From assembly GCA_963702005.1 (NCBI GenBank), contig OY969696.1, forward strand, positions 768,001-832,000: 64,000 nucleotides of DNA. The letters are read 5' to 3'. Positions 1 through 64,000 of this stretch are shown here, one piece after another. The notes below the pieces were generated by a model that worked only from the letters and a program-made list of their open reading frames with translations, made no database searches and was not told the DNA's origin. The DNA comes from Candidatus Aminicenantes bacterium. GTDB lineage: Bacteria > Acidobacteriota > Aminicenantia > Aminicenantales > JAFGBC01. Position 1 is the first letter of the stretch; every line of letters begins with the position of its first letter. Position numbers and translations under genes: made by a program.

Positions 1-63
1 GGGCGCATCGCAGAGTCGTCCGAGGGAGCGATCCGTGTCCGACTCCGGCCGGAGGGTTCTTAA
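1..63 (+). CDS. 3' end of an upstream gene (partial), possibly selenide,water dikinase SelD
   Basis: Frame 1 reads [20 protein letters not shown], resembling the 'IG.v....g.I.v' C-terminus of SelD/AIRS-fold proteins. It lies immediately before selB and selC. Only 20 codons are visible. Confidence 0.35.
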
Positions 64-74
64 GGGGAGAGGTC

Positions 75-1998
75 ATGGCCGGGCTCGACAAAGACCACGT
101 CATCTTCGGCACGGCCGGCCACATCGACCACGGCAAGAGCTCGCTGGTCAAGGCCCTGACCGGGACCGATCCCGACACGCTTCCTGAAGAAGAAGCTCCG
201 GGGGATGACGATCGAGCTCGGGTTCGTATTCCTGGACCTCCCCGACTACGAGAAGCAGATCGTCTTCATCGACGTCCCCGGCCACGAGCGGTTCGTCAAG
301 ACGATGGCGGCCGGGGCCTCGAACATCGACGCCGCCCTCCTGGTCATCGCCGCCGACGAGGGCGTATCGGTCCAAACCCGCGAGCACTTCGACATCCTCC
401 GTCTCCTCGACGTCCCGCTCGGGATGGTCGTCCTGACCAAGGCCGACCTGGTCGACGCGGACCGGATGGCCGAAGTCCGCGGCGACGTCGTCCGTTTCGT
501 CGCGGGCTCCTTCCTCGAGGGCGCTCCCCTTCTGGCCGTCTCGTCCGTGACCGGCGCCGGGATCCCCGAGCTCAAAGCGGCCCTGGTTGAGATGGGGCGG
601 AAAGTGCGGCGGCGGAGCGACACGGGCTTCTTCCGGATGCCGGTCGACCGCGTCTTCACCATCCAGGGCTTCGGCACGGTCGTGGCGGGAACGGTCCTGG
701 GCGGCGCGGTCGGCGTCGGCGACCGGATCGAGGTTTTTCCCGATCGGCTTCCGGCCCGGGTCCGGGGCGTTCAAGTCCACGGCCGCGGCGCCGAGCGGAG
801 CGGGATCGGGACACGGACGGCCCTCAACCTGATGGACGTCAAGAAGGAGGATCTGCGGCGGGGACAATGCGTCGCCGCGGCCGGCAGCCTGACGCCGACC
901 AACCGGCTCGACACGGAGCTTCTCTTGCTGGCCGACGCCGGCAAGGAGCTCAAGCACCGCGAGCGGGTCCGCCTCCACGTCGGGACGGACGAGGTCATCG
1001 CCCGAGTCGTCCTTCTCGACCGGGCCGCGGTCCAGCCGGGCGAGAAGGGCTTTGTCCAGTTCGTCCTAGAGGCGCCGACCGTGGCGCTTCCCGGCGACCG
1101 GTTCGTCATCCGGACCTTCTCGCCGCTGATGACGATCGGAGGAGGCCGGGTCCTCGACCCGACGCCGGGCCGGCACAAACGGTTCGACGATCAGGTCATC
1201 CAGGGGTTGGGCCGGCTCGAAGGGAGCCTCGACGAGGTCGTCGAACAGCTTTTAGTCAAGGCCCGTTTCGCGCCCCAATCTCTGAGCGAGCTGGAGTTGA
1301 GCCTGGGCGGCCGCGCCAAGGAGGTCAAGGAATCCGTCGCCGCGCTCGTCGCGGCGGGGAAGACCGTCGCCGTCCCGTTCGAGAAGGAGGAGCGCTACCT
1401 TCACGCCGGCGCCGCGGCCGAGCTCGCCGGGAGGCTCGTCGGACTCGTCAAGGACTACTTCGAGAAGTTCCCCCACAAGCTGTCGATGCCCCTCGGCGAC
1501 CTCCGCTCCCAGTTCCTGAAGCTGAGCGAGGCGGCCGTCTTCCGGAAACTCCTGGAGGAGCGGGCGGCCCAAGGCGCCTTGGACGCCCAGGGGACCGAGG
1601 TCCGCCTCCCCGAGCGCGGCGTTCGGATGACGGCCCGCGAGCAGGAACTGGCCCGCCGGATCGAGGAGGCCTATCTCAAGGCCGGCTACGACAGTCCGCT
1701 CGATGACGAGCTGTGCCGGACGTTGGGCGCCGAGCCGCCCCTGTTCGAGAAGGTCCTGTTCAGCCTCTACGACCAGAAAAAGCTGATCCGTCTCAACCCC
1801 AAGGTCACCTACCACGTCGATACGGTCGCCAGCATGAAGGCGCTCGTCCAGGAGCACCTCAAACGGAAAGGGGGCATCACGATCGCGGAGCTCCGGGATA
1901 CGATCAAGCTTTCGCGCAAGTACGCGCAGGCCGTCCTCGAGTATTTCGACCGGGTCGGGTTGACCCGGCGCGTCGAGGACCGCCATGTGCTAAAATAG
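75..1998 (+). CDS. selB: Selenocysteine-specific elongation factor SelB, with a +1 frameshift at ~186-195
   Basis: The ATG at 75 (RBS GGAGAGG) gives [19 protein letters not shown]. The frame from 205 gives [25 protein letters not shown] and a C-terminal winged-helix [13 protein letters not shown]. Deleting one A in GAAGAAGAAG restores [15 protein letters not shown]. Confidence 0.95.
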
Positions 1999-2010
1999 AC
2001 GACGACCCGC

Positions 2011-2106
2011 GGGAGGGTATAGGTTCCGGTGGGCCTTCTGGACTTCAAATCCAGCACGGGGCCGTGAAACGTCCCGGGTGGGTTCAACTCCCACACCTTC
2101 CCGCCA
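2011..2106 (+). tRNA. selC: tRNA-Sec (anticodon UCA)
   Basis: 8-bp acceptor stem GGGAGGGT/ACCTTCCC plus G-CCA; anticodon arm CTGGA-CTTCAAA-TCCAG; long variable arm; T arm GTGGG-TTCAACT-CCCAC; 96 nt long; 12 nt after the selB stop. Confidence 0.97.
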
Positions 2107-2134
2107 CAGCCTCTCTCAGGGGGTAGGGGGGAGC

Positions 2135-2539
2135 TCATCCGGCCAGAAAACGGGCCGGGGACAGGGCCGTGTCGGGGAAGCTCTTGAGGAGGGCCTTGTC
2201 CGTCGTGACCAGGCGGACGTCCAGTCCCCGGGCGAGCGCGACGAACTCGCAGTCGTAGGCGGAGCATTCCGATCCGGCCGCCAGGCTCAACACGTCGAAG
2301 GAATCCACGGCGAACTCGTTGCCCTTCATCAGGGACTCAGCTTCCTTCATAATCCGGGCCGCGTCATCCAGCCCGAAGAATCTCTTTCCGAGGCAGGCGG
2401 CCAGGACGCTCCGGAATTCGCTCCGCCATAGAGGGGGAGCCGCCCAGATCGGATCCTTGCGCAAAACCTTTTCGGCCGCGCCGCTGTGCTCCCCTTTGAT
2501 GAACAGATAGGCGACCAGGTTCGTGTCGACGGCGATCAC
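2135..2539 (-). CDS. vapC: PIN-domain toxin, VapC/FitB family
   Basis: N-terminal VDTN motif, W.SEF, SAYDCEFVALA and LVTTD (PIN acidic residues). It overlaps the antitoxin stop by 4 nt. Confidence 0.88.
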   Translation of the reverse strand: MIAVDTNLVAYLFIKGEHSGAAEKVLRKDPIWAAPPLWRSEFRSVLAACLGKRFFGLDDAARIMKEAESLMKGNEFAVDSFDVLSLAAGSECSAYDCEFVALARGLDVRLVTTDKALLKSFPDTALSPARFLAG

Positions 2540-2781
2540 GGGCGCCCCCGTCGCTTGGCCCGGTCGATAAAGTCTTGGTCCAGGACGCGGCCGGCGGTTT
2601 TATTCCTAAGGACCCGTGCTCTGGCCAGGACATCGTCCGGCTCCAGGCGGCGGGCGGTCAAGGTCTCCTCGAAGATCGAGAGGATTTCGCCGTTGATGCT
2701 CCGGCGGTTCCGACCCGCCCGGGCCCTGATCTTGTCGAACAGCTCCTGGGGGATATTCTTGACGGTGAAGTTCGCTGGCAT
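2536..2781 (-). CDS. Arc/ribbon-helix-helix antitoxin, FitA-like
   Basis: MPANFTVKNIPQELFDKIRARAGRNRRSINGEI is a typical RHH antitoxin sequence; GGAG RBS before the ATG at 2781. Confidence 0.85.
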   Translation of the reverse strand: MPANFTVKNIPQELFDKIRARAGRNRRSINGEILSIFEETLTARRLEPDDVLARARVLRNKTAGRVLDQDFIDRAKRRGRP

Positions 2782-2902
2782 CGCTCCGGACCGTTGGTTG
2801 TAATCTGGTTCCATTATGGTTCTTTCAAGACTAAAAGTCAATACGGATCTCCAGCGGTTGTCGATCTCCGGGAGATGTCCTCTTCAGGAATGACGCTTCG
2901 AG

Positions 2903-4264
2903 TCAGGGGGCCGTCTCGCCGCCAAGGTAGCTTCCGACGATCTCCCGCCCCGCCCGCATCAGCTCGTGGATCCAGGAGTAGGCGAAGCGGCCGCCGCGGC
3001 CGGCGAGCCTCAGGTTGCCGAACCGCCCCAAGTAGGAGAGGACGGTCTCGACGTTCTTCGCGCTCTCCCTCTCCAGGATGGGATAGGCATGAGAGAGCCG
3101 GCTGACCTCGGCGTCGATCGGATCGCCGCTTCCGAGCCAGCCGATATTGCGGAGGAGCGACGCCGTGCGCTCGACCAGGGACCCGTCCCCTGAATTCCAA
3201 ATTTCGTCCCCCCGCTGGCAGGGGATCTCGGCGACGAGCGAAGTCCTGCCGGCGGGCGCCATGCGCGCGCTCCGGTTCTTCGGTTCATAGACCCGCGTGA
3301 ACGGGAATTCTTTGTCCGGGAAATAAACGGTCGCCGCCTTCGTCACGGAATCGCAGCCGAGAAACAGGGCGACCAGGACGAGATCCCTGAAGCGCAAGAG
3401 AGAGGCGCTCCGCAGGACTCCGTCGGGCGGCCGGGGCGCCATCATCCGGATGAATTCGGGGAGCGGGAGGGAGCTTATAAACTCGTCGGCTTGGACGGTT
3501 GCGCCGCCCCCGGTTTCGACGGCCATAATCCGTACGCCGTCGTGGATGACCCGCGTCACGGGAGCGTTTGTCCGGATTCGCTCCTTTCCGCAGAATTCGA
3601 CCAGACGCTCGGCGAGGGCGCCGATACCCGGACGCGGATAATAAAAAGAGCCGTCGACGTGCTTGGTGCCCGCCTTCCGGCCCAGGAAGGCCTCGATCAG
3701 GACGGTGCCAAGGGTCAGCCCGTTCATGCGCCGGCCGGAGACCTCGGGAGACAGCTGCCGGCAGGGGACGCCCCAAAGCTTCTCGGAATAATTCAACAGG
3801 AAGCGCTCGCTGATCGTGTCGCCGTACTTGTTCCGGGCGAACGACTCGAAGTCGTCGCTCCGCCGGGCGGCTTTGAGCCGGCCGGACATGACCTGGACCC
3901 CGGATGAAAGGAAGGCCGCGGGACCCAGGCTCCTCATCAAGTTGAGCGGCAGGAAGGGGAAGTCGATCAGGATCCCCCGCCGGTAGATCTTGCTGGGGAC
4001 GTGGATCATTTCCAGCTCTCCGTCAAGCAGGGATCGAATCTCCGCCGTCGCTACGGGGTCCTTGTCGTGAATGCGGTGCGCCCCCGTGTCGTACAGGAAT
4101 TCCGTATGCTTCAGGGTCCGGGCGTTTCCCCCGCAGCGATCGCGGGCTTCGAGGACGATGAAGGGCAGTCCATTCTTCCTGGCGTAAAAGGCCGCCGACA
4201 GTCCGGCGACTCCGCCGCCCAAGATGGCGATCAGCCCCGGCCTTTGTCTCCGTCCGTCCTGCAT
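2903..4264 (-). CDS. FAD-dependent oxidoreductase (protoporphyrinogen oxidase/UDP-galactopyranose mutase-like, glycan-associated family)
   Basis: GGGVAGLSAA dinucleotide-binding motif, EARDRCGG, DTGAHRIH, YSEKLWG and C-terminal GRGGRFAY. Confidence 0.8.
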   Translation of the reverse strand: MQDGRRQRPGLIAILGGGVAGLSAAFYARKNGLPFIVLEARDRCGGNARTLKHTEFLYDTGAHRIHDKDPVATAEIRSLLDGELEMIHVPSKIYRRGILIDFPFLPLNLMRSLGPAAFLSSGVQVMSGRLKAARRSDDFESFARNKYGDTISERFLLNYSEKLWGVPCRQLSPEVSGRRMNGLTLGTVLIEAFLGRKAGTKHVDGSFYYPRPGIGALAERLVEFCGKERIRTNAPVTRVIHDGVRIMAVETGGGATVQADEFISSLPLPEFIRMMAPRPPDGVLRSASLLRFRDLVLVALFLGCDSVTKAATVYFPDKEFPFTRVYEPKNRSARMAPAGRTSLVAEIPCQRGDEIWNSGDGSLVERTASLLRNIGWLGSGDPIDAEVSRLSHAYPILERESAKNVETVLSYLGRFGNLRLAGRGGRFAYSWIHELMRAGREIVGSYLGGETAP

Positions 4265-4367
4265 TGTCGCCCCGCAGCTCCCTTGCTTGGGACGCCTTGC
4301 GCTCGTTCGTTTGACAATAGATGATAGACGGCCCGCGGCGAGTTGTCAAACGCGTCCCGGACTCAGC

Positions 4368-6833
4368 TTATCGTATGGTCACGGTCGCGGGCGGGCCCTC
4401 GCGGCCCGTTTCCGGATCGACCGCGACAAGCCGGTACGTGTAGGCCTTGGTCTTGTCCACGCCGCGCTCCCGATACTCGAATGTCGCCGCGTCGAGCGAA
4501 GCGACGAGGCGCGGCGTCGTCCCCTCGACCAGGTAGAGCCGGTAGGTCAGCCCGGCGTCGTTGGCAGGATTCCGCCGCCAGTTCAGGACGTTGACGTACT
4601 CGACGAAGAGGAGCGAGCGGTTTTCTTTCTTCGTGCCTTTGAAGTCGAGCGGTTCGTAGATGGTCCGCTGGAATTCGGCCCGGACGGCCAGGTCGCGGTC
4701 GACGGTGACGGTCAAGGGATTCGTCGTCCCCGATGCGTCTCCGCTCCAACCCATGAAATGATAGTTCGAGGCCGCCGTCGCCGTGATGGTCACTTGACTT
4801 CCCGGGCTATGTTTATAGGTTCCGGGAGCGGGCGTCGTCGTGCCGCCCGAGGTCGCGCTGATGACGAGGGCGTACTGGCCGCCCGGCCGGATTTGGCAGA
4901 GGCCTCCGCCCGGGGTCGCGGCGACGAGCGTGCCGGTCCCCTTGACGAAGTCGAGGGCGCTGACCGTTTTCACGATCAGGCCCAGGCTGTAATCGGACCA
5001 GGAACTCCCGAAATCCACGCTCTTCCGGACGCCGGCCCAGCCGCCCGCGTAAACCTGGTTGGGGAGGGCCGGATTGACCGCGATGGCCGTCGTCGAGGCG
5101 GTCAGGCAATGGGTCCAGGTCGCGCCGGAGTCCTCGCTGCGGAAGACGCCGTCGTCGGACGCGGCGTAAATACGGAAGGGCGAGACGGGATCGAGGACGA
5201 GGGCGGTGATGGGAGCCGAAAATACGTTGGTCCCCAGCCCCGTCCAGGTTTCGCCTCCGTCCGATGTCCGGCAAACCGAGCCCAGGCTGTTCTGAGTGCC
5301 TCCGACATAGATGATCTGCTCGTTCGTAGGATGCACCGCGATGGCGCAGACCATCCCGGGATCGGGCAGGAGCTTGGACGCCCAATTGGCCCCTCCATCC
5401 GTCGAGATATACAAGGTGACATTGCTGCCCGGCGGACTGCCTCCCGCGTAAAGATGATCGAAGTTCTGGGAATGAACGACCAGAACATCGAGCTGGCCCT
5501 GCTGCAACAGGCTCGTCCAGCTGTTGCCTCCATCTACAGACCTGTAGATGTAGTCTCCGGACCCTCAGCCCTGGCCGGGCGCGATCATATAAACGGTCCG
5601 GGGGTTGCCGGGATCGACGGCCGCGATATAACCCTGATCGTCGCAGCTGTAAAAATAGGGGAGGAGGGACCAGGTCCGGCCGAAGCTGTCGCTCCGATAG
5701 AATCCGCAGTTGGAAACATTGGCATAAAGGACGTTGGGGTAAGAGGCCGGTACATAGAAGGACGGGACCCGGCAGGCCCGAACCCCGGTTTGACTGGCCG
5801 CCCAGGTCGCGCCCGCGTCCGTGCTGCGGTAGACTCCGGCGTCCGAGCCGAAGAAAACCGAGCTTCCCGCCACGGCCATGCGGCGGCAGTCGCCGAGAAG
5901 ACCCGTTTCGGCGGACGTCCAGTCGATGCCGCCGTCCGTGCTCTTGTAGACCCTTTTCTGATAGCCGGCATAGAGGACGGAGGAATTCGCCGGGTCGATG
6001 GCCAGCCCGTAAGCGCAGCTGGTGTTGGCGCTGCTCTGCCAGGTCTGTCCCGAGTCCGAGGAGCGATAGACGCCCCCTTCGGTCGCGGCGAAGACCCGGG
6101 AGGGATTGTTCGGATCCGTTGCCAGGTCGTAGATCTGGGTTGAGAGCCCGCCCGTGATGTCTTGCCAGGAATCGCCGCCGTTCGTCGTCCGGTAGACGAA
6201 GAATTTAGCCGTCGTGGCGGTCCGGTAAATCCCGCTGACATAAATGACGGCCGGATTCCCGAAATTGACGCAGAGGCTGTGGCTCTCGGCGAGATCCGCG
6301 CCGGGCGAGATTCGCTTGGACGTCCAGGTTTGGCCGCCGTCCGTCGTGCGGGCTAATCCGACCGAGGCCGTCTCGGACGTTATCTGGCCGAGGATGAACA
6401 GGCTGTCGGGATCGCTGGGATGGGCGGCCAGCCGTTCGAAGCTGGTGAAGCCGCGCGGATTCGTGAGCTGCGTCCAGGACGAGCCGCCGTTTCGGGATTT
6501 GAAAAGGGAGAGCCAGCTCATGGCATAGAGGCCGCCGCTTCCCGGAGGGCCGAAGGCGAGGTCCGTGATGGGATCATTGAATAACCCGATCCTCTTCCAG
6601 GTTTTGCCTTCGTTCGCGCTCCGGTAGACCTGGGCCGGCGTCGAATCGAAGACGGCCATGAGATCGTTGGCGTTCGCGGGATTCACGGCCAGGTCGCGCA
6701 GGCCGCCGCCGTCGGGACCGATCGATTTCCAAGCGGGGTTGTCCGCCCCGGCCGGCCGCGGCCGGGTTGGAGCGGCGGGAGGGCCGAGGATGAGCGCGGC
6801 TATCAGGATCGAGAATCCAATTCCTTTTTTCAT
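4368..6833 (-). CDS. Putative secreted selenoprotein (821 aa, Sec423): BNR/Asp-box beta-propellers, InlB-B-like bacterial repeat and C-terminal FN3-like domain
   Basis: ORFs 5565-6833 and 4368-5507 are in the same frame, separated only by a TGA at 5567-5565. Read-through gives APGQG-U-GSGDYIYRSVDGGNSW, an intact Asp-box. A SECIS-like hairpin follows, and the N-terminus is a signal peptide (MKKGIGFSILIAALILG). Confidence 0.85.
5531..5550 (-). promoter_or_regulatory. Bacterial SECIS-like hairpin CAUCUACA-GGUC-UGUAGAUG
   Basis: Perfect 8-bp stem with a GGUC loop starting 23 nt after the in-frame UGA. The CAGGUCUG core matches the apical part of the E. coli fdhF SECIS. Confidence 0.85.
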
Positions 6834-6885
6834 AAAAACACCCTCCGCCTGGAATCAGCAGGGTCCGAATCTGATTCCCGATTAT

Positions 6886-6914
6886 TTTATATAGGAGGGC
6901 GGTCGGGGAGTCAA
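6886..6914 (-). promoter_or_regulatory. Putative sigma70 promoter of selenoprotein gene 1
   Basis: TTGACT-N17-TATAAA on the minus strand, ~50 nt upstream of the ATG. Confidence 0.5.
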
Positions 6915-7050
6915 CCTTTCGACACCCATAGCCGTTTCCGGCTTAGTATGAGTGCTGCAAGGCTGCTCCCCGGCCCCGGATTGATTTGTGGAAGCTTTTC
7001 TGGTAAACAAGGGAGACAGGAACCGACATCGCGGGAAGGAGGTAGGGCTC

Positions 7051-9033
7051 ATGCAGGCTTGGAAGCGCCGATTCCCGGCGGCCCTCATCAAGATCCTGAT
7101 CCTCGGCGCGCTCGCCTTTCTTTCGGTCAAGCCGGCCGCCGCCCAGAATCCGATCGACTTTACCCTCAAGGACGCGGACGGCAATGACGTCCACCTCCGC
7201 GACTTCCTGGGCAATAAGGTCGTCCTGGTCGATTTCTGGGCGACCTGGTGCGTCCCCTGCGTCAAGGAGCTGTCCCACTTCCAGCGCTTCTACGAGTCCT
7301 ATAAGGACAAGGGTTTGGTCGTCCTGGCCATTTCCGAGGACGGCCCCGAGACCGTGGCCATGGTCAAGCCCTTCCAGCGGCGCTACAAGTACACCTTCAC
7401 CATCCTCCTCGACTCCGAATCCAAGGTCCTGGCCCTCTACAACCCGAGGGTCGTCTTGCCCTACACGCTCCTCATCGGCCGCGACGGCCGGATCGCCAAG
7501 ATCCACCAGGGCTACAGCCTGGGCGACGAGAAAATGCTCGAGCAGGAGATCGTCGAGCTTCTCGAGCCCAAGGCGGAAGTCAAGGCGAGCCGGATGTCGC
7601 TGAGCGCCAGCGAATCCTTCCTGTACCGCCATTTCACCGACAAGGATTATGTCGACGACTCGCGCGAGGGCCGGCCCAACCAAATCCTCAACAAGTTCGA
7701 CCTGACCCTTAACGCGGGCGATCTCCTGGTCGGGATCAGGGCCGACGCGAACCTCGACTTCTCGCCGATGCGGCACGATTACAGCCTGGCCAAGCGGTTC
7801 GTCGAGTTCAACAAATGGAACTTCAGCCTGCGGGCCGGGGATTTCTATTACTCGGTGGGGCGGGGGCTCGCCTTCAGCCTGCTCAAGATCTTCGAGAAGG
7901 AGGGCCTCGAGTACATCATCGACACGACCATCGAGGGCGGGAAGCTCAGCTACGGCGGGAACAAGTTCGAAGCCTGGGGGGGCTGGGTCGAACGCGAGCG
8001 GACGTCGCGGGAGGCGCCGATCGTCCGGGACCTGGTCGGGGGGCTGAGCGTCGGGACCCGCGTCTTGAGCTTCGCCGACGTCAACCTCAACGTCGTCGGG
8101 GCGCGGCTCGAGCCGGGCTCCGCGTTGGGGAGCCGGAACGTCTCCATGGAAACCCTGACCTTCTCGGCGGCCAAGATCGGCAATTTCGCCAAGTTCTACG
8201 GCGAGGGCCTCCTCATCCAGAAGGAAAAATTCTATGTCCCGAACACGATCTACGGCCACGGCGTTTATCTCGAGTCGGGGCTGTTCTTCGGGAACCTGAC
8301 TCTTTTATTCGAGTTCAAGGATTACCAGGACCTCGACTTCGAATACAACCGGCCGCCCCTGCTTGAGAGCGAGCAGCTGGCCGTCGTCGCCAACCAGTTC
8401 GTGACCTCGGCCAAGGACTCGACCGGCGCCGCGATCCGGGCCGATTGGTATTTCCCGGGGGCCTCGACCCTTCTCTTTGCCAAGGGCAGCTGGATCGACG
8501 ACCTGCCCGGCCACTTTCCGCGGACGATCACCCATTTTTTCGGGGGCGTCGAGAAGAAGTTCAAGGAGACGGGCTGGCTGACCCTGATCGGCGGCTACCG
8601 AAACGAGCAGGCGAGCTCCCTGGTTTTTTACTATACGGCGGGCCGGACCTTCCATTGGCAGGGGAATCTCAGCTATCCCCTGACCAGGCGTCTGAGCCTC
8701 GAGCTCGACATCGAGGCCAAGGACTTCGACGGAACGGTCCCCTTCGGAGGGAGGTTTACCGATTATTTCGAACGGCGCTCGTACCTGTCCTTGAGCTACT
8801 CCCCCCGTCTCATCCTGACCGTCCTCTACGACCGGACGGACGACCCCGAGATCCTGGCCGTCAAGAACAAGAAGGATTGGTGGGGGACGCAGCTCGAGAT
8901 CAAACTATCCCACGCCAAGTCGATCCGGATCTTCTACGGGTCCAACAAGGGGGGCGTCAAGTGCGCGGGCGGCGTCTGCAAATTCTTCCCGCCCTTCGAA
9001 GGGTTGAGGATCGACGGCGTCCTTAGGTTCTGA
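7051..9033 (+). CDS. TlpA-type thioredoxin fused to a DUF6029-like outer-membrane barrel
   Basis: AGGAGG RBS before the ATG at 7051; signal peptide; DFWATWCVPC; C-terminal amphipathic beta-strands ending GGVKCAGGVCKFFPPFEGLRIDGVLRF with a terminal Phe. Confidence 0.8.
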   Translation: MQAWKRRFPAALIKILILGALAFLSVKPAAAQNPIDFTLKDADGNDVHLRDFLGNKVVLVDFWATWCVPCVKELSHFQRFYESYKDKGLVVLAISEDGPETVAMVKPFQRRYKYTFTILLDSESKVLALYNPRVVLPYTLLIGRDGRIAKIHQGYSLGDEKMLEQEIVELLEPKAEVKASRMSLSASESFLYRHFTDKDYVDDSREGRPNQILNKFDLTLNAGDLLVGIRADANLDFSPMRHDYSLAKRFVEFNKWNFSLRAGDFYYSVGRGLAFSLLKIFEKEGLEYIIDTTIEGGKLSYGGNKFEAWGGWVERERTSREAPIVRDLVGGLSVGTRVLSFADVNLNVVGARLEPGSALGSRNVSMETLTFSAAKIGNFAKFYGEGLLIQKEKFYVPNTIYGHGVYLESGLFFGNLTLLFEFKDYQDLDFEYNRPPLLESEQLAVVANQFVTSAKDSTGAAIRADWYFPGASTLLFAKGSWIDDLPGHFPRTITHFFGGVEKKFKETGWLTLIGGYRNEQASSLVFYYTAGRTFHWQGNLSYPLTRRLSLELDIEAKDFDGTVPFGGRFTDYFERRSYLSLSYSPRLILTVLYDRTDDPEILAVKNKKDWWGTQLEIKLSHAKSIRIFYGSNKGGVKCAGGVCKFFPPFEGLRIDGVLRF

Positions 9034-9111
9034 AGCCGGGAACGGGCCGGACGTTATCGCCTATCCGTTCCAGGGGGGATTTGAAAAAGTGACAAAGTGT
9101 AGGTTTGACCC

Positions 9112-9867
9112 TCACAAGTATTTTTGGATGATGTTATCGACCTCGGCTTTGATGTAACCCTCCCGCTTGTAGCGGATGGTCCGGTTCCGGTCCATGATGT
9201 GGGGGAGGGGGATCGAATTCCGCCGGAATTGATCATAGATGGCGTGGCTGTTGTCGTCCAGGACCGGGAAGGTCAGTTTATAAGTCTCGGACCAGGTCTT
9301 GGCGCTCCCCTCGATGACGCATAGGATGTACATGAATCCCTTGCCCTTGAGGCTCTGATAGAAGGACTCGGCCGTTTCGGCCTTCTCCCGGCAGGGGCCG
9401 CACCAGTCGGCCGAGAAATCGAGCAGGATGACCTTGCCGTGGTAGGCCGAGAGAGTCACGTCGGCGCCGTTCTGGTCCTTGGCAGTGAAATCGAGGGCGA
9501 TAGACCCTTCCTCGGTCCCGTAGGTCGCGGCCGAGGCCGTGAAGGCCAGGTCGCTCCGCGAAGCCGACCCGACCTCATAGTCGGAGGGGCTGAAGGCGTA
9601 GCCGAGCCGCGAAGGCGTGATGATGTACCCTCCGCCGGGAAGATCGCTGAAGCTGAACCGTCCGTCGCTTCCCGTCGTCGTGGACTTAGAGGCGTCCCAG
9701 GACAAGTAGACGTCGATACCGGGAAGGGCCTGGCCGCCCTGGCTGACGGGGCCGCTGAAGCTCAGCAGGGACCCCTCGGGCCCGGTCGTCGTGGAAGTCT
9801 TGCAGGCCCCCAAGGCCAGGAGCCCGATCGCGAGGGCGAGAATGGCGACCCGGTTCGTCCCGTTCAT
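9112..9867 (-). CDS. Lipoprotein: carboxypeptidase-regulatory-like domain plus TlpA/AhpC-TSA thioredoxin domain
   Basis: Lipobox LGAC; TGSDGRFSFSDLPGGGYII; DFSADWCGPC. Confidence 0.82.
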   Translation of the reverse strand: MNGTNRVAILALAIGLLALGACKTSTTTGPEGSLLSFSGPVSQGGQALPGIDVYLSWDASKSTTTGSDGRFSFSDLPGGGYIITPSRLGYAFSPSDYEVGSASRSDLAFTASAATYGTEEGSIALDFTAKDQNGADVTLSAYHGKVILLDFSADWCGPCREKAETAESFYQSLKGKGFMYILCVIEGSAKTWSETYKLTFPVLDDNSHAIYDQFRRNSIPLPHIMDRNRTIRYKREGYIKAEVDNIIQKYL

Positions 9868-10009
9868 GATGACTCTCCTTCGGGGACTTTCGCTCTCCAG
9901 TATAGGTCAAGCTTCCGGCTTGTCAACCCCTCAACACACACGAACCGTTCCCGGTTCGTGAGTACTGCAAGGCGGGCTTAACGTCGGCGAACGGGTCAAC
10001 CGGCCGTCC

Positions 10010-10903
10010 TCAGCCGGCTTTGTCCGGGGCCGGCGCGGAAGCGGCCGGAGCCCTGGCCCCCAGGAATTCGTATTGGATCGAGCCCATGGCGCAGGAGTCC
10101 ACGCATTTGAGGCAGCGGATGCAGTCCGGCGAATTGGGCCGCTTGTAGACCTCGATGTCCAGCGGGCAGGACCGGGCGCACTTGCCGCAGGAGGTGCAGG
10201 TTCCCTCGTCGATCGTCATCCGGAATACGGAGGCCTTGTTGAAAAGCCCGAAGATGGCGCCCAGTGGGCAGGCCGTCCGGCAGAACGGCCTCATGCTGAA
10301 GACCATCCAGATCAGGAACAGTACCAGGACGCCCATCTTCCACTTGAACATGAAGGCGAGCTGGGCCCTGATCCCGGCGTTGAGGGCCGCGAGGGGGATG
10401 CCGGCGATCAAGGTCCCGTCGGGGCAGATCCACTTGCAGAACCAGGTCTGGCCGTAGCCGAACTCGTCGACGAGGAGGAGGGGCAGCGCGAAGACGAACA
10501 GGACCGTGATGATGTAGCGGAGGTAGGTCAGGACGCGGGGGATACGGAGCTTGGGCGATGGAATTTTATGGACGAGCTCTTGGACGAGGCCGAACGGGCA
10601 GAGCCAGCCGCAGGGAATGCGGCCGACCAGGCTCCCCACGGCCCCTAAGATCCCGAGGACGTAGAAACCGAATTGGTGGACGGCGACCGAGAGGTTGAAG
10701 CGGAGGGCCCCCAGGAAGTTCTGAAGGGAGCCGACCGGGCAGGCCCCGATCGCGGACGGGCAGGAGTAGCAGTTGAGGACGGGCAGGCAGATCCCCTTGA
10801 TGCCGCCCTGGAAGATCTCGCCCTTGAGCCAGTTGGGGAGGTAGGCGTTGAAGCCCAGGACGGCGGCGGCTTGGACCCATTTCCGGGTGCGTTGTCTGGC
10901 CAT
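10010..10903 (-). CDS. Membrane 4Fe-4S binding protein (NapH/MauN-like polyferredoxin)
   Basis: CLPVLNCYSCP, CGWLCPFG, FCKWICP and FCRTACPLG motifs; ferredoxin motifs CTSCGKCARSCP and CIRCLKCVDSC; several TM helices. Confidence 0.88.
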   Translation of the reverse strand: MARQRTRKWVQAAAVLGFNAYLPNWLKGEIFQGGIKGICLPVLNCYSCPSAIGACPVGSLQNFLGALRFNLSVAVHQFGFYVLGILGAVGSLVGRIPCGWLCPFGLVQELVHKIPSPKLRIPRVLTYLRYIITVLFVFALPLLLVDEFGYGQTWFCKWICPDGTLIAGIPLAALNAGIRAQLAFMFKWKMGVLVLFLIWMVFSMRPFCRTACPLGAIFGLFNKASVFRMTIDEGTCTSCGKCARSCPLDIEVYKRPNSPDCIRCLKCVDSCAMGSIQYEFLGARAPAASAPAPDKAG

Positions 10904-10925
10904 GGTCGCGCTCCTCGGACGGGGC

Positions 10926-11060
10926 TCAGCCGATCCCGATGCAGTCCAGGCAGATCGTCACGGCCTTCTCCAGGACGGTCTGGAATTCGCCGAGCTTGAG
11001 GCCGATCAGGATCAGGACGACCGACGCCGCGAACAGGATCCAGGGCAGCTTCCGTTTCAT
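10926..11060 (-). CDS. Small membrane CxxC peptide, CD1871A-like (44 aa; not in ORF track)
   Basis: MKRKLPWILFAASVVLILIGLKLGEFQTVLEKAVTICLDCIGIG*. The ICLxCIGIG end and the position between a TlpA gene and a 4Fe-4S gene are characteristic. The ATG overlaps the TlpA stop. Confidence 0.85.
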   Translation of the reverse strand: MKRKLPWILFAASVVLILIGLKLGEFQTVLEKAVTICLDCIGIG

Positions 11061-11674
11061 TTACCGCTCCCCTTGACGAGAGCGCCGATGATCTCGTCAA
11101 GCTCCGTGATGTGCTCTTTTTTAAACCCGATATGGGCGTGACTGATGACGCCGGTTGCGTCGATGAGATAGACGACCGGAATTTCCTGGACCTTATAGCG
11201 GCCCGCCATGTCCTTGGTCGTCTGGATGACGTCGGCCGCGGCCGCCCGGTCGGGGGGATCGGCCAGCATCGGGTAGCTGATCTTGAGCTTCCCGTAGAAG
11301 GGCTTGACGACCCTGGACCCCTTCTGGTCGAGGGCGATTCCGAACAGTTGAAGGCCGCCCTCGGCCTGGCCGGGCTTGGGCTGATACTTTTCGTAGAGTT
11401 GCTGCATATAGGGCATGGCCGCCCGGCAGGGGACGCACCAGGTCGCCCAGAAGTCGACCAAAACGCCGGCCGGGTAGGTCTTGGCCTGTTCCGGCTTGCC
11501 GTTGACGACCTTCTCGGTCAGCAGGCAGAGCCGGCCGTTTTCGAGGAAGACGGTATAGGTGACGTCGTCGACGCCCTTGAGGCTGAAGGGAATGAGGCGA
11601 TCGCCTTTGGCCAGGATGCCGAATACGGCCGGGGCCATCGCCAGGACTAGGGCGAGGATGATGAGCCGCTTCAT
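11057..11674 (-). CDS. Periplasmic TlpA-family disulfide reductase
   Basis: Signal peptide; VDFWATWCVPC; cis-Pro loop QEIPVVYLID. Confidence 0.88.
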   Translation of the reverse strand: MKRLIILALVLAMAPAVFGILAKGDRLIPFSLKGVDDVTYTVFLENGRLCLLTEKVVNGKPEQAKTYPAGVLVDFWATWCVPCRAAMPYMQQLYEKYQPKPGQAEGGLQLFGIALDQKGSRVVKPFYGKLKISYPMLADPPDRAAAADVIQTTKDMAGRYKVQEIPVVYLIDATGVISHAHIGFKKEHITELDEIIGALVKGSGK

Positions 11675-12261
11675 GAAGGCTCCTTGGGGACGGGGGTTTG
11701 GGACCCGATATTGAAACCGATCCCCAAGGCGAGCTGGAAACCTCCGATATCGGCTTTGATGTCCTGTGGCTTGACCTTGCAGCGCGTGTAGCCGGCCTGG
11801 ACGTCGACGAGGACGCCGCCCGGGATCTCGAGAAAGGCCCCGGCCTTCAGGCCGACGCCGAGGCTCCCTTTTTCGACGACCCCGATGACGCTCTTTTCTT
11901 TATACTGGAAATAGCCCAGCCCGGCGCCGACGTAGGGGCGGATAAAGCCGGTCAGCGGGATCTGGTACTTGACGCCGGCCAGGATAGGAATGATCCGGAG
12001 CTTGGCCTCTTCCCCGGTCAGGGTCAGCGCTCCCGTTTTGCTGAAGTAATCGGCGCTCGCCCAGATGGCGAACCGGCCCGCCAGTCCGACCGTGACTTCG
12101 CCCCCCAAGCACAAGCCGCCGCCGTAGATGTCCTTGAAGGCGGTCTCGGTCGGCTGGAAATAGACGGCTTTGGCCTCGATGACGAAGGCGTTCGCCGCGG
12201 GGGCCGCGGCCAGGAACGCCAACCCCAGGCACATAAGCGTCGCCAGCGTTTTAATTTTCAT
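11671..12261 (-). CDS. Small outer-membrane beta-barrel protein (OmpW/OmpA-TM-like)
   Basis: Signal peptide; alternating beta-strands including RPYVGAGLGY and GGFQLALGIGFN. Confidence 0.75.
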   Translation of the reverse strand: MKIKTLATLMCLGLAFLAAAPAANAFVIEAKAVYFQPTETAFKDIYGGGLCLGGEVTVGLAGRFAIWASADYFSKTGALTLTGEEAKLRIIPILAGVKYQIPLTGFIRPYVGAGLGYFQYKEKSVIGVVEKGSLGVGLKAGAFLEIPGGVLVDVQAGYTRCKVKPQDIKADIGGFQLALGIGFNIGSQTPVPKEPS

Positions 12262-12278
12262 GGTTCCTCTCTCTTCCT

Positions 12279-14771
12279 TCAGCGGACCGTGATCGTAGCT
12301 TCCTGACCTTCGCGGCCCGTCTTATCGACGGCCAGGAGCGCGTAGGTATAGGTCTTGTCCTTTTCGACCCCGCGCTGCCGGAACTCGAGGATGGAAGAAT
12401 CGAGCTCGGCCAGGAAACGGCGCGTCCCCCCTTCGGCGAGGTAGATCCGGTAGGTTCGGATGTCGACGTTGGCGGGGTTGGCCCGCCAGCTCAGGACGTT
12501 GATGTATTCGGCCGAGATGACGCCGCGGTTGATTTTTTTGACGCCGGTCGCGTCGAGGGGCGGATAGATGCTTCGGATGAAACCGGCCGCCAAGGACTTA
12601 TCGGAGTCCATCAGGAGCGTCAGGGGATTAACCGTCCCGGTCGCGCTCCCCGTCCAGCCCGTGAACTCGAAGTTGGGTTCGGGGAGGGCCGTGACCGAGA
12701 CCGAGCTATTCATGTCGTAGGAATGATTCCCCGGCGCGGGATCGGTCGTCCCGCCCGTCGTCGCGCTGAGGCTGAGGACGAAGCGGCTCGACTGACGATA
12801 GCGGAAGACGCCGCCCCCGTTCGTCCCGACGAACAGGGTTTTGGTCGTGGGATTGACGCCCAGGGTGAGAACGTTCCGGACCGGCAGGGTGGCATTGAGG
12901 TCCGTCCAGTCCAGGCCGCGGTTCGCGCTGGCATAGACGCCGTCCGTGCCGGCGATGGTGATGGAAGAGGTCGCGACGGGATCGATATAAATGCAGGTCA
13001 CCGGAGTGTCGGCCAGTTTGGTCCAGGTCGCGCCGCCGTTCTCGCTCCTGAACAAGCCCCCGTTCGTGCCGGCGTAGATCGTCGCCGCAGCAGCCGGATC
13101 GACGGCCAGATCCTGGATCGGGTCGGCGAAAATTCCGGCGGCGAGTTTGGTCCAGCTCGTCCCCCCGTCGAGCGATTTATAGAGGGCGCCGGCCGAGTTG
13201 ACCGTGCCGCCCAGATAGACGGTCCTGTCGTTCGCCGGATCGATCGCGACGGCGAGCGCCGCCGCGGGGGTCGAACCGGCGACCGCGGAATCCGAGACCA
13301 AGTACGTGTCCCAGGTAGTCCCGGCGTCGAGGGTTTTATGCATCGCCATGACCTGAACCCCCGACACGCTCGTGTATCCGGCGATGAACAGGTGGTTGGG
13401 ATTGCGCTCGTTGAGAAGAAGGTCCTTAAAGCTCTTGGTCAACAAATGCTCCCAGCTCTTACCGCCGTCTACAGACCTGTAGACGTCATCCGCCCCTCAG
13501 CCTCCGGCCAGAATGTAGAGCTTGTCCGGATTGGTCGGAGTGACGACGATCCGCAGGACTTTGTCGCAGCGATAGAAGTCCGGCAAGCGCTGCCAGGAAG
13601 TTCCGCTGCTGAGGCTCCGGTAGAAGCCGTTGGCTTGGAACTCGATGTAGATGGTGCCGGCCGCGGAGGGGGCAACCCCCAAGGCCGGGATGAGGGACGC
13701 CTGGATGCCGGAATGGGAGGCTTCCCAGGTTTGCCCCCCGTCCGTGCTCTTATAAACGCCGCCCGTGGAGCCGAAGTAAATCGCCGAAGCCGTGATAACG
13801 ATGGCCCGGCCGGCTCCGTAAAGGCCGACGCCGAACTCCGTCCAGTTGACGCCGCCGTCCACGCTTTTATAGCACTTCTTATCGTACCCGGCGTAGAGGA
13901 CGTCCGGGTTGGCCGGGTCGACGGCCAGCGTGTAGCCGAAGGCGAAGCCCTCGTTCCTCTGCCAGGACCGTCCGCCGTCCGTGCTGCGGTAGATTCCCCA
14001 GCTCGTCGCCGCCCAGACCTTGTCCGGGTTCGTCGGGTGGACGGCCAGGGAGGTGACCAGGTCCGTGATCTCCGTCCCGATGATCGACCAGGACGTCCCT
14101 CCGTTCACCGACTTGTACATCCGATAGATGGCGGCGACCCCGGTCGTGAGCGAGCCGGCCAGGTAGAGGGTCGACGGGCTCGAGGGGGCGACGGCCAAAG
14201 CCGTCGCCGAGCCTGTGTCCGAGCTCGGGCTGAGCTTGACGGTCGTCCAGGTCCGGCCGCCGTCCGCGGTCTTGAAGAAAGCCATGCAGTTCTTCCCCGC
14301 TAAGGCGCCGTAGGCCCCCGTGGCGTAGACGATATTCGAGTTCGAGGGGTGGATGGCCAGCTTGCCGCCGACGGAGAAGCGGTTGGCGCCGAAGGCAAAT
14401 TCGGACCAGGACACGCCCTTGTCCTCCGATTTGAGGATGCCGGTATCGGTCAGGATGTAAGCGATGTTGGCGTCGCGATTGACGGCCAGGTCCAGGGCCG
14501 TACGCTCGAACGTCGCCCGGCGTGCCCAGCTCCGGCCTCCGCTTGTCGTCCAAAAGACCTGGCTGAACCCGGTGAGCCCGGAGAGGGCCAGAAGCTCGCT
14601 TTGTTTTGAGGGGTTCAGCGCGAGCGTCGTGATGCTCCCCCCTTCCGGTCCCAGCGCTTCCCAAGCGGCGGCCGCCGGCCGGAATCTCGGGGTGGATACC
14701 CTCTCCCCCGCGCCGAACGCGAGGCTGAAGAATACCGAGAGACCGATTCCGATGGCGCCGATCTTTCTCAT
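12279..14771 (-). CDS. Putative secreted selenoprotein paralog 2 (830 aa, Sec425): BNR beta-propellers, bacterial repeat and FN3-like domain
   Basis: ORFs 13497-14771 and 12279-13445 are in frame, separated only by a TGA at 13499-13497. Read-through gives LYILAGG-U-GADDVYRSVDGGKSW. It has the same hairpin as paralog 1 and a signal peptide (MRKIGAIGIGLSVFFSLAFGA). Confidence 0.85.
13466..13485 (-). promoter_or_regulatory. Bacterial SECIS-like hairpin CGUCUACA-GGUC-UGUAGACG
   Basis: Perfect 8-bp stem with the loop 20 nt after the UGA. It differs from copy 1 only by a compensatory A-U to G-C pair. Confidence 0.85.
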
Positions 14772-14810
14772 AGCTCTTTTCTCCTCAGGGGCCTCCCGCG
14801 AGTTGGACCT

Positions 14811-14839
14811 ATTATACAGAACCGGTTTCGGTCAAGCAA
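14811..14839 (-). promoter_or_regulatory. Putative sigma70 promoter of the selenoprotein-2/redox operon
   Basis: TTGCTT-N17-TATAAT on the minus strand, 40 nt upstream of the ATG. Confidence 0.55.
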
Positions 14840-14888
14840 CCGGGTTCGCCCCGTGCCCGTGCTGCCCGTTTCTATGACTTGTGTCCGC

Positions 14889-15290
14889 TTATTTCTTGAG
14901 CTTCGCGATGAACCCGGCGTCGATCCAGTAGATGTCCGAATCCCCGTTCCGGGGGGCCTTGAAGAGGTCGAGGAGCTTCCGGGTCGTGACGGGCCCGGAG
15001 GCGAAGTCGAGCGGCAGGGCCTTGGTCGAGGCGAAGAAAAAGTATTTCCCGTCAGGGGAGAGGGAGCAGGAGCTGGCCGAGGCCCCGGCGAAATTGATCT
15101 CCGGGCCGAGGTTGACGGGCTCGCTCCAGCGATCGTCGGCGCTCCGGAAGAAGATGTAATAGTTCGGGAGGCCGGGCGTCAGACTGTCCTTCCGGCCGTC
15201 GACGCAGGCGATGAGGAAGCCCTCGTCGCGCGAGACATAGGCGTTATAAATCGTCTCTTTTCTATTCACGGGAGCGGGCAGCGGTTCAGC
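14889..15290 (-). pseudogene. C-terminal fragment of a PD40 (TolB-like) repeat protein
   Basis: AEPLPAPVN, WSEPVNLGPEIN, LSPDGKYFFFAS and GDSDIYWIDA are PD40 motifs. The frame begins directly after a TAG, with no signal peptide or RBS. Confidence 0.6.
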
Positions 15291-15410
15291 CTAGAGAGGC
15301 GGTCAGGACGCCATGGATATCCTGAGCTGGACCATATTCATCTTGTTCCCGGCCGCGAGGGGCCTCTGGTTCATCGCCGAAGGCCGGAAGAGAGGTTCGA
15401 CTCGGCCGAC

Positions 15411-17498
15411 TTATTTCTTGGGGTCGAATCTGACCAGGTAACTATCATAAGAGCCCTTGAGCATCTTTTGGAATGCGCGGATGGTCGGGAAATCCGGGCT
15501 GTTTGTTAGGCCCGCGACATAGATCTTGGAATCCGGGGTTACAAAGAGCGTACCTGCTTTGTCATAAAAGGACCCACCCAAGAAGGTTGAAAAAACGAGG
15601 CTTTGTCCGTCCGCGGAAAGAACCGACATGAATGAATCGGTGGTCCCGTTTTTCTTTTTTTGAACGGCGTTCTTGAGGGGGAAATCGGCACTCGTGGTAT
15701 CTCCGCCCAGATAGACCTGCCCTTTCCCATCCAGGGCGACACAATTGAGGAAATCGTGGCCCGATCCCCCAAAGTACGTGGAATAGACGAGACTCTGCCC
15801 ATCGGGCGCAAACTTGGTCACGAAACCGTCTATCCCTTTTCGGACGGTCCGGAAGGCCTTACATAAAGGAAAGCGGCCGTTGGTAAAGCCGCTGATCACG
15901 AGGGCGCCGGAGTCGTCTACTGCGATTCCGGTGGGAGAGTCATAGCTCGAGCTTCCCAAATAAGTGGAATAGACAAGCCGCCGACCGTCCGATGCGAGCT
16001 TGGCGACGAAAACGTCATACATCCCTCCGAAGAGCTTCTGGAACGCATTTTTAACCGGGAAATTCACGCTGAACGTCGTCCCGACGATATAGGCCGCGCC
16101 GGCCCTATCGACTGCGATCCTTTCCGGCCGGTCATAATTTGAGCCCCCGAGATAGGTCGAATAGACGAGCGTTCGGCCATCCGGGGAGAATTTGGTAATG
16201 AAGACATCATCCATTCCTGCGAGTCGGCCTTGGATGGGATGGTACAATCGGAGGTTCTTGCTCGCCGTACATCCCGAAATGACGGGCGAGCCATTCGGGT
16301 CCAGGCCGATGGCGTTGATATAGTCATAGTCGGAACCTCCGAAGTAGCTGGAAAAAACCAGGCTCCGGCCGTTCGGAGCAAGCTTGGTGATGAATCCATC
16401 GTAGTCCCCACCCCCGAATTTTTCCTGAAAAGCGTTCTTGATTGGAAATTTGTTATTGGCGGTATAGCCGACAATAGTGGCGGCCCCCGACTCATCGACG
16501 GCCAGATCTAAAGGGGAACCACTGACCAAGGGAAAGAAGGCCGAATAGACAAGCGATTGACCGTCGCTAGCCATCTTGAGAACAAAGGCATCCCATCGCG
16601 CGATGTATAAAGATATGGAGTTCCCAGTGGCGACGGGAAAATCGGGGCTGAAAGTCTGACCGGTTAAGAAGACCTCTCCCGACGGGGCTGCGGCAATAGC
16701 GGTTGTGTAGTCATAGTCCTTCCCTCCGAAATAAGTGGAATAGCCGATGGTGTAGGGGTCGATGAAAAGGTCCCGGGAACGGTCATGGGGACCGACCTTT
16801 ATTCCGAATTCGTTGCGGGCGATCTCTCTGAATCCGGCCTCAACCCTGATCCGCCGGCCGGAATCTTCCTGATAGGCCGAGGGTCTTCGGTGCTCAGCTG
16901 CGCCGCGCGATGTCTCGATGACAAGATTTCCCTCGCCATCGATGATCGTCTTGTCGGCTCCCTCGAACACCATCCGGATCCGACCGGGGTCTCCTCCGGG
17001 CTTTACGATCCAGTCGTATTCGACCTCCTGTTCGGCGCTGTAGATTTTAAGGTCGATGCGGTCATAGATTTCTTTGTACAGGACGGCCGAGGAAGTCGGC
17101 AGGCCCGTTATCCAATCGGCGGGCTGGCTGCCGTTGAAATAACTAACCGTATAGTCGGCGGGGTTGAGCGCCATGATCTTGCACTTCGGAGAAAGCCCTT
17201 TGAAAATAAGCCGCGTCACTTCGCGCGTGCGGGCCGTTCCGTCCCCGGGCCCGGGTTTCAGGCTATCGAAGATCAAACCTTCCCGGGTCAACCATAGGGT
17301 CGTCCGACCCAAATTGGCATAGAAGAGGGCGCGGCCGTCCTCTTGACCTCGGTTGGCAATAAAATAGAGCGGGATCTTCGGCATCCCCGGGGCCGGGGTT
17401 TGAAAAGAATCAGCCCCTGCCGCCGGGATGGTCAGGCTCATCCCCAGATCGGTCACTGCCCAGATTACGAACAAGACAAGCCAAGCACCCTTTTTCAT
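15411..17498 (-). CDS. Secreted SBBP (beta-propeller) repeat protein
   Basis: PLYFIANRGQ N-terminal domain and repeated YSTY(F/L)GGS..D....IAVD..G..Y..G.T.S..FP units. Confidence 0.85.
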   Translation of the reverse strand: MKKGAWLVLFVIWAVTDLGMSLTIPAAGADSFQTPAPGMPKIPLYFIANRGQEDGRALFYANLGRTTLWLTREGLIFDSLKPGPGDGTARTREVTRLIFKGLSPKCKIMALNPADYTVSYFNGSQPADWITGLPTSSAVLYKEIYDRIDLKIYSAEQEVEYDWIVKPGGDPGRIRMVFEGADKTIIDGEGNLVIETSRGAAEHRRPSAYQEDSGRRIRVEAGFREIARNEFGIKVGPHDRSRDLFIDPYTIGYSTYFGGKDYDYTTAIAAAPSGEVFLTGQTFSPDFPVATGNSISLYIARWDAFVLKMASDGQSLVYSAFFPLVSGSPLDLAVDESGAATIVGYTANNKFPIKNAFQEKFGGGDYDGFITKLAPNGRSLVFSSYFGGSDYDYINAIGLDPNGSPVISGCTASKNLRLYHPIQGRLAGMDDVFITKFSPDGRTLVYSTYLGGSNYDRPERIAVDRAGAAYIVGTTFSVNFPVKNAFQKLFGGMYDVFVAKLASDGRRLVYSTYLGSSSYDSPTGIAVDDSGALVISGFTNGRFPLCKAFRTVRKGIDGFVTKFAPDGQSLVYSTYFGGSGHDFLNCVALDGKGQVYLGGDTTSADFPLKNAVQKKKNGTTDSFMSVLSADGQSLVFSTFLGGSFYDKAGTLFVTPDSKIYVAGLTNSPDFPTIRAFQKMLKGSYDSYLVRFDPKK

Positions 17499-17751
17499 GA
17501 ATCCCTCCCTTTATTAAAGACATTTGTTTTTTTCGCGGCGTGGTGAATCGCCGCTCCGAGCGCCGAACCTCCCCTCCTGATCACGTAAGAATAGTACTTC
17601 CGGCCGCTCGGCGAAGTCAACCCACGGACATCCCAGCTTTCCCTTTATTCGTGCCTAAGGCTATACACCATTTTCTTTTTCGCCCGGGAGGAGAGGTGTG
17701 TCGGATTTCCTGTAACATCGACAAGAAGGGAGCGGAAATGCAACAGGTTTT

Positions 17752-18744
17752 TTAAGCGCGGCGGTGGAGGAGGTAGATGAAGAAGGGCGCGCCCGCGGCC
17801 GCGGTGATGATCCCAATCGGAAGCTCGGTCGCCGGGAGAAGAGAGCGGGCGGCCAGGTCGCAGAAAACGAGGAAGACCCCGCCGGTCAGGGCCGAGAAGG
17901 GGAAGAGATGGCGGTGGTCGGGGCCGATCCAGATCCGGACCCAGTGGGGGACGATGAGTCCGACGAAACCTATGATGCCGGAGACGGAGACCGCCGAGGC
18001 GGCCAGGAGCGTGGCCAGGACTAGGAACCCGCCCCGGACCCGGTCGACCGGGCAGCCCAGCGAGCGGGCTGTTTCGTCGCCGAGGGCGAGGAGGTTCATA
18101 TCGCGGGCCAGCCATTGGGCGACGAGAAGGCCGGCTGCCAGATAAGGCGCCACGACGCCGACCTGGTTCCACTCGGCCAGGGCGAAGCTCCCCAGGAGCC
18201 AAAAGACGGCCTGCTCGAAGGAATCGGTCCGCAAAAAGAGGAGAAAAGACGTCAGTGCCGAGGCCAGCGCTCCGAGCGCGATCCCGGTCAAGAGCAGGGT
18301 TTCGACTTTGAGGATGCCCCGCCGCCGCGAGAGGAGATAGATGAAGGAGACAAGCAGGAGTCCCGACCCGAAGGCGAACAAGCTCTGGACCGAAAACCCG
18401 AAGACGGCGAAGCCGAGGCCGAGTTGGATGGAGAGGACGGCCCCGAAAGACGACCCGGACGAGACGCCCAGAACGAACGGATCGGCCATCGGGTTCTGGA
18501 AAAAGCCTTGGAGAATGGCCCCGGCCAAGGCCAGGCTCGCGCCGACGAAGAAGGCGAGCAGAGCGCGGGAGAGGCGGAGGTCGACGACGATTGCGGCCAG
18601 GTCCCGATCGCCCTTGGCGACGAGACGCCAGAGGTCGGCCGGGCCGGTCGGGACGGGGCCGATGAGAAGGGAAGCGAGGAATCCGATGAGGCCGATAACG
18701 ATCAGGCCCGCGAGGAGGATCAGCCGTTTTTTACGGGCCGTCAT
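17752..18744 (-). CDS. FecCD/BtuC-family ABC permease
   Basis: LRLSRALLA, QNPMADPFVLGVSSG, LGDETARSLG and GIIGFVGLIVPH; the ATG at 18744 overlaps the stop of the upstream gene. Confidence 0.9.
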   Translation of the reverse strand: MTARKKRLILLAGLIVIGLIGFLASLLIGPVPTGPADLWRLVAKGDRDLAAIVVDLRLSRALLAFFVGASLALAGAILQGFFQNPMADPFVLGVSSGSSFGAVLSIQLGLGFAVFGFSVQSLFAFGSGLLLVSFIYLLSRRRGILKVETLLLTGIALGALASALTSFLLFLRTDSFEQAVFWLLGSFALAEWNQVGVVAPYLAAGLLVAQWLARDMNLLALGDETARSLGCPVDRVRGGFLVLATLLAASAVSVSGIIGFVGLIVPHWVRIWIGPDHRHLFPFSALTGGVFLVFCDLAARSLLPATELPIGIITAAAGAPFFIYLLHRRA

Positions 18745-19649
18745 GGCTCCGCTCCTTGATGGGCGGGATGAAGGATAAGGACCAGCTCCTGAAATGTATC
18801 CACCAGGCGGGGACCGAACCGGCTCGCCTTGTTCTCGTCGAGAAAGCTCATCCGCCCCGCGGCCACGGCTCTCAGGTGCTTGAGCCTCGGCTCGGACCGG
18901 AACCAGCCGGCCGCGCGCTCGAAGTCCGCTCGGGTCTTGGCCAGGATGACGACGACGTCCGGGTCTTGATGGAGGATTTCCTCCCGGCCGAGGAGGACCC
19001 ACTTTTTGGCGATTCCGCCGGCGATGTTGACGCCGCCCGCCCTGCTAATGAGAGCGTCGAGGAAGCTCTCGCGGCCGCAGGTCCATAAGCCCTGGCCTTG
19101 AAGGCTCAGGAAGACCTTGGGCTTCTCGGCGAGACCGCGCAGGGGGGCTTCGATAGCCTTGATTCGGGCGTCGAGCGCCGCGCTGAGGGCGCGGGCGGCT
19201 TCCTCGCTTCCCGTGACGAGGCCGATCTTTCCGATCGTCTCGAGCAGGGATTCGAGCGAGGTCCCCGGCTCGAGGCTGAAGACGGGCAGGCCGAGGCTCC
19301 GCATCTTGCCGAGAGCCCGGACCGGATTCCCCCGGAAAGCCAGGATCAGGTCGGGCTTGAGGGCGCTGATCTTTTCGAGGCCGGGATCGACCAAGCCGCC
19401 GACCTTATCCTTAGTCAGGGCGCCGGCCGGATAATCGCAATAGCGGGTCACGCCGACGATCCGCTCCTCGAGGCCGAGCGCGAACAGGATCTCCGTGACG
19501 TTGGGGGCCAGCGAAATGATGCGCCGGGGCGGCGGCCCGATCGTCCATTCGCGGCCGAGGTCGTCTTTGATCGTTCGGGATTGGCTGGCGATGAAGGCCG
19601 ATGCCGCGAGCGCCAGGGCGGCCGGCCATCCTAACCTCTTCACTTGCAT
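18741..19649 (-). CDS. Cobalamin/iron-chelate ABC substrate-binding protein (BtuF-like)
   Basis: PRRIISLAPNVTEILFALG, VGVTRYCDYP and RFGPRL. Confidence 0.88.
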   Translation of the reverse strand: MQVKRLGWPAALALAASAFIASQSRTIKDDLGREWTIGPPPRRIISLAPNVTEILFALGLEERIVGVTRYCDYPAGALTKDKVGGLVDPGLEKISALKPDLILAFRGNPVRALGKMRSLGLPVFSLEPGTSLESLLETIGKIGLVTGSEEAARALSAALDARIKAIEAPLRGLAEKPKVFLSLQGQGLWTCGRESFLDALISRAGGVNIAGGIAKKWVLLGREEILHQDPDVVVILAKTRADFERAAGWFRSEPRLKHLRAVAAGRMSFLDENKASRFGPRLVDTFQELVLILHPAHQGAEP

Positions 19650-20440
19650 GGAGCGTCCTCTGCGGGCGGGATGAGCGAGACCTCGGGGAGCGAAGTCCGG
19701 GCGTTCCGTCGGACGTCGACCTCGGCCCCGAAGACGTCGCGGATGAGCTTGCGGGTGACGAGGCGGCGCGGCGGGCCCTGGGCGGCCAGGCGCCCGTCCT
19801 TGAGGAAGAGGAGGCGGTCCGAAAACAGGACGGCCAGGTTGATATTGTGCTCGGCGCAGAGAATGGCCGTCCCCTTCTCGCGCCGGAGCCGGCGCAGCAG
19901 GCTGTAGATCTCAAGTTGATAAGCGACATCGAGGTGGGTGCTGGGCTCGTCGAGGAGGAGGAGCGGGGCGTCCTGGGCCAGGGCCCGGGCGATATGGACG
20001 CGCTGCCGCTCGCCTCCGCTCAGCCATCCGATCGGCTTGTCGCGGAGGTGTCCGATCCGGGCCAGGTCCATGATCTCGTCCAGGAAGCGGGACTCCGCGG
20101 CCGAAACGCGGCCGAACCGGCCCAGGTGGGCGTAGCGGCCCATGAGGACGACCTCCTCGGCCGTGAAGGCGAACGATGCGTCGGGGAACTGGGGGACATA
20201 GGCGACGGAACGGGCCATCAGACGCGGGTTGAGCCGGGCCGCGTCGCGGCCCTCGATCGCGACCGAGCCCTCGACCCGCGGAATCAGGCGAAGGACGGCC
20301 TTGAGGAGAGTCGTCTTCCCCGATCCGTTCGGCCCCAGGACCGATACAAACTCGCCTTTCCCCAGCGCGAAGGAGACGTCCTTGACGACGGGGTTTTCGC
20401 CGTACCCCGCCCCGAGGCCGCGGACGTCGAGGATGGACAA
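19640..20440 (-). CDS. ABC ATPase (FepC/BtuD-like)
   Basis: Walker A GPNGSGKT, LSGGERQR and LLLDEP. Confidence 0.92.
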   Translation of the reverse strand: MSILDVRGLGAGYGENPVVKDVSFALGKGEFVSVLGPNGSGKTTLLKAVLRLIPRVEGSVAIEGRDAARLNPRLMARSVAYVPQFPDASFAFTAEEVVLMGRYAHLGRFGRVSAAESRFLDEIMDLARIGHLRDKPIGWLSGGERQRVHIARALAQDAPLLLLDEPSTHLDVAYQLEIYSLLRRLRREKGTAILCAEHNINLAVLFSDRLLFLKDGRLAAQGPPRRLVTRKLIRDVFGAEVDVRRNARTSLPEVSLIPPAEDAPCK

Positions 20441-20448
20441 GAGCGGGG

Positions 20449-21084
20449 TTATTCGTAAACTAAAATTTCGACCCTTCGGTTTAGAGCCCGGCCCTTGGCC
20501 GTGGCGTTGTCGGCGACCGGAGCGGTGCTGCCGAAACTGATGATTTCCATTCTGTGGAGGGGAATATGGTGCTTCTTGTAGAGATATTCCTTCACGGCTT
20601 CGGCCCGCTTCTGGCCCAGGATCAGATTCCAGTCTGCGTCTCCGGTGCTGTCCGTGTGGCCCTGGATCTCGAGATAGACGCCCTTGTTTTCGGCGATGAG
20701 GGCGGCGACGAATCGATCCAGCGTCGCCTGGGTTTCGGGGCCCAGCGCGTAGCTGTCGAACCCGAAATTGGCCCCCTTGCTTCGGTCCGTCTCGCGGAGG
20801 ATAAGCGTTCCCCGCACCGATTTTTTGATCTCGTCGATCTGGCCGTCCACGGCTTTAAGCCGCGAATCCTGCTGGGCGATCGCTTCCCCGATCGTGACCA
20901 GCTTCTCGTCGTGTTCCTTGATCCTCTTCTGATTCTCCTCGACCGCCTGCTCGACACCCTCGACCTTCTTGTCCAGGGGCACCATCTCTCCCCGGACGAA
21001 TTTTCTGGAAGCGCAGCCTGTCCCCAGGAGCAGGCCCGCGACCAGCGCGATTCCCAGGAGATAAGCCAGTCTTTTGTGATTCAT
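20449..21084 (-). CDS. OmpA-family lipoprotein
   Basis: Lipobox GTGC; coiled coil; EIQGHTDSTG, N..LG.KRA and NRRVEI. Confidence 0.88.
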   Translation of the reverse strand: MNHKRLAYLLGIALVAGLLLGTGCASRKFVRGEMVPLDKKVEGVEQAVEENQKRIKEHDEKLVTIGEAIAQQDSRLKAVDGQIDEIKKSVRGTLILRETDRSKGANFGFDSYALGPETQATLDRFVAALIAENKGVYLEIQGHTDSTGDADWNLILGQKRAEAVKEYLYKKHHIPLHRMEIISFGSTAPVADNATAKGRALNRRVEILVYE

Positions 21085-21170
21085 GTCATCCTCCCGTCGT
21101 AATTAAAAAGGCCCTTTCAAGAAGCTTTATCATAATCCACTCCGCCGGCGATGTACAGCCCGGCCGGCCC

Positions 21171-22145
21171 TCAATACCCTTCCCGGGTCCTGACCCGATA
21201 ATTCTTTTTGGGCGTCGTGACCCGGATGTGCCGGTATTCATCGGTCACGTTCTTGTAGGACGTATAGCCGATGATGTAATGATGGCCCAACTCAGTCTTG
21301 ATCTCGCCCAAGACCGTCATCAGCTCCTCCGGACTCCGGACGAAGTAGGCCTTCCCGCCGGTCGCGCGCGAGAATCGCTCCAGCGAGCCCGCGATCCCCG
21401 CCGGCGTCGCGGTCGATCCCTTCTTGAGCTTTCGCAGGTCCTCGTCGCTGAGGGGGATTTTATAGCCGATCGTGTAGATGGGCACATCGACGCGGCGCGC
21501 AACCTCCAGGGCCTGCTCCGGCGAGTACTGGCTGTCGTTTTCGACCCCGTCGGTCAGGAGAATGAGGGCCCGTTTCTCGTACCGGCCCCTGTTGGCGTAT
21601 TCGGGCGAGACCCCGACGGCGTCGTTCAAAGCCGTTTTACCGTAGGGCTCGGTCTTTTCGAGGACGGTCCAGATCTCGTTCTTCCGGATGGTGTGGGGAG
21701 CGGCTACTTCGACCGCCCCGTCGGCGAAGATGAGCAGGGAAGCCTCGTCCTGGGGGATCAGGGTCGAGAGCAGGAAGGGACGGAGACAGGATTTGATCTC
21801 GGCCAGCTTGTCCTGGACGGCCATGCTTCCGCTGACGTCGAGGAGGAAGGTCAGGCTGACGGGCGCGTTGAAGTCGTGCCGGAAGTAAGTCAGCGCCCGG
21901 GGCTTGTTGTTCTCGAAGACGGCGAAATCCTTAGCGGTCAGGTCGTTGATGTACCCTCCGCCCTTGTTCTGGACGGTGACGGCGATCGTGATGGCGATGA
22001 CCGAGATATCGACCGACGCGTCTTGTTTTTGCGTCTCCTGTTTAGCGTCCTGCTGCAAGGATGGACGAGGGCCCGCGCCGGCCATAACGGCATAAAGACA
22101 CAGGGCGGCAAGGATAACAAGGGCGATCCGGCCTTTCATTTCCAT
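21171..22145 (-). CDS. VWA-domain protein (Acidobacterial VWFA type)
   Basis: MIDAS motif DVSGS, TALNDAV, LLTDG and C-terminal VRTREGY. Confidence 0.85.
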   Translation of the reverse strand: MEMKGRIALVILAALCLYAVMAGAGPRPSLQQDAKQETQKQDASVDISVIAITIAVTVQNKGGGYINDLTAKDFAVFENNKPRALTYFRHDFNAPVSLTFLLDVSGSMAVQDKLAEIKSCLRPFLLSTLIPQDEASLLIFADGAVEVAAPHTIRKNEIWTVLEKTEPYGKTALNDAVGVSPEYANRGRYEKRALILLTDGVENDSQYSPEQALEVARRVDVPIYTIGYKIPLSDEDLRKLKKGSTATPAGIAGSLERFSRATGGKAYFVRSPEELMTVLGEIKTELGHHYIIGYTSYKNVTDEYRHIRVTTPKKNYRVRTREGY

Positions 22146-22302
22146 CCCCTTTTTATTGTTGTTCGGACTCGGACGGATGTCAATGCGGTTCGGAACCGGG
22201 AAAGCGGCCGGCGACGCCGCCGACGCCGGAATTGACCCGTTCGCCGACGCTCAGGGTCAACTCTATACAAGCCCTGGCCTTAAGGCCAGGGGAGTTGAGA
22301 GT

Positions 22303-22331
22303 TTGACAATTCTCCCCGTTGAATCTAAGAT
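22303..22331 (+). promoter_or_regulatory. Putative sigma70 promoter of the leuS operon
   Basis: TTGACA-N17-TAAGAT. Confidence 0.55.
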
Positions 22332-22368
22332 AAATGATTGATTTTGCGTCAACGGGCAAGTACAACTC

Positions 22369-24867
22369 ATGGACAACACTAAGAAGACCGAATTTTACGA
22401 TGTCCAGGCCGTCGAGGCCAAGTGGCGGAAGGCCTGGAGCGACACGGCGGCCTTCCGTGTGAGCGAGGACCCCGCCAAGCCGAAGTTCTACTGCCTCGAG
22501 ATGTATCCTTACCCCTCCGGCTACATCCATATGGGGCACGTCCGCAACTACACGATCGGCGACGTCATCTCCCGGTTCAAGGTCATGAAGGGTTTCAACG
22601 TCCTCCATCCGATCGGCTGGGACGCCCTGGGCATGCCGGCCGAAAACGCCGCCATCAAGCGAGGCGTCCATCCCCGGACCTGGACCCTGGAGAACGTCGC
22701 CCACATGAAGATCCAGCTCCAGCGGCTGGGGATCTCCTACGACTGGTCGCGGGAGGTCAACACCTGCCTTCCCGACTACTACAAATGGAACCAGTGGATC
22801 TTCCTCAAGATGTTCGAGAAGGGGCTGGCTTTCCGCAAGGAGAGCCGGGTCAACTGGTGCCCCCAGTGTCAAACCGTCTTGGCCAACGAGCAGGTCGTGG
22901 CCGAGGGCTGCTGGCGCTGCGAAACGAAGGTCGCCCAGAAGAAGATGGAGCAGTGGTTCCTCAAGATCACGGACTACGCCGAGGAGCTGCTGACCGGCCA
23001 CGCCCTCCTGGCCAAGTGGCCCGAGCACGTCCTGCTCATGCAGAAAAACTGGATCGGAAAGAGCTTCGGGAGCCTCGTCTCATTTCCGTTGGCCGGGGGC
23101 GGGCGCCCGATAGACGTCTTCACAACCCGGATCGACACCATCTACGGCGCGACCTTCCTCGTCCTGGCCGCCGAGCACCCGATGACGACCCAGCTCGTCG
23201 CCCGCTCGCCGCGCCGCCAGGAGCTCCAGGCCTGGGTATCCCGAGTCATCGCTCAATCCCGCTTCAAGAGGGACGACGCGCCCGAGGAGAAGGAAGGGAT
23301 CGACACCGGCGCCAAGGTCGTCAACCCCTTCACCGGCCGCAAGATTCCGGTCTGGCTGGCGAACTACGTCCTGATGGATTACGGGACGGGCGCCATCATG
23401 GCCGTGCCGGCCCACGACCAGCGGGATCACGAATTCGCCCTCAAGTACGGTCTCGACATCAAGACCGTCATCCTGCCCGAGAAGGACCGGGACGAAGCCG
23501 TCGAGCCGGGCAAGTCCTTCGAGGAATGGGGCGTCCTGGCCGACTCCGGCGAATTCTCCGGCCTCCGCTCGGCCGAGGCCATCGAGCGCATGAACCGCCG
23601 GGCCGAGGCGCAAGGGTTCGGCAAGCAAAATGTCATCTACCGGCTCCGCGATTGGGGGATTTCGCGCCAGCGCTACTGGGGGACGCCCATTCCGATCATC
23701 TTTTGCCCCGCCTGCGGCGCCGTCGGCGTTCCCTACCAGGATCTTCCGGTCGAGCTTCCCTTCGACGTGCCGTTCACGGGCGAAGAAGGCTCGCCCCTGG
23801 ATAAGGTTTCGGCCTTCGTCCGGACGACCTGCCCCAAATGCGGCGGAGCGGCCCGGCGCGAGACGGACACCATGGACACCTTCGTGGACTCCTCCTGGTA
23901 CTTTTTCCGTTACACCTCGCCGGAGCGGACCGACCTCCCCTTCGCCCCGGAAGCGGCCCGCTACTGGATGCCCGTCGACCTCTACATCGGCGGCGTCGAG
24001 CACGCCATCCTCCATCTCATCTATGCCCGGTTCTTCACCAAGTTCCTCCGCGACCTGGGCCTGACTTCCGTCGATGAACCCTTCCCGCACTACCTTGCCC
24101 AGGGCATGGTCACCAAGGAAGGCTGGGCCATGTCCAAATCGAAGGGGAACGTCGTCGATCCGGACGAGATTATCCAGGCCTACGGCGCGGACGCCCTCCG
24201 CCTCTTCATCCTGTTCGCCTCGCCGCCCGAGAAGGAATTCGCTTGGACCCAGGAGGGGGTAGAAGGCTGCCACCGCTTCCTGAACCGGATTTGGAGCCTC
24301 TTTCTGGAAAACCGGGATCTCTTCGACCCGAAGACCGCGCCGGCCCCGCTCGACCCGGCCGCGGCCGGACGGTTTCCGCTGGCCCGAAAGGTCCACCAGA
24401 CCATTCGCAAGGTCGGAGACGACATCGGAGTCCGCTTCCACCTCAACACGGCCATCTCGTCCATCATGGAGCTCACCAACCAGATCCGGAAGGACCGGGA
24501 AGGCCTCCTCGCCGACGCCGCGGGGCGGGCCGTCCTGAGGCAGGCCCTGGAAATGCTCGCTCTCCTTCTCGGGCCGTTCGCCCCCCACCTCGGCGAAGAG
24601 ATCTGGAGCCGGATGGGCCGCGGCGGGCTGCTGTTCCGGGCGGCCTGGCCGGCCTACGACCCCGAGCTGGCCCGGGACGAGCTGATGACGATCGTCGTCC
24701 AGGTCAACGGCAAGCTCCGGGACAAATTCGAGGCGGCGCCCGACCTGGCCGAGGAAGCGCTCATGAAGGAAGCTCTGGCCCTGGACCGGATCAAAGAATT
24801 TCTGGGCGGGCGGGCTCCCCGCAAGGTCATCGCCGTCAAAAACAGGCTCGTCAATATCGTCGTATAA
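22369..24867 (+). CDS. leuS: Leucine--tRNA ligase
   Basis: PYPSG.IHMGH (HIGH), CP1 GTGAIMAVPAHDQRD and AMSKSKGN (KMSKS). Confidence 0.98.
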   Translation: MDNTKKTEFYDVQAVEAKWRKAWSDTAAFRVSEDPAKPKFYCLEMYPYPSGYIHMGHVRNYTIGDVISRFKVMKGFNVLHPIGWDALGMPAENAAIKRGVHPRTWTLENVAHMKIQLQRLGISYDWSREVNTCLPDYYKWNQWIFLKMFEKGLAFRKESRVNWCPQCQTVLANEQVVAEGCWRCETKVAQKKMEQWFLKITDYAEELLTGHALLAKWPEHVLLMQKNWIGKSFGSLVSFPLAGGGRPIDVFTTRIDTIYGATFLVLAAEHPMTTQLVARSPRRQELQAWVSRVIAQSRFKRDDAPEEKEGIDTGAKVVNPFTGRKIPVWLANYVLMDYGTGAIMAVPAHDQRDHEFALKYGLDIKTVILPEKDRDEAVEPGKSFEEWGVLADSGEFSGLRSAEAIERMNRRAEAQGFGKQNVIYRLRDWGISRQRYWGTPIPIIFCPACGAVGVPYQDLPVELPFDVPFTGEEGSPLDKVSAFVRTTCPKCGGAARRETDTMDTFVDSSWYFFRYTSPERTDLPFAPEAARYWMPVDLYIGGVEHAILHLIYARFFTKFLRDLGLTSVDEPFPHYLAQGMVTKEGWAMSKSKGNVVDPDEIIQAYGADALRLFILFASPPEKEFAWTQEGVEGCHRFLNRIWSLFLENRDLFDPKTAPAPLDPAAAGRFPLARKVHQTIRKVGDDIGVRFHLNTAISSIMELTNQIRKDREGLLADAAGRAVLRQALEMLALLLGPFAPHLGEEIWSRMGRGGLLFRAAWPAYDPELARDELMTIVVQVNGKLRDKFEAAPDLAEEALMKEALALDRIKEFLGGRAPRKVIAVKNRLVNIVV

Positions 24868-24883
24868 GGAGTCGGCCGCAGTC

Positions 24884-25396
24884 ATGAAGACGAAACTCCC
24901 GCTTATCCTGGTCCTGTGCGCCTTCGCCGCCGGCTGCGGCTACGGCCTGCGCGGGACCGGGACCTTCCTCCCGCCCCACATCAAGACGGTCTGCGTCCCG
25001 ATGTTCAAGAACGAGACGACCCGCTTCCAGCTCGACCTCAAGCTGACCCAGGCCGTCATCAACGAGTTTGTCTCCCGGAGCAAGGTCTCCATCACGGCCG
25101 ACGACACGAAAGCCGACGCCGTGCTGATGGGCGACGTCCAGACCTTCGTCGTCCGGCCGATCGCCCTTTCCAGCCAGGGCGGAGCCGACCGCTACAACAT
25201 CACCGTCATCGCCCGGATCGTCCTCCGCGACAAGGTCAAGAACCGGATCATCTTCGCCAACCCCTCCTTCATGTACATCGGGGAATACGAGGTTTCCGAG
25301 GGCGCCGACTTCGAGTCCCAGGAGACCGAGGCCATCGACCAGATCGCCGAGAAGTTCGCCCGAAGCCTGGTCATGACTATGCTCGAAGGATTCTAA
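24884..25396 (+). CDS. lptE: LPS assembly lipoprotein LptE
   Basis: Lipobox AGC-GYGLRG; conserved leuS-lptE-holA order. Confidence 0.85.
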   Translation: MKTKLPLILVLCAFAAGCGYGLRGTGTFLPPHIKTVCVPMFKNETTRFQLDLKLTQAVINEFVSRSKVSITADDTKADAVLMGDVQTFVVRPIALSSQGGADRYNITVIARIVLRDKVKNRIIFANPSFMYIGEYEVSEGADFESQETEAIDQIAEKFARSLVMTMLEGF

Positions 25397-25400
25397 AGCC

Positions 25401-26543
25401 GTGCCCGGCGATTCGTTCGGCCCCGACCTCGACGCGGCCGTCCTCGCTCCCTGCTACCTGTTCTACGGCGAGGAAACCTTCCAAGCCCTGGAATTCATCG
25501 ACCGGGTCCGGGAGCGCCTCTTTGCCGGCCGGTCCGTCGAATTCGGAATCGAGCGCTTTTACATCCCGGAGACGGGCTGGCGCGAAGTCGTCGATTCGGC
25601 GCGAACGACGGCGTCCCTGTTCGCGGACTGGCGCGTTCTCGTCGTCAAGGTCGAGGCCAAGCGGTCCAAGGCGGAGGACGAGGAAGACCAGGCGGGCCGG
25701 GAAGTCCGCCGCGCCAAGGGAGGCGAGGAAGTGCTCAAGGACTATCTGGCCGCGCCCTCCGACCGGACCGTCCTCGTCATCGTCCTGGCCGGCCCGGTCA
25801 AAAAATCCCATCCGCTCGTCAAGCTCCTGTCGGCATTCCCGGCGACGACCGTCGTGGTTCGGGAGGCCAAGCCCTTCAAAGAGCGTGAGGCCAAGCCCTG
25901 GGTCGAGGAACGGGCGGCCCGGCTCGGAAAGCGGATCGAGCCCGAGGCCCGGGACCGGCTCGTCGAGGTCACGGGTTGCGACGCGGCCGTCCTGGCCGGC
26001 GAGATCGAAAAGCTGGCCCTGTTCACGGATGAGCGGAGGGTCATCAAGCTCGATGATATCGAGCGTCTCTCGGGCTGGGTCAAGTCCTTCGAGGGCTATG
26101 AAATAGAGAATGCCCTCCTGGCGGCCGACGTCCGGCAGGCTGTCGTCATCTTGGACCGGCTTTTCCGGGACGGTCACCGGGCGGAGGCGATCGTGGGCCA
26201 GATGGCGCGGTTCGTCCGGGATCTGCTCATGGCCAAGCTCAAGCTCCGCGAGGGCAGGACACGCAAAGAGATCTTCGCCGAACTCAAGCCCCACATCTCG
26301 GCTTCTTATATAAAGCTCTACGAGGAGATATCCGGCAGATTATTCGGGCTCGTGGAGCGTTTGTCCTTCGACGACCTGCGCGGCCTTCTGGCCGGCTTGC
26401 GCCGAATCGACGAGAGGATCAAGACCTCGGACAGCTCTCCCCAGGCGCTGTTGGAGAGGTTCGTGGTTGAGTACGCCGCGGCGGCCGAACGGCGGGGGAT
26501 TATTTTCCCGGGGCGGCGTTCAGGAGCTCGACCTGCCGGCTGA
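25401..26543 (+). CDS. holA: DNA polymerase III delta subunit
   Basis: YLFYGEE, SLF and EIEKL motifs, ID..IKT; synteny. Confidence 0.88.
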   Translation: MPGDSFGPDLDAAVLAPCYLFYGEETFQALEFIDRVRERLFAGRSVEFGIERFYIPETGWREVVDSARTTASLFADWRVLVVKVEAKRSKAEDEEDQAGREVRRAKGGEEVLKDYLAAPSDRTVLVIVLAGPVKKSHPLVKLLSAFPATTVVVREAKPFKEREAKPWVEERAARLGKRIEPEARDRLVEVTGCDAAVLAGEIEKLALFTDERRVIKLDDIERLSGWVKSFEGYEIENALLAADVRQAVVILDRLFRDGHRAEAIVGQMARFVRDLLMAKLKLREGRTRKEIFAELKPHISASYIKLYEEISGRLFGLVERLSFDDLRGLLAGLRRIDERIKTSDSSPQALLERFVVEYAAAAERRGIIFPGRRSGARPAG

Positions 26544-26778
26544 GACGGGACTTGGTACGGCTGCCCGTATTGGCGTGGATGGTCTTTTTCTTGACGGCCA
26601 TGTCGATCGTCGAAAAGGTCTTGGGAAGGAGAGCCCGGCTCTTGTCCTTGTCCTTGGCCTGTATCGCTTCGCGGAGCTTGCGGATTTGAGTCCGCAGGGC
26701 CGAGGTGTTGCTCTGGTTGACGGCTTTGCGACGGAGGCTGCGCTTGTGCTGCCGGATCGCGGATTTGTGTCGGACCAT
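26500..26778 (-). CDS. rpsT: 30S ribosomal protein S20
   Basis: HKSAIR and IHANTGSRTKSRL; upstream TTGACA-N17-TATCAT promoter at 26831-26803. Confidence 0.95.
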   Translation of the reverse strand: MVRHKSAIRQHKRSLRRKAVNQSNTSALRTQIRKLREAIQAKDKDKSRALLPKTFSTIDMAVKKKTIHANTGSRTKSRLSRQVELLNAAPGK

Positions 26779-26890
26779 CTGTCTCTCCTTTGGGAAAGCC
26801 GTATGATAGAATACAAACCTTCTGATGTCAACAGCTTCGACGCTGCGTGGAAGCCAGCTTAGATGTTAGAAGGTAATAGCGCGTTTTAAG

Positions 26891-27045
26891 GTCGAGCGAG
26901 GGGTGCTGGGGTGAAGAGGCCCTACGAAGGGTCGAGCGGGCATGGTTCCGCAAAGCGGAGAGCGAGACCCGCAGTGGGAGCGGGTTTGACTCGCTGGGGC
27001 AAACACGCGTCCTCTGAGCCCCACGCCCCGAGCGAGCCCGAGGCG
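26891..27045. other. Structured intergenic element (REP-like or ncRNA candidate)
   Basis: Long-range pairing of 26900-26919 with 27011-27029, enclosing hairpins CCCT-ACGA-AGGG, TCCGC-AAA-GCGGA and AGACCCGC...GCGGGTTT. Confidence 0.45.
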
Positions 27046-27068
27046 CGGATGAGAGGCGAGGAGCGGCC

Positions 27069-27518
27069 ATGAAAATCGTCCTACAAAGGGTCAAAGAAGC
27101 ATGGGTCAGCGTCGAGGGCCGCGAGGTCGGCCGGATCGGCCGCGGCATCTGCCTGCTGGTGGCCGTCGAGAAGGGAGACACGCCCGCGGACGCGGCGTTC
27201 CTGGCCCGGAAGGCCGTCGAGCTCAGGGTCTTCCCCGACGCCGAGGGGAAGATGAACCTCGGCCTGGCCGAGGCGGGCGGCGAGGTCCTGGCCGTCTCCC
27301 AGTTCACCCTGGCCGCCTCGGTCCGCAAGGGACGCCGGCCGAGCTTCGACGGGGCCGCCGATCCCGTTCCGGCCGAGGTCCTGTTCGATGAGTTCGTCCG
27401 GGCCGTGAGAGAGGCCGGCTTCAGGATCGAGACCGGGATCTTCCAGGCCGTGATGGAGGTCCACATCGTCAACGACGGCCCGGTGACGTTCATTCTCGAT
27501 TCCCGGGCGAAGGAGTAG
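27069..27518 (+). CDS. dtd: D-aminoacyl-tRNA deacylase
   Basis: [14 protein letters not shown] and NDGPVT. Confidence 0.97.
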
Positions 27519-27547
27519 GGCGCGCCGGTCAAATCGGAAGTTCCTCC

Positions 27548-29419
27548 TCACAACCCCTTGAATTTGAGCTCCCTCAAATCCGGCCAGGCGAAGACGCGGA
27601 CCTTTTTGCCTTTTCGAAGGATGATCCCGGTGTCCGAGTGGTCGAATTGCTCTTTCCATTTGGTGTACGATTCCCCCTCCTGGGGCATGACAACCTCTTT
27701 GACCTTCGTGAGGGAGAAGGCTCTGAGCGGGACCAGGCGACGGCCTTCGATCCGATAGTACGTCATTTTCTTGAGAGCCGGATCTTCTTCCACCATGAAT
27801 GAGCCGAAGGCGAGGAGGTTCATAACCCAACTATTCATTCCGGCCTTGAGGGCTCCGACCTCTTCGGTCTCCAATGTTGCCAGGTCCAAACGAACGATTT
27901 GGCCGCGGCTTGTATAACAGACTTTGTTCCCGAAGGGAGAGGTCGAAACGGTTCCCGACTCTTCTCTGAAAAAATCAAAGGGAAACGAGTCCCGATCACA
28001 GGCAATAGTTTTAGCCGTCTCAATTCCCGTCCCCGTGTCTTTAAGAATGGTGATATTTTCTTTGTCCCTCGAGAAAAGCAGATGATTGAAATAAACCGGC
28101 AATATAAAGGGGGCCATGGGACTGCTTTCGACGCGGCCGTTTTCCCACAGCCTTAAAAGATATCGTTCATAACCTGGATGGGATGGCACCGCCAGATTAG
28201 CCAGCCAATATCGCTTTCCTTCGAAAACGTTCGTACCAAAAAGGTTGGGAGAGTCTTTCTGGAAAAGGACGTCTCGGAAAATGATTTCGGCCGTTTCCGC
28301 GGAATTTTCGGTCCGCTTGATGAGGCGAATGTCTTCCGTATAGGCGTTTCTCGGCTTAATATAGTAAATATCGCGGCCGTCTCGAAGGGGGAACCGGCTC
28401 CAAGCTCCATTTTCATCGGGCGGGAGATCCGTTACGGCGCCGGATTCCATGTCAAGTTTTTTCAGCTTGCCGAGGCCGTCGCGATAGTAAATAAGATTGT
28501 CTTTTTCGAACGCCGTCCATGGCTCCATCCCGTCTTTTAAGGGGTGTTTCACCTTGTGGTCTTCATGGTATACGGTGCACCTCGAATATTGATATTCAAG
28601 GAGCGTGTGATCTTGAGTGAGTTCGTAGTAGGCCTCTGGAGGCGGGACGGCGGAATTTGAAAGAACGTAGGACGAGCCGGCGGCCGCCAGGGCGACCGGG
28701 ATGAAAAACGCGGCGAAGCGACGGCCGTGGTGGACGACGGGCTTCACGTCGAGCTTGCGGGCAGTTTCAAGAAAGGCCAGGATGAACGGGACAATGACGA
28801 TGAGGCCGTCGGCCCAGAGAAGGGGGCCGAGCCATTTATCCGAGTGTAGCCACGACAGGGTGAAAACGCCCTTGAAGTGGTCCGTCCAGGTGGGATCCGA
28901 ATAGCCGGGGGAATGGATCATCCAGATGATCGTCAGGACGACGATCCAGCAGGCCGCGGCCGAGAACATCGTCATGAGGGTCAAGACGAGAAAATTCTCG
29001 ATGATGGGCGCTAGGCAGACGGCAATGACGAACAGAAAGACCAGAGTGATGGTGAAGGGATCGATCCCCATGGCCGCGATGGACGATCCGCTCGCCCGGT
29101 AAAGAAGCCAGAAAAAAAAGTATAGGACGCCGAGAACCGCGGCGCGGGGGAGGATCTTCAGCCCCAGAAGTTGAAGACGGGAATAAGGCATGGACAGAGC
29201 ATATTCAACGGCGTGTTGGTCGCGCTCCCGCGTGAGCAGAGACGCCCCCAGGAAAAGGGCCCAGAACAGCAAGGCGGTTTGAAAAACGGGAAGGAGGAGG
29301 GCAAGGTAGGACGTGCGCTTCATGAGGTGCAGGGACAGGATCACGGCCGGAATCAGGGCGACGGCCGGAAGGAAAATCGCGGTTTGCTTGACGACGTCAG
29401 TGAGCTCTTTTTTGAACAT
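27548..29419 (-). CDS. ABC-2-type membrane protein with a large C-terminal extracytoplasmic domain
   Basis: MFKKEL start, ~7 TM helices, E....EYALSMPYSR loop; lies in the GntR-ABC operon. Confidence 0.7.
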   Translation of the reverse strand: MFKKELTDVVKQTAIFLPAVALIPAVILSLHLMKRTSYLALLLPVFQTALLFWALFLGASLLTRERDQHAVEYALSMPYSRLQLLGLKILPRAAVLGVLYFFFWLLYRASGSSIAAMGIDPFTITLVFLFVIAVCLAPIIENFLVLTLMTMFSAAACWIVVLTIIWMIHSPGYSDPTWTDHFKGVFTLSWLHSDKWLGPLLWADGLIVIVPFILAFLETARKLDVKPVVHHGRRFAAFFIPVALAAAGSSYVLSNSAVPPPEAYYELTQDHTLLEYQYSRCTVYHEDHKVKHPLKDGMEPWTAFEKDNLIYYRDGLGKLKKLDMESGAVTDLPPDENGAWSRFPLRDGRDIYYIKPRNAYTEDIRLIKRTENSAETAEIIFRDVLFQKDSPNLFGTNVFEGKRYWLANLAVPSHPGYERYLLRLWENGRVESSPMAPFILPVYFNHLLFSRDKENITILKDTGTGIETAKTIACDRDSFPFDFFREESGTVSTSPFGNKVCYTSRGQIVRLDLATLETEEVGALKAGMNSWVMNLLAFGSFMVEEDPALKKMTYYRIEGRRLVPLRAFSLTKVKEVVMPQEGESYTKWKEQFDHSDTGIILRKGKKVRVFAWPDLRELKFKGL

Positions 29420-30242
29420 AGGCGCCTCCGATGAAGGCCTTGACGATTTCGCCGAGGCCGATGTCCTTGACGGATCCTTGGATCAAACGGCGATAATTGT
29501 CCTGGAAGGGAAAGACGAAATATTCCCTGCGGAATTCCGTCTCATTCTTGAAAAGGCAGGGGATGGCTTCGGGGAGCGGCGTCTCGGAGACGATTTTCTT
29601 CATGGACCGGACCAGGTTTTCGCTCTTTTCGTCGACGATGATCCGGCCGCCGTCCATGATGAGGGCGCGATCCGGGATCTGGGCCGTATCGGAGAAGGTG
29701 TGATTAATCATGATGACCGTCGTTCCGAAGGCGTCCATGCCCTCGATGACGGTTTCCAGGAATTTTTCGCGAAGGTAGGGATCAATGGCGTAGACAATCT
29801 CGTCGATGAGGAGGATGTCCGGCTTCTGGGCCTGAATAAGGGCCAGGTGGAACAGGGTCCTTTCGCCCACCGAAAGATCCCTGATCCGGCGGTCCAGGCC
29901 GAGGTCGAATCCCGGAACGAAGGCGAGCGAGGGTTCCGCGATATGAAAGACTTCTCGGTGGAAACGCCAGGCCTCTCCGATGGTCCACCGTTCGTAGAGG
30001 CTGAGCCGGTCCGAGATGAAGCCGATTTTGTCTTTCTTGATTCCCGTCCCGTTGAGGACGCGGCCCCGGTCCGGGAGGATGACGCCCGCCAAGCACTTGA
30101 GGAAGGTGGTTTTCCCAGCCCCGTTGCTTCCGGCGATGACGACCGATTCGCCCTTGCGGAAGCCGATGTCGATGCCGTCGAGGACGGTTTTTCCTTCGAT
30201 CTTGACCATTAAGCCGCGAGTTTCGATCGCCATGTCACTCAT
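29397..30242 (-). CDS. ABC transporter ATP-binding protein (YtrB-like)
   Basis: GSNGAGKT, LSVGER and LLIDE. Confidence 0.88.
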   Translation of the reverse strand: MSDMAIETRGLMVKIEGKTVLDGIDIGFRKGESVVIAGSNGAGKTTFLKCLAGVILPDRGRVLNGTGIKKDKIGFISDRLSLYERWTIGEAWRFHREVFHIAEPSLAFVPGFDLGLDRRIRDLSVGERTLFHLALIQAQKPDILLIDEIVYAIDPYLREKFLETVIEGMDAFGTTVIMINHTFSDTAQIPDRALIMDGGRIIVDEKSENLVRSMKKIVSETPLPEAIPCLFKNETEFRREYFVFPFQDNYRRLIQGSVKDIGLGEIVKAFIGGAYVQKRAH

Positions 30243-30609
30243 GCCTCGTCATCCTTTCCATGGAGTTCCGGATATCTTCGAGGGTCGCGCCCAAGGAGAA
30301 CGCCCTGTCGAGGAACTCCTTGACCTCGCCGTCAAGCATGCTCCGGCGAAGACCGTCGAGGCCCGAGGCCCTTTGGGTCACCCGGTATCCGCTTCCCTGC
30401 CGTCCTTCGATGAAGCCCTCCTCGCTCAAAGTGTAATAGGACTTTGCGACAGTGTTGGGATTCAATTTAAGGATTTTGGCTAAATCCCGGATCGGGGGGA
30501 GGCGGTCGCAGGGTTTGAGCCGACCGGCCAAGATTTCAATTTTCAGCCCTCTAATAACCTGTTGATACGCTGGCAGTGGCGAATCGATTTCGATACCAAG
30601 CCTTAACAC
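30235..30609 (-). CDS. GntR-family regulator, YtrA subfamily
   Basis: P.YQQ and LPPIRDLAKILKLNPNTVAKSY; short C-terminus; ABC genes downstream. Confidence 0.92.
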   Translation of the reverse strand: MLRLGIEIDSPLPAYQQVIRGLKIEILAGRLKPCDRLPPIRDLAKILKLNPNTVAKSYYTLSEEGFIEGRQGSGYRVTQRASGLDGLRRSMLDGEVKEFLDRAFSLGATLEDIRNSMERMTRHE

Positions 30610-30629
30610 TGGATTGTCTCCTGATAAAG

Positions 30630-30649
30630 TGTATTATTTATATAATACA
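30630..30649. promoter_or_regulatory. YtrA-type palindromic operator overlapping the -10 region
   Basis: TGTATTA-N6-TAATACA, 20 nt upstream of the GntR start; TTGACA on the minus strand at 30667-30662. Confidence 0.75.
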
Positions 30650-30798
30650 ATTATTTGGCATTGTCAAGCCCCCATTCTCGGGATTGAATGCCTGTACTCA
30701 TGAACCGGAAACGGTTCAGGAGCATGAAAGGCAGGCTTGGCATCGGCGAACGGGTCAAGTGCCGGCGGACCCGTCCGCGAAGGAGTGGGGAGGCGGGG

Positions 30799-31575
30799 TC
30801 AGCTGAATTTCAGGTCGCTGGTCTTGCGGAGGGATTCCTTGGCCGCCTTCTTGACGTATGGGTTTTTATCGTCGGCCAGCTTGACGAGAAGGCAGAGGCT
30901 GTCCTTGCCTCCGATTTCGCCCAGGGCCTCGGCCGCCGAGCGGCGGACATCGACATTGGGGTCCGTCGCGGCCTGGGCCAGGGGCTTCAAAAACAGGGGG
31001 TTCTTGCGGAGTCCCATGATTTTTATGACGGCGCTCTTCCCGTACCAGGGGCCGCAGGCCAGACGCTGGAGGAGAAGCCGTTGGTTCAGGACATCGCGTC
31101 GGGCGAGTTCCTTGGTTAGGTAGTCCCGGACGTGCTCGGAGGGATCGGCTAGGGTCTCGATCAAGACGGCCTGGGTCCAGGGGGCTTTCAGGCCGGCGAC
31201 CGCTTTGAGGATCTTCAGCCGCCGCTCCCAATCCTCCGTCGCCGCCAGCTTCTTGATGAACGCCCGCGAGACGGGGCTGGTCCGCTTGTGGAGGACTTCG
31301 ATCTCCTTGAGGGCGCGGGCCGAGGCCTTGACCACGGCCTGATTCCGGTCGCTGAGGAAGCCCTGGAAAAGATCGGGGTCTTCGTAGCAATAGGTCTTGA
31401 GAAGCTTGAGGGCCGCCGTCCGGACCAAGGGCGAGGATTGGACGTCCTGGAGCACGGTCAAGAGGGCTCGCGTCCGCTCCGCGGCGGGAAGCTCCTGGAT
31501 GAGGCCGGGGAGGGCCTTGGCCCTGGCCCGGAGGCCGAGCAACCGAAAGCCTTCGAGGAATTCCTGAAGCGTCAT
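30799..31575 (-). CDS. HEAT-repeat protein
   Basis: Repeats of the type L.DP...VR..AA.ALG.IG. Confidence 0.8.
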   Translation of the reverse strand: MTLQEFLEGFRLLGLRARAKALPGLIQELPAAERTRALLTVLQDVQSSPLVRTAALKLLKTYCYEDPDLFQGFLSDRNQAVVKASARALKEIEVLHKRTSPVSRAFIKKLAATEDWERRLKILKAVAGLKAPWTQAVLIETLADPSEHVRDYLTKELARRDVLNQRLLLQRLACGPWYGKSAVIKIMGLRKNPLFLKPLAQAATDPNVDVRRSAAEALGEIGGKDSLCLLVKLADDKNPYVKKAAKESLRKTSDLKFS

Positions 31576-31603
31576 GCCGTCCCGACGGGGATCGGGTCCT
31601 CCC

Positions 31604-32824
31604 TCAGACCATATCCAGGATGTGGCCCATCTTCTCCTTTTTGGCCTTTAAATATCTCAGGTTGGCCTGGTTGGGCTCGATTTCGAGCGGGACTCGCTCG
31701 GTGATCTCGAGGCCGTAGCCGGCCAGGCCGATGAACTTCCTGGGGTTGTTCGTGATCAGGCGGAGCTTTTTGACGCCCAGGGCGACCAGGATCTGGGCGC
31801 CGATTCCATAGTCCCTCTGATCGGGCTTGAATCCGAGCCGGCAGTTGGCCTCGACCGTGTCCGCCCCTTCCTGGTCCTGGAGGGCGTAAGCCCGGATTTT
31901 ATTCATGAGACCGATCCCCCGGCCCTCATGGTTCAGGATGTAAAGGATGACGCCCCTCCCTTCCTTCTCGATCATGGCCATGGACTCGCGGAGCTGATCG
32001 CCGCAGTCACAGCGGACCGAATGGAAGGTGTCGCCGGTCAGGCATTGGGAGTGGGCCCGGACCAGGATCGGCTCGTCCCCGCGGAGCTCGCCCTTGACCA
32101 GGGCGACATGGTGCTCCTTGTGGATGGCGTCCTCGAAGACGGCGATCCGGAAATGGCCGAATTGGGTCGGCAGGTCGGCCTCGTCGATCCGCTGGACCAG
32201 CGTCTCGGTCTTCATCCGGTACTTGATGAGGTCGGCGATGGTCAGGACCGGTATCCGGTGCTGCAGGCTGAAGGCTTCGAGCTGGGGCGTCCGGGCCATC
32301 GTCCCGTCCTCGTTCATGATCTCGCAGATGACGCCGGCGGGCGTGAGGCCGGCCATCCGGGCCAGGTCGACGGCCGCCTCGGTCTGGCCGGCGCGCGACA
32401 GCACGCCGCCCTCGCGGGCCTGGAGGGGGAAGACGTGGCCGGGCCGGGCCAGGTCGGCCGGCCGGGTGGCGGGGTCGAGGGCGGCCTGGACGGTCCGGGC
32501 GCGGTCGTGGGCCGAGATCCCCGTCGAGATCCCCTCCCGGGCGTCGATGGAAACGGTGAAGGCCGTTTCGAAGCGGGCCGTATTCTGGGCGACCATGAGC
32601 GGGAGCTGGAGCTCTTCGAGGCGCTTCCGGGTCATCGGCAGGCAGATCAGCCCCCGGCCGTGCTTGGTCATGAAGTTGACGGTGTCGGGGGTGATTTTCT
32701 CGGCCGCGATCATGAGGTCGCCCTCGTTCTCGCGGTCCTCGTCGTCGACGATGATGATCAGCCGGCCGTCGCGGACGGCCTGGACGGCCTCCTCGACGGA
32801 AGCGGTTCGGAACGTATCGGACAT
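31604..32824 (-). CDS. ribBA: Bifunctional DHBP synthase / GTP cyclohydrolase II
   Basis: DDEDRENEGD, RPGHVFPL, HSQCLTGD, RCDCG and EGRGIGL. Confidence 0.97.
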   Translation of the reverse strand: MSDTFRTASVEEAVQAVRDGRLIIIVDDEDRENEGDLMIAAEKITPDTVNFMTKHGRGLICLPMTRKRLEELQLPLMVAQNTARFETAFTVSIDAREGISTGISAHDRARTVQAALDPATRPADLARPGHVFPLQAREGGVLSRAGQTEAAVDLARMAGLTPAGVICEIMNEDGTMARTPQLEAFSLQHRIPVLTIADLIKYRMKTETLVQRIDEADLPTQFGHFRIAVFEDAIHKEHHVALVKGELRGDEPILVRAHSQCLTGDTFHSVRCDCGDQLRESMAMIEKEGRGVILYILNHEGRGIGLMNKIRAYALQDQEGADTVEANCRLGFKPDQRDYGIGAQILVALGVKKLRLITNNPRKFIGLAGYGLEITERVPLEIEPNQANLRYLKAKKEKMGHILDMV

Positions 32825-32857
32825 GGAGCCTCTCGCCAAGCCGCCCGATCCTTCGGG

Positions 32858-33448
32858 TCAGCGGGGATTTCGAAGCAAATAATTATACACGTATTTGCCG
32901 AGGATGTCACATTCGATGTTGACGGAATCGCCCGGCCGGACCCGGCCCAGCGTCGTCCGCTCCGTCGTCAGAGGGATGAGCTCGACCTCGAAGGACGAGT
33001 GTTTGAGCTCGGCCACGGTCAGGCTGGCTCCGTTCACGGCAACCGAGCCCTTTGGGACGAGGTAGGGCCGGAGCTCGGGGGGGAGGGCGATCTCGAGACG
33101 ACGCCCCGGCCGCTTGTCCGAGGCGCTTAGGACCCGGGCCGTCCCGTCAATGTGGCCGGTCACGAGATGGCCGCTGAGGAAGGTCTCGGACGTGACCGGA
33201 AGCTCGAGGTTGATGCCGTCCCCGGGACGGAGCGAGCCGAGGGTCGTCTTGCGGACCGTTTCCTGGGACAGGTTGAAAACGAGGACGGTCTTATCCTTGC
33301 GGACAACGGTCAGGCATGCGCCGTCGACGGCGACGCTGTCCCCCGCTTCGACCCGGCCCGCCAGCTCTCCGGCCTCGACGGCCATCTCCTGGCGGCCTTG
33401 CTTGAAGCCCTTGAAGGTTCCCGTCCGGGCGATGATTCCCGTGAACAT
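32858..33448 (-). CDS. ribE: Riboflavin synthase (alpha chain)
   Basis: MFTGII N-terminus, GHLVTGHIDG and KGSVAVNGASLT. Confidence 0.96.
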   Translation of the reverse strand: MFTGIIARTGTFKGFKQGRQEMAVEAGELAGRVEAGDSVAVDGACLTVVRKDKTVLVFNLSQETVRKTTLGSLRPGDGINLELPVTSETFLSGHLVTGHIDGTARVLSASDKRPGRRLEIALPPELRPYLVPKGSVAVNGASLTVAELKHSSFEVELIPLTTERTTLGRVRPGDSVNIECDILGKYVYNYLLRNPR

Positions 33449-34548
33449 CAGAAGTATCCCTCCATGACGATGTCCGGTCCGGCCCGGAACGAGCGCAGGC
33501 TCGAAAGGGCCAGGGACTCTTTGATGGACGCGACGCCGGCGCCGTCGCCCAGGGAGGGCGCGTCCCGGCCTCCGATGATAAGAGGAGCGACAAAAAGAAT
33601 GATTTTATCGCCCAGCCGGTCTTCCAGAAACGAGCCGAGGACCCGGCTTCCGCCCTCGACGAGTAAGCTTGCGACCTCCCTGGACCCGAGAACGGCCAGG
33701 GCTTCATCCAGGTCGACCCTGTCCCGGCGGCTCCGGACCGGAATGACTTCGGCGCCCGCCCGTTCGAGGGCCTTTGTCTTCGCGGCCGGCGGGTCGGGTC
33801 CGGTCAGGATCCAGAGTTTCCCTTTCGTGAGTGTCTTGAGAAGCCTAGCCCGGAGCGGGAAGCGCAGCCGGCAGTCGAGGATGACGCGGACGATGGTCTT
33901 GCCCTTCCAGGCCGGGTGGCGGACCGTGAGCTTCGGGTCGTCCCGGAGGACGGTGTTGACGCCGACCAGGACCGCGTCGGATTCGCCGCGCAGGAGGTGG
34001 GCATAAGCCCTGGATTCGGGCGAGGAGATCCACCGGCTGTCCCGGGTTCGGGTCGCGATCTTCCCGTCGAGGCTGGCGGCCGCCTTGAGGGTCACGAAGG
34101 GGAGCTTCCGGGTGATGTACTTGATATAAGCCTCGTTGAGCCGCCGGTTCCTGTCCTGGAGGAGGCCGACCGAGACTTCGATCCCGGCCTTCCGCAGCCG
34201 GTGCACCCCCTTGGCGTACACGAGCGGATTGGGGTCCAAGGATGAAACAACGACTCTGCGGAGCCCGGCGCGGAGGACGGTGTCGATGCAGGGCGGCGTC
34301 CGTCCCCAATGGACGCAGGGTTCGAGGGTCAGGTACAGGGTCGCGCCCCGCGCCTTCCGTCCGGCTCGCTCGAGGGCGATGATCTCGGCGTGGGGCTTTC
34401 CGGGCCGTTCATGGGTCCCGTGGCCGACGACCCTCCCGTCCTTGACGATGACGGCGCCGACATTCGGGTTGGGGCTCGTCCAGCCGCGGGCCTTCTCGGC
34501 CAGCCCGTAGGCCATTTCGAGGTAGGCGAGGTCGCGGTCGTCCTTCAT
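33448..34548 (-). CDS. ribD: Riboflavin biosynthesis deaminase/reductase
   Basis: PNPNVG, HAE, LEPC.H.GRTPPC, SLDGK and VEGG. Confidence 0.97.
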   Translation of the reverse strand: MKDDRDLAYLEMAYGLAEKARGWTSPNPNVGAVIVKDGRVVGHGTHERPGKPHAEIIALERAGRKARGATLYLTLEPCVHWGRTPPCIDTVLRAGLRRVVVSSLDPNPLVYAKGVHRLRKAGIEVSVGLLQDRNRRLNEAYIKYITRKLPFVTLKAAASLDGKIATRTRDSRWISSPESRAYAHLLRGESDAVLVGVNTVLRDDPKLTVRHPAWKGKTIVRVILDCRLRFPLRARLLKTLTKGKLWILTGPDPPAAKTKALERAGAEVIPVRSRRDRVDLDEALAVLGSREVASLLVEGGSRVLGSFLEDRLGDKIILFVAPLIIGGRDAPSLGDGAGVASIKESLALSSLRSFRAGPDIVMEGYF

Positions 34549-35438
34549 GAGAACAGCGAGTCCGTGAAATTCCCGGGATCGAATTCGAGCCAGTCCTCCT
34601 CGCTCTCGCCGACCCCGACGAGTTTGATGGGGAGGTCGAGCTCCTCGACGATGGCCAGGGCGCTCCCGCCCTTGGCCGTTCCGTCGAGCTTGGTCAGGAA
34701 GATGCCGGTGATCCCCGAGACTTTGAGGAATTCTTTGGCCTGAAACAGGGCGTTCTGCCCGGTCGTCGAATCGAGGACGAGCAGGATCTCCTGGGGGGCG
34801 CCGGGGATCTCGCGGCCGATGACCCGCTTAATCTTCTCGAGCTCGGCCATCAGGTTGGCGTTGGTGTGGACGCGTCCGGCCGTGTCCACGATCAGGACGT
34901 CGAGCCCCTGGGCCTTGAACGACTGAAGTGCGTCGAAGACGACCGAGGAGGGATCGGCCCCATAGCCGCCCCGGATGACGGGGAGGCGGAGCCTCTTGGC
35001 CCACAGGACGAGTTGTTCCTGGGCGGCGGCCCGGAAAGTATCGGCGGCGACGAGCATGACCCGCTTGCCCTCGCCCTTGAGGCGGGAGGCGAGCTTGGCT
35101 ACCGAGGTTGTCTTCCCGCCGCCGTTGACGCCGACGACCATGACGACGGCGGGGCTGGAATCGACGGCGAGCCCGACCGGACGCTTGGAGAGGAGGGCGG
35201 TGATCTCCTCCTTGAGGAGGCCGGACAGCGCGGAGGCCGAATCCGTCTTTTTGCTCTTCCTGCGGATGGCATCGAGGATCTTGTTTGTGGTTGCCGGACC
35301 GACGTCGGCCATGATCAAGACCTCGGCCAGCTCCTCGAGGATCTCGTCGCGGGGATGGCCGCTCTTGAAGAGATCGTCCAGCTTCCCCCGGAAGGCGTCC
35401 CGGGTATGGGCCAATTTATCTCTGAGGCTTCCCAACAC
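34545..35438 (-). CDS. ftsY: SRP receptor FtsY (NG domain only)
   Basis: GVNGGGKTT, DTFRAAA, DTAGR and TKLDGTAKGG; the start (GTG 35438) is uncertain. Confidence 0.95.
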   Translation of the reverse strand: MLGSLRDKLAHTRDAFRGKLDDLFKSGHPRDEILEELAEVLIMADVGPATTNKILDAIRRKSKKTDSASALSGLLKEEITALLSKRPVGLAVDSSPAVVMVVGVNGGGKTTSVAKLASRLKGEGKRVMLVAADTFRAAAQEQLVLWAKRLRLPVIRGGYGADPSSVVFDALQSFKAQGLDVLIVDTAGRVHTNANLMAELEKIKRVIGREIPGAPQEILLVLDSTTGQNALFQAKEFLKVSGITGIFLTKLDGTAKGGSALAIVEELDLPIKLVGVGESEEDWLEFDPGNFTDSLFS

Positions 35439-35584
35439 GGCAGGGCCATTATAGGGGGCCGCCCCGAGAGAAGTCAACGCGCGGGGTCGGCTCAATAGTC
35501 GTTGCCGCTTTCGGCCGCCGCAAAGGAACGGAGGGGTTCTAAGATTTGTGAAGGGGATCGGTTGTATGTTACATTGAACATCCG

Positions 35585-37279
35585 ATGAAAGATGCGATCT
35601 GGATTAATCCGGCCGAGGATGAGGCCGGCCGTCGCCTTGCCGCCGAGCTGGGCCTCCCCGAGGCGATCGGCCGGGTTCTGGTCCGGCGCGGCATCGCCGA
35701 CGCCGCGGCCGCCCAGCGCTTCCTCTACGGGACGCTCGAGGACCTCCATGATCCGTACCTAATGGCCGGGATGAGGGACGCCGTCGGCCGGATCAAGCGG
35801 GCCGTCGGCCTCAAGGAAAAGATCCTCATCTTCGGCGATTACGACGTGGACGGGGTGCTCTCGGTCGTCATGCTCCTCAAGGCCCTCCGCTCGATGGGCG
35901 CCGAGGCCGATTACTTCATCCCCGACCGGCTGCGGGAAGGCTACGGCATCAAAAAGGAGCATGCCGAGATCATCGCCCAGCGGGGCGTCCGTCTGGTGAT
36001 CAGCGTTGACTGCGGCATCAAGGCCGTCGAATTCAGCGAGCGGGCTCGGGAAATGGGCGCCGACGTTATTATCACCGACCATCACCGTCCGGGCGATGCT
36101 CTGCCTCGGGCCCTGGCCGTCCTCAACCCCGTCCTCGACGGCTCGGGTTATCCCGATAAATTTCTGGCCGGCGTCGGGGTTGTCTTTAAGCTCATCCAGG
36201 CTCTTTGGGAGGGCGGTCCCCAAGGGTCCGATGGGCTCCAATACTATCTCAAGCCCGTCGCCATCGGGACCGTCGCCGACGTGGCGCCCCTAAAGGGAGA
36301 GAACCGCATCCTGGTCCGGCACGGCCTTGATGGATTGGCGGACATCTCCAACACCGGTCTGCGCAAGCTCATCGAAGCCTGCGGGATCGGGAGGCGCCGG
36401 ATCAACGAGGGTGACATCGGGTTCCGGATCGGCCCCCGGATCAACGCGGCCGGCCGGATGGGGGACGCCGACCTGGCCGTCCGGCTCTTCTTCGCCCCGG
36501 AAGCGGAAGCGTCGGAGATCGTCGCCCGGCTCGAACGGCTCAACACCCGGCGCCAGGCCGAGGAAGACAAGATCTTCAAGGAGGCCGTCCGCAAGATCGA
36601 TGAGCGCGGCCTGGACGGGCGCTACAAGTTCCTCGTCTTGGGGAGCCCCGGCTGGCACCGGGGCATCATCGGGATCGTAGCCTCCAAGCTCAAGGACCAC
36701 TACCATCGGCCGGTCCTGCTCCTTTCTTACGAGGACGGCAAAGCTCACGGCTCGGGCCGGAGCATCAGCGAGTTTCCCCTCATCGAGTGCCTGGACGAGT
36801 GCCGAGAATTTTTCCAGAGCTATGGCGGCCATCCGATGGCCGTGGGTTGCGTCCTCGATTCCTCCCGGCTCCCCCAGTTCAAGGCCGCCGTCAACGCGAT
36901 CGCTTCGGCCCGGATCTCGGACGATGACCTGAAGCGGAAAGTCCGGATCGATGCCCGGCTGGCACTGGCCGAGGTCGGCGAATCGTTCCTGGAGCATTAC
37001 CGGCGCCTTCTTCCGTTCGGCGTCGGGAACCCGAGGCCGATCTTCCTCTCCGAAGAAGTCGAGGTCGCGAGCCCGCCCCAGATCCTCAAGAAGAAACACC
37101 TTAAATTCCAGGCCCGGCAGGGCGACGCCAGCTTGGAAGCGCTGGCCTGGGGCAAGGCGGATTGGGCTCCCCGGCTCAGCCCCCGGCGGCGCGTCGACCT
37201 CGTCTATTCGTTCTATTTCTCGGAGTTCCTGGGAGAGGAAACGGTCAGCCTCAGCCTCGAGGACATGAAGGAGCGATAG
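35585..37279 (+). CDS. recJ: ssDNA exonuclease RecJ
   Basis: GDYDVDG, VDCG, TDHH, PRINAAGR, GSGRS and GGH. Confidence 0.97.
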   Translation: MKDAIWINPAEDEAGRRLAAELGLPEAIGRVLVRRGIADAAAAQRFLYGTLEDLHDPYLMAGMRDAVGRIKRAVGLKEKILIFGDYDVDGVLSVVMLLKALRSMGAEADYFIPDRLREGYGIKKEHAEIIAQRGVRLVISVDCGIKAVEFSERAREMGADVIITDHHRPGDALPRALAVLNPVLDGSGYPDKFLAGVGVVFKLIQALWEGGPQGSDGLQYYLKPVAIGTVADVAPLKGENRILVRHGLDGLADISNTGLRKLIEACGIGRRRINEGDIGFRIGPRINAAGRMGDADLAVRLFFAPEAEASEIVARLERLNTRRQAEEDKIFKEAVRKIDERGLDGRYKFLVLGSPGWHRGIIGIVASKLKDHYHRPVLLLSYEDGKAHGSGRSISEFPLIECLDECREFFQSYGGHPMAVGCVLDSSRLPQFKAAVNAIASARISDDDLKRKVRIDARLALAEVGESFLEHYRRLLPFGVGNPRPIFLSEEVEVASPPQILKKKHLKFQARQGDASLEALAWGKADWAPRLSPRRRVDLVYSFYFSEFLGEETVSLSLEDMKER

Positions 37280-37288
37280 GGGGCGGGG

Positions 37289-39151
37289 GTGAGAGGCCGG
37301 CGCCGATTTCCGCTGGCCAAGACGGCCAGGACGGTCATCGTCATCGCCCTGGCCGGCGTCTGCCTGGTCATCGCGTTTTATTTCCTGGCCCGCTGGCGGG
37401 GCCAGCCCCGGATCGATGTCTCGGATCGGAAGATCCCGTCCCAGAAGGTCGAGAGCCAGGACAAAGTCCGGCATTTCGTCTATAAGGCCGAAAAGGGCAG
37501 CCTCGAGCTCAACGCGGACCTGAACTCGCTCGGCCCCGACGGGCTCTTCCATCTTAAAGGGAACGTCGAGGTCGTCCGCTTCGGCCCCAAGGAACAGCCG
37601 CCCATCACGATCCGGTCTGAGGAGGCCTCCTACGACAAGGATCTCCTCCGGATCAAGTTCAAGGGCAACGTCAGCGTCCATTATCAGGACACGGACATTC
37701 GGACCTCGCAGTTCGAATACGTCAAGGACGGCGCGATCCTCAGGACCGACCAGGGCGTCAATTTCGAGACCCGCAAGGGAAAGGGCTCGGCTCAGCGGGT
37801 GTCCTACTGGGTCAACGAAGACCGGCTCCTCTTCAAGGACAAGGTCGTGCTCGACGCCAAGACGGACAAGGGCGGGCCGGAAACCTTGCATATCGAGGGA
37901 GACGCCCTCGAGTACGACAGGAGGTCCAAGCGCGGAATCGTCAGGGACAACGTAACCCTCCGGATGGGGCGAAGCCGGGCTTCGGCCGGACGGCTGAGCT
38001 TCGAGCTTTCCGGGACCGAAGAGCGATTCCGGACCTTGACCCTGGAGGAGAACGTCGTTGCCGTCGTCGTCCAGGAAGGGAGCCCCGCCGAGCGGTCCAT
38101 CGAAGCCGGGCGGCTCTTTCTCCGGGCCTTCACGGACATGGACCAGGTTCGGAGCATGGAAGCGAAGGGAAAGTGCCGGGCCGTGGTCCCCTTCGCGTCG
38201 GGGGTCCCGGCCGAAATCAAGGCGCCCGAGATCAAAGCCGGCTTCGATAAGGCCGGCCTCCTCAAGAAGCTGAGCGCGAAGGGGTCCGTCCAGGTCGTCG
38301 AGAAGGCGGCCGAGCCGGGCGGCGAGCGGACGATCTCCGGGGATGTCCTGACCGTCAACGGGAAAAAAGAGACCATGGTCTTTTCCCCGGCCGCCAAGAA
38401 AAAAGACAGGTCGAGGATGGTTTCCGCCCAGGCGGAGCTCGAGGCCGAGACGATCGCCGTCGACTACGGGAGCGGCGACATGAAGGCCGAGGGCGAGGTC
38501 AAGGCCATCCTCCAGCCGGGAAGCGGCGGCAAGGTGCCGACCGGCCTGTTCGCCGGCCGGGAGCCCGTCTTTGTTTCGACGGCACGAATGAGATACGGCA
38601 AGGACGCCAAACGTTCCCTATATGAAGGGGAAGCCCGCCTCTGGCAAGGCAAGCAGATTGTCCAGGCCGATTCCATCCAGGTCCTCGAGGACAAGGGAAG
38701 CTTGGAGGGACGGGGCAAGGTCAAGTCCCAGTTCTGGCACAGGCCCAAGGACAGCCAGACCGAGGAGAAAGTGGAGGTGTCCGGAGACAGCATCGAATTT
38801 CATCCCGAGGAGCGGAAGGTCTTTTTCAGGAAGGGCTGCGTCCTCAAGGCTCGGGACGCCGTTCTCGAGGCCGATACGATCACGATGGATCTCGCCGAGG
38901 GGTCGGCCGACATGACGATGATCGTCGCCAAGGGGTCGGTCAAGATCCGGCAGGGCACCTGGGAAGGGCAGGGGGGACGGGCCGAGTTCGCGGTCCCCGA
39001 GGAGACCGTGGTCCTCCTCGAAAACCCCGTCCTGATCGACAAGGACAAGGGCGAGACGCGGGGGGACAAATTGACATTTCAGCTGGCCGATGGTAGAATC
39101 CTGATCGAGAATAGGAGGCGGGATCGATCGGTCACGGTTATCAAGTCGTGA
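37289..39151 (+). CDS. LptC/LptA (OstA) multi-beta-jellyroll LPS transport protein
   Basis: N-terminal TM anchor, repeated beta-jellyroll motifs (GNV, A.G.V); directly upstream of lptB. Confidence 0.78.
   Translation: MRGRRRFPLAKTARTVIVIALAGVCLVIAFYFLARWRGQPRIDVSDRKIPSQKVESQDKVRHFVYKAEKGSLELNADLNSLGPDGLFHLKGNVEVVRFGPKEQPPITIRSEEASYDKDLLRIKFKGNVSVHYQDTDIRTSQFEYVKDGAILRTDQGVNFETRKGKGSAQRVSYWVNEDRLLFKDKVVLDAKTDKGGPETLHIEGDALEYDRRSKRGIVRDNVTLRMGRSRASAGRLSFELSGTEERFRTLTLEENVVAVVVQEGSPAERSIEAGRLFLRAFTDMDQVRSMEAKGKCRAVVPFASGVPAEIKAPEIKAGFDKAGLLKKLSAKGSVQVVEKAAEPGGERTISGDVLTVNGKKETMVFSPAAKKKDRSRMVSAQAELEAETIAVDYGSGDMKAEGEVKAILQPGSGGKVPTGLFAGREPVFVSTARMRYGKDAKRSLYEGEARLWQGKQIVQADSIQVLEDKGSLEGRGKVKSQFWHRPKDSQTEEKVEVSGDSIEFHPEERKVFFRKGCVLKARDAVLEADTITMDLAEGSADMTMIVAKGSVKIRQGTWEGQGGRAEFAVPEETVVLLENPVLIDKDKGETRGDKLTFQLADGRILIENRRRDRSVTVIKS
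39071..39099 (+). promoter_or_regulatory. Internal sigma70 promoter for the lptB-rpoN operon
   Basis: TTGACA-N17-TAGAAT inside the 3' end of the lptCA gene. Confidence 0.6.
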
Positions 39152-39154
39152 GAC

Positions 39155-39883
39155 ATGAGAGACGGTCTGAAAGCGGTCGGTCTTGAAAAGAGCTATCGGC
39201 GCAAAAAAGTCGTCAACGGCGTTACGGTCGAGATAAAAAGGGGGGAGATCGTCGGACTTCTCGGCCCGAACGGGGCGGGGAAAACGACGACGTTTTCCAT
39301 GATTTTAGGGCTCGTTCCTCAGGACGCCGGCCGAATTTTCCTCGACGGCGAGGACATCACGGAACTTCCCATGTACCTCCGGGCCCAGAGGGGGATTTGT
39401 CTCCTTCCCCAGGAGCCTTCCTCGTTCCGGCGGCTGAGCGTTGAGGATAACCTGATGGCCATCCTGGAGGTCCTTCCCGGCGAGGAGGGAGCGCCGGCCG
39501 GCGAGGTCGGGGCCGTCCTCGAGGAGTTCGGCTTGGCCCGGCTGGCCCGGGCCAAGGCTTACACTCTTTCGGGAGGGGAGCGGCGCCGCCTGGAGATCGC
39601 CCGGGCCATGATCACCGGTCCCGAATTCATCCTCCTCGACGAGCCGTTTACCGGGATCGATCCCCTCGCCATCAACGACCTTCAAGAGATCATCCTGTCT
39701 TTGAAGGAGAAGGGGCTCGGCCTTCTCGTGACCGATCACAGTGTCCGCGAGACCCTCAAGATCGCGGACCGTGGCTATATCATCAGCGGAGGAACCATCA
39801 TCCAACACGGCCTGCCCGATGATCTGGTCGCCTCGGCCCAGGTCCGGAAAAACTACCTGGGAGAAGGATTTTCACTCGATTGA
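39155..39883 (+). CDS. lptB: LPS export ABC ATPase
   Basis: GLLGPNGAGKTT, LPQEPS.FR, LSGGERRRLEIAR and TDH.VRETL. Confidence 0.96.
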   Translation: MRDGLKAVGLEKSYRRKKVVNGVTVEIKRGEIVGLLGPNGAGKTTTFSMILGLVPQDAGRIFLDGEDITELPMYLRAQRGICLLPQEPSSFRRLSVEDNLMAILEVLPGEEGAPAGEVGAVLEEFGLARLARAKAYTLSGGERRRLEIARAMITGPEFILLDEPFTGIDPLAINDLQEIILSLKEKGLGLLVTDHSVRETLKIADRGYIISGGTIIQHGLPDDLVASAQVRKNYLGEGFSLD

Positions 39884-39911
39884 CCTCCCCGGCAGAGCGG
39901 AGGAGAGCACG

Positions 39912-41399
39912 GTGCTGAAACAGAGGCTCGACCAGCGACAGGTTCAAAGGCTGATCCTGGCGCCCGCCCTTCAACAGGCCATCAAGCTCCTTCCCCTGAC
40001 CAACCTCGAGCTGATCGAGGTCATCGACAGCGAGCTCGCCCAGAATCCGATGCTCGAGACGGAGGAATTCGAAGCCCCCCCGGAGAAGAAGAGCCGCCAA
40101 GTCGACCTTAAAACGCCGGCCGCTTCCAATGAGACCCAAGCCGGCGAGAAGGGAGAGACTCCCGCCGCCGGGGAGGCGGCCGGCCAGCCCGAGGCCGGAG
40201 GAGAGGATCTCGGGCAGGAGATATCGTTCCAAGATTACCTGGATTCCGGACTTAGCTCCTACGGCGGCGAGAAGAGGGACATCCCCTCGATCGAGAACAC
40301 GCTAACTAAAAAAACCTCGCTCTGGGACCACCTGAACTGGCAGGCGAACCTGACCTTTTTTGACGGCCGGGAGAAGGAGGTCGCCCAGCTCATCATCGGC
40401 AACATCAACGAGGAAGGCTACCTGACGGCAACGCTCGAGGAGATCGCCTCGCTGGCCCGGACCGACATCGAAACGGTCGAGCGGATCCGGCAGGAGATCC
40501 TCTTCTTCGATCCGGTCGGGGCCGGCAGCCTCAACCTCCAGGAGGCCCTCCTCGTCCAGATGGACCATCTTCGAATCCGCGATCCGGTCACCCTGGACAT
40601 CGTCGCCAAACACCTCTCCCTGCTCGAGAAGTCGGATTTCAGCGGCCTGGCCAAGGCGCTGGGGCTCGGTTTGGCCGACATCAAGCGCCATGTCGACGTC
40701 ATCAAGAGCCTCGACCCGGCGCCCGGCTCCAAGTACAGCCAGGAACGGACGTTCTACGTCGTCCCCGATATCATCGTCTCCAAGGAAGATGACGAGCTCA
40801 AGATCGTCCTCAACGACCAGGGCATGCCCCGGCTGCGGATCAGCCGCTACTACCGGAAGCTCTTGGCCGAGGCCGCCAAGGACACCGAGGCCCACCAATA
40901 CCTCAAGGACAAGATGAAGAAGGCCATCTGGTTCCTGCGCAGCCTCGAACAGCGGGATCAGACGGTCGCCAAGGTCGCCCGCTTCATCGTCAACAAACAG
41001 AAGGACTTCCTGGAGAACGGCCTCGATTTCATTAAGCCGCTGACCTTGATGGAAATCGCGCGGGAGATCGGCGTTCACGAATCGACGGTCGGCCGGGTCG
41101 TCGCCAATAAGCATATGCTGACGCCGCGCGGCGTCTTCCCCCTGAAATATTTCTTCCACAAGTCCCTGGTCGGGGATTTCGGCGAGGAGGTCTCGTCCCT
41201 CAAGATCAAGGACCGGATCCGCAAGCTCGTCGAGAACGAGGACCGGACCCGCCCCCTGAGCGACGACGAGATCGTCGCCATCCTGGTCAAAGAGAATCTT
41301 CGGATCGCGCGGCGGACCGTCGCCAAGTACCGGAAACAGCTCCGGATTCAGCCGTCCCACATCCGGAAGCGCAAATTCATGATGGAGGGCACCCCATGA
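39912..41399 (+). CDS. rpoN: RNA polymerase sigma-54 factor
   Basis: LQQAIKLL, HESTVGR and RpoN box ARRTVAKYR; GTG start at 39912 after AGGAG. Confidence 0.97.
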   Translation: MLKQRLDQRQVQRLILAPALQQAIKLLPLTNLELIEVIDSELAQNPMLETEEFEAPPEKKSRQVDLKTPAASNETQAGEKGETPAAGEAAGQPEAGGEDLGQEISFQDYLDSGLSSYGGEKRDIPSIENTLTKKTSLWDHLNWQANLTFFDGREKEVAQLIIGNINEEGYLTATLEEIASLARTDIETVERIRQEILFFDPVGAGSLNLQEALLVQMDHLRIRDPVTLDIVAKHLSLLEKSDFSGLAKALGLGLADIKRHVDVIKSLDPAPGSKYSQERTFYVVPDIIVSKEDDELKIVLNDQGMPRLRISRYYRKLLAEAAKDTEAHQYLKDKMKKAIWFLRSLEQRDQTVAKVARFIVNKQKDFLENGLDFIKPLTLMEIAREIGVHESTVGRVVANKHMLTPRGVFPLKYFFHKSLVGDFGEEVSSLKIKDRIRKLVENEDRTRPLSDDEIVAILVKENLRIARRTVAKYRKQLRIQPSHIRKRKFMMEGTP

Positions 41400-41920
41400 A
41401 CATCCACTTCACGGCCCGGCAGACCGAGGTGACGCCCGAGGTCCGGGAGTTTTGCGAGAAGAGACTCCGCGCCTTGGAAAACCTGCTGGGTTCCGTGCTG
41501 GAGGTCGACCTGATCCTGTCCGTCGAGAAGTACCGGCAGCGGGTCGAGCTCAACGTCAAGGGAAAGGGGCCGAGCCTCATCCTGACCGAGGAGACCGAGG
41601 ATATGTTCTCGTCCCTCCATCGGGTCTTCGACCGCTTGGAGTCCAAGCTCAAAAAGGAGCGGGCCAAGTTCCGCGAGCAGAAACGGCGCAAGGGCCGCGA
41701 GCGGAAGGAACTGGGCGCGCCCGAGGAGCGGGCCGAAGCGGGGCGGCGGGTCTTGCGCAGCCCCTTCTTCTCCCCCAAGCCGATGTCCATCGAGGAGGCC
41801 GCCATCCAGTTCGAGCTCAAGAAGAAAGAGGTCCTTGTCTTCCGCGAGCTCGGCTCCGAGAAATGGGCCGTCCTGTTCAAGCGCAAGGACGGGAACATCG
41901 GCCTCGTCCAGCCCGAATGA
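41396..41920 (+). CDS. hpf: Ribosome hibernation promoting factor (long HPF)
   Basis: MNIHFTAR, PKPMSIEEA and KRKDGNIGL; follows rpoN. Confidence 0.92.
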   Translation: MNIHFTARQTEVTPEVREFCEKRLRALENLLGSVLEVDLILSVEKYRQRVELNVKGKGPSLILTEETEDMFSSLHRVFDRLESKLKKERAKFREQKRRKGRERKELGAPEERAEAGRRVLRSPFFSPKPMSIEEAAIQFELKKKEVLVFRELGSEKWAVLFKRKDGNIGLVQPE

Positions 41921-41936
41921 AAGGAATCGGGCGGGT

Positions 41937-42413
41937 ATGGCCCTCAAGCTCCACGGTCTTCTCTCCGAAGAGCTTATCTTGCCGACCCTGGAAGCCCGGG
42001 AGCGGGAGGGCATTTTGAAGGAGATGGCGGCCGTCCTCAAGGCGAAGGGGCGTGTCGCCAAGGACCGGGAGCTCGCCGAGCGGCTCGCCCAGCGGGAACG
42101 GCTGGGAAGCACGGCCATCGGCCGGGGCATCGCCATCCCCCACTGCAAAGGGAGCTGGGTCAAGGAGCCCCTGGTTCTGCTGGCCGTGTCCCGGACGGGG
42201 GCCCCGTTCGACGCGGCCGACGGCAAGCCGGCCTACCTGTTTTTTCTGGTCGTCACGCCGCCCGAGGATCCGGCCCTCAACCTTCAGATCCTGGCCGCGG
42301 TCGCCCGCCTCGCCCGGCGATCGCGGAGCCTCCTCAAGCGGATCTTGACGGTCGAGACGGCCCTGGAGATCCTGGAGATCGTCCGTGAAGAAGAAGAAAA
42401 ACTCGCGGCCTAA
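41937..42413 (+). CDS. ptsN: PTS EIIA(Ntr)-like protein
   Basis: RERLGSTAIGRGIAIPH and FDAADGKP. Confidence 0.9.
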   Translation: MALKLHGLLSEELILPTLEAREREGILKEMAAVLKAKGRVAKDRELAERLAQRERLGSTAIGRGIAIPHCKGSWVKEPLVLLAVSRTGAPFDAADGKPAYLFFLVVTPPEDPALNLQILAAVARLARRSRSLLKRILTVETALEILEIVREEEEKLAA

Positions 42414-42996
42414 GGCGGCCCGCCGGGCGGAGACCACGATCTCCGGCGAACTCCTCCGGATCTACGGGCTGGGCGTCTTCATCTTCGGCGACAGCGGGAT
42501 CGGCAAGAGCGAAAGCGTCCTCGAGCTCGTCGGCCGCGGCCATCGCCTCGTCGCCGACGATGTCGTCCGCGTCCACCGGACCGCCGACGGGACGCTGCGG
42601 GGACGGGCGCCCGATCTCAGCCGCGATTACATGGAGATCCGGGGCCTGGGCATCATCAACATCAAGGAGATCTTCGGGCCCCGCGCCCTCTGCGCCGAGT
42701 CGGCCGTCGACCTGGCCGTCCGGCTCCGGAAATGGCAGCGGGGCCGTGAATTCGACCGGCTCGGCCTGCGCTTCCCCAAGGACCACGGCATCTTGGGAGT
42801 CCCCATCCCTCAGATCACGATTCCGGTCGCGCCCGGCCGCAACATCGCGACCCTGATCGAGGTCGCCAGCCGGGTCCACTGCCTCCGCCGGCGGGGCTAC
42901 CAGGCCTCCCGGGAGATCGTTCGGCGGCTCGACCGGGCCTTGGGGGCGGGGCGGGGGGCGGGGACGCGGCGGCGGCGAAAGGCGGCCGGGGCATGA
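42385..42996 (+). CDS. hprK: HPr kinase/phosphorylase, short form lacking the N-terminal domain
   Basis: GDSGIGKSE, LVADD, MEIRGLGII and PVAPGRN. Confidence 0.9.
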   Translation: MKKKKNSRPKAARRAETTISGELLRIYGLGVFIFGDSGIGKSESVLELVGRGHRLVADDVVRVHRTADGTLRGRAPDLSRDYMEIRGLGIINIKEIFGPRALCAESAVDLAVRLRKWQRGREFDRLGLRFPKDHGILGVPIPQITIPVAPGRNIATLIEVASRVHCLRRRGYQASREIVRRLDRALGAGRGAGTRRRRKAAGA

Positions 42997-43847
42997 CGCG
43001 CGACAAGTTCGTGATCATCGCCGGACTGTCCGGATCGGGGAAGACGGTCGTCAGCCACTTCTTCGAAGACCTGGGCTACTACCGCGTCGACAACCTGCCG
43101 GCCAAGCTCATCCCGAACTTCGTCGACCTCTGGCTCCACCGCAAGGTCGAGATCGGCAAGGTCGCCCTCGTCGTCGACATCCGGGAGCCCGCCTTCCTCA
43201 AGGAGTTCCCCCGCGTCTGGAAGGAGATCCGCCCCAAGGTAGGGGCCCGTCTCATCTTCCTCGACGCCACGGATGAGGCCCTGGTCAAGCGCTTCAGCGA
43301 GACGCGCCGGCCCCATCCCCTGGCTCCGAAATCCGTCGTCGAGGGCGTCCGGCTCGAGCGGAAGCGGCTGGCCCCGATCAAGAACATGGCCGACGAAGTC
43401 ATCGATACGACGCGGATGACGATCGTTCAGCTCAAGGAGCTGCTCGGAAGACGCTTCGCCTCCCGGCGCGCGCTCCGCCTCCAGATCATCCTGATCAGCT
43501 TCGGCTATAAGTACGGGATTCCCCTCGAGTCCGACCTTGTCTTCGACACCCGTTTCCTGCCCAATCCCTTTTACGTCGAATCCCTCCGTGAAAAATCGGG
43601 ACGCCGGCGCGCGGTCCGGGATTTCGTCCTGGGCGCGGCCGAGACCAAGGCCTTCCTGGCCAAGCTCCGTGATTTCCTCGATTTCCTGATTCCCCGCTTC
43701 GTCCGGGAAGGGAAGAGCTACCTGACGATCGCGATCGGCTGCACGGGCGGCAAGCACCGCTCCGTCGTCATCGCCGAGATCCTCAGGGAGTATCTTCGCC
43801 GCCAAAAATATGATATAAGACTCTATCATCGGGATGTGTTTAAGTGA
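42993..43847 (+). CDS. rapZ: RNase adapter RapZ/YvcJ
   Basis: GLSGSGK, VDNLP, ETRRPHPL, SFG.KYG and GCTGGKHRSV. Confidence 0.96.
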   Translation: MTRDKFVIIAGLSGSGKTVVSHFFEDLGYYRVDNLPAKLIPNFVDLWLHRKVEIGKVALVVDIREPAFLKEFPRVWKEIRPKVGARLIFLDATDEALVKRFSETRRPHPLAPKSVVEGVRLERKRLAPIKNMADEVIDTTRMTIVQLKELLGRRFASRRALRLQIILISFGYKYGIPLESDLVFDTRFLPNPFYVESLREKSGRRRAVRDFVLGAAETKAFLAKLRDFLDFLIPRFVREGKSYLTIAIGCTGGKHRSVVIAEILREYLRRQKYDIRLYHRDVFK

Positions 43848-43877
43848 CGGGCCGGGCTTGAACTTAGGAGAGACGCC

Positions 43878-44282
43878 ATGGTCGGAGGCATTATCGTCTG
43901 CCATGGGAAGCTCGCCGAGGAGCTCCTCAACGCGCTGACGATCATCCTGGGGGAGGCTCCGAACATCGAGGCGATCTCGATCGGGTGGTACGACGATGTC
44001 GAGGATTCCAAGAAGAAGATCAACCAGAGCCTCAAGAAGGTCGACCAGAAGAACGGGGTCGTCATCTTCACGGACATGTTCGGGGGGACGCCCTCGAACC
44101 TGAGCTTCAGCTTTCTCAAGGATAACCAGGTTGAGATCATCACCGGCGTCAACCTCCCGATGCTCATCAAGTTCGTTTCCCTCCAGCGCAGCAACAACCT
44201 CAAGGACGTGGCCAAGAAAGTCGTCGACCAGGGGAAAAAGAACATCCACCTCGCCAGCGCCCTCCTCGGCGCCAAGCGCTAA
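43878..44282 (+). CDS. PTS mannose-type EIIA
   Basis: IVCHG, TDMFGGTPSN and GVNLPML. Confidence 0.93.
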   Translation: MVGGIIVCHGKLAEELLNALTIILGEAPNIEAISIGWYDDVEDSKKKINQSLKKVDQKNGVVIFTDMFGGTPSNLSFSFLKDNQVEIITGVNLPMLIKFVSLQRSNNLKDVAKKVVDQGKKNIHLASALLGAKR

Positions 44283-44305
44283 GGGTTGCCGCTCCGGATA
44301 GCGCC

Positions 44306-44575
44306 ATGATCGAAAAAAAGCTGACGATCAGGAATAAGCTCGGGCTTCACGCCCGGGCCGCCGTCAAATTCGTCAACCTGGCCAACCGGTTCTCGGCCTC
44401 GGTTCGCATCATCAAGGACGGAAGCGAAATCGACGGTAAGAGCATCCTGGGCATCCTGACCCTGGCCGCGACCCAGGGGTCGACGATCGGGCTCAAACTA
44501 TCGGGCAAGGACGCGGCGGCCGCCCTCAAGGCCATCGAAGCCCTCGTCAACGACAAGTTCGGGGAGAAGGAATAG
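44306..44575 (+). CDS. ptsH: Phosphocarrier protein HPr
   Basis: GLHARAA and DGKSILG. Confidence 0.95.
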   Translation: MIEKKLTIRNKLGLHARAAVKFVNLANRFSASVRIIKDGSEIDGKSILGILTLAATQGSTIGLKLSGKDAAAALKAIEALVNDKFGEKE

Positions 44576-44580
44576 GCGCC

Positions 44581-46344
44581 ATGGACCTCATCCGGCTGCG
44601 GGGAATCGGGGTCTCACCGGGGATCGCCATGGGCGAGGCCGTCCTCTCGACGCGGGTTCTGTTCACGGCCCGGCGCGAGCCGGTCGCGGCCAACCGGATT
44701 CCGGCCGAACTCAAGCGGATCCAGCGGGCCCTGGCCCGGACTCAGGACGACCTCGTCCAGCTCCAGAAAGACATCCGCGCCCGGATCGGCGACGAGCCCG
44801 CCTACATCTTCGACGCCCACCTCCTCATCCTTCAGGACAAGACGCTTCTGGCCAGCTTGGAGCGGATCATCACCGAGGAGAAGGTCAAGGCCGAATGGGC
44901 GCTGTCCCAAGTCCACCAGAAGTACGAGAAGATTTTCGAGGGGCTCTCCGACGAGTACTTCCGACAGCGGAAGTCCGATGTGTCCGACGTCCTGGCCAAA
45001 ATCTACAGAAACCTCGAGGACAAGGCCCCGGCCAAGGACGAAAAGACGGCCCGCCGGATCCTGGTCGCCCACGACCTGATGCCCTCCGAAGCGGCCCTCC
45101 GGATCAGCCACGGCCAAGTCCTGGGCGTTGCCCTCGACATGGGCGGATTGACCTCGCATACGGCCATCCTGGCCCGGTCCCTCAACATTCCGGCCGTGGT
45201 CGGCCTCCACGACGTGACCCGTTTCATCCGGAGCGGAGACTATCTTATCGTCGACGGGACGGACGGCGAGGTCATCATCAACCCGCCCCCGGCCGTCCGC
45301 AAGGAGTTCCAAGGCAAGCGCGAGAAGTACCTCAGCTACGGGAAGGAACTTCGCAAGACGGCCAAGCTCCCGTCACGGACGCTCGACGAGGTCCGCTTCA
45401 TCCCCCTGGCCAACATCGAGCTTCCCGAGGAAGTCCAGATGGGTTTTTCCTACGGGGCCGAAGGGATCGGGCTGTTCCGGTCCGAGTTTATCTACCTCCA
45501 GCGGACGACCCTCCCCAGCGAAGAGGACCATTATGAGACCTACTTCCGGATCGCCAAGGAAGCTCAGCCGGCCCCGGTCTATATCCGGACGATCGACATC
45601 GGCGGCGAGAAGACGCTTCCCCAGCTCATGATCGAGCAGGAGCCTAATCCGGCCCTCGGGCTGCGAGGCATCCGCTTCTCCCTCAAAAACCGGGACCTGT
45701 TCCGGACCCAGCTCCGGGCCATCCTCCGCGCCAGCGCCCTCCGCAACGTCCGGATTCTCGTACCGATGGTCACCGAGATCGAGGAGGTCTTTGAGGTCAA
45801 GCGCCTGTTCCGCGAGGTCAAGGCCGAGCTCGACGGGCGGAACATCAAGTACGACCGGCAGATCCCGCTCGGGGTCATGATCGAGGTCCCGGCCGCGGCG
45901 GCCATGGCCGACGTCCTGGCCAAAGAGGTCGACTATCTCAGCATCGGGACGAACGACCTCATCCAGTACTATTTGGCCGTCGACCGCTCCAACGAGCACG
46001 TCTCCTATCTCTACAAGCCCCTCCACCCGGCCCTCCTGCGGCTCATCCGGGGCATCATCCGGACGGCCGAGCGGGAGGGGAAGGGCGTCACGGTCTGCGG
46101 CGAGATGGCGGCCGATCCGATTTCGGCCCTCGTCATGCTCGGGTTCGGGCTGAGGACGTTCAGCATGAATCCCATCTTCATTCCCCGCATCAAGAGGGTC
46201 CTCCGGGCCGTCGAGGTCCGGACCGTCCGGCGGATCGTCAACGCCGCCCTCGACCTCCGGACGGCCCGGGAGATCGAGGAGTTCATCGTCGAGAAGATCC
46301 TGGTCAAACATCCCCAGGCGTTTCTGATGCGGCACTCCTCTTAA
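44581..46344 (+). CDS. ptsI: PEP-protein phosphotransferase (Enzyme I)
   Basis: GGLTSHTAILAR, GIGLFRSEF, SIGTNDLIQY and CGEMA. Confidence 0.96.
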   Translation: MDLIRLRGIGVSPGIAMGEAVLSTRVLFTARREPVAANRIPAELKRIQRALARTQDDLVQLQKDIRARIGDEPAYIFDAHLLILQDKTLLASLERIITEEKVKAEWALSQVHQKYEKIFEGLSDEYFRQRKSDVSDVLAKIYRNLEDKAPAKDEKTARRILVAHDLMPSEAALRISHGQVLGVALDMGGLTSHTAILARSLNIPAVVGLHDVTRFIRSGDYLIVDGTDGEVIINPPPAVRKEFQGKREKYLSYGKELRKTAKLPSRTLDEVRFIPLANIELPEEVQMGFSYGAEGIGLFRSEFIYLQRTTLPSEEDHYETYFRIAKEAQPAPVYIRTIDIGGEKTLPQLMIEQEPNPALGLRGIRFSLKNRDLFRTQLRAILRASALRNVRILVPMVTEIEEVFEVKRLFREVKAELDGRNIKYDRQIPLGVMIEVPAAAAMADVLAKEVDYLSIGTNDLIQYYLAVDRSNEHVSYLYKPLHPALLRLIRGIIRTAEREGKGVTVCGEMAADPISALVMLGFGLRTFSMNPIFIPRIKRVLRAVEVRTVRRIVNAALDLRTAREIEEFIVEKILVKHPQAFLMRHSS

Positions 46345-46346
46345 CG

Positions 46347-46748
46347 TTAACGGCCGCCCAGCGCGTTCCGTCCGTACTCGTCCTGGAGGCGGACGATGTC
46401 CGCCTCGTCGGAATCCCCCAGCCAGATCTCCATGACCCGGCCCCGCTCCGGGCCGAGGCAGCGGAGGCGGTGGGGCGCTTCGCGCGGGACGTAGATTTCT
46501 TCGCCCTCGGCCGGCCGCCAGGTCCGGTCGCCGATCGTCATCTCCAGCCCCTGATCGAGGACAACCCAGAATTCGCTCCGACGGTTGTGGTATTGGAGCG
46601 AAAGGGAGCCGCCGGGATTGACGGTGATGATCTTGAGGGCGGCCGCGTTCTGATGGGGGTAGGAGCGGAACTTCCCCCAGGGACGGACATCCTCGACGAT
46701 GCAGCCGCGGAAGTCCTGTTCGCTCGGCACGATGGGACGCTCGGTCAT
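46347..46748 (-). CDS. Cupin, mannose-6-phosphate isomerase type II C-terminal-like
   Basis: RPWG, LSLQYH..RSEFW and DIVRLQDEYGR. Confidence 0.85.
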   Translation of the reverse strand: MTERPIVPSEQDFRGCIVEDVRPWGKFRSYPHQNAAALKIITVNPGGSLSLQYHNRRSEFWVVLDQGLEMTIGDRTWRPAEGEEIYVPREAPHRLRCLGPERGRVMEIWLGDSDEADIVRLQDEYGRNALGGR

Positions 46749-46809
46749 GGAACACCTCTTTGGGGCGGCCGGAAGCGGGGTGCGCCAGGGCGGGGAGGCG
46801 CCGGGCCGC

Positions 46810-47274
46810 TCAGAAGGGGACGTCGTCGTCCGGGCCGCCCGGTCCGGACGGCTCCTCCTCGCCGGGGAAGTCGGGGACCGAGGGCTCTCCGGGCAGGGGC
46901 TCATGAGAGACGGGCTCGCCCGCCCCCTCGCGCCGGCCGAGGAGGACGATGCTGAAGGCCTCGATCTCGGTCGTCGAGCGCTTGTTCCCTTCTTTGTCCT
47001 GCCAGGGCCGGGTCCGGAGCTTGCCTTCGATCAGGATTTGACGGCCCTGGGCGAGGTACTTCTCGGCGAACTCGGCGAGCTTCCCCCAAGCCACGATTTT
47101 ATGCCATTCGGTGTGGTCGCGGCTTTCCTTGGTCTGGGGATTGAAGGAGCGCTCGTTCGTCGCCAGGCTGAAGCGGGCGATCGCCCGTTCGCTCTGGGGG
47201 AGGTAGCGGAGCTCCGGCTTCCCCCCCAGGCGTCCGATCAGGAGGACTTTATTGAGGCTGTTAATATCTCTCAT
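46810..47274 (-). CDS. ssb: Single-stranded DNA-binding protein
   Basis: LNKVLLIGRLG, TEWH and the C-terminal DDDVPF tail. Confidence 0.97.
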   Translation of the reverse strand: MRDINSLNKVLLIGRLGGKPELRYLPQSERAIARFSLATNERSFNPQTKESRDHTEWHKIVAWGKLAEFAEKYLAQGRQILIEGKLRTRPWQDKEGNKRSTTEIEAFSIVLLGRREGAGEPVSHEPLPGEPSVPDFPGEEEPSGPGGPDDDVPF

Positions 47275-48148
47275 CTTCGGAACTCAGATCCTTGATCTTC
47301 TGCTGCGCGACCTTGGTCTCGTTCTCGAGCGGGAACTTGCTGACGAGAAGCTTGAAAACCGAGAGGGCCTCTTCCTTCCGCCCCAGCTCTATCAGGCTCA
47401 GTCCTTTTTTGAGGTAGGCCGCGGCGATCTTGTCGCTCTGGGGGTAGTTGAGGATGAGGTCATCGAAGCGGGCGATGGCCTCATCGAATTTCTTCTGGCT
47501 GAAGGAGCATTCGCCGATCCAGTACAGGGCGTTGTCGGCGAGAGGGCTTTCCGAGAACTGTTCACGATAGATGCGGAAGCCCTCGGTGGCCAGGTCGAAG
47601 TTCCCCTTGAGATAATCGGTATAGGCCGTGTTGTAGACCTCTTGGGGAGAGAGGTTGGAAGGCGCCGGCGTTTCCTGGGCCGCCGCCTCCTTCGCGGTCT
47701 TGTCGGCTTCGGGTTTCTTGTCGGGCTCTTTCTTTTCGGCCTTGTCCGCACCCGGTCCGGCCGTTTCCGGCGCCGCCGCGCCGCCCGGCCGGAGGGAGAG
47801 CAGGTCCTCGGTGATCTTGACGAGCTGGAGGTTGATGAGCTCCAGCTTGTCGGCCAGGACCTGGTACTGGGAGGGGAGCGTTTTAATGTCCTCCTTGAGG
47901 CTCGCCTGCGCCCCCTCGGCCAGTTTCCATTGGTCGAGGAAGTCCTTGACCTGTGTCTGGAGGGCCCGGATGTCCTCGGCGTTCCGGTCGAGCTTGGTCT
48001 CGACCTGGGCCAGCTTCTGCTTGAGGAGCTGGACGTCCTCGTAAATAAGCTCGTAGGCCTTCTTTTCCTTGGTGTCGGCGCCCGCGGCGAGCAGGGGCAG
48101 GATGAGAAGGACGAAAAGACCCCTTCCCACGACCTTGAATACTCTCAT
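47261..48148 (-). CDS. cpoB: Tol-Pal system protein CpoB (YbgF)
   Basis: Coiled coil followed by TPRs (NALYWIGE); follows pal. Confidence 0.92.
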   Translation of the reverse strand: MRVFKVVGRGLFVLLILPLLAAGADTKEKKAYELIYEDVQLLKQKLAQVETKLDRNAEDIRALQTQVKDFLDQWKLAEGAQASLKEDIKTLPSQYQVLADKLELINLQLVKITEDLLSLRPGGAAAPETAGPGADKAEKKEPDKKPEADKTAKEAAAQETPAPSNLSPQEVYNTAYTDYLKGNFDLATEGFRIYREQFSESPLADNALYWIGECSFSQKKFDEAIARFDDLILNYPQSDKIAAAYLKKGLSLIELGRKEEALSVFKLLVSKFPLENETKVAQQKIKDLSSEDERY

Positions 48149-48163
48149 AGAAAAATTATAACG

Positions 48164-48706
48164 CTATTTGGCGATGATTGTAAACTGGGCTCTCCGGTTT
48201 CGCTGCCAGGACACCTCGTTGTGGCCGGGATCGATCGGCTGGCTCTTGCCGTAGGAGATCGTCTGCATCCGGTCGCCGGAAACCCCCAGCGACAGAAGAT
48301 AGTCGTAGGCGCTCTTGGCCCGCTTTTCGCCGAGGGCGAGGTTGTAATCCTCGGTTCCTCTCTCGTCGCAGTGGCCTTCGATCAAAACCCGGACGCTTTT
48401 AAACTTGGTGAGCCAGGAGGCGTTGGCGCTCAACACCGGCTTGGCGTCGTTGCGGATGAAGTACTTGTCGTAGTCGAAGAAGACCATTTTGAGCGGCTGT
48501 TCGCGGTTGATCTGCTCGAGGGTCTTGGCCCGGAAGATCTCTTCCTCGGTCGGGGCGGGCGGCTTGGGGGGTTCGGGCACCTTCTCGACCTTGGGCTGTT
48601 CCTGGGCTTGGGGCGGAGGGGGGACTTCCTTCACCTTGGCCTTGCAGGCCGCCAGAAACAGGAAAGTCAGGAGGATGGCGAGAGTAAAGCAGAGAGATTT
48701 TTTCAT
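48164..48706 (-). CDS. pal: Peptidoglycan-associated lipoprotein
   Basis: Lipobox LAAC, FFDYDK and EGHCDERGT..YN.ALGE.RA; TTGACA-N17-TATAAA promoter at 48802-48774. Confidence 0.96.
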   Translation of the reverse strand: MKKSLCFTLAILLTFLFLAACKAKVKEVPPPPQAQEQPKVEKVPEPPKPPAPTEEEIFRAKTLEQINREQPLKMVFFDYDKYFIRNDAKPVLSANASWLTKFKSVRVLIEGHCDERGTEDYNLALGEKRAKSAYDYLLSLGVSGDRMQTISYGKSQPIDPGHNEVSWQRNRRAQFTIIAK

Positions 48707-48811
48707 GGAACCTCCTATCGGCATCGGGCGTGGGCCATTGGATGGGATGGAAAATGGCGCCTCACGCCCTTAATTTATACAGATTCGGGTTTCGTCTGTC
48801 AACCCCTTAAC

Positions 48812-49010
48812 CGCTAGCCATGTGGCGGGGTTGTTCAGGGCGGAAGCTCCAAAGACCCGCGTCTTTGGAGCGCCCGCACTCATGAGACGCTTCCGGATCA
48901 TGAGTGTGACCCTGAGCGCTAGCGAACGGGCAACAGGAAATCGTTTTCTTGGCCTGGCCGCACTCATGGGTCGTTTGCACTCCCCCATGAGTACCGGCGA
49001 AGCGCCAGGC
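48812..49010. repeat. Multi-hairpin intergenic element between tolB and pal
   Basis: GCTCCAAAGAC-ccgc-GTCTTTGGAGC; two ACTCATG...CATGAGT stems; closing stems TCAGGG/CCCTGA and GCCTGGC/GCCAGGC. Confidence 0.6.
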
Positions 49011-49011
49011 G

Positions 49012-50307
49012 TCAGCGCCGGGACCAGTCGGGCAGCTTATTGTTGCCTTTGGAGGTCAGCCGGCGCAGGTTGGCCCCGTCGTAGTCGATGGTGTAGAGCT
49101 GGTTTGTCCCGGGGAGCGACGACGAGAAGACGATGTGCCGGCCGTCCGGAGACCAGGCGGGCGACTCGTTCCGGGCGTTGCTCTCGGTCAGCTTGATGAT
49201 CTGAGAGGTCCGCAGATTGAGGAGGTAGATGTCGAAGACCTGGTCGACCCGGGAGACGTAGGCGATCTGATCGCCCGCCGGCGACCAGGCCGGCTGGTCT
49301 TGGTAGGTCCCACCGAAGCTGACCCTCCGCACGTTGGAGCCTTCGGCGTCCATGACGTAGATCTGGGGCGATCCGCTCCGGTCCGAGGTGAAGGCGATCT
49401 CCCGGCTGGTCGGCGACCAGGAGGGCGAGGTGTCGATGGACTTGTTGAAGGTCAGCCGGCGGATGTCGCTGCCGTCGCTCTGGGCGACGTAGATCTCGGC
49501 GTTTCCGTCCATGGACGAGCAGAAGGCGAGCCATTTTCCGTCCGGCGAAAAGGAGGGGGCGCAGCTCGTGCCCTTGGTCGCCACGGCCGTATTCTTGCCC
49601 TCGAAGGGCCGGAATAGGTACAGATCGGGATTGTTGTGCCGATAGGACGTGTAGGCGATCGCTTGGCCGTCCATCGACCAGGCCGGCATAAGGTCGATGA
49701 CCTTGTTGAAGGTCAGCCGCGTCTGGTTTTCGCCGTCGTAGTCCATCAGGTACAGCTCGTCGTTCCCGTCGCGGTCGGAGACGAAGACGATCCGGGTCGT
49801 GAAGATCGGCCGCTCGCCGAACGCCTTGAGGGCCTCGTCGGCGAATTCATGGGCGGCCCGGCGCAGAACCCTGGCCGAGGCCTCATACTTCTTGCCGAGC
49901 ATGAAGCGCTCGCCCTTGACGTCGTAGAACTTGGCCTCGAACTGGACCGTCCCGGCTTCCCCCTCGGCGACGACGCCGGTCAGCAGGTACTTGGCCTGGA
50001 TGGACTCCCAGTCCTTGAAGGCGATCTTATCCGGATCCAAGGCCGGGATATAGCCGTAGTAGCTCTTGGGGAGGAGCTGGAAGACGCGGGTGTACTTGAG
50101 GTCGTCCGAGAGGACTTGATAGAGCTCGGCGGCCGCCGCCCGGAGCGGGGCCGACGAGGAGCGGAGGATGAAGTCGGGAAGGGCGACCGGGATCATGGGC
50201 ATTCCGTCCTTGATCGTGATGACGACCTCCTGCTGAGGGCGCACGACCGGAACGGCCGCCAGGCAGAGACAGACGCAGAGCGTCGGGACGATGATGCGAT
50301 GTTTCAT
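49012..50307 (-). CDS. tolB: Tol-Pal periplasmic protein TolB
   Basis: TolB N-terminal domain, TRIVFVS and PD40 repeats (PAWSPDG). Confidence 0.95.
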   Translation of the reverse strand: MKHRIIVPTLCVCLCLAAVPVVRPQQEVVITIKDGMPMIPVALPDFILRSSSAPLRAAAAELYQVLSDDLKYTRVFQLLPKSYYGYIPALDPDKIAFKDWESIQAKYLLTGVVAEGEAGTVQFEAKFYDVKGERFMLGKKYEASARVLRRAAHEFADEALKAFGERPIFTTRIVFVSDRDGNDELYLMDYDGENQTRLTFNKVIDLMPAWSMDGQAIAYTSYRHNNPDLYLFRPFEGKNTAVATKGTSCAPSFSPDGKWLAFCSSMDGNAEIYVAQSDGSDIRRLTFNKSIDTSPSWSPTSREIAFTSDRSGSPQIYVMDAEGSNVRRVSFGGTYQDQPAWSPAGDQIAYVSRVDQVFDIYLLNLRTSQIIKLTESNARNESPAWSPDGRHIVFSSSLPGTNQLYTIDYDGANLRRLTSKGNNKLPDWSRR

Positions 50308-51085
50308 TTGGAATGCTCGAAGATGAGGTGGATTCCCAGGAAGTCCTGGTCGTATTCCTCGGGGAGGGGGGGAAGGGCGCGGCCAAGGTGATGGCCCGGA
50401 GCGCGGACAGGTCGAGCGAGCGGATGGGGCTCGCCTCCTCGACCTTGAGGTCCGAGATCCGCCCGTCCCGGTGGATCTTGAAGAAAATGGTCACGGTGTA
50501 GGTCCCGCTGACGCCCGGGTCGACCAGCGAGGTAAACCAGGCTGCCGAGACTTTATCGGTCAGGATTTGGAGGTAATAGGTATAGGGAAAACTCGACATC
50601 CCGATCTGATCCCCGTACTCGGACCCGAAAACGCCGCCGCCTCCGCCCGAGCCCTCGCCGATGCCCCCGATCCTGAGGCCGGATCCGCCGCCCGTCTCCG
50701 TCTCCTCGGACGGTTCCGCTTTAATGGGCGGCTGGGGTTGGGAGATGGCCGCCTTTTTGTCCTTGGGCGGCGTCTTCTCCTTCTTCGGCTCGGGAACTGG
50801 GTAGCGGAGCTCGGATTTGGGCGCCACGGCCGCCTTCTGCGGCGTCGTCAGATCCCGCAGGGTCTCCCGCTTGGGCGGGACCGCTGTCGTCCCCAGCTGT
50901 GTGCCTCCTCCGCGGCCTCCGCCCGGCCCGCCCAAGGCCAAGTTGACGTAGCGAATCGGGCCGCGCGGGGCCGCATGGGGGAACTTGGGCGACGTGACGA
51001 TTAGGGTGAACAGGACGACATGGAGGGCGAGCGAGGCGAGGACGGCCTTCTGGAACCGATGATCGTCCCCCCAGAGTCTGGTCAT
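50304..51085 (-). CDS. tolA: TolA/TonB-family protein, frameshifted in a G7 run at 50366-50372
   Basis: TM helix with SxxxH, Pro/Lys-rich linker and TonB_C domain. Adding one C restores PFPPLPEEYDQDFLGIHLIFEHSK* with an ATGA overlap onto tolB. Confidence 0.82.
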
Positions 51086-51096
51086 GGCCCGACTCC

Positions 51097-51549
51097 TCAG
51101 CGGCGCTGGGCCGTCTTCTCTTTCGGCTCGGTGATGAGACCGACGACCTCGACCCCGGCCTTTTTGGCGACGTCCAGGATGTCGATGATGAACCCGTAGG
51201 GGATTTCCTGGTCGCCCTGGAGGAAGACGACCTTTTTCTTTTTCCCGTAGAAATATTCGTTGAGCCGCCGCTCCAGGAGATGGATGTTGACGACGGTCTC
51301 GCCGATGTGGATGAACTTGTCCTTGGTCACGGTCAGGGTCATGCCCTCGTCGGCCGGGGCCGATTCGGATTCGGCCTGGGGGAGGTTGACGCCGATCCCC
51401 GACTGCATCAGGGGGGCCGTGACCATGAAAATGACGAGGAGGACGAGCATGACGTCGACGAAGGGCGTCACGTTGATCTCGGACAGGGACGTCCCGACCG
51501 AGCGGCGCCGCGAGGAGCCGCGAGTCAGGGGGGCGACGTTAAGAGCCAT
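51097..51549 (-). CDS. tolR: TolR/ExbD
   Basis: EINVTPFVDVMLVLLVIFMVTAP. Confidence 0.93.
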   Translation of the reverse strand: MALNVAPLTRGSSRRRSVGTSLSEINVTPFVDVMLVLLVIFMVTAPLMQSGIGVNLPQAESESAPADEGMTLTVTKDKFIHIGETVVNIHLLERRLNEYFYGKKKKVVFLQGDQEIPYGFIIDILDVAKKAGVEVVGLITEPKEKTAQRR

Positions 51550-52201
51550 AGAGGCGGTCCGCGATGTTGAGGAATTCGAGGCTGAAGTCCTCCATCTCGG
51601 TGATGAGGTCCTTGATGCGGTGGAGGAAGAAATTATAGGCGATGACGGCAGGGACGGCCGCGAACAGACCGGCCGCCGTCGCGATCAGGGCCTCGGCGAT
51701 GCCGGGCGCGACCGTGACCAGGCTGGCCGAGCGCAGGACGCCGATCCGCTGGAAGGCGTCCATGATCCCCCAGACCGTCCCGAACAGGCCGATGAAGGGG
51801 GTGACGCTCCCGGTCGTGGCCAGGAAGCTCATCATCCGCTCCATTTTAGCGACTTCGGCGTTCGAAACGCGCTGGAGGGCGCGCTCAACGTTCTCCATCC
51901 GCTCGGCCTTGGACGGCGCGGACGGATTCCGCTTGGAAAGAAGGGCGATCTCCCGGAAGCCGGACTCGAACATGGCCGCCAGCGGGCTGGCCTGGTACTT
52001 GCGGGCGGCCTGGTTGACATCTTCGAGGTCCCGGCTCTTGCGGAAGACGGAAAGGAACTTCCGAGACTGGACCGCGGAGAGCCGCAGGGTCCTCCGCTTG
52101 AAGATGATGATGGCCCAGGAGAAGACCGAGAACAGGATAAGGGCGAACAGGATGAGCTGGACGACAAAGCTCGCGTCGGCGATAAGCTTGAATACATTCA
52201 T
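51539..52201 (-). CDS. tolQ: TolQ/ExbB
   Basis: PFIGLFGTVWGIM and APGIAEALIATAAGLFAAVPA. Confidence 0.94.
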   Translation of the reverse strand: MNVFKLIADASFVVQLILFALILFSVFSWAIIIFKRRTLRLSAVQSRKFLSVFRKSRDLEDVNQAARKYQASPLAAMFESGFREIALLSKRNPSAPSKAERMENVERALQRVSNAEVAKMERMMSFLATTGSVTPFIGLFGTVWGIMDAFQRIGVLRSASLVTVAPGIAEALIATAAGLFAAVPAVIAYNFFLHRIKDLITEMEDFSLEFLNIADRLYGS

Positions 52202-52252
52202 GGCTGTCAAACCCAGGCCAAAGTAGCACAGGCGGGAACGGCTGTCAATTAA

Positions 52253-52337
52253 AGGGCACGGAAATCAGGGGACAGGGCACGGAATTCAGGGGACATGAAC
52301 CAAATCTCCGGATTTGGTATCGTGTCCCCTGAATTCC
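52253..52337. repeat. REP-like element: tandem 21-bp repeat plus an inverted copy forming a long hairpin
   Basis: AGGGCACGGAA(A/T)TCAGGGGAC twice (52253-52294). GGAATTCAGGGGACA (52281-52295) is inverted at 52323-52337, around an inner ACCAAATC/GATTTGGT stem. Confidence 0.75.
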
Positions 52338-52360
52338 ACCCTCTTAGAAGAAGCCCGACT

Positions 52361-55225
52361 TTACAGACCGATTATCGAGAACTTCCCGTCGCTCGTGTCA
52401 GCCGGGGTCATCGAGCCGGGCTTGCGGACCCGGACACGGCAGGCCGTCGACGACTTATTGGGAACCGTCCAAGCGTAGCTTCCCGTGTTCGGTGTCGAAG
52501 CGATGATATTCGCCCAATTCAATCCGTCGTCGGTCGAATACTCGATTTTGACCGACGCGAGCGTCCCGGTCGTCGTCCAGCGGATTGTGTGGACGGTTTT
52601 AGCTTTCCAGGTCTCCCCGCCGTTGGGAACGACGACCTTGATCGTAGGCATCGGGACGATGGCGAAGACCCTGTCGCTCCGGTCCTTGGCGGAGTTGTCG
52701 CGCTTATTGATCCGGACCCAGCAAGTCGGGGAGATTGCATTAGGAACCGTCCAGTAGTAGCGGCCGTCGTCCGGGGTGGTTGTGGCGATCGTCGTCCAAG
52801 CCTTTCCTTTATCCGTGGAATAGAGGATCTTGTCCTGGTCTTCATAGTCGCTTGACTCCCAGGTGATGGGATGCTTTGTCCCCGCCTCCCACTTCTCGCC
52901 GCCGTTGGGAGAGGTCACGCGGAGCCAGGGAATCATTTTTATCTTGGCGACGAAAGCGTCATCATGGCTGTTGTGGGTTAGATCAGGTCCTAATTTAACT
53001 GGAAAGCTTGTCTCTAATGAGTCTGTTCTGCCCGTGATATAGGCGTCTCCCGATGAATCAACCGCGATTCCAAATCCGCTTTCATAGCCGATACCGCCAA
53101 CATAGCCGCAGTAAACGAGCCCCTTCCCATCTGTCCGGACCTTAGCTACAAAAGCATCCCAAGCGCCTCCATTGTAGCTTAGGTCGGGTCCTTCCCTGAC
53201 TGGGAAGGTAGCTTCTGTTGAATTTGTTGACCCAATGATATAGGCGCTGCCCGATCTGTCAACCGCGATATCCTGCCCTTCTTCAGCATCCCCACCGCCA
53301 ATATAACCGCAGTAAACGAGCCCCTTCCCGTCAGCTCGGACTTTTACTACAAAAGCATCCTCCCACCCGCCGTTATAACTGGAGTCCGGTCCAACCGTTA
53401 CGGGGAAAGATTTCTCGTTCGAAGTGGTATAGCCTGTGATATATGCGCAACTAAATTGGTCAACCGCGATTCCAGTCCCCATTTCTCCGCCTGGTCCGCC
53501 AATATATCCGCAATAGATGAGTCCAGTTCCGTCCGGCTTGACCTTAGCCACAAAAATATCGCCTCCTCCGTTAAAGCTCATATCCGGCCCCACGGTCACG
53601 GGAAACGACGCTTCATTCGATTGCGTTGTCCCGGTTACATATGCGCAGCCCTGGATATCCACCAAGATCCTCCACCCAAAATCATAGGAGGAGCCTCCGA
53701 TGTAGCCGCAGTAGCTGAGTCCTGTCCCGTCCGCTCTGACCTTGGCCACGAAGGCATCATAAATATTTTTGCCGCTGATATTGTTGTAGATGAGGTCCGG
53801 TCCCACCGTCACAGGGAATGTTGCCTCAGTTGAGTCCGTATAACCCGATATATAAGCGCACCCTGACCCGTCGACCGCGATCCCATCTCCCTCGTCATAG
53901 GCGGAACCGCCGATATATCCACAGTAGATAAGGGCCGTTCCATCCGCTTCAACCTTAGCCACAAAAGCATCATAAATAAACTCGCTGTTGTCACTAAAAG
54001 TTAAATCGGGTCCGACTTTCACCGGGAAGCTTGTTTCTGTTGATGAGGTCACCCCGGCAATATAAGCGCATCCCGAACCATCCACTGCGATTGCTTTTCC
54101 TCGATCACCACCGACTCCGCCGATAAAGCCGCAATAGATAAGTCCCGTCCCATCCGCTTTTAGCTTAGCTATGAAAGCATCATTCCCGTATGTGTTGAGG
54201 TACGGCCCCACAATAATGGGGAATGTTGCCTCCGTTGAGCACGTAAAGCCTGTAATGTAGGCGCATCCTGCTCTGTCCACCGCGACACCATATCCGTCTT
54301 CGCTGTTTGATCCTCCAATGTAGCCACAATAGACAATGACTGCTGGGTCGAGAACGAGCGGGAGAGCGGGATCGTAAGCGCCAACCGAGAAGCCGTAGCT
54401 GAAGACGGATTCATCCTCGCGCGTTTCGGAGACGAGGTCATAGGCGAGCGATACGTCCTTTTTTCCGCTCGCGGTCTCCTGCCAGGCGACGGGAACGCCG
54501 TCCTTGAAGCTCGCGACCGGGGTCGTCACTTCAAGACGCCCATCTTTGTCGATGGATACTTTTTCCGCGCCCCGATAGCGAAACCTAATCTGCGACGGGT
54601 CCGCACCCGGCTTGACCACGAACTCATACTTGAGTTCGTTCATGCTTCCTGAAAAGACGAGGTCGATTCCCGGCCAGAGTTCTCGATAGGCGATCTTCGA
54701 GTAGGAAGGAAGCCCCGTCTTCCAGTCCTTCTCAGGGCCCTTAAAATAGGAAATAACCGCGCCCGTTTCGTCGCTCCCTTGAGGATTAACTTCCTCGTTC
54801 GCGCCCACGAAATCGAGCTTGACCGTCCAGCTCCGGGTCGGCTTCTCGTTCTCGAACGTCATTTCCTTCAACGCTCGGGTCCACCGATCAGGTCGATCCT
54901 TTTTGGAATCCATCTTGGCTTTTTCCATGAGGACGAAAGTCACACCCTCGTCGCAGAAATAGAGCGTCTTATCCTTGCCCTGGACATAGAAGGCCGCCGG
55001 GCCGTTGATCTGGCCTTTGTTCGGGATGAAATAGAGCGGCATCCGCCCGAAGTTCAAGTCGGCCTGGATCTGAGCGCCCGCGGATTGGGCTTGGGGAGGA
55101 GCGCTGGTCAAACGAGAACCTTGGGCGAACTGATCAGTAGGGCGTTGGCCGCCCCCTCCGCCGATGCTCGCCGCGACGACCACAAGCCCCCCAAGAATCC
55201 CGAAGACAACCAACCTTCTTTTCAT
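52361..55225 (-). CDS. Secreted SBBP-repeat protein with two C-terminal 'PNGGE.W' Ig-like (Ser/Thr-rich GPI-anchored family) domains
   Basis: PLYFIPNKGQ; ~7 YCGYIGG...IAVD.SG.AYI.G.T.S.E.TFPV..GPD repeats; two PNGGE.W...I.W domains. Confidence 0.85.
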   Translation of the reverse strand: MKRRLVVFGILGGLVVVAASIGGGGGQRPTDQFAQGSRLTSAPPQAQSAGAQIQADLNFGRMPLYFIPNKGQINGPAAFYVQGKDKTLYFCDEGVTFVLMEKAKMDSKKDRPDRWTRALKEMTFENEKPTRSWTVKLDFVGANEEVNPQGSDETGAVISYFKGPEKDWKTGLPSYSKIAYRELWPGIDLVFSGSMNELKYEFVVKPGADPSQIRFRYRGAEKVSIDKDGRLEVTTPVASFKDGVPVAWQETASGKKDVSLAYDLVSETREDESVFSYGFSVGAYDPALPLVLDPAVIVYCGYIGGSNSEDGYGVAVDRAGCAYITGFTCSTEATFPIIVGPYLNTYGNDAFIAKLKADGTGLIYCGFIGGVGGDRGKAIAVDGSGCAYIAGVTSSTETSFPVKVGPDLTFSDNSEFIYDAFVAKVEADGTALIYCGYIGGSAYDEGDGIAVDGSGCAYISGYTDSTEATFPVTVGPDLIYNNISGKNIYDAFVAKVRADGTGLSYCGYIGGSSYDFGWRILVDIQGCAYVTGTTQSNEASFPVTVGPDMSFNGGGDIFVAKVKPDGTGLIYCGYIGGPGGEMGTGIAVDQFSCAYITGYTTSNEKSFPVTVGPDSSYNGGWEDAFVVKVRADGKGLVYCGYIGGGDAEEGQDIAVDRSGSAYIIGSTNSTEATFPVREGPDLSYNGGAWDAFVAKVRTDGKGLVYCGYVGGIGYESGFGIAVDSSGDAYITGRTDSLETSFPVKLGPDLTHNSHDDAFVAKIKMIPWLRVTSPNGGEKWEAGTKHPITWESSDYEDQDKILYSTDKGKAWTTIATTTPDDGRYYWTVPNAISPTCWVRINKRDNSAKDRSDRVFAIVPMPTIKVVVPNGGETWKAKTVHTIRWTTTGTLASVKIEYSTDDGLNWANIIASTPNTGSYAWTVPNKSSTACRVRVRKPGSMTPADTSDGKFSIIGL

Positions 55226-55504
55226 ATGGCACCCCCCGAGAATCGCGCATCAGAATCCCTCTTTCTATCCTTCCCGTCGCATATTCTTCTCTACGACAAG
55301 AAAATGGCCTGAATACCCGCAATCGCGGGCACGGCATCGTTCTTGGCGGCGGTGTCGTCGAGCGGGGCGAAAAAGCGGCTTAAGAATAGCGGGCGAATGC
55401 GTGGAAACCGTATCCCATTTCGGTCTCTACCCCAAACTTAACGATAGGTTCTCAACGCCGCTTTGTCAAGCGGCGTCCGACGCCTCGAGCCGACTTTTTC
55501 TATT

Positions 55505-56926
55505 TTAGATATAATCAAAAATTCTCGTTATGGATTCTAAAAAATCTACATCAGAGCCGAGGGCGATTGAAAAAACAAACCATAAAGAGGCTCCATAAGA
55601 TAAAGAATAAAACAGTTTATAAAATGGATTTTCCGGGAATGTAATAAGAGTTTTTACCAGAGGAGAAAGAAAAGGGAACCTGACCAGCAAAAATCCGAAT
55701 TCCTGCAGATTTTCCAGTTTCCTTTTTTCCTTATGTCCGAGTTTTAAGGGGCTTTTGTGCAGATAATCCGAATCGATATTTTCATAATTTCCTTCATAAA
55801 GGCCTTTCTTGACGGCGTATTCCGTAAGTTGGGTGCTTGGGTAGGGTTGAAAAAGCGAAAATTCGGGAAAGTCCACCCTGCATTTGGCGTTGAATAATAT
55901 TGTTTCAAATGTTTTGTCGAGGTCTTCTCCCGGCAATCCGAGCATATTTGTCGCAAATATCTTTATCCGCGCTTTTTTGAGCAATCGGCAGGCATTGATG
56001 ATCTGTTCATTGCTCATGTCTCTCTTAAGCATCTCTTTTCGGATTTTCTCATTTCCCGTTTCAATGCCCATGCAAACAAGTATGCAGTTTGCGCTTTTTA
56101 GCTGGCGGACTATTTCGGGAGTGATGAGATCCGCCCTGACATTGCAAATAAACGGCAACCCGACTTTGTCCTCATATTTCTCGCAGAATTCCTTTAACCA
56201 GGCCGGATTGATGTTAAATGTATCGTCTATAAATTTGACCGTTTTCAGCGGGTATTTTTTTCTTATTTCCAAGATTTCATTGATGACATGATCAGCGCTT
56301 CTCTGCCTGATGATCTTTCCTTTTCCCTTGTACAGCGCATTGAATTTAATGTTAAAACAATAGGTGCATCTGAAGGGGCATCCCCGGCTCGCCATCAGCC
56401 TCTTGATTTTCAGTTTCTTGAAAAAAGGGAGCTTTTCATAAATCAATTCTCTGTCGGCATACGGCAACCTATCCAGATTTTCAATCAGCTTTCGGGGAGG
56501 GTTTTTGATGATCTTTGTCCCTTTTTTTATCCAAAAATTTTTGACGTTGTCGACGCTTTCCCCCTTGCTCAACTTATTGACAAATTCCACAAAAGCGTCA
56601 TCCCCTTCCCCGATACAGATGGCATCTATTCCTTCCTCATGGATTATGTCCGGAAAGAAAGTCACGTGCGGACCGCCGAAAACGGAATAAACCTGAAAAT
56701 GTTTTTTGATTATTTTATTGATGGCTATGAGGTCCCGATGCGCGCCGGTCGTTAAACTGTAAGCGACGATGTCCGGCTTCAATTCGCTTAACTTTTCAAT
56801 GAAATTTTCTTTTTCATAGCATATCAGGTCTGTTTGATGCCCGGCTTTTTTTAGGGAAGCCGACAAGCACATGATCCCCATCTGGGGGGAAACAACTATT
56901 TTTCTCAGTATGAAAACGACTTTCAT
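55505..56926 (-). CDS. B12-binding radical SAM protein
   Basis: GGPHVT, GEGD, SRGCPFRCTYC, DDTF, GIETG and MLGLPGE; markedly AT-rich. Confidence 0.92.
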   Translation of the reverse strand: MKVVFILRKIVVSPQMGIMCLSASLKKAGHQTDLICYEKENFIEKLSELKPDIVAYSLTTGAHRDLIAINKIIKKHFQVYSVFGGPHVTFFPDIIHEEGIDAICIGEGDDAFVEFVNKLSKGESVDNVKNFWIKKGTKIIKNPPRKLIENLDRLPYADRELIYEKLPFFKKLKIKRLMASRGCPFRCTYCFNIKFNALYKGKGKIIRQRSADHVINEILEIRKKYPLKTVKFIDDTFNINPAWLKEFCEKYEDKVGLPFICNVRADLITPEIVRQLKSANCILVCMGIETGNEKIRKEMLKRDMSNEQIINACRLLKKARIKIFATNMLGLPGEDLDKTFETILFNAKCRVDFPEFSLFQPYPSTQLTEYAVKKGLYEGNYENIDSDYLHKSPLKLGHKEKRKLENLQEFGFLLVRFPFLSPLVKTLITFPENPFYKLFYSLSYGASLWFVFSIALGSDVDFLESITRIFDYI

Positions 56927-57099
56927 GTTAGCTCTTTGGCGATGGGCGCCGAGCTCGGACTCGACGCTGCCCTTATTACATAAATATTAGGGCCGACCGC
57001 GGATCGATGCCAAGCGGTCGGAACAGCGGGCGGAACGAGCACGGCTTTACATTTTCGTGATGACCGGAAACGGGCTTTGATCATGAGCGGCGATTTTCA

Positions 57100-59445
57100 T
57101 CAGATAATACCCTTGAGGATCTCCATGGCGACCTGTTTGGCCTGCTCGCCGCTCTCCTTGGCCGGGCCGACGCAGGAGGGGCAGCCTTCGCGGCAGGGAC
57201 AGGCCGCGATCGTCTTGAGGCAGCGCTCGAACAGCGTCTTTTCCAGGGCGAACAGCGACGGGCTGAGGCCGACCCCCCCGGGAAAGTTGTCGTAGATGAA
57301 GATATTGGGCTCGAAGGTCTCGTCGAGGAAGACGGGCTCGGCGTCGGGCCGGGCGGCCCGGGCCGGGATCTCGCGGGGCGGGACGGACTCGCCCGAGGCG
57401 TTATCCCCGATCGAAACGCCGACGTCGTGGATGTCGCACATCATGAACAGCGGGGCGACGTTGTGGAGGATGTAGGCCAAGCCGAACAGTCCGTTGACCT
57501 TTTGCTCGGACGAGAAGGGAAGGCTGTGGAAGAGATCGGCCGGGACGGTGACCCAGTAGGCCGTTGTATGCATCTCGTTCTGAGGGAGGGCGAGGTCGCC
57601 GGCGCCGACGTTTTCCATGGTGTGGAACTTGATCTTTTTGAAGCCGACGACCTGGGTCGCGACGTGGACCTCGCCGTGGGTGATCCGGCAGCGGTCGAGC
57701 GGCTTGCTCTCGAAGGCGTCCAGGATCTTGATCTTGGTGTAGTCGATGGCGTCCGTGTAGTAATCGACGTCGGTCCGCTTGACGTAGGCCCGCCGCTCGG
57801 CGTAGTCCAAGTTTTCGACGAAGTACTGCTCGCCCTCGCAGATGTAGATGGCCTTGGGGTGGAGGGTGGTCAAGGCCGCGCCGAAATCGACCTCGGCGAT
57901 GACCTTGGCCTTATCGGTCGCGTCGACGACGACGAAGTTGTCCGAGCTGATGCTGCGCAGGCTGATGGCGTCGGCCGGGTAGGCGTCCGAGGTGTAGAAC
58001 CATTTATCCTGGGAATGGTGGACGAGATGCTCCTCCTCGAGGTAGGCCAGGATCTTCTCGACCTCCTTGGTCCCGAACGTTTCGCCCTTGCGGAAGGGGA
58101 GTTCGAAGGCCGCGCACTCGACGTGGCTGACCAGGATCGAGAGGTTGTCGGGATTGATCAGGGCCCGCTCCGGACTCCGCGAGAAGAAATAATCGGGATG
58201 GTTGACGATGAACTGATCGAGGGGCGCGCTCGAGGCGACCAGGACGGCCGCCGAGCGCCCCGTCTTGCGGCCGGCCCGGCCCGCCCGCTGCCAAGTCGAG
58301 GCGATCGAGCCCGGGTAGCCGGCCAGGACGGCCACGTCGAGGGAGCCGATGTCGATCCCCAGCTCGAGGGCGTTGGTCGAGACCACTCCCAGGATGCTCC
58401 CGTCGCGGAGGCCCTTCTCGATCTCGCGCCGCTTGAGGGGAAGATAGCCGCCCCGGTAGCCGCGGATGAGGCCCTGGTCCTTGACGGAGCGCTCCAGGTC
58501 CTCCTTGAGGTAGGTCACCAGGACTTCGGTCAGAAGGCGGCTGCGGGCGAACAGGATGGTCTGGAGGTTGTTCTTGAGGAAGATCGAGGCGACCCGCCGC
58601 GATTCGTTGACGTAGGAGCGCCGGATCCCCAGGTAGGGGTTGATGACGGGCGGCGTGTAGAAGATGAAGTATTTCTCGCCGCGCGGCGCGCCGTTGTCGT
58701 CGATGAGGGCGGCCGGCTCCTCGATCATTTTTTCGGCGAATTCGCCCGGGTTGGCGATGGTCGCCGTCGAGAGGATGAATTGCGGCTTGGAGCCGTAGAA
58801 GGCGGCGATCCGCTTGAGGCGGCGCAGGACGTTGGCCAGATGGCTCCCGAAGACGCCCCGGTAGTTGTGGAGCTCGTCGATGACGACGTACTTGAGGTTT
58901 TCGAAAAGCTTGATCCACTTGGTGTGGTGGGGAAGGATTCCGGCGTGGAGCATGTCGGGGTTGGTCAGGACGATGTGGCCGCGGGCTCGGATCGCCTTGC
59001 GGGCGTCCTGGGGCGTGTCGCCGTCGTAGGTGAAAATCCGGACCTCTCCGGGAAGGAGCTTGATCGTCTCGTCGAGCTCGGCCTTCTGGTCCTGGGCCAA
59101 GGCCTTGGTTGGGAAGAGGTAGAGGGCCCGGCTCGAGGGGTCGGTCAGGACGGCGTTGAGGACGGGGAGGTTGTAGCAGAGGGTCTTTCCCGAGGCCGTC
59201 GGCGTCACGACGACGATGTTTTTCCCCTCGCGCAGGGCCCGCCAGGAGGCGTGCTGATGGATGTAGAGACGATCGAAGCCTTTCCGCTTGAGGCCGTCGA
59301 CCAGCCCGGGATGGACGTCGTCCGGGTAGTCGAGGTAGCGGCCTTCCTGGGCGGGGATGTGCTTGATGGTCGTGATGGCGGATTCGCGGCCGCCGAGCTG
59401 TTGGAGGATGTCGAGGGATTTAAGGAGACTCTCTTCGCGGGACAT
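57100..59445 (-). CDS. DEAD/DEAH helicase with DUF1998 (MrfA/YprA/SftH-like)
   Basis: TPTASGKT, PTKALAQDQ, DELH, LELGIDIG, QRAGRAGR and C-terminal CPCREGCPSC. Confidence 0.92.
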   Translation of the reverse strand: MSREESLLKSLDILQQLGGRESAITTIKHIPAQEGRYLDYPDDVHPGLVDGLKRKGFDRLYIHQHASWRALREGKNIVVVTPTASGKTLCYNLPVLNAVLTDPSSRALYLFPTKALAQDQKAELDETIKLLPGEVRIFTYDGDTPQDARKAIRARGHIVLTNPDMLHAGILPHHTKWIKLFENLKYVVIDELHNYRGVFGSHLANVLRRLKRIAAFYGSKPQFILSTATIANPGEFAEKMIEEPAALIDDNGAPRGEKYFIFYTPPVINPYLGIRRSYVNESRRVASIFLKNNLQTILFARSRLLTEVLVTYLKEDLERSVKDQGLIRGYRGGYLPLKRREIEKGLRDGSILGVVSTNALELGIDIGSLDVAVLAGYPGSIASTWQRAGRAGRKTGRSAAVLVASSAPLDQFIVNHPDYFFSRSPERALINPDNLSILVSHVECAAFELPFRKGETFGTKEVEKILAYLEEEHLVHHSQDKWFYTSDAYPADAISLRSISSDNFVVVDATDKAKVIAEVDFGAALTTLHPKAIYICEGEQYFVENLDYAERRAYVKRTDVDYYTDAIDYTKIKILDAFESKPLDRCRITHGEVHVATQVVGFKKIKFHTMENVGAGDLALPQNEMHTTAYWVTVPADLFHSLPFSSEQKVNGLFGLAYILHNVAPLFMMCDIHDVGVSIGDNASGESVPPREIPARAARPDAEPVFLDETFEPNIFIYDNFPGGVGLSPSLFALEKTLFERCLKTIAACPCREGCPSCVGPAKESGEQAKQVAMEILKGII

Positions 59446-59501
59446 GGGGTGATTGCGCCTCTCGCGTTCATCGTAGCCGATAAAGATGCCTCGGTCAATC
59501 C

Positions 59502-59643
59502 GGGCCCAAGAAACGGGTCCTGTCGCGGCATACCCCCGCCGTCCTCACGAGACCCATCTTGGTCAGACGCAGTTGGTGGTATTGAGCATCAAACGTTGCG
59601 GGCGGTGGGGGGCCCCCAGCCGCGCCACCCGTTTCTCGGGCCC
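59502..59643. other. 142-bp element bounded by 17-bp inverted repeats
   Basis: GGGCCCAAGAAACGGGT ... ACCCGTTTCTCGGGCCC (16/17 match), with inner CGCGGC/GCCGCG pairing; sits between two divergent sigma70-like promoters. Confidence 0.6.
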
Positions 59644-59694
59644 ATAATTTGAGCCGGCGCGCGTGATCTGGTATCATGCGGGTCCGCTCCGAAT

Positions 59695-60375
59695 ATGATA
59701 AAAGAGAATAAGATCCGCCCCCGCCGCTTCGAGGCCGTCCTGTTCGACCTGGACGGAACGCTCCTCGACACGCTCGACGACATCGCCGGCACCATGAACC
59801 GGGTTCTCGGCGCCCGCGGCCTCCCCCGCTACGACAGAGATCACTATAAATATTTCGTCGGCGACGGGATCGAGGAGATGGTCAAGCGAACCCTCCATCC
59901 GACCGCGATCGGCGACGCCAAGGTGGCGGAGATCGTCGTCGAGTACCGCCGCGAATATAAGACGCACTGGGCGGACACCAGCCGGCCTTACCCGGGTGTC
60001 GCGGAAATGCTGCGGGGGGTCGAGGCCCGGGGGCTGAAGATGGCCGTCCTCTCCAATAAATCCCACCCCTTCACGACCCTTATGATCGAGTCCTTGCTGC
60101 CGGATTTCAAGTTCGACGCGGTCCGGGGCGCCATGCCCGACGTCCCCAACAAGCCCGATCCGGCCGCCGCCCTCCTCATCGCCCGCGAGATGGGGATCGC
60201 TCCCTCGAAATGCCTCTTTCTGGGCGACACCAACGTCGATATGAAGACGGCCCTGGCGGCCGGGATGTTCCCGGTCGGTGCCCTGTGGGGATTCCGGAGC
60301 GCCGAGGAGCTCCGCGATAACGGGGCGGCCGTCCTGATCGCCTCTCCGCCGGATCTGCTGGGCCTCTTGGAATAA
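59695..60375 (+). CDS. HAD-family hydrolase (phosphoglycolate phosphatase-like)
   Basis: FDLDGTLLDT, SNK, KPDP and GDTNVD. Confidence 0.92.
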   Translation: MIKENKIRPRRFEAVLFDLDGTLLDTLDDIAGTMNRVLGARGLPRYDRDHYKYFVGDGIEEMVKRTLHPTAIGDAKVAEIVVEYRREYKTHWADTSRPYPGVAEMLRGVEARGLKMAVLSNKSHPFTTLMIESLLPDFKFDAVRGAMPDVPNKPDPAAALLIAREMGIAPSKCLFLGDTNVDMKTALAAGMFPVGALWGFRSAEELRDNGAAVLIASPPDLLGLLE

Positions 60376-60509
60376 ATAAGCCTTCTAATAATTAGTGACA
60401 GACATCAATTTCCCCTTTAGATTTAGAACCTTTGCTGGACTCGTGCGTCTATGATGATGGATAGAATGAAACCGGAATCGGCCCGCGCAGAGAGCAAAGG
60501 CGGCCGCGG

Positions 60510-61076
60510 ATGAACGGCGGCGAGCGTAAGCGTCTCTTCGATGAGCTGTACCGCAAGCATACGACGGCCGTCTGGACCTACGCTCTCTACCTGGCCCGGG
60601 ACCGGACCGAGGCCGAAGACCTGTTCCAGGACGTCTGGCTCAGGGTTGTGGAGAAAATGGACGACATCGACCGGACCGAGAATGTGAAGGCGTGGCTCCT
60701 GGCCATCGTCGTCAACCTCCATCGGGACAGGCTGCGCCGGCTGAAGGTCCGCAGGCCGTTCCTGGCCGGGCAGTCCCGTCCCGACCTGGCGGCGGATGAA
60801 GGCGCGTCTTCCGGACACGGTCAAGACGCCTCCCTCGACCTGGAAAAGGCCGAGGCGGGGCGGGCCGTCCGAGAAGCGATCGACCGGCTGCCCGAGCGCC
60901 TCCGGAGCGTCTTCGTCCTCCGGGAAATCGAAGGCTGTCCCTACGTTGAAATTTGCCGGATCCTGAACATCCGCATGGGCACGGCCAAGTCCTTGATGTT
61001 CAGGGCGGTCCGGCGGCTGCGCCGGGACCTTGGATCCCTGGCGCCCCAGCATCGAACGGGGAGTGTCAACGCATGA
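60510..61076 (+). CDS. ECF RNA polymerase sigma factor
   Basis: AEDLFQDVW, WLLAI..N and region 4 LP...R.VFVLR...G..Y.EI...L....GT.KS. Confidence 0.92.
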   Translation: MNGGERKRLFDELYRKHTTAVWTYALYLARDRTEAEDLFQDVWLRVVEKMDDIDRTENVKAWLLAIVVNLHRDRLRRLKVRRPFLAGQSRPDLAADEGASSGHGQDASLDLEKAEAGRAVREAIDRLPERLRSVFVLREIEGCPYVEICRILNIRMGTAKSLMFRAVRRLRRDLGSLAPQHRTGSVNA

Positions 61077-61562
61077 AATGTCGAGATGTCGAACGATGGC
61101 TTGTCCTGGGGACCGATGAGGCCTTGGACGCCGACGGCCGCGACGCGCTCCGCGCCCATCTCGAGAAGCTGCTCCCGATGCGCGTCGCTCAAGGATGAGC
61201 TCGACGGGCTCCGGACGGGCCTGCCCCGGCGCGGAGATCGAGTCCCCCTGCCCCCGGCCGCCCTCCTCGAAAAGACGCGGCTGCGCTGCCTCGAACGATT
61301 GGACGCGCTGGAATCGAAGCCGGCCTCGGGGATCTCGCGCTCGAACGGAGCGTTCCGCCGCATTCCCCCCGCCGTCTGGGCCGCGACGGCCGGGCTGGTC
61401 TTTCTGACCGCGCTGATTCTCGTGCCGTTCTTCGGAGAGGTCCTCCTCTCCGAGCGCCTGTCCTATATCTCTTGGATCGGGCTCAGTTTCGTCGTTCAAA
61501 ACGTCCTCATGCTTATCGCCTCGCCCCTGCTCATCGGGAGATGGGGACGAGCGGAGAGCTAA
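61073..61562 (+). CDS. Zinc-finger (zf-HC2/ZAS) membrane anti-sigma factor, frameshifted at ~61165
   Basis: The ATG at 61073 overlaps the sigma stop and gives MKCRDVERWL...RAHLE. Removing one A from GAGAAGC gives HLESCSRC (HxxxCxxC), followed by two TM helices. Confidence 0.82.
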
Positions 61563-61598
61563 ATAAAGGAATAGAAAAAGCTATTAAGGAGGTCCGCC

Positions 61599-62144
61599 AT
61601 GACCGCTTCATCCGGAAGATCGCTCGGAATCGTCCTTTTGGTCCTCGTCGTCCTTCTGCTGGCCGTCCGTATGACGCCGCTCTTCCTGGTGCCGCTGGGG
61701 ATCTTCCCCGGCATCGCCCGGATCATCCGGCACACGGCCCCCGACCTTTCGGACACCCACCTCTTCCCCCACTGGTTCGCGACCTGGCCGCTGATATCGA
61801 TCCTGTCCTTGGCCATGCTCGTGCTCTGGATCTGCGTCATCATCTGGGTTTACCGCGACGCCGAGCGCCGCAACATGAACGGCGTCCTTTGGGCGCTTCT
61901 CGTCTTTTTCGGCAACCTGATCGGACTGCTGATCTATCTCATCGTGCGCTCGGACAATCGTCCGGCGGTCCAGGTCCAGCCCAAGGACGCGGGCGCGCCC
62001 TGCCCCTCCTGCCAGAAGCCCGTGGCCGGGGGGTATGCTTATTGTCCGCACTGCGGCGCGGCCCTGCGGACCGTCTGTCCGAGCTGCGCGAAGCCCGTCG
62101 AGAAGGACTGGAAGGCCTGCCCCTACTGCGGGAAGAAACTGTGA
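61599..62144 (+). CDS. Membrane protein with PLDc_N-like TM hairpin and double zinc ribbon
   Basis: WVYRDAERR and GLLIYLIVR; CPSC/CPHC/CPSC/CPYC. Confidence 0.85.
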   Translation: MTASSGRSLGIVLLVLVVLLLAVRMTPLFLVPLGIFPGIARIIRHTAPDLSDTHLFPHWFATWPLISILSLAMLVLWICVIIWVYRDAERRNMNGVLWALLVFFGNLIGLLIYLIVRSDNRPAVQVQPKDAGAPCPSCQKPVAGGYAYCPHCGAALRTVCPSCAKPVEKDWKACPYCGKKL

Positions 62145-62163
62145 ATTCTGCTACAATACAGGG

Positions 62164-64000
62164 ATGCTCGATGAGATCCTGATCAAGAAGGCCGCCCAGC
62201 ACAACCTCAAGCGGATCGACGTCGCCCTGCCCCGGAACCGCTTCATCGTCGTGACCGGCCCGAGCGGCTCCGGGAAATCGAGCCTGGCCTTCGACACCCT
62301 GTTCGCCGAGGGCCAGCGCCGCTACATCGAATGCCTGTCGGCCTACGCCCGCCAGTACATCGAGCAGGTCGAGAAACCCGACGTCGAGTCCATCCAGGGC
62401 CTGTCGCCGGCCATCTCGATCGATCAGAAGACGATCTCGTCCAATCCCCGCTCGACGGTCGGGACCGTGACCGAGATCTACGACCTGTTCCGCCTTCTCT
62501 TCGCCCGGGCCGGGACGCCCCACTGTCCCAGCTGCGGACGCGAGGTCAGCTCCCGGACGGCCGAGGACATCATCGGCCGCGTCGGCGAGATGGGCCCGGG
62601 CCGCAAGGTCCGGATCCTGGCGCCGGCCGTCCGGGGACGGAAGGGCGAGTACCAGAAGCTCTTCGACAAGTGGCGCAAGAAAGGATACCTCCGCGTCCGG
62701 GTCGACGGCAGGCTCCGGGAGCTCGGCGAGCCCATCCCCCTCCAGAAGACCAAGGCCCACACGATCGAGGTCCTGGTCGACGAGGTCAAGCTCGGCCCCG
62801 GCTCGGAGCGGCGGCTCCGCGAGGCGGTCCTCAAGGCCCTCGAGCTTTCCGGCGAAGACGTCGTCGTCATCGTCGAGAAGGGGAGCGCCATCGACGATGA
62901 CGACGGCGGGCGGGAGTCCTATTTCTCGCTCCGGCTCCTCTGCCCCGACTGCGAGGTCAGCCTTCCCGAGCTCGAGCCGCGCAACTTCTCGTTCAACACG
63001 CCCTACGGAGCCTGTCCACGCTGCCACGGGATCGGTTTCATGACGACCGTCGACGAGTGGGGCGATCTCGAGGTGACCGACGAAGCCTGTCCCGCCTGCG
63101 GCGGGCGCCGGCTCCGTCCCGAAAGCCTGGCCGTCAGGATCGGCGGGAGCAATATCCACGATCTCAGCGACCTCCCCGCCAGCCGCCTCCTCGAGCGCCT
63201 GTCGGCATTGACGTTCGAGCCGGCCCGGGAACGGGTCGCCTCGCCCATCCTGCGCGAGATCCGAACGCGCCTCGAGGTCATGGGCCAGCTCGGCATGCCC
63301 TACCTCCAGCTCAGCCGGACGTCGGGGTCGCTCTCCGGCGGCGAGGCCCAGCGGGTCCGGCTGGCCGCCCAGGTCGGCGCCCGGCTGCGCGGGATCCTCT
63401 ACGTCCTGGACGAGCCGACGATCGGCCTCCACCAGCGGGACAACGGCCGGCTCATCCGGCTCCTCAAGGAGATCCGCGATGACGGCAACACCCTGGTTGT
63501 CGTCGAACACGACGAGCAGACGATCCGGGCCGCCGATCACCTCCTCGACCTGGGGCCGGGCGCGGGCGAGCTCGGCGGCCGGGTCATGGCCCAAGGATCT
63601 CTGGCCGACGTCCTGGCCGTCTCCGAGTCCTTGACCGCCCAATACCTGCGGGCCGAAAAGTCCATCCCCGTCCCCGAGCGGAGGCGGGAGCCCAAGGGCT
63701 GGCTCGTCGTCCGCAACGCTCGCGAGCACAACCTCAAGGGGATCGATGTCCGGATCCCTCTCTCGGGACTAACGGTGATCACGGGCGTCTCGGGCTCGGG
63801 CAAAAGCACGCTCGTTTACGACATTCTCTACAAGCGGCTGCTCAACCACTTCTTCCGGGCCAAACAGACGCCGGGCGCCCACGACCGGATCGAGAACATC
63901 GACCTCATCGACAAAGTCGTCTCGGTCGACCAGAAGCCGATCGGACGGACCCCGCGTTCGAATCCCGCGACCTACACGGGCCTTTTCACGCCCCTCCGGG
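62164..64000 (+). CDS. uvrA: Excinuclease ABC subunit A (partial, runs off the window)
   Basis: HNLK, TGPSGSGKSSLAFDT..AEGQRRY, LSGGEAQR, LDEPTIGLH, and second Walker A GVSGSGKS. Confidence 0.97.
   Translation, partial: MLDEILIKKAAQHNLKRIDVALPRNRFIVVTGPSGSGKSSLAFDTLFAEGQRRYIECLSAYARQYIEQVEKPDVESIQGLSPAISIDQKTISSNPRSTVGTVTEIYDLFRLLFARAGTPHCPSCGREVSSRTAEDIIGRVGEMGPGRKVRILAPAVRGRKGEYQKLFDKWRKKGYLRVRVDGRLRELGEPIPLQKTKAHTIEVLVDEVKLGPGSERRLREAVLKALELSGEDVVVIVEKGSAIDDDDGGRESYFSLRLLCPDCEVSLPELEPRNFSFNTPYGACPRCHGIGFMTTVDEWGDLEVTDEACPACGGRRLRPESLAVRIGGSNIHDLSDLPASRLLERLSALTFEPARERVASPILREIRTRLEVMGQLGMPYLQLSRTSGSLSGGEAQRVRLAAQVGARLRGILYVLDEPTIGLHQRDNGRLIRLLKEIRDDGNTLVVVEHDEQTIRAADHLLDLGPGAGELGGRVMAQGSLADVLAVSESLTAQYLRAEKSIPVPERRREPKGWLVVRNAREHNLKGIDVRIPLSGLTVITGVSGSGKSTLVYDILYKRLLNHFFRAKQTPGAHDRIENIDLIDKVVSVDQKPIGRTPRSNPATYTGLFTPLR

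Follow-up and report, generated by a model that had tools for sequence, protein, structure and literature searches.

An in-frame TGA and a conserved downstream hairpin point to an exported beta-propeller selenoprotein family in Candidatus Aminicenantes

Two long genes in the stretch of the Candidatus Aminicenantes chromosome analysed here (64,000 nucleotides, the window) are each broken by an in-frame TGA, which raises the question whether these codons are stops or are read as selenocysteine (Sec). Translation of both frames confirmed the claim of an earlier note that each gene has a single internal TGA and that the two lie at equivalent positions; a hairpin follows each of them, as the note had also proposed. 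The features in window coordinates are:

4368-6833, minus strand: gene A, 821 codons with an internal TGA at codon 423 and a TAA end (translated with TGA as U)
5565-5567, minus strand: in-frame TGA of gene A, codon 423, putatively read as selenocysteine
5531-5550, minus strand: putative SECIS hairpin of gene A, CAUCUACA-GGUC-UGUAGAUG (fold, sequence, alignment, pair counts)
12279-14771, minus strand: gene B, 830 codons with an internal TGA at codon 425 and a TGA end (translation)
13497-13499, minus strand: in-frame TGA of gene B, codon 425, putatively read as selenocysteine
13466-13485, minus strand: putative SECIS hairpin of gene B, CGUCUACA-GGUC-UGUAGACG (fold, alignment, pair counts)

The residues around the TGA are GQG-U-GSGDYIYRSVDGGNSW in gene A and AGG-U-GADDVYRSVDGGKSW in gene B, and the two proteins are 41% identical. 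TGA and hairpin are present in both, as reported, but the family is not one of two paralogs: the chromosome carries 14, all with TGA at one shared alignment column (14/14) and a preceding Gly, at only 32–41% protein identity to gene B. With an in-frame UGA and a conserved hairpin in A, B and twelve further copies, these genes therefore look like a selenoprotein family. We put the probability that A and B belong to an exported selenoprotein family at about 0.88, and the sequence pattern makes Sec insertion at the UGA very likely.

The same TGA column and hairpin were found in five genes of a same-genus genome and in one gene each from another family of the same order and another family of the phylum. 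Within the class, the TGA plus hairpin pattern occurred in 7 of 339 genomes (20 matches), while the pattern read backwards gave no match in these genomes. A metagenome scan with the pattern GGYTGA-N10-19-hairpin returned at least 86 matches at a minimum of 80 loci; these copies were retrieved by their hairpin sequence and inform on breadth and frame, not on independent conservation of the 16-mer. Among the matches listed, only gaps of 13 (57), 16 (25) and 19 (4) nucleotides occur and none of the seven possible out-of-frame lengths, so that all of them (86/86) are in frame; the open frame has a median length of 440 aa upstream of the TGA and 237 aa downstream. Contigs from independent assemblies of two other runs likewise keep the TGA and hairpin of gene B, one from run X2 spanning all 1201 nt with 35 differences and one from run X3 spanning 449 nt with 10 differences.

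Both hairpins fold into an 8-bp stem with a GGUC loop, the stem beginning 17 nt past the U of the UGA in gene A and 14 nt past it in gene B; in gene A the hairpin encodes (Y)IYRSVD of an Asp-box blade. The consensus of the 14 paralogs is (C)RUCUACA-GGUC-UGUAGAY(G), located 14 or 17 nt past the TGA, with the loop starting 22 nt (10/14) or 25 nt (4/14) after the U and reading GGUC in 12 and GUUC in two copies. Among 20 hairpins located by protein homology, 99.4% of the cells are paired, compared with 16–56% when the partner is shifted by 1–3 columns, and none of 500 shuffles reached the covariation score. Two stem pairs show compensatory changes, G-C to A-U in four sequences and A-U to U-A in two, the latter altering the encoded residues from Y/V to F/E. 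The first pair beyond the searched 16-mer is G-C in 56, A-U in 23 and A.C in one of 80 unique metagenome copies. In the blade that follows the TGA, the Arg codon is always AGG and the Ser codon always TCT (12/12 each), whereas other [YF]RSx[DN] blades use these codons in 8/52 and 3/52 cases. These codon choices at the hairpin differ from those in the rest of the gene and keep the hairpin in place. The hairpin region of gene B (pieces 13452-13489) is also the only stretch matched at the nucleotide level by contigs of other paralogs. Folding energy alone is unremarkable (z = -1.75 and -1.97 for 60–62 nt, -0.83 and -1.07 for 50 nt). No Rfam SECIS family matches, neither at gathering thresholds nor when E was relaxed to 10. 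Genome-wide, a stem of 7 bp or more combined with a GGTC or GTTC loop occurs in 117 hairpins; 13 of them come from the propeller family, and for none of the others is an upstream TGA convincingly flanked by coding frame both before and after it.

Gene A matches Pfam Sortilin-Vps10 (124 bits), BNR and Flg_new_2, corresponding to a GH74-like double beta-propeller followed by an InlB-B-repeat-like (Flg_new_2) domain and a C-terminal beta-sandwich; by Pfam, gene B has the same architecture. The proteins of the TGA-bearing family start with MKK plus a hydrophobic stretch, which fits the export that had been proposed for them. An AlphaFold2 model of gene B (pLDDT 90.4) has a strand at 418-425 that ends at residue 425, with the next strand at 427-433; Sec is predicted to sit in the ninth blade, where strand B turns into strand C. 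As predicted, the fold would be a pair of seven-bladed propellers in tandem, similar to GH74 but without its catalytic aspartates. The VPS10 scaffold suggested earlier was not borne out, as Foldseek matches two seven-bladed propellers and the ten-bladed Vps10 propeller was rejected.

If the TGAs were true stops, each locus would hold two genes or a decaying pseudogene, with an N-terminal part on its own and a C-terminal part initiated from a downstream TTG. Calling ORFs with table 11 yields exactly this, and, as the earlier note had foreseen for gene callers, such halves are present in public predictions, where P0155 and P0156 stop exactly at ...ILAGG and P0010 begins past the TGA. TTG is indeed the earliest start codon available past the TGA (5507 in gene A, 13445 in gene B), and one paralog (G000 756165-757466) appears damaged, with an additional TAG and a shortened N-terminus. 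We nevertheless regard true stops as extremely improbable. In the model the stop would cut one blade between strands B and C, so that neither half should be foldable as a closed propeller; the downstream half has no signal peptide; the column is shared by all paralogs and the metagenome copies despite the divergence of the former, with the frame always kept; and hairpin, covariation and codon bias would be left without a role.

The Sec machinery is encoded at the same locus, selB and selC being as close by as had been described:

205-1998, plus strand: selB, Sec-specific elongation factor (Pfam GTP_EFTU, Beta-barrel_SelB, SelB-wing_2, SelB-wing_3; TIGR00475 over its cut-off)
2011-2106, plus strand: selC, tRNA-Sec gene with anticodon UCA (ARAGORN; Rfam RF01852, 73.8 bits)
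G000 765451-766824 and 767020-767940, just upstream of the window: selA and selD

All four lie within the gene cluster of A and B. In addition, selA is over its cut-off in all four genomes with the TGA form (G000, G001, G040 and G091), and selB in G000, G001 and G040. Two thioredoxin-like genes of the same genome with U-G-S-C at the CxxC place serve as an internal control:

G000 about 1013349-1015058, plus strand: thioredoxin-like U-G-S-C protein 1
G000 about 2162569-2164092, minus strand: thioredoxin-like U-G-S-C protein 2

Their hairpins, ACUGCUG-GUC-CAGCAGU and GUACUGCUG-GGU-CAGCAGUAU, carry GUC or GGU at the apex, and the loop begins 21 nt past the U of the UGA. These data bear on the reading that the UGA is recoded as Trp, Cys or Gly, through a suppressor or near-cognate tRNA or a changed code, with the hairpin as a pause or read-through stimulator. 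The inserted residue cannot be told from sequence alone, and many TGA-less homologs have Ser, Gly or Asn at the column. Against this, TGA terminates six of the 14 paralogs, gene B included, and therefore the code is not changed; the only tRNA gene that ARAGORN found in the window is tRNA-Sec; a complete selABCD set is present in the cluster; and loop and spacing of the family hairpin match those of the two U-G-S-C genes and, as we assume, the E. coli fdhF type. Together with the presence of selA in all four genomes with the TGA form, this makes recoding to another residue very unlikely, and we infer that selenium is incorporated.

The earlier note had proposed that homologs should have TGA in Sec-positive genomes and Cys at the same column elsewhere. 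The first part was observed, whereas Cys occupies the column in only six of 29 TGA-less homologs, the others having S (8), N (3), G, V, T or P (one each) or a gap (8); in another alignment, Cys was found in only 4 of 23 representatives. On the tree, two of the six Cys forms group as sisters to Sec forms, which is the usual Sec/Cys exchange with additional losses. With 23 of 29 homologs lacking Cys, the role of Sec would therefore be dispensable in many relatives. Conserved Cys is the one exception among the computational tests proposed in the note, all others favouring its selenoprotein reading, which is supported; the underlying observation is real and larger than reported.

In the mechanism we propose for the selenoprotein reading, the ribosome would meet the UGA midway through a propeller blade, and 14 or 17 nt further on the 8-bp stem with its apical GGUC loop, which also codes for (V/I)YRSVD at the beginning of the following Asp-box strand, would bring in SelB with its Sec-tRNA(Sec). 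Sec would be inserted and translation would go on, with SelB, tRNA-Sec, SelA and SelD supplied from the same cluster. The product would consist of a signal peptide and a GH74-like pair of seven-bladed Asp-box propellers, followed in A and B by the InlB-B-repeat-like domain and the beta-sandwich. A redox gene cluster sits between genes A and B, next to an outer-membrane protein gene:

6988-9033, plus strand: TlpA/ResA-like thiol:disulfide oxidoreductase (WCVPC) fused to DUF6029, part of the cluster (Pfam AhpC-TSA, Redoxin, DUF6029; NCBIfam ResA and TlpA below cut-offs)
9112-9867, minus strand: CarboxypepD_reg domain and TlpA-like redoxin (WCGPC) (Pfam, NCBIfam, motif)
10010-10903, minus strand: NapH/MauN-like membrane polyferredoxin (Pfam Fer4_5, 67.8 bits; NCBIfam napH, 64 bits, below cut-off), a candidate conduit carrying electrons to the outside of the membrane
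10926-11060, minus strand: small 44-aa membrane peptide with C-terminal CLDCIGIG (ORF; single copy in the genome)
11057-11674, minus strand: TlpA-like redoxin (WCVPC) (Pfam, NCBIfam, motif)
11671-12261, minus strand: outer-membrane beta-barrel protein (OMP_b-brl) immediately downstream of gene B (Pfam)

As a tentative proposal for function, the family may form an extracytoplasmic selenol/thiol redox site, in which Sec at the ninth-blade B-C turn would pair with a Cys in the loop leading into that blade, Cys402 in gene B. Around genes A and B, the three TlpA-like thioredoxins, fed by the NapH-like ferredoxin, might keep this site reduced. Cys402 is present in 39 of 56 Sec forms and a Cys at position 396 in 16 of 56, that is, one or the other in 55 of 56 provided that the two sets do not overlap.

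Sec might instead have no redox role and serve, on a binding scaffold outside the cell, as a ligand or capture site for a soft metal or metalloid (Hg, Cu, As, or Fe-S or sulfide mineral surfaces), or as a non-redox nucleophile in the GH74-like cleft. The site has no CxxU or UxxC motif, its local GG-U-G is not among known redox motifs, and the putative partner Cys402 is not universal. The TlpA/NapH cluster adjoins only A and B; the other 12 paralogs lie beside peptidases (M28, S9, S58, M20), a GH42-like protein and an SLT-LysM protein, and the paralog expansion resembles that of a substrate-binding family. Several selenoprotein families in Table 1 of PMC13188914 are metal binders. The thioredoxins and ferredoxin at the A/B locus and, if the two sets do not overlap, the Cys at 402 or 396 in 55 of 56 Sec forms argue against a non-redox Sec, and neither a metal-binding motif nor a metal-related gene was seen nearby, so that we consider it rather unlikely.

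Among known proteins, the best Foldseek matches of gene B are GH74 xyloglucanases (C. thermocellum Xgh74A, PDB 2cn2 and 2cn3; E 1e-25 to 1e-22, TM-score 0.40–0.61, about 720–800 columns), which share the tandem seven-bladed Asp-box propellers at only 14–18% identity. Their catalytic Asp70 is found at a turn between strands B and C (YARA-D-IGGAYRW; D in 2cn2, A in 2cn3), and the family Sec would take the same kind of within-blade position in its own blade, one blade after that of the catalytic Asp according to a weak pseudo-symmetric alignment (per-domain E 0.42). Unlike GH74, the family carries additional C-terminal domains, and the Asp is not conserved (D in 11/85 at the blade 1 turn and in 11/85 at the blade 8 turn). 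Matches to Sortilin/Vps10 (Pfam Sortilin-Vps10, 124 and 118 bits, cut-off 33), Ycf48-type (Pfam PSII_BNR, 45 bits, cut-off 27; NF010237, 50 bits against a cut-off of 326) and F510_1955 'glycosylhydrolase' BNR proteins (NCBIfam NF045728, 228 and 210 bits, cut-off 175) are at the repeat level, in 4–5 separate stretches per protein, and none of these families is described as Sec-containing.

Table 1 of PMC13188914 lists predicted exported selenoproteins without a thioredoxin fold, namely the TonB-dependent receptor of FCYXU type, the MtrB/PioB-type outer-membrane barrel and the ABC substrate-binding SaoB and SaoX. Like the propellers they are predicted extracytoplasmic selenoproteins on non-oxidoreductase scaffolds, whereas their folds are unrelated and, in that table, include no beta-propeller; nor is a comparable paralog expansion reported for them there. 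The present family is absent from an inventory published in 2026 that comprises 119 prokaryotic selenoprotein families and, if true, would be an addition to the published lists.

The U-G-S-C proteins of the same genome resemble the propellers in having signal peptides that suggest export, a single in-frame UGA and a downstream hairpin. In contrast to them, they carry the classical UxxC motif in a DsbD-gamma/thioredoxin-like domain fused to TPR repeats, and neither matches the 'UGSC-containing protein' model NF041046 at E <= 0.001. SelB-dependent genes such as E. coli fdhF likewise combine an in-frame UGA, a hairpin at a fixed short distance inside the coding sequence and selA, selB, selC and selD in the genome, and the apical loop of the fdhF SECIS is, we take it, of the GGUC-carrying type seen here. 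In contrast to fdhF, the family protein is a beta-propeller rather than an oxidoreductase fold, its SECIS doubles as coding sequence for the YRSVD Asp-box strand, which is a repeat motif, and the SECIS core is nearly invariant in 14 copies within one genome although the paralogous proteins are only about 35% identical.

Read with TGA as selenocysteine (U), both paralogous genes become single frames, gene A (window 4368-6833, - strand) of 821 codons with its sole internal TGA at codon 423, and gene B (window 12279-14771, - strand) of 830 codons with its sole internal TGA at codon 425. These translations agree with the earlier note, which had described each gene as two in-frame ORFs parted by one TGA. 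ORF calling with table 11 likewise gave two ORFs per gene, the downstream one starting with TTG as reported, and the two proteins are only 41% identical, in line with the claim that the paralogs have diverged. The TGA contexts are GQG-U-GSGDYIYRSVDGG in gene A and AGG-U-GADDVYRSVDGG in gene B. Our analysis supports the proposal that A and B are exported selenoproteins, and predicts that Sec insertion at the TGA of this family is very likely, with a probability of roughly 0.9.

The TGA was also found in independent sequence, as contigs from two other sequencing runs (X2 and X3) carry gene B variants of 97-98% identity in which TGA and hairpin are unaltered; runs X1 and X4 gave partial coverage of the gene B Sec site. 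Contigs of other paralogs resemble gene B solely at window 13452-13489, which is the hairpin. The strain variants of run X2 comprise 10 synonymous and 4 non-synonymous changes 5′ of the gene B TGA and 10 of each kind 3′ of it, numbers too small to weigh, and the non-synonymous changes on the 3′ side cluster at residues 483-503, a low-confidence loop of the gene B model.

As noted previously, selB and selC lie close to genes A and B, and selA and selD adjoin them (G000 denotes the chromosome of the same organism):

G000 765451-766824: selA, just upstream of the window
G000 767020-767940: selD, just upstream of the window, with selB and selC next
window 205-1998: selB
window 2011-2106: tRNA-Sec (selC)

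Hits to selA scored above cut-off in a genome of the same genus (G001), in one from another family of the order (G040) and in one from another family of the phylum (G091), and selB did so in 17 of 41 relatives, G000, G001 and G040 among them. Four family members stand in tandem on the - strand at G000:C1:756165-764670, upstream of selA-selD-selB-selC, with A and B downstream. The first tandem member (G000:C1:756165-757466, fragment 757339-758136) looks broken: its N-terminus is cut short and it has an additional TAG. The interval from selC to gene A contains, at window 2903-4264 (- strand), the gene of a FAD amine-oxidase-like protein of 453 aa, for which the best NCBIfam models, PRK07208 'hypothetical protein', all stay under their cut-offs.

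The pair described in the earlier note belongs to a larger family. A six-frame search of the 4.3-Mb G000 chromosome with gene B gave 72 matches, and among the best 24 of these places 14 carry one in-frame TGA each, all at one alignment column (the Sec column) and all preceded by Gly, while six more are full-length paralogs without TGA. The organism continues to use TGA as a stop codon, since 6 of the 14 TGA-bearing paralogs terminate at one. Outside G000, six orthologs or paralogs in G001 and G040 have TGA at the same column, and the family TGA of G091 is accompanied by the hairpin CAUCUAC-AGGUCC-GUAGAUG. Another genome, G016, was left out of the count, as its internal TGAs lie off the Sec column in poorly aligned stretches. 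A TGA-less family fragment of 325 aa at G000:C1:4061301-4062221 (- strand) encodes VFRSVNGG as TTC AGG TCT GTT AAC at the homologous blade, and thus retains the hairpin's unusual AGG TCT codons, with TGA and full stem gone; it may be the relic of a former Sec gene.

The hairpin that had been proposed directly 3′ of each TGA is present, with an 8-bp stem and a GGUC loop in both gene A (CAUCUACA-GGUC-UGUAGAUG) and gene B (CGUCUACA-GGUC-UGUAGACG). It recurs in 14 of 14 TGA-bearing G000 paralogs, with the loop GGUC in 12 and GUUC in two, and the distance from the U of UGA to the start of the loop is 22 nt in ten paralogs and 25 nt in four, which we take to fall in the accepted bSECIS range. The folding energy of the A and B hairpins is ordinary (z between −0.8 and −2.0), and no Rfam SECIS family matches the entire window at gathering thresholds or positions 13400-13520 up to E = 10, where two chance-level hits to unrelated families were returned. 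What argues for a SECIS is thus the comparison among copies, in which the stem is conserved, paired and covarying.

For this comparison, 20 hairpins were collected via protein homology, 14 from G000, five from the same-genus genome and one from the other family of the order. Paired bases occupy 99.4% of their stem cells, as compared to just 16-56% in slid-register controls, and two stem pairs show compensatory changes: one goes from G-C to A-U in four sequences, the other from A-U to U-A in two, the latter swapping Tyr/Val for Phe/Glu in the encoded peptide. None of 500 shuffles equalled the observed covariation score. The hairpin is not a mere by-product of the YRSVD peptide, since codon use at this blade departs from that at others: the blade following the TGA uses AGG for Arg and TCT for Ser in 12 of 12 cases each, whereas 52 other [YF]RSx[DN] motifs from the same genes and from TGA-less paralogs use AGG eight times and TCT three times.

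When metagenome contigs were scanned for GGYTGA followed after 10-19 nt by the 16-nt hairpin core, at least 80 loci emerged, with 86 matches among those listed. All 86 are in frame, with gaps of 13, 16 and 19 nt in 57, 25 and 4 of them, and the seven out-of-frame gap lengths are all absent among the matches listed. Their flanks stay open over a median of 440 codons upstream of the TGA and 237 downstream, and encode the same family. In 80 unique metagenome copies the pair just outside the searched 16-mer, which links the first base of a Val/Ile codon with the wobble base of an Asp codon, is G-C in 56, A-U in 23 and A.C in one. Among 339 genomes of the class, the pattern occurred in seven, with 20 matches of which ten were in G000; the reversed pattern gave no match in the same genomes.

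Two further genes of G000 encode likely selenoproteins:

G000:C1 about 1013349-1015058 (L133:150-1859), + strand: U-G-S-C thioredoxin-like/TPR protein, 569 aa
G000:C1 about 2162569-2164092 (L134:170-1693), - strand: U-G-S-C thioredoxin-like/TPR protein, 507 aa

Both are exported proteins with a DsbD-gamma-like domain fused to TPR repeats and U-G-S-C at the CxxC position; neither matches NCBIfam NF041046 at E <= 0.001. Their hairpins, ACUGCUG-GUC-CAGCAGU and GUACUGCUG-GGU-CAGCAGUAU, have loops that start 21 nt past the U of UGA. With these two genes and their similar hairpins, the same cell therefore presents a classical UxxC selenoprotein with the same type of element, equally far from its UGA. 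When the whole genome was scanned for hairpins with a GGTC or GTTC loop on a stem of 7 bp or more, 117 came up, 13 of them in the family; for the others, no credible coding frame was seen to flank an upstream TGA on both sides. Five more hairpins, with a GGUC loop and a TGA upstream, were judged non-coding from their translations. A whole-genome codon-usage screen passed 8 of 14 known genes and left 648 candidates; a hairpin-plus-TGA scan gave 269 candidates, nearly all visibly out-of-frame noise; with a Cys near the TGA as the condition nine remained, two of which look real. Since the genome-wide screens are this noisy, we give only a lower bound of at least 16 predicted selenoprotein genes for G000. 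No internal stop was found in the formate dehydrogenase-like genes (PF00384) of the genome.

Conservation of Cys at the Sec column was scored in 29 TGA-less full-length homologs, six from G000 and 23 found by searching 1.84 billion proteins. Of the best 150 representatives in that search, these 23 are the ones that cover the site at a length of about 640-870 aa; the other 127, mainly giant repeat proteins, were omitted. Cys occupies the column in six, Ser in eight, Asn in three, and Gly, Val, Thr and Pro in one each, with a gap in eight; a second alignment placed Cys in 4 of the 23 representatives. In a tree of 85 sequences, for which metagenome Sec forms were picked by hairpin and TGA-less forms by score, Sec forms occur in all major branches with Cys forms interleaved. 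Among the Cys forms, P0030 has a Sec paralog as its sister, and the paralog 2125115 groups as sister with two Sec paralogs. Thus, the expectation of Cys in TGA-less homologs was borne out in part, by six Cys forms of which two are sisters of Sec forms, but the remaining homologs have Ser, Asn, other residues or a gap. In this alignment the pattern fits an old Sec site that was repeatedly replaced by Cys and repeatedly lost, and shows the residue to be apparently dispensable in many relatives. A homology search with residues 375-475 returned 25 hits, mainly distant BNR proteins aligned to non-orthologous blades.

The VPS10/BNR scaffold suggested earlier holds at the level of Pfam, but not of the fold. 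Genes A and B match Sortilin-Vps10, BNR and PSII_BNR repeats and a Flg_new_2 domain, with 124.4 and 118.2 bits for PF15902 (Sortilin-Vps10, cut-off 33) over five and four stretches. The Vps10 domain is defined by a single ten-bladed propeller and a 10CC module. An AlphaFold2 model of gene B (mean pLDDT 90.4, input alignment of 25 sequences) had GH74 proteins as all of its top 20 Foldseek matches in the PDB, with E-values of 1e-25 to 1e-22, TM-scores of 0.40-0.61 and 14-18% identity, as compared to TM-scores of just 0.16-0.26 for sortilin, SorCS2 and SorLA; a ten-bladed Vps10 fold was accordingly rejected. Both proteins exceed the cut-off of 175 bits of the NCBIfam equivalog NF045728 'F510_1955 family glycosylhydrolase' (228 and 210 bits), scores that sum five stretches of a 246-position model over proteins of 821 and about 830 aa. 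Because this match is repeat-level, membership of the family in the equivalog appears doubtful.

GH74 xyloglucanases consist of tandem seven-bladed propellers, a fold they have in common with the gene B model, and carry two catalytic aspartates, one per propeller. In the model, residue 425 closes the strand 418-425 and the next strand spans 427-433, which puts the Sec at the B-C turn right before the Asp-box. The GH74 catalytic Asp70 (D in 2cn2, A in 2cn3) occupies a turn of this kind in blade 1, the second catalytic Asp being D480; a weak pseudo-symmetric alignment would place the Sec one blade past the catalytic-Asp blade, and the GH74 sequence-profile alignment is out of register owing to the repeats. 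In contrast to GH74, the family lacks conserved catalytic aspartates, with D in 11 of 85 sequences at the blade-1 turn and in 11 of 85 at that of blade 8, indicating that it is not a GH74-type hydrolase. Most paralogs start with MKK followed by a hydrophobic stretch, so that export of the family proteins is predicted to be likely.

A blade Cys and the surrounding genes bear on function. Of 56 Sec forms, 39 have Cys402, in the loop entering strand A of the same blade as the Sec, and 16 have a Cys at position 396. The topology of the blade would bring the beginning of strand A next to the end of strand B, on the same face. Genes A and B enclose the following stretch:

window 6988-12261: redox gene set between A and B

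This compact extracytoplasmic set encodes three CxxC redoxins of TlpA/ResA type, of which one is fused to DUF6029 and one to a CarboxypepD_reg domain, a NapH-like polyferredoxin of the membrane (Fer4_5), a CxxC membrane peptide of 44 aa with CLDCIGIG at its end, and an outer-membrane beta-barrel (OMP). Our favoured guess, tentatively held, is that the family provides an extracytoplasmic selenol/thiol redox site. The main alternative is that the Sec serves metal or metalloid capture or acts as a non-redox nucleophile. The redox set is peculiar to the A/B locus, as none of its genes has a close second copy beside another family member; the other paralogs neighbour peptidases, GH42-like and SLT-LysM genes, a kinase and a radical-SAM enzyme, among which no shared partner gene was seen.

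Several other genes were observed around family members and in the window. Genes for B12-binding radical-SAM proteins lie at window 55505-56926 (- strand) and G000:C1:3602266-3603783 (+ strand), the latter two genes downstream of the tandem family pair 3596379-3600372. DUF7948 proteins with SBBP beta-propeller repeats, of 695 and 954 aa, are encoded at window 15411-17498 and 52361-55225 (both - strand), the second within DNA of reduced G+C (0.51-0.55 at 52-58 kb, about 0.63 elsewhere).

A bolder reading, which we consider unlikely as a whole, extends the selenol/thiol redox site to an undescribed, environmentally widespread family of exported selenoproteins in which selenol and blade-loop Cys would carry out new extracytoplasmic chemistry, with the largest paralog expansion of any one selenoprotein family within a bacterial genome and a SECIS born from a repeat. 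Polymeric or mineral substrates would sit in the inter-propeller cleft, the chemistry could be reductive cleavage or capture of S- or Se-containing material, and electrons would come from the dedicated relay of NapH-like ferredoxin and TlpA-like thioredoxin. The SECIS would have arisen from the Asp-box repeat and then been frozen in, so that duplication spreads the Sec site.

The earlier note knew of no selenoprotein with a BNR/VPS10 scaffold, and Table 1 of a 2026 review (PMC13188914), which covers 119 prokaryotic selenoprotein families, lists none of BNR, Asp-box, Vps10, GH74 or propeller type; supplements or other recent surveys could include it. The main texts of this review and of the deep-Sep and BSepDB papers (PMC12013277, PMC13326102) mention no BNR, propeller, sortilin or glycosyl hydrolase selenoprotein, and their supplementary lists may differ. 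Literature searches on selenoproteins in Aminicenantes and on bacterial BNR selenoproteins found none, and for selenocysteine, beta-propeller and SECIS only eukaryotic SELENOP or its receptors appeared among the matches listed. As predicted, standard annotation fragments such genes: in several genomes and no fewer than 80 metagenome contigs, gene callers split each into a pair of 'hypothetical proteins', a fault that the hairpin-plus-TGA signature would mend. We know of no cultured Aminicenantes, and a family so expanded likely matters for how they process substrates outside the cell in anoxic wetlands and sediments.

The prokaryotic selenoproteins known so far are for the most part oxidoreductases with a thioredoxin fold or a metal cofactor, and usually single-copy. 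The recoding mechanism itself is standard here; new are the family, its scaffold, its 14-fold expansion and the fusion of a SECIS with a repeat motif. As the hairpin is the coding sequence of the repeat motif, it offers a concrete case for SECIS origin and spread by duplication, and the family puts a predicted Sec on a carbohydrate-hydrolase-like beta-propeller outside the cytoplasm, in 14 copies within one genome.

Follow-up and report, generated by a model that had tools for sequence, protein, structure and literature searches.

A near-invariant hairpin within one Asp-box as a candidate SECIS of a predicted exported beta-propeller selenoprotein family in Candidatus Aminicenantes

Two paralogous genes for Asp-box beta-propeller proteins in a 64,000-nt window of a Candidatus Aminicenantes genome (the window being the whole stretch of DNA analysed, to which all coordinates refer) carry an in-frame TGA followed, within a single Asp-box, by the same short hairpin. 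Judged from the sequence, this hairpin very probably acts as a bacterial SECIS in a predicted exported double-propeller family, with selenocysteine (Sec) insertion very likely at the upstream UGA. In the mechanism that we propose, SelB would bind the hairpin and the upstream in-frame UGA would be read as Sec. The free codon positions of the Asp-box (Y-R-S-x-D) would be fixed such that the same bases fold into an 8-bp stem with a GGUC loop, and thus one Asp-box of about 13 would do double duty. Both genes lie on the minus strand, and their reading frames are open both 5' and 3' of the internal TGA. Their features are as follows:

4368..6833, minus strand: gene 1, an 821-aa Asp-box beta-propeller protein with a hydrophobic N-terminus and a C-terminal Flg_new_2 domain; predicted Sec at residue 423
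5643..5645, minus strand: Cys397 codon (TGC) of gene 1, predicted from the alignment as the partner of Sec423
5565-5567, minus strand: in-frame TGA of gene 1, codon 423, in a G-U-G context
5531..5550, minus strand: candidate SECIS hairpin 1, RNA CAUCUACA-GGUC-UGUAGAUG, with an A-U outer pair and 22 nt from TGA to loop, coding for (Y)IYRSVD(G)
12279..14771, minus strand: gene 2, an 830-aa paralogue of gene 1; predicted Sec at residue 425
13566..13568, minus strand: Cys402 codon (TGC) of gene 2, predicted from the alignment as the partner of Sec425
13497-13499, minus strand: in-frame TGA of gene 2, codon 425, in a GG-U-G context
13466..13485, minus strand: candidate SECIS hairpin 2, RNA CGUCUACA-GGUC-UGUAGACG, with a G-C outer pair and 19 nt from TGA to loop, coding for (D)VYRSVD(G)

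An earlier note on this DNA had reported UCUACA-GGUC-UGUAGA in both genes, with the loop 20-23 nt past the UGA and an outer pair that is A-U in copy 1 and G-C in copy 2, and all of this was found as described. On the minus strand, the 16-mer TCTACAGGTCTGTAGA has exact matches at 5533-5548 and 13468-13483, the loops start at +23 (gene 1) and +20 (gene 2) relative to the TGA, and the DNA reads, with flanks, CATCTACA-GGTC-TGTAGATG for hairpin 1 and CGTCTACA-GGTC-TGTAGACG for hairpin 2. Upon folding, each gives an 8-bp stem and a 4-nt loop; shuffled sequence holds a mean of 0.15 matches to the 16-mer even when 3 mismatches are allowed. The MFE of the 48-nt segments is -12.5 and -13.5 kcal/mol, but hairpin segments of 48-71 nt fold no better than shuffles (z -0.5 to -1.35, not significant), and thus the case for a SECIS rests on conservation, position, and covariation rather than on stability. 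The hairpin codons in both genes are indeed TAC AGG TCT GTA GAY, coding for (I/V)YRSVD. They had been described as rare and AT-ending; AGG is rare (genome-wide codon shares of 0.11 for AGG, 0.06 for TCT, and 0.04 for GTA) but does not end in A or T. AGG TCT occurs at none of the 23 other Asp-boxes listed in the two genes, some of which use GC-rich codons such as TAC CGC AGC ACG GAC, as had been claimed for them in general, whereas others use AAG/AAA and TCG.

Bacterial SECIS elements (bSECIS) are defined by an apical loop of 3-9 nt on a stem of 4-16 bp, a G at loop position 1 or 2 (mostly as GG or GU), a UGA-to-loop distance of 16-37 nt, and an MFE of -7.5 kcal/mol or lower (PMC13188914). The propeller hairpin lies within these bounds in all four respects, i.e., loop and stem size, loop G, spacing, and MFE: it is located in the coding region and has a 4-nt loop that starts with GG, an 8-bp stem, and a distance of 19-22 nt. 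What sets it apart from the model is a sequence that hardly varies across a large protein family, owing to its coincidence with the Asp-box, a structural repeat. A search of positions 1-15000 of the window with Rfam matched no SECIS family and returned tRNA-Sec only. The CAGGTCTG core (CA-GGUC-UG apex) is the same as in the SECIS of E. coli fdhF, where it stands 18 nt past TGA140, compared with 19/22 nt here. A bulged U below the apical stem is required in E. coli. The identity of the core and the absence of the bulged U, both pointed out previously, hold true, the bulge being present in the computed fold of fdhF; the propeller hairpin also differs in having no long lower stem, and the proteins are unrelated. 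However, the propeller genes read the 8-mer in a frame that gives Y-R-S-V, whereas fdhF reads it as A-G-L, and owing to this difference in reading frame the match most likely reflects convergence, not kinship.

The hairpin is closely tied to the TGA. A genome scan for TGA plus hairpin, which the earlier note had called for, revealed that all ten exact 16-mers in the 4.31-Mb genome are preceded by TGA and that all ten lie within the propeller family, and 12 of the 13 CAGGTCTG hairpins of at least 8 bp follow a TGA at a distance of 19 or 22 nt. At six-frame [YF]RSx[DN]xG motifs, AGG-TCT was present at 11 of 15 with a TGA within 8 codons vs. 2 of 94 without. The hairpin is thus not equally frequent at Asp-boxes that lack a TGA: 71 such boxes, taken in the same register, pair over 0-2 bp. 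When metagenomes were searched with a probe that leaves out the TGA, 81 matches in 74 distinct contexts were obtained, and 69 of these contexts have an in-frame TGA; the probe fixed the inner stem and left only the TGA and the outer pair free to vary. In the genome collection, 8 of 10 matches have the in-frame TGA. The loop is GGUC at 91 of 93 sites and GUUC at the other two, most of these sites having been found with a GGUC probe and the 14 genome paralogues not having been so selected. Three members have an A-C mismatch in the closing or outer pair, and one non-TGA homologue (L042) has a 5-bp hairpin containing GGUC. A looser hairpin pattern yielded mostly single chance matches in 401 genomes of the phylum; among 19 such loci examined outside the own genome, one (G297) was a true family member. 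The two arms of the 16-mer are exact inverted copies 4 nt apart, so that the palindrome might act in the DNA itself, as operator or site of recombination, with only an incidental link to the TGA. This is extremely unlikely, given that the hairpin always stands on the coding strand, 5-7 codons from the in-frame TGA (as seen in the 69 metagenome contexts), that its stem accepts U-G wobble, and that the 16-mer palindrome was not found in the intergenic DNA of this genome.

Homologues with the TGA have likewise retained the hairpin; they come from four families of the order, a second class of the phylum, and a Zixibacteria genome. The TGA occupies the same alignment column in proteins that are 30-46% identical in the region and conserved in both halves; bacterial selenoprotein genes are recognised by such an in-frame UGA, conserved and flanked on either side by homologous sequence. 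Alternatively, the UGA could be a real stop in split genes or pseudogenes, with the hairpin common through descent or gene conversion between paralogues. Indeed, the halves are stored as separate database proteins that end or start at the TGA break, the paralogues stand in tandem clusters, and the assembly has other frameshifts, in selB and in three propeller paralogues that are split across frames. Nonetheless, a real stop is extremely unlikely in view of the shared column across this range of lineages, the conservation of both halves, the position of the break inside blade 9 of a predicted 14-blade fold, and the divergence of the codons flanking the hairpin while its stem covaries. Contigs of three sequencing runs span the TGA of gene 1 and one spans that of gene 2, but no weight is placed on these contigs; none of the sequencing runs listed for this sequence is an RNA run.

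The covariation concerns above all the outer pair, which at 93 distinct sites is G-C (67), A-U (25), or A-C (1), whereas the same positions of control Asp-boxes hold G/C (27), A/C (17), G/T (7), and never A/T. A second double change, from A-U to U-A, recodes YRSVD as FRSED, and both the I/V and the Y/F-V/E changes, which are non-synonymous, follow base pairing. On a FastTree phylogeny of the 78 of the 93 sites with sufficient flanking sequence, built with long-branch warnings and with the I/V column kept in the alignment, the outer pair changed 7-8 times, at least three of them on well-supported branches, and the A-U of copy 1 is nested among six G-C orthologues. An independent-pairs test of the outer pair was underpowered, with only three supported pairs, nearly always concordant (p=0.25). 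Selection on RNA structure, as suggested previously, is supported by TGA specificity, conservation, and covariation.

The genes required to decode UGA as Sec are at hand, two of them in the window:

75..1998, plus strand: selB, over the TIGR00475 cut-off, with a one-base frameshift near 190
2011..2106, plus strand: tRNA-Sec (selC), anticodon UCA

Since selA and selD lie just upstream of the window, selA-selD-selB-selC adjoin the propeller cluster, and the host encodes all four genes expected of a selenoprotein host (selB with an assembly frameshift). The extra base in selB is missing from the contig of one run, and the N-terminus of a same-genus selB is open; the SECIS-binding WH4 domain of SelB aligns with solved SelB structures. 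Furthermore, selA is present in all nine genomes with a TGA-bearing member, and in three families a propeller gene lies at most about 10 kb from selA. These data bear on whether the UGA is read by another route, i.e., as Trp, Gly, or Cys, through an alternative code, or as a leaky stop, with the hairpin as a general stimulator of read-through. Elsewhere, read-through can be promoted by hairpins 3' of the stop codon; however, such a route is very unlikely here, as tRNA-Sec is the sole UCA-anticodon tRNA among the 53 tRNA genes found, TGA serves as an ordinary stop (it is also the true stop codon of gene 2), and Cys, not Trp, stands at the site in homologues, besides the constant presence of selA and the fit to the bSECIS geometry.

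Selenium use in this genome appears unusual, in that all 16 selenoprotein candidates look exported. Among the usual selenoprotein families checked, an in-frame stop is absent from its SelD (which has Cys), molybdopterin enzymes, MvhD, HdrA, NiFe hydrogenase fragments, and AhpC/TSA, and this genome therefore offers no selD or fdh SECIS for the comparison that the earlier note had suggested. The Trx-TPR (G-U-x-x-C) exported selenoprotein candidates of the same order, to which the other candidates of this genome belong, resemble the propeller proteins in their hydrophobic N-terminus and in-frame TGA, and their hairpin likewise has an unbroken stem (7-9 bp), a G-first loop at +18, and compensatory changes of its own. 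However, this hairpin is a different one (ACUGCUG-GNY-CAGCAGU), the fold is a classical redox fold, and the spread is far wider (97 of 246 genomes). The exact propeller motif therefore marks the propeller family only and does not serve as the lineage-specific probe for further selenoproteins that it had been proposed to be. An outer-membrane protein that ends GG-TGA-TGC-GGC-TGA (genome position 1640642) was considered as a third candidate but set aside, because its homologues end there with mixed ordinary stops.

The gene 2 product is predicted to be a double 7-bladed propeller (mean pLDDT 92.6); in the model, U391 lies between strands 2 and 3 of blade 9 and C368 before strand 1. GH74 xyloglucanases, which are themselves tandem 7-bladed Asp-box propellers, rank first in both the fold search (Foldseek E 3e-27, TM up to about 0.7) and the sequence search, and the Sec loop aligns with a GH74 loop one blade past the ARTDIGG motif. 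In contrast, identity is only 16-19%, GH74 proteins have no Sec, and alignments to 6p2n and 6p2k (the second being weak) show no conservation of the Asp of the ARTDIGG/ASDMEG motif. In GH74, each propeller carries the catalytic Asp on loop 2-3 of its first blade; this residue is also missing among the conserved columns of the propeller family. Both proteins pass the whole-protein cut-off of NCBIfam NF045728 ('F510_1955 family glycosylhydrolase'), although the score stems from five repeat stretches of the 246-position model and the family name makes no reference to Sec; no NCBIfam selenoprotein model matched either of them. In Asp-box propellers, loop 2-3 is the functional loop of the top face (PMC2716378). 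From the model, we infer that Sec is placed on loop 2-3 of blade 9, a variable loop of the top face that corresponds to a GH74 cleft loop.

Paralogue L020 has TGC at the Sec site and no hairpin, and Cys is also found there in five full-length relatives (P0013, P0028, P0042, P0049, and P0059), as is typical of selenoprotein families. A further Cys lies near the Sec site in 84 of 87 cases, 20-28 residues upstream (56), 20-31 residues downstream (20), or both (8); an independent-pairs test gave no support for an exchange of the upstream for the downstream Cys (p=1), and in full-length relatives the losses of Sec and of the upstream Cys are only loosely coupled. Sec likely pairs with a Cys of the neighbouring 4-1 loop as a selenenyl-sulfide, which would form a redox-active centre or switch within the binding cleft. 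Its working state may be maintained by thioredoxins of TlpA type from the same cluster and by the membrane 4Fe-4S protein. The neighbouring genes of the cluster are as follows:

7051..9033, plus strand: TlpA-like thioredoxin (WCVPC) fused to a DUF6029-like C-terminal part, linked to a propeller gene and selA/B/C in three families
9112..9867, minus strand: carboxypeptidase-regulatory-like domain with a TlpA-like thioredoxin (WCGPC)
10010..10903, minus strand: NapH/MauN-like membrane 4Fe-4S protein, below the family cut-off
10926..11060, minus strand: CD1871A-family small CXXC protein, over the cut-off
11057..11674, minus strand: TlpA-like thioredoxin (WCVPC)
11671..12261, minus strand: outer-membrane beta-barrel protein, adjoining a propeller gene in three families

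A Se-S redox role of Sec is somewhat favoured. It is less probable, though well worth considering, that Sec is inserted but that the Se-S bond is structural, a blade staple in an anoxic periplasm, or that Sec binds a metal. Other, partly conserved Cys of these proteins resemble ordinary disulfides, and in many full-length relatives the Sec position is taken by Ser, Asn, or Gly, which implies that Sec is dispensable for the fold and for the function of those relatives. However, Sec is fixed at one loop over 93 sites, at the GH74 cleft-loop position, and TlpA/CXXC redox genes abound in the cluster, which is tied to selABC in three families. The question concerns the role of Sec alone and leaves the SECIS undisputed.

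The majority of the characterised selenoproteins of prokaryotes are thioredoxin-like in fold, and no propeller/BNR family is among the 119 catalogued prokaryotic selenoprotein families (PMC13188914, Table 1). The propeller proteins, which begin with a signal-peptide-like N-terminus and number 14 paralogues in this one genome, stand outside that catalogue. No description of it was found in the literature searched, which misses most subscription journals, and about 4.0 million characters of one BSepDB supplement contained no match. In practice, gene callers cut such genes in two. The hairpin itself offers a clean natural case of dual coding: the Asp-box is repeated about 13 times per gene and the RNA signal is present in one copy only, and thus the remaining copies are built-in controls. 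Tentatively, the Sec machinery of this organism may be kept chiefly for exported proteins, and a GH74-like ancestor may have lost the glycosidase Asp, gained a selenenyl-sulfide in its cleft, and derived a SECIS from one Asp-box. If so, its 14 copies would be the first non-thioredoxin exported propeller selenoenzymes or redox-gated receptors, with a dedicated TlpA/4Fe-4S/outer-membrane module beside selABCD.

The hairpin proposed in the earlier note as a SECIS is present in both Asp-box propeller genes of the window, with the exact 16-mer of its core at 5533-5548 (-) and 13468-13483 (-), and the chance expectation for this 16-mer is 0.15 matches even with three mismatches allowed. When the in-frame TGA is read as selenocysteine (Sec, U), two pairs of open reading frames fuse into proteins of 821 residues (U423) and 830 residues (U425), each beginning with a hydrophobic stretch and carrying 12-13 Asp-boxes along with a Flg_new_2 domain. 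The stem comprises 8 bp closed by a GGUC loop, which lies 22 nt (gene 1) or 19 nt (gene 2) downstream of the TGA. Its stability does not exceed that of shuffled sequences (z -0.5 to -1.35); the genome codon shares of TAC AGG TCT GTA multiply to about 1.7e-4.

Features of the window
75-1998: selB, with a one-base frameshift in a GAA run near 190
2903-4264: FAD-dependent oxidoreductase, PRK07208-like, below cut-off; downstream of gene 1
6833-4368 (-): gene 1, Asp-box propeller with in-frame TGA and hairpin
7051-9033: TlpA-DUF6029 fusion with C-terminal KCAGGVCKFF, linked to selA/B/C in three families
14771-12279 (-): gene 2, Asp-box propeller with in-frame TGA and hairpin

A refutation test set beforehand, asking whether the hairpin is equally frequent at Asp-boxes lacking a TGA, was run genome-wide, and the tie to TGA held: all ten exact 16-mers follow a TGA at a distance of 19 or 22 nt. 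The genome contains 113 CAGGTCTG sites, among which 13 have a stem of at least 8 bp, 12 of these with a TGA upstream. Fourteen paralogues carry TGA at the same G-U position (loop GGUC in 12, GUUC in 2), and all ten YRSVDxG motifs in six frames are adjacent to a TGA. In the six-frame motif scan, AGG-TCT occurs in 11 of the 15 motifs close to a TGA vs. 2 of 94 without one, and the other four of the 15 appear to be non-coding. The same register in 71 TGA-less Asp-boxes gives 0 bp in 59, 1 bp in 7 and 2 bp in 5. The motif is also absent from 12 non-TGA homologous sites whose DNA was examined, one of which, L042, has a 5-bp hairpin containing GGUC. At this locus in a relative's genome (G016:C11, about 1150900), CCUG-AGGUCG-CAGG stands at the same Asp-box with the upstream Cys but no TGA, in a gene that looks frameshifted; the hairpin may be a relic left after Sec loss.

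Among the 14 paralogues, 99% of stem cells are paired and two pairs are altered on both sides, with G-C replaced by A-U three times and A-U by U-A once, the latter converting YRSVD to FRSED. The proposed covariation of the outer pair is borne out over 93 distinct sites (G-C 67, A-U 25, A-C 1); the same positions in control Asp-boxes read G/C 27, A/C 17, G/T 7 and A/T 0. Because most of these sites came from a probe with a fixed inner stem, variation could show only at the outer pair and the TGA. In a FastTree tree built from 78 of the 93 sites, the outer pair switches 7-8 times, at least three of them on starred branches, and gene 1 (A-U) is nested within six G-C orthologues. An independent-pairs test yielded only three supported pairs, concordant but not significant (p=0.25).

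Conservation of the hairpin in TGA homologues extends to metagenomes, four families of the order, another class of the phylum (one further TGA member) and Zixibacteria. A metagenome probe without a TGA requirement gave 81 matches in 74 distinct contexts, 69 of which are propellers with an in-frame TGA 5-7 codons upstream; the remainder comprise one non-coding context with TGA at 9 and four without TGA (two non-coding, two ordinary Asp-boxes). In the genome collection, eight of ten matches are TGA members (seven Aminicenantes, one Zixibacteria). Profile searches covering 246 genomes of the order turned up full-length relatives in 13, and seven of the 13, representing the four families, have TGA at the Sec site. 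All nine genomes with a TGA member possess selA; in several genomes positive for selA or selB, every relative lacks the TGA. A selB above cut-off is present in 17 of 41 relatives. The Zixibacteria member (L066) reads GGP-U-GADIVYRSVDGG, with an identical SECIS and a different C-terminal domain, and could have been horizontally transferred.

The window hairpins agree on all four counts with the four-criterion bSECIS model, as given in PMC13188914; PMC4605307 describes a SECIS stem of 6-8 bp with a conserved G located some 20 nt beyond the UGA. The suggested identity with E. coli fdhF stands in part: the same CAGGTCTG occurs there 18 nt after UGA, but in a different reading frame, and since the frame differs, the likeness reads as convergence on what SelB binds. 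The fdhF element also has a bulged U, a feature important in fdhF-type SECIS. A word search for it in PMC10778597 yielded nothing. As a lineage-wide probe, the exact motif falls short, because two further candidates from a structural scan, both exported thioredoxin-TPR proteins, use a different hairpin:

L017:1350-3059 (+): thioredoxin-TPR candidate, G-U-G-S-C, with its own conserved SECIS
L018:1070-2593 (-): thioredoxin-TPR candidate, G-U-G-S-C, with its own conserved SECIS

This family is represented in 97 of the 246 order genomes, with TGA in all 150 of the matches listed, and its hairpin, ACUGCUG-GNY-CAGCAGU at +18, has its own compensatory changes (31 sites examined). Both hairpin types share one grammar, in which an uninterrupted stem carries a G-first loop placed at +18 to +22. 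At G000:C1:1640642, an outer-membrane protein terminates in GG-TGA-TGC-GGC-TGA ahead of a hairpin; it was rejected as a selenoprotein because its homologues end there with mixed stops.

At the start of the window stand selB and tRNA-Sec; selA and selD lie directly upstream in the genome. The selB frameshift is likely an assembly error, since the extra base near 190 is missing in a contig from public run X1 and same-genus selB is open across model positions 1-210. The SelB C-terminus can be aligned to solved SECIS-binding SelB fragments, and tRNA-Sec alone has a UCA anticodon among the 53 tRNA genes found. SelD is the Cys form (G000:C1:767020), yet the genome holds at least 16 candidate selenoprotein genes. 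Four more tandem TGA propeller genes (L019, G000:C1:755000-768500) lie directly upstream of selA-selD-selB-selC, with Ser for the upstream Cys and a downstream Cys instead. In-frame stops are absent from the source genome's molybdopterin enzymes, MvhD, HdrA, NiFe hydrogenase fragments and nine AhpC/TSA matches, and from all cytoplasmic families checked there.

The propeller part of gene 2, modelled by AlphaFold2 with Cys substituted for Sec from an 18-sequence alignment (mean pLDDT 92.6, nearly all beta), best matches GH74 tandem 7-bladed propellers. Counting strands in this model would place Sec within loop 2-3 of blade 9, and the upstream Cys within the 4-1 loop just before it. In propeller topology, loop 4-1 is on the same face as loop 2-3. 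The latter is the functional top-face loop of Asp-box propellers, according to PMC2716378. By profile, the Sec loop aligns to the GH74 loop that follows the ARTDIGG motif by one blade; the Asp of ARTDIGG is not retained. Cys stands upstream, downstream or on both sides of Sec at 84 of 87 sites, and the upstream Cys is present in 9 of 14 TGA paralogues but in none of the 17 remaining aligned rows. The closest paralogue lacking the TGA carries Ser in both places and has no hairpin. In full-length database relatives, the Sec site is occupied by Cys, Ser, Asn, Gly or Thr, with only a loose link to the upstream Cys; several database entries terminate exactly before the TGA.

Genes 1 and 2 enclose three TlpA-like thioredoxins, a NapH-like 4Fe-4S protein, a CD1871A CXXC protein and an outer-membrane barrel. 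The whole cluster is retained in one relative (G001), and in G147 and G058, genomes from two other families, a propeller gene, the barrel and the TlpA-DUF6029 gene lie beside selA/selB/selC. Judged from gene content, this neighbourhood supports a putative exported redox module. Elsewhere in the window, a PIN-domain-like ORF with a small upstream ORF (2135-2841, immediately after selC) resembles a toxin-antitoxin pair by sequence appearance only, and 15411-20440 holds an SBBP-repeat-like propeller gene together with a set that by appearance resembles ABC-type cobalamin/iron transporters (BtuC/F/D-like). Similar intergenic stretches with ATGAGTGCTGCAAGG / GTGAGTACTGCAAGG flank the TlpA genes (6940-6975 and 9950-9985), are joined to each other in contigs and are possibly a short repeated element.

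Table 1 of PMC13188914, with its 119 families, contains no propeller or BNR family, and word searches through the BSepDB supplement and the main texts of PMC13188914, PMC13326102 and PMC12013277 gave none either. No description of the family was found in the literature searched, which leaves out most subscription journals, and no NCBIfam selenoprotein model matches the window's propeller proteins. The hairpin is very likely a SECIS of the known kind, marking a predicted selenoprotein variant that is apparently uncatalogued.
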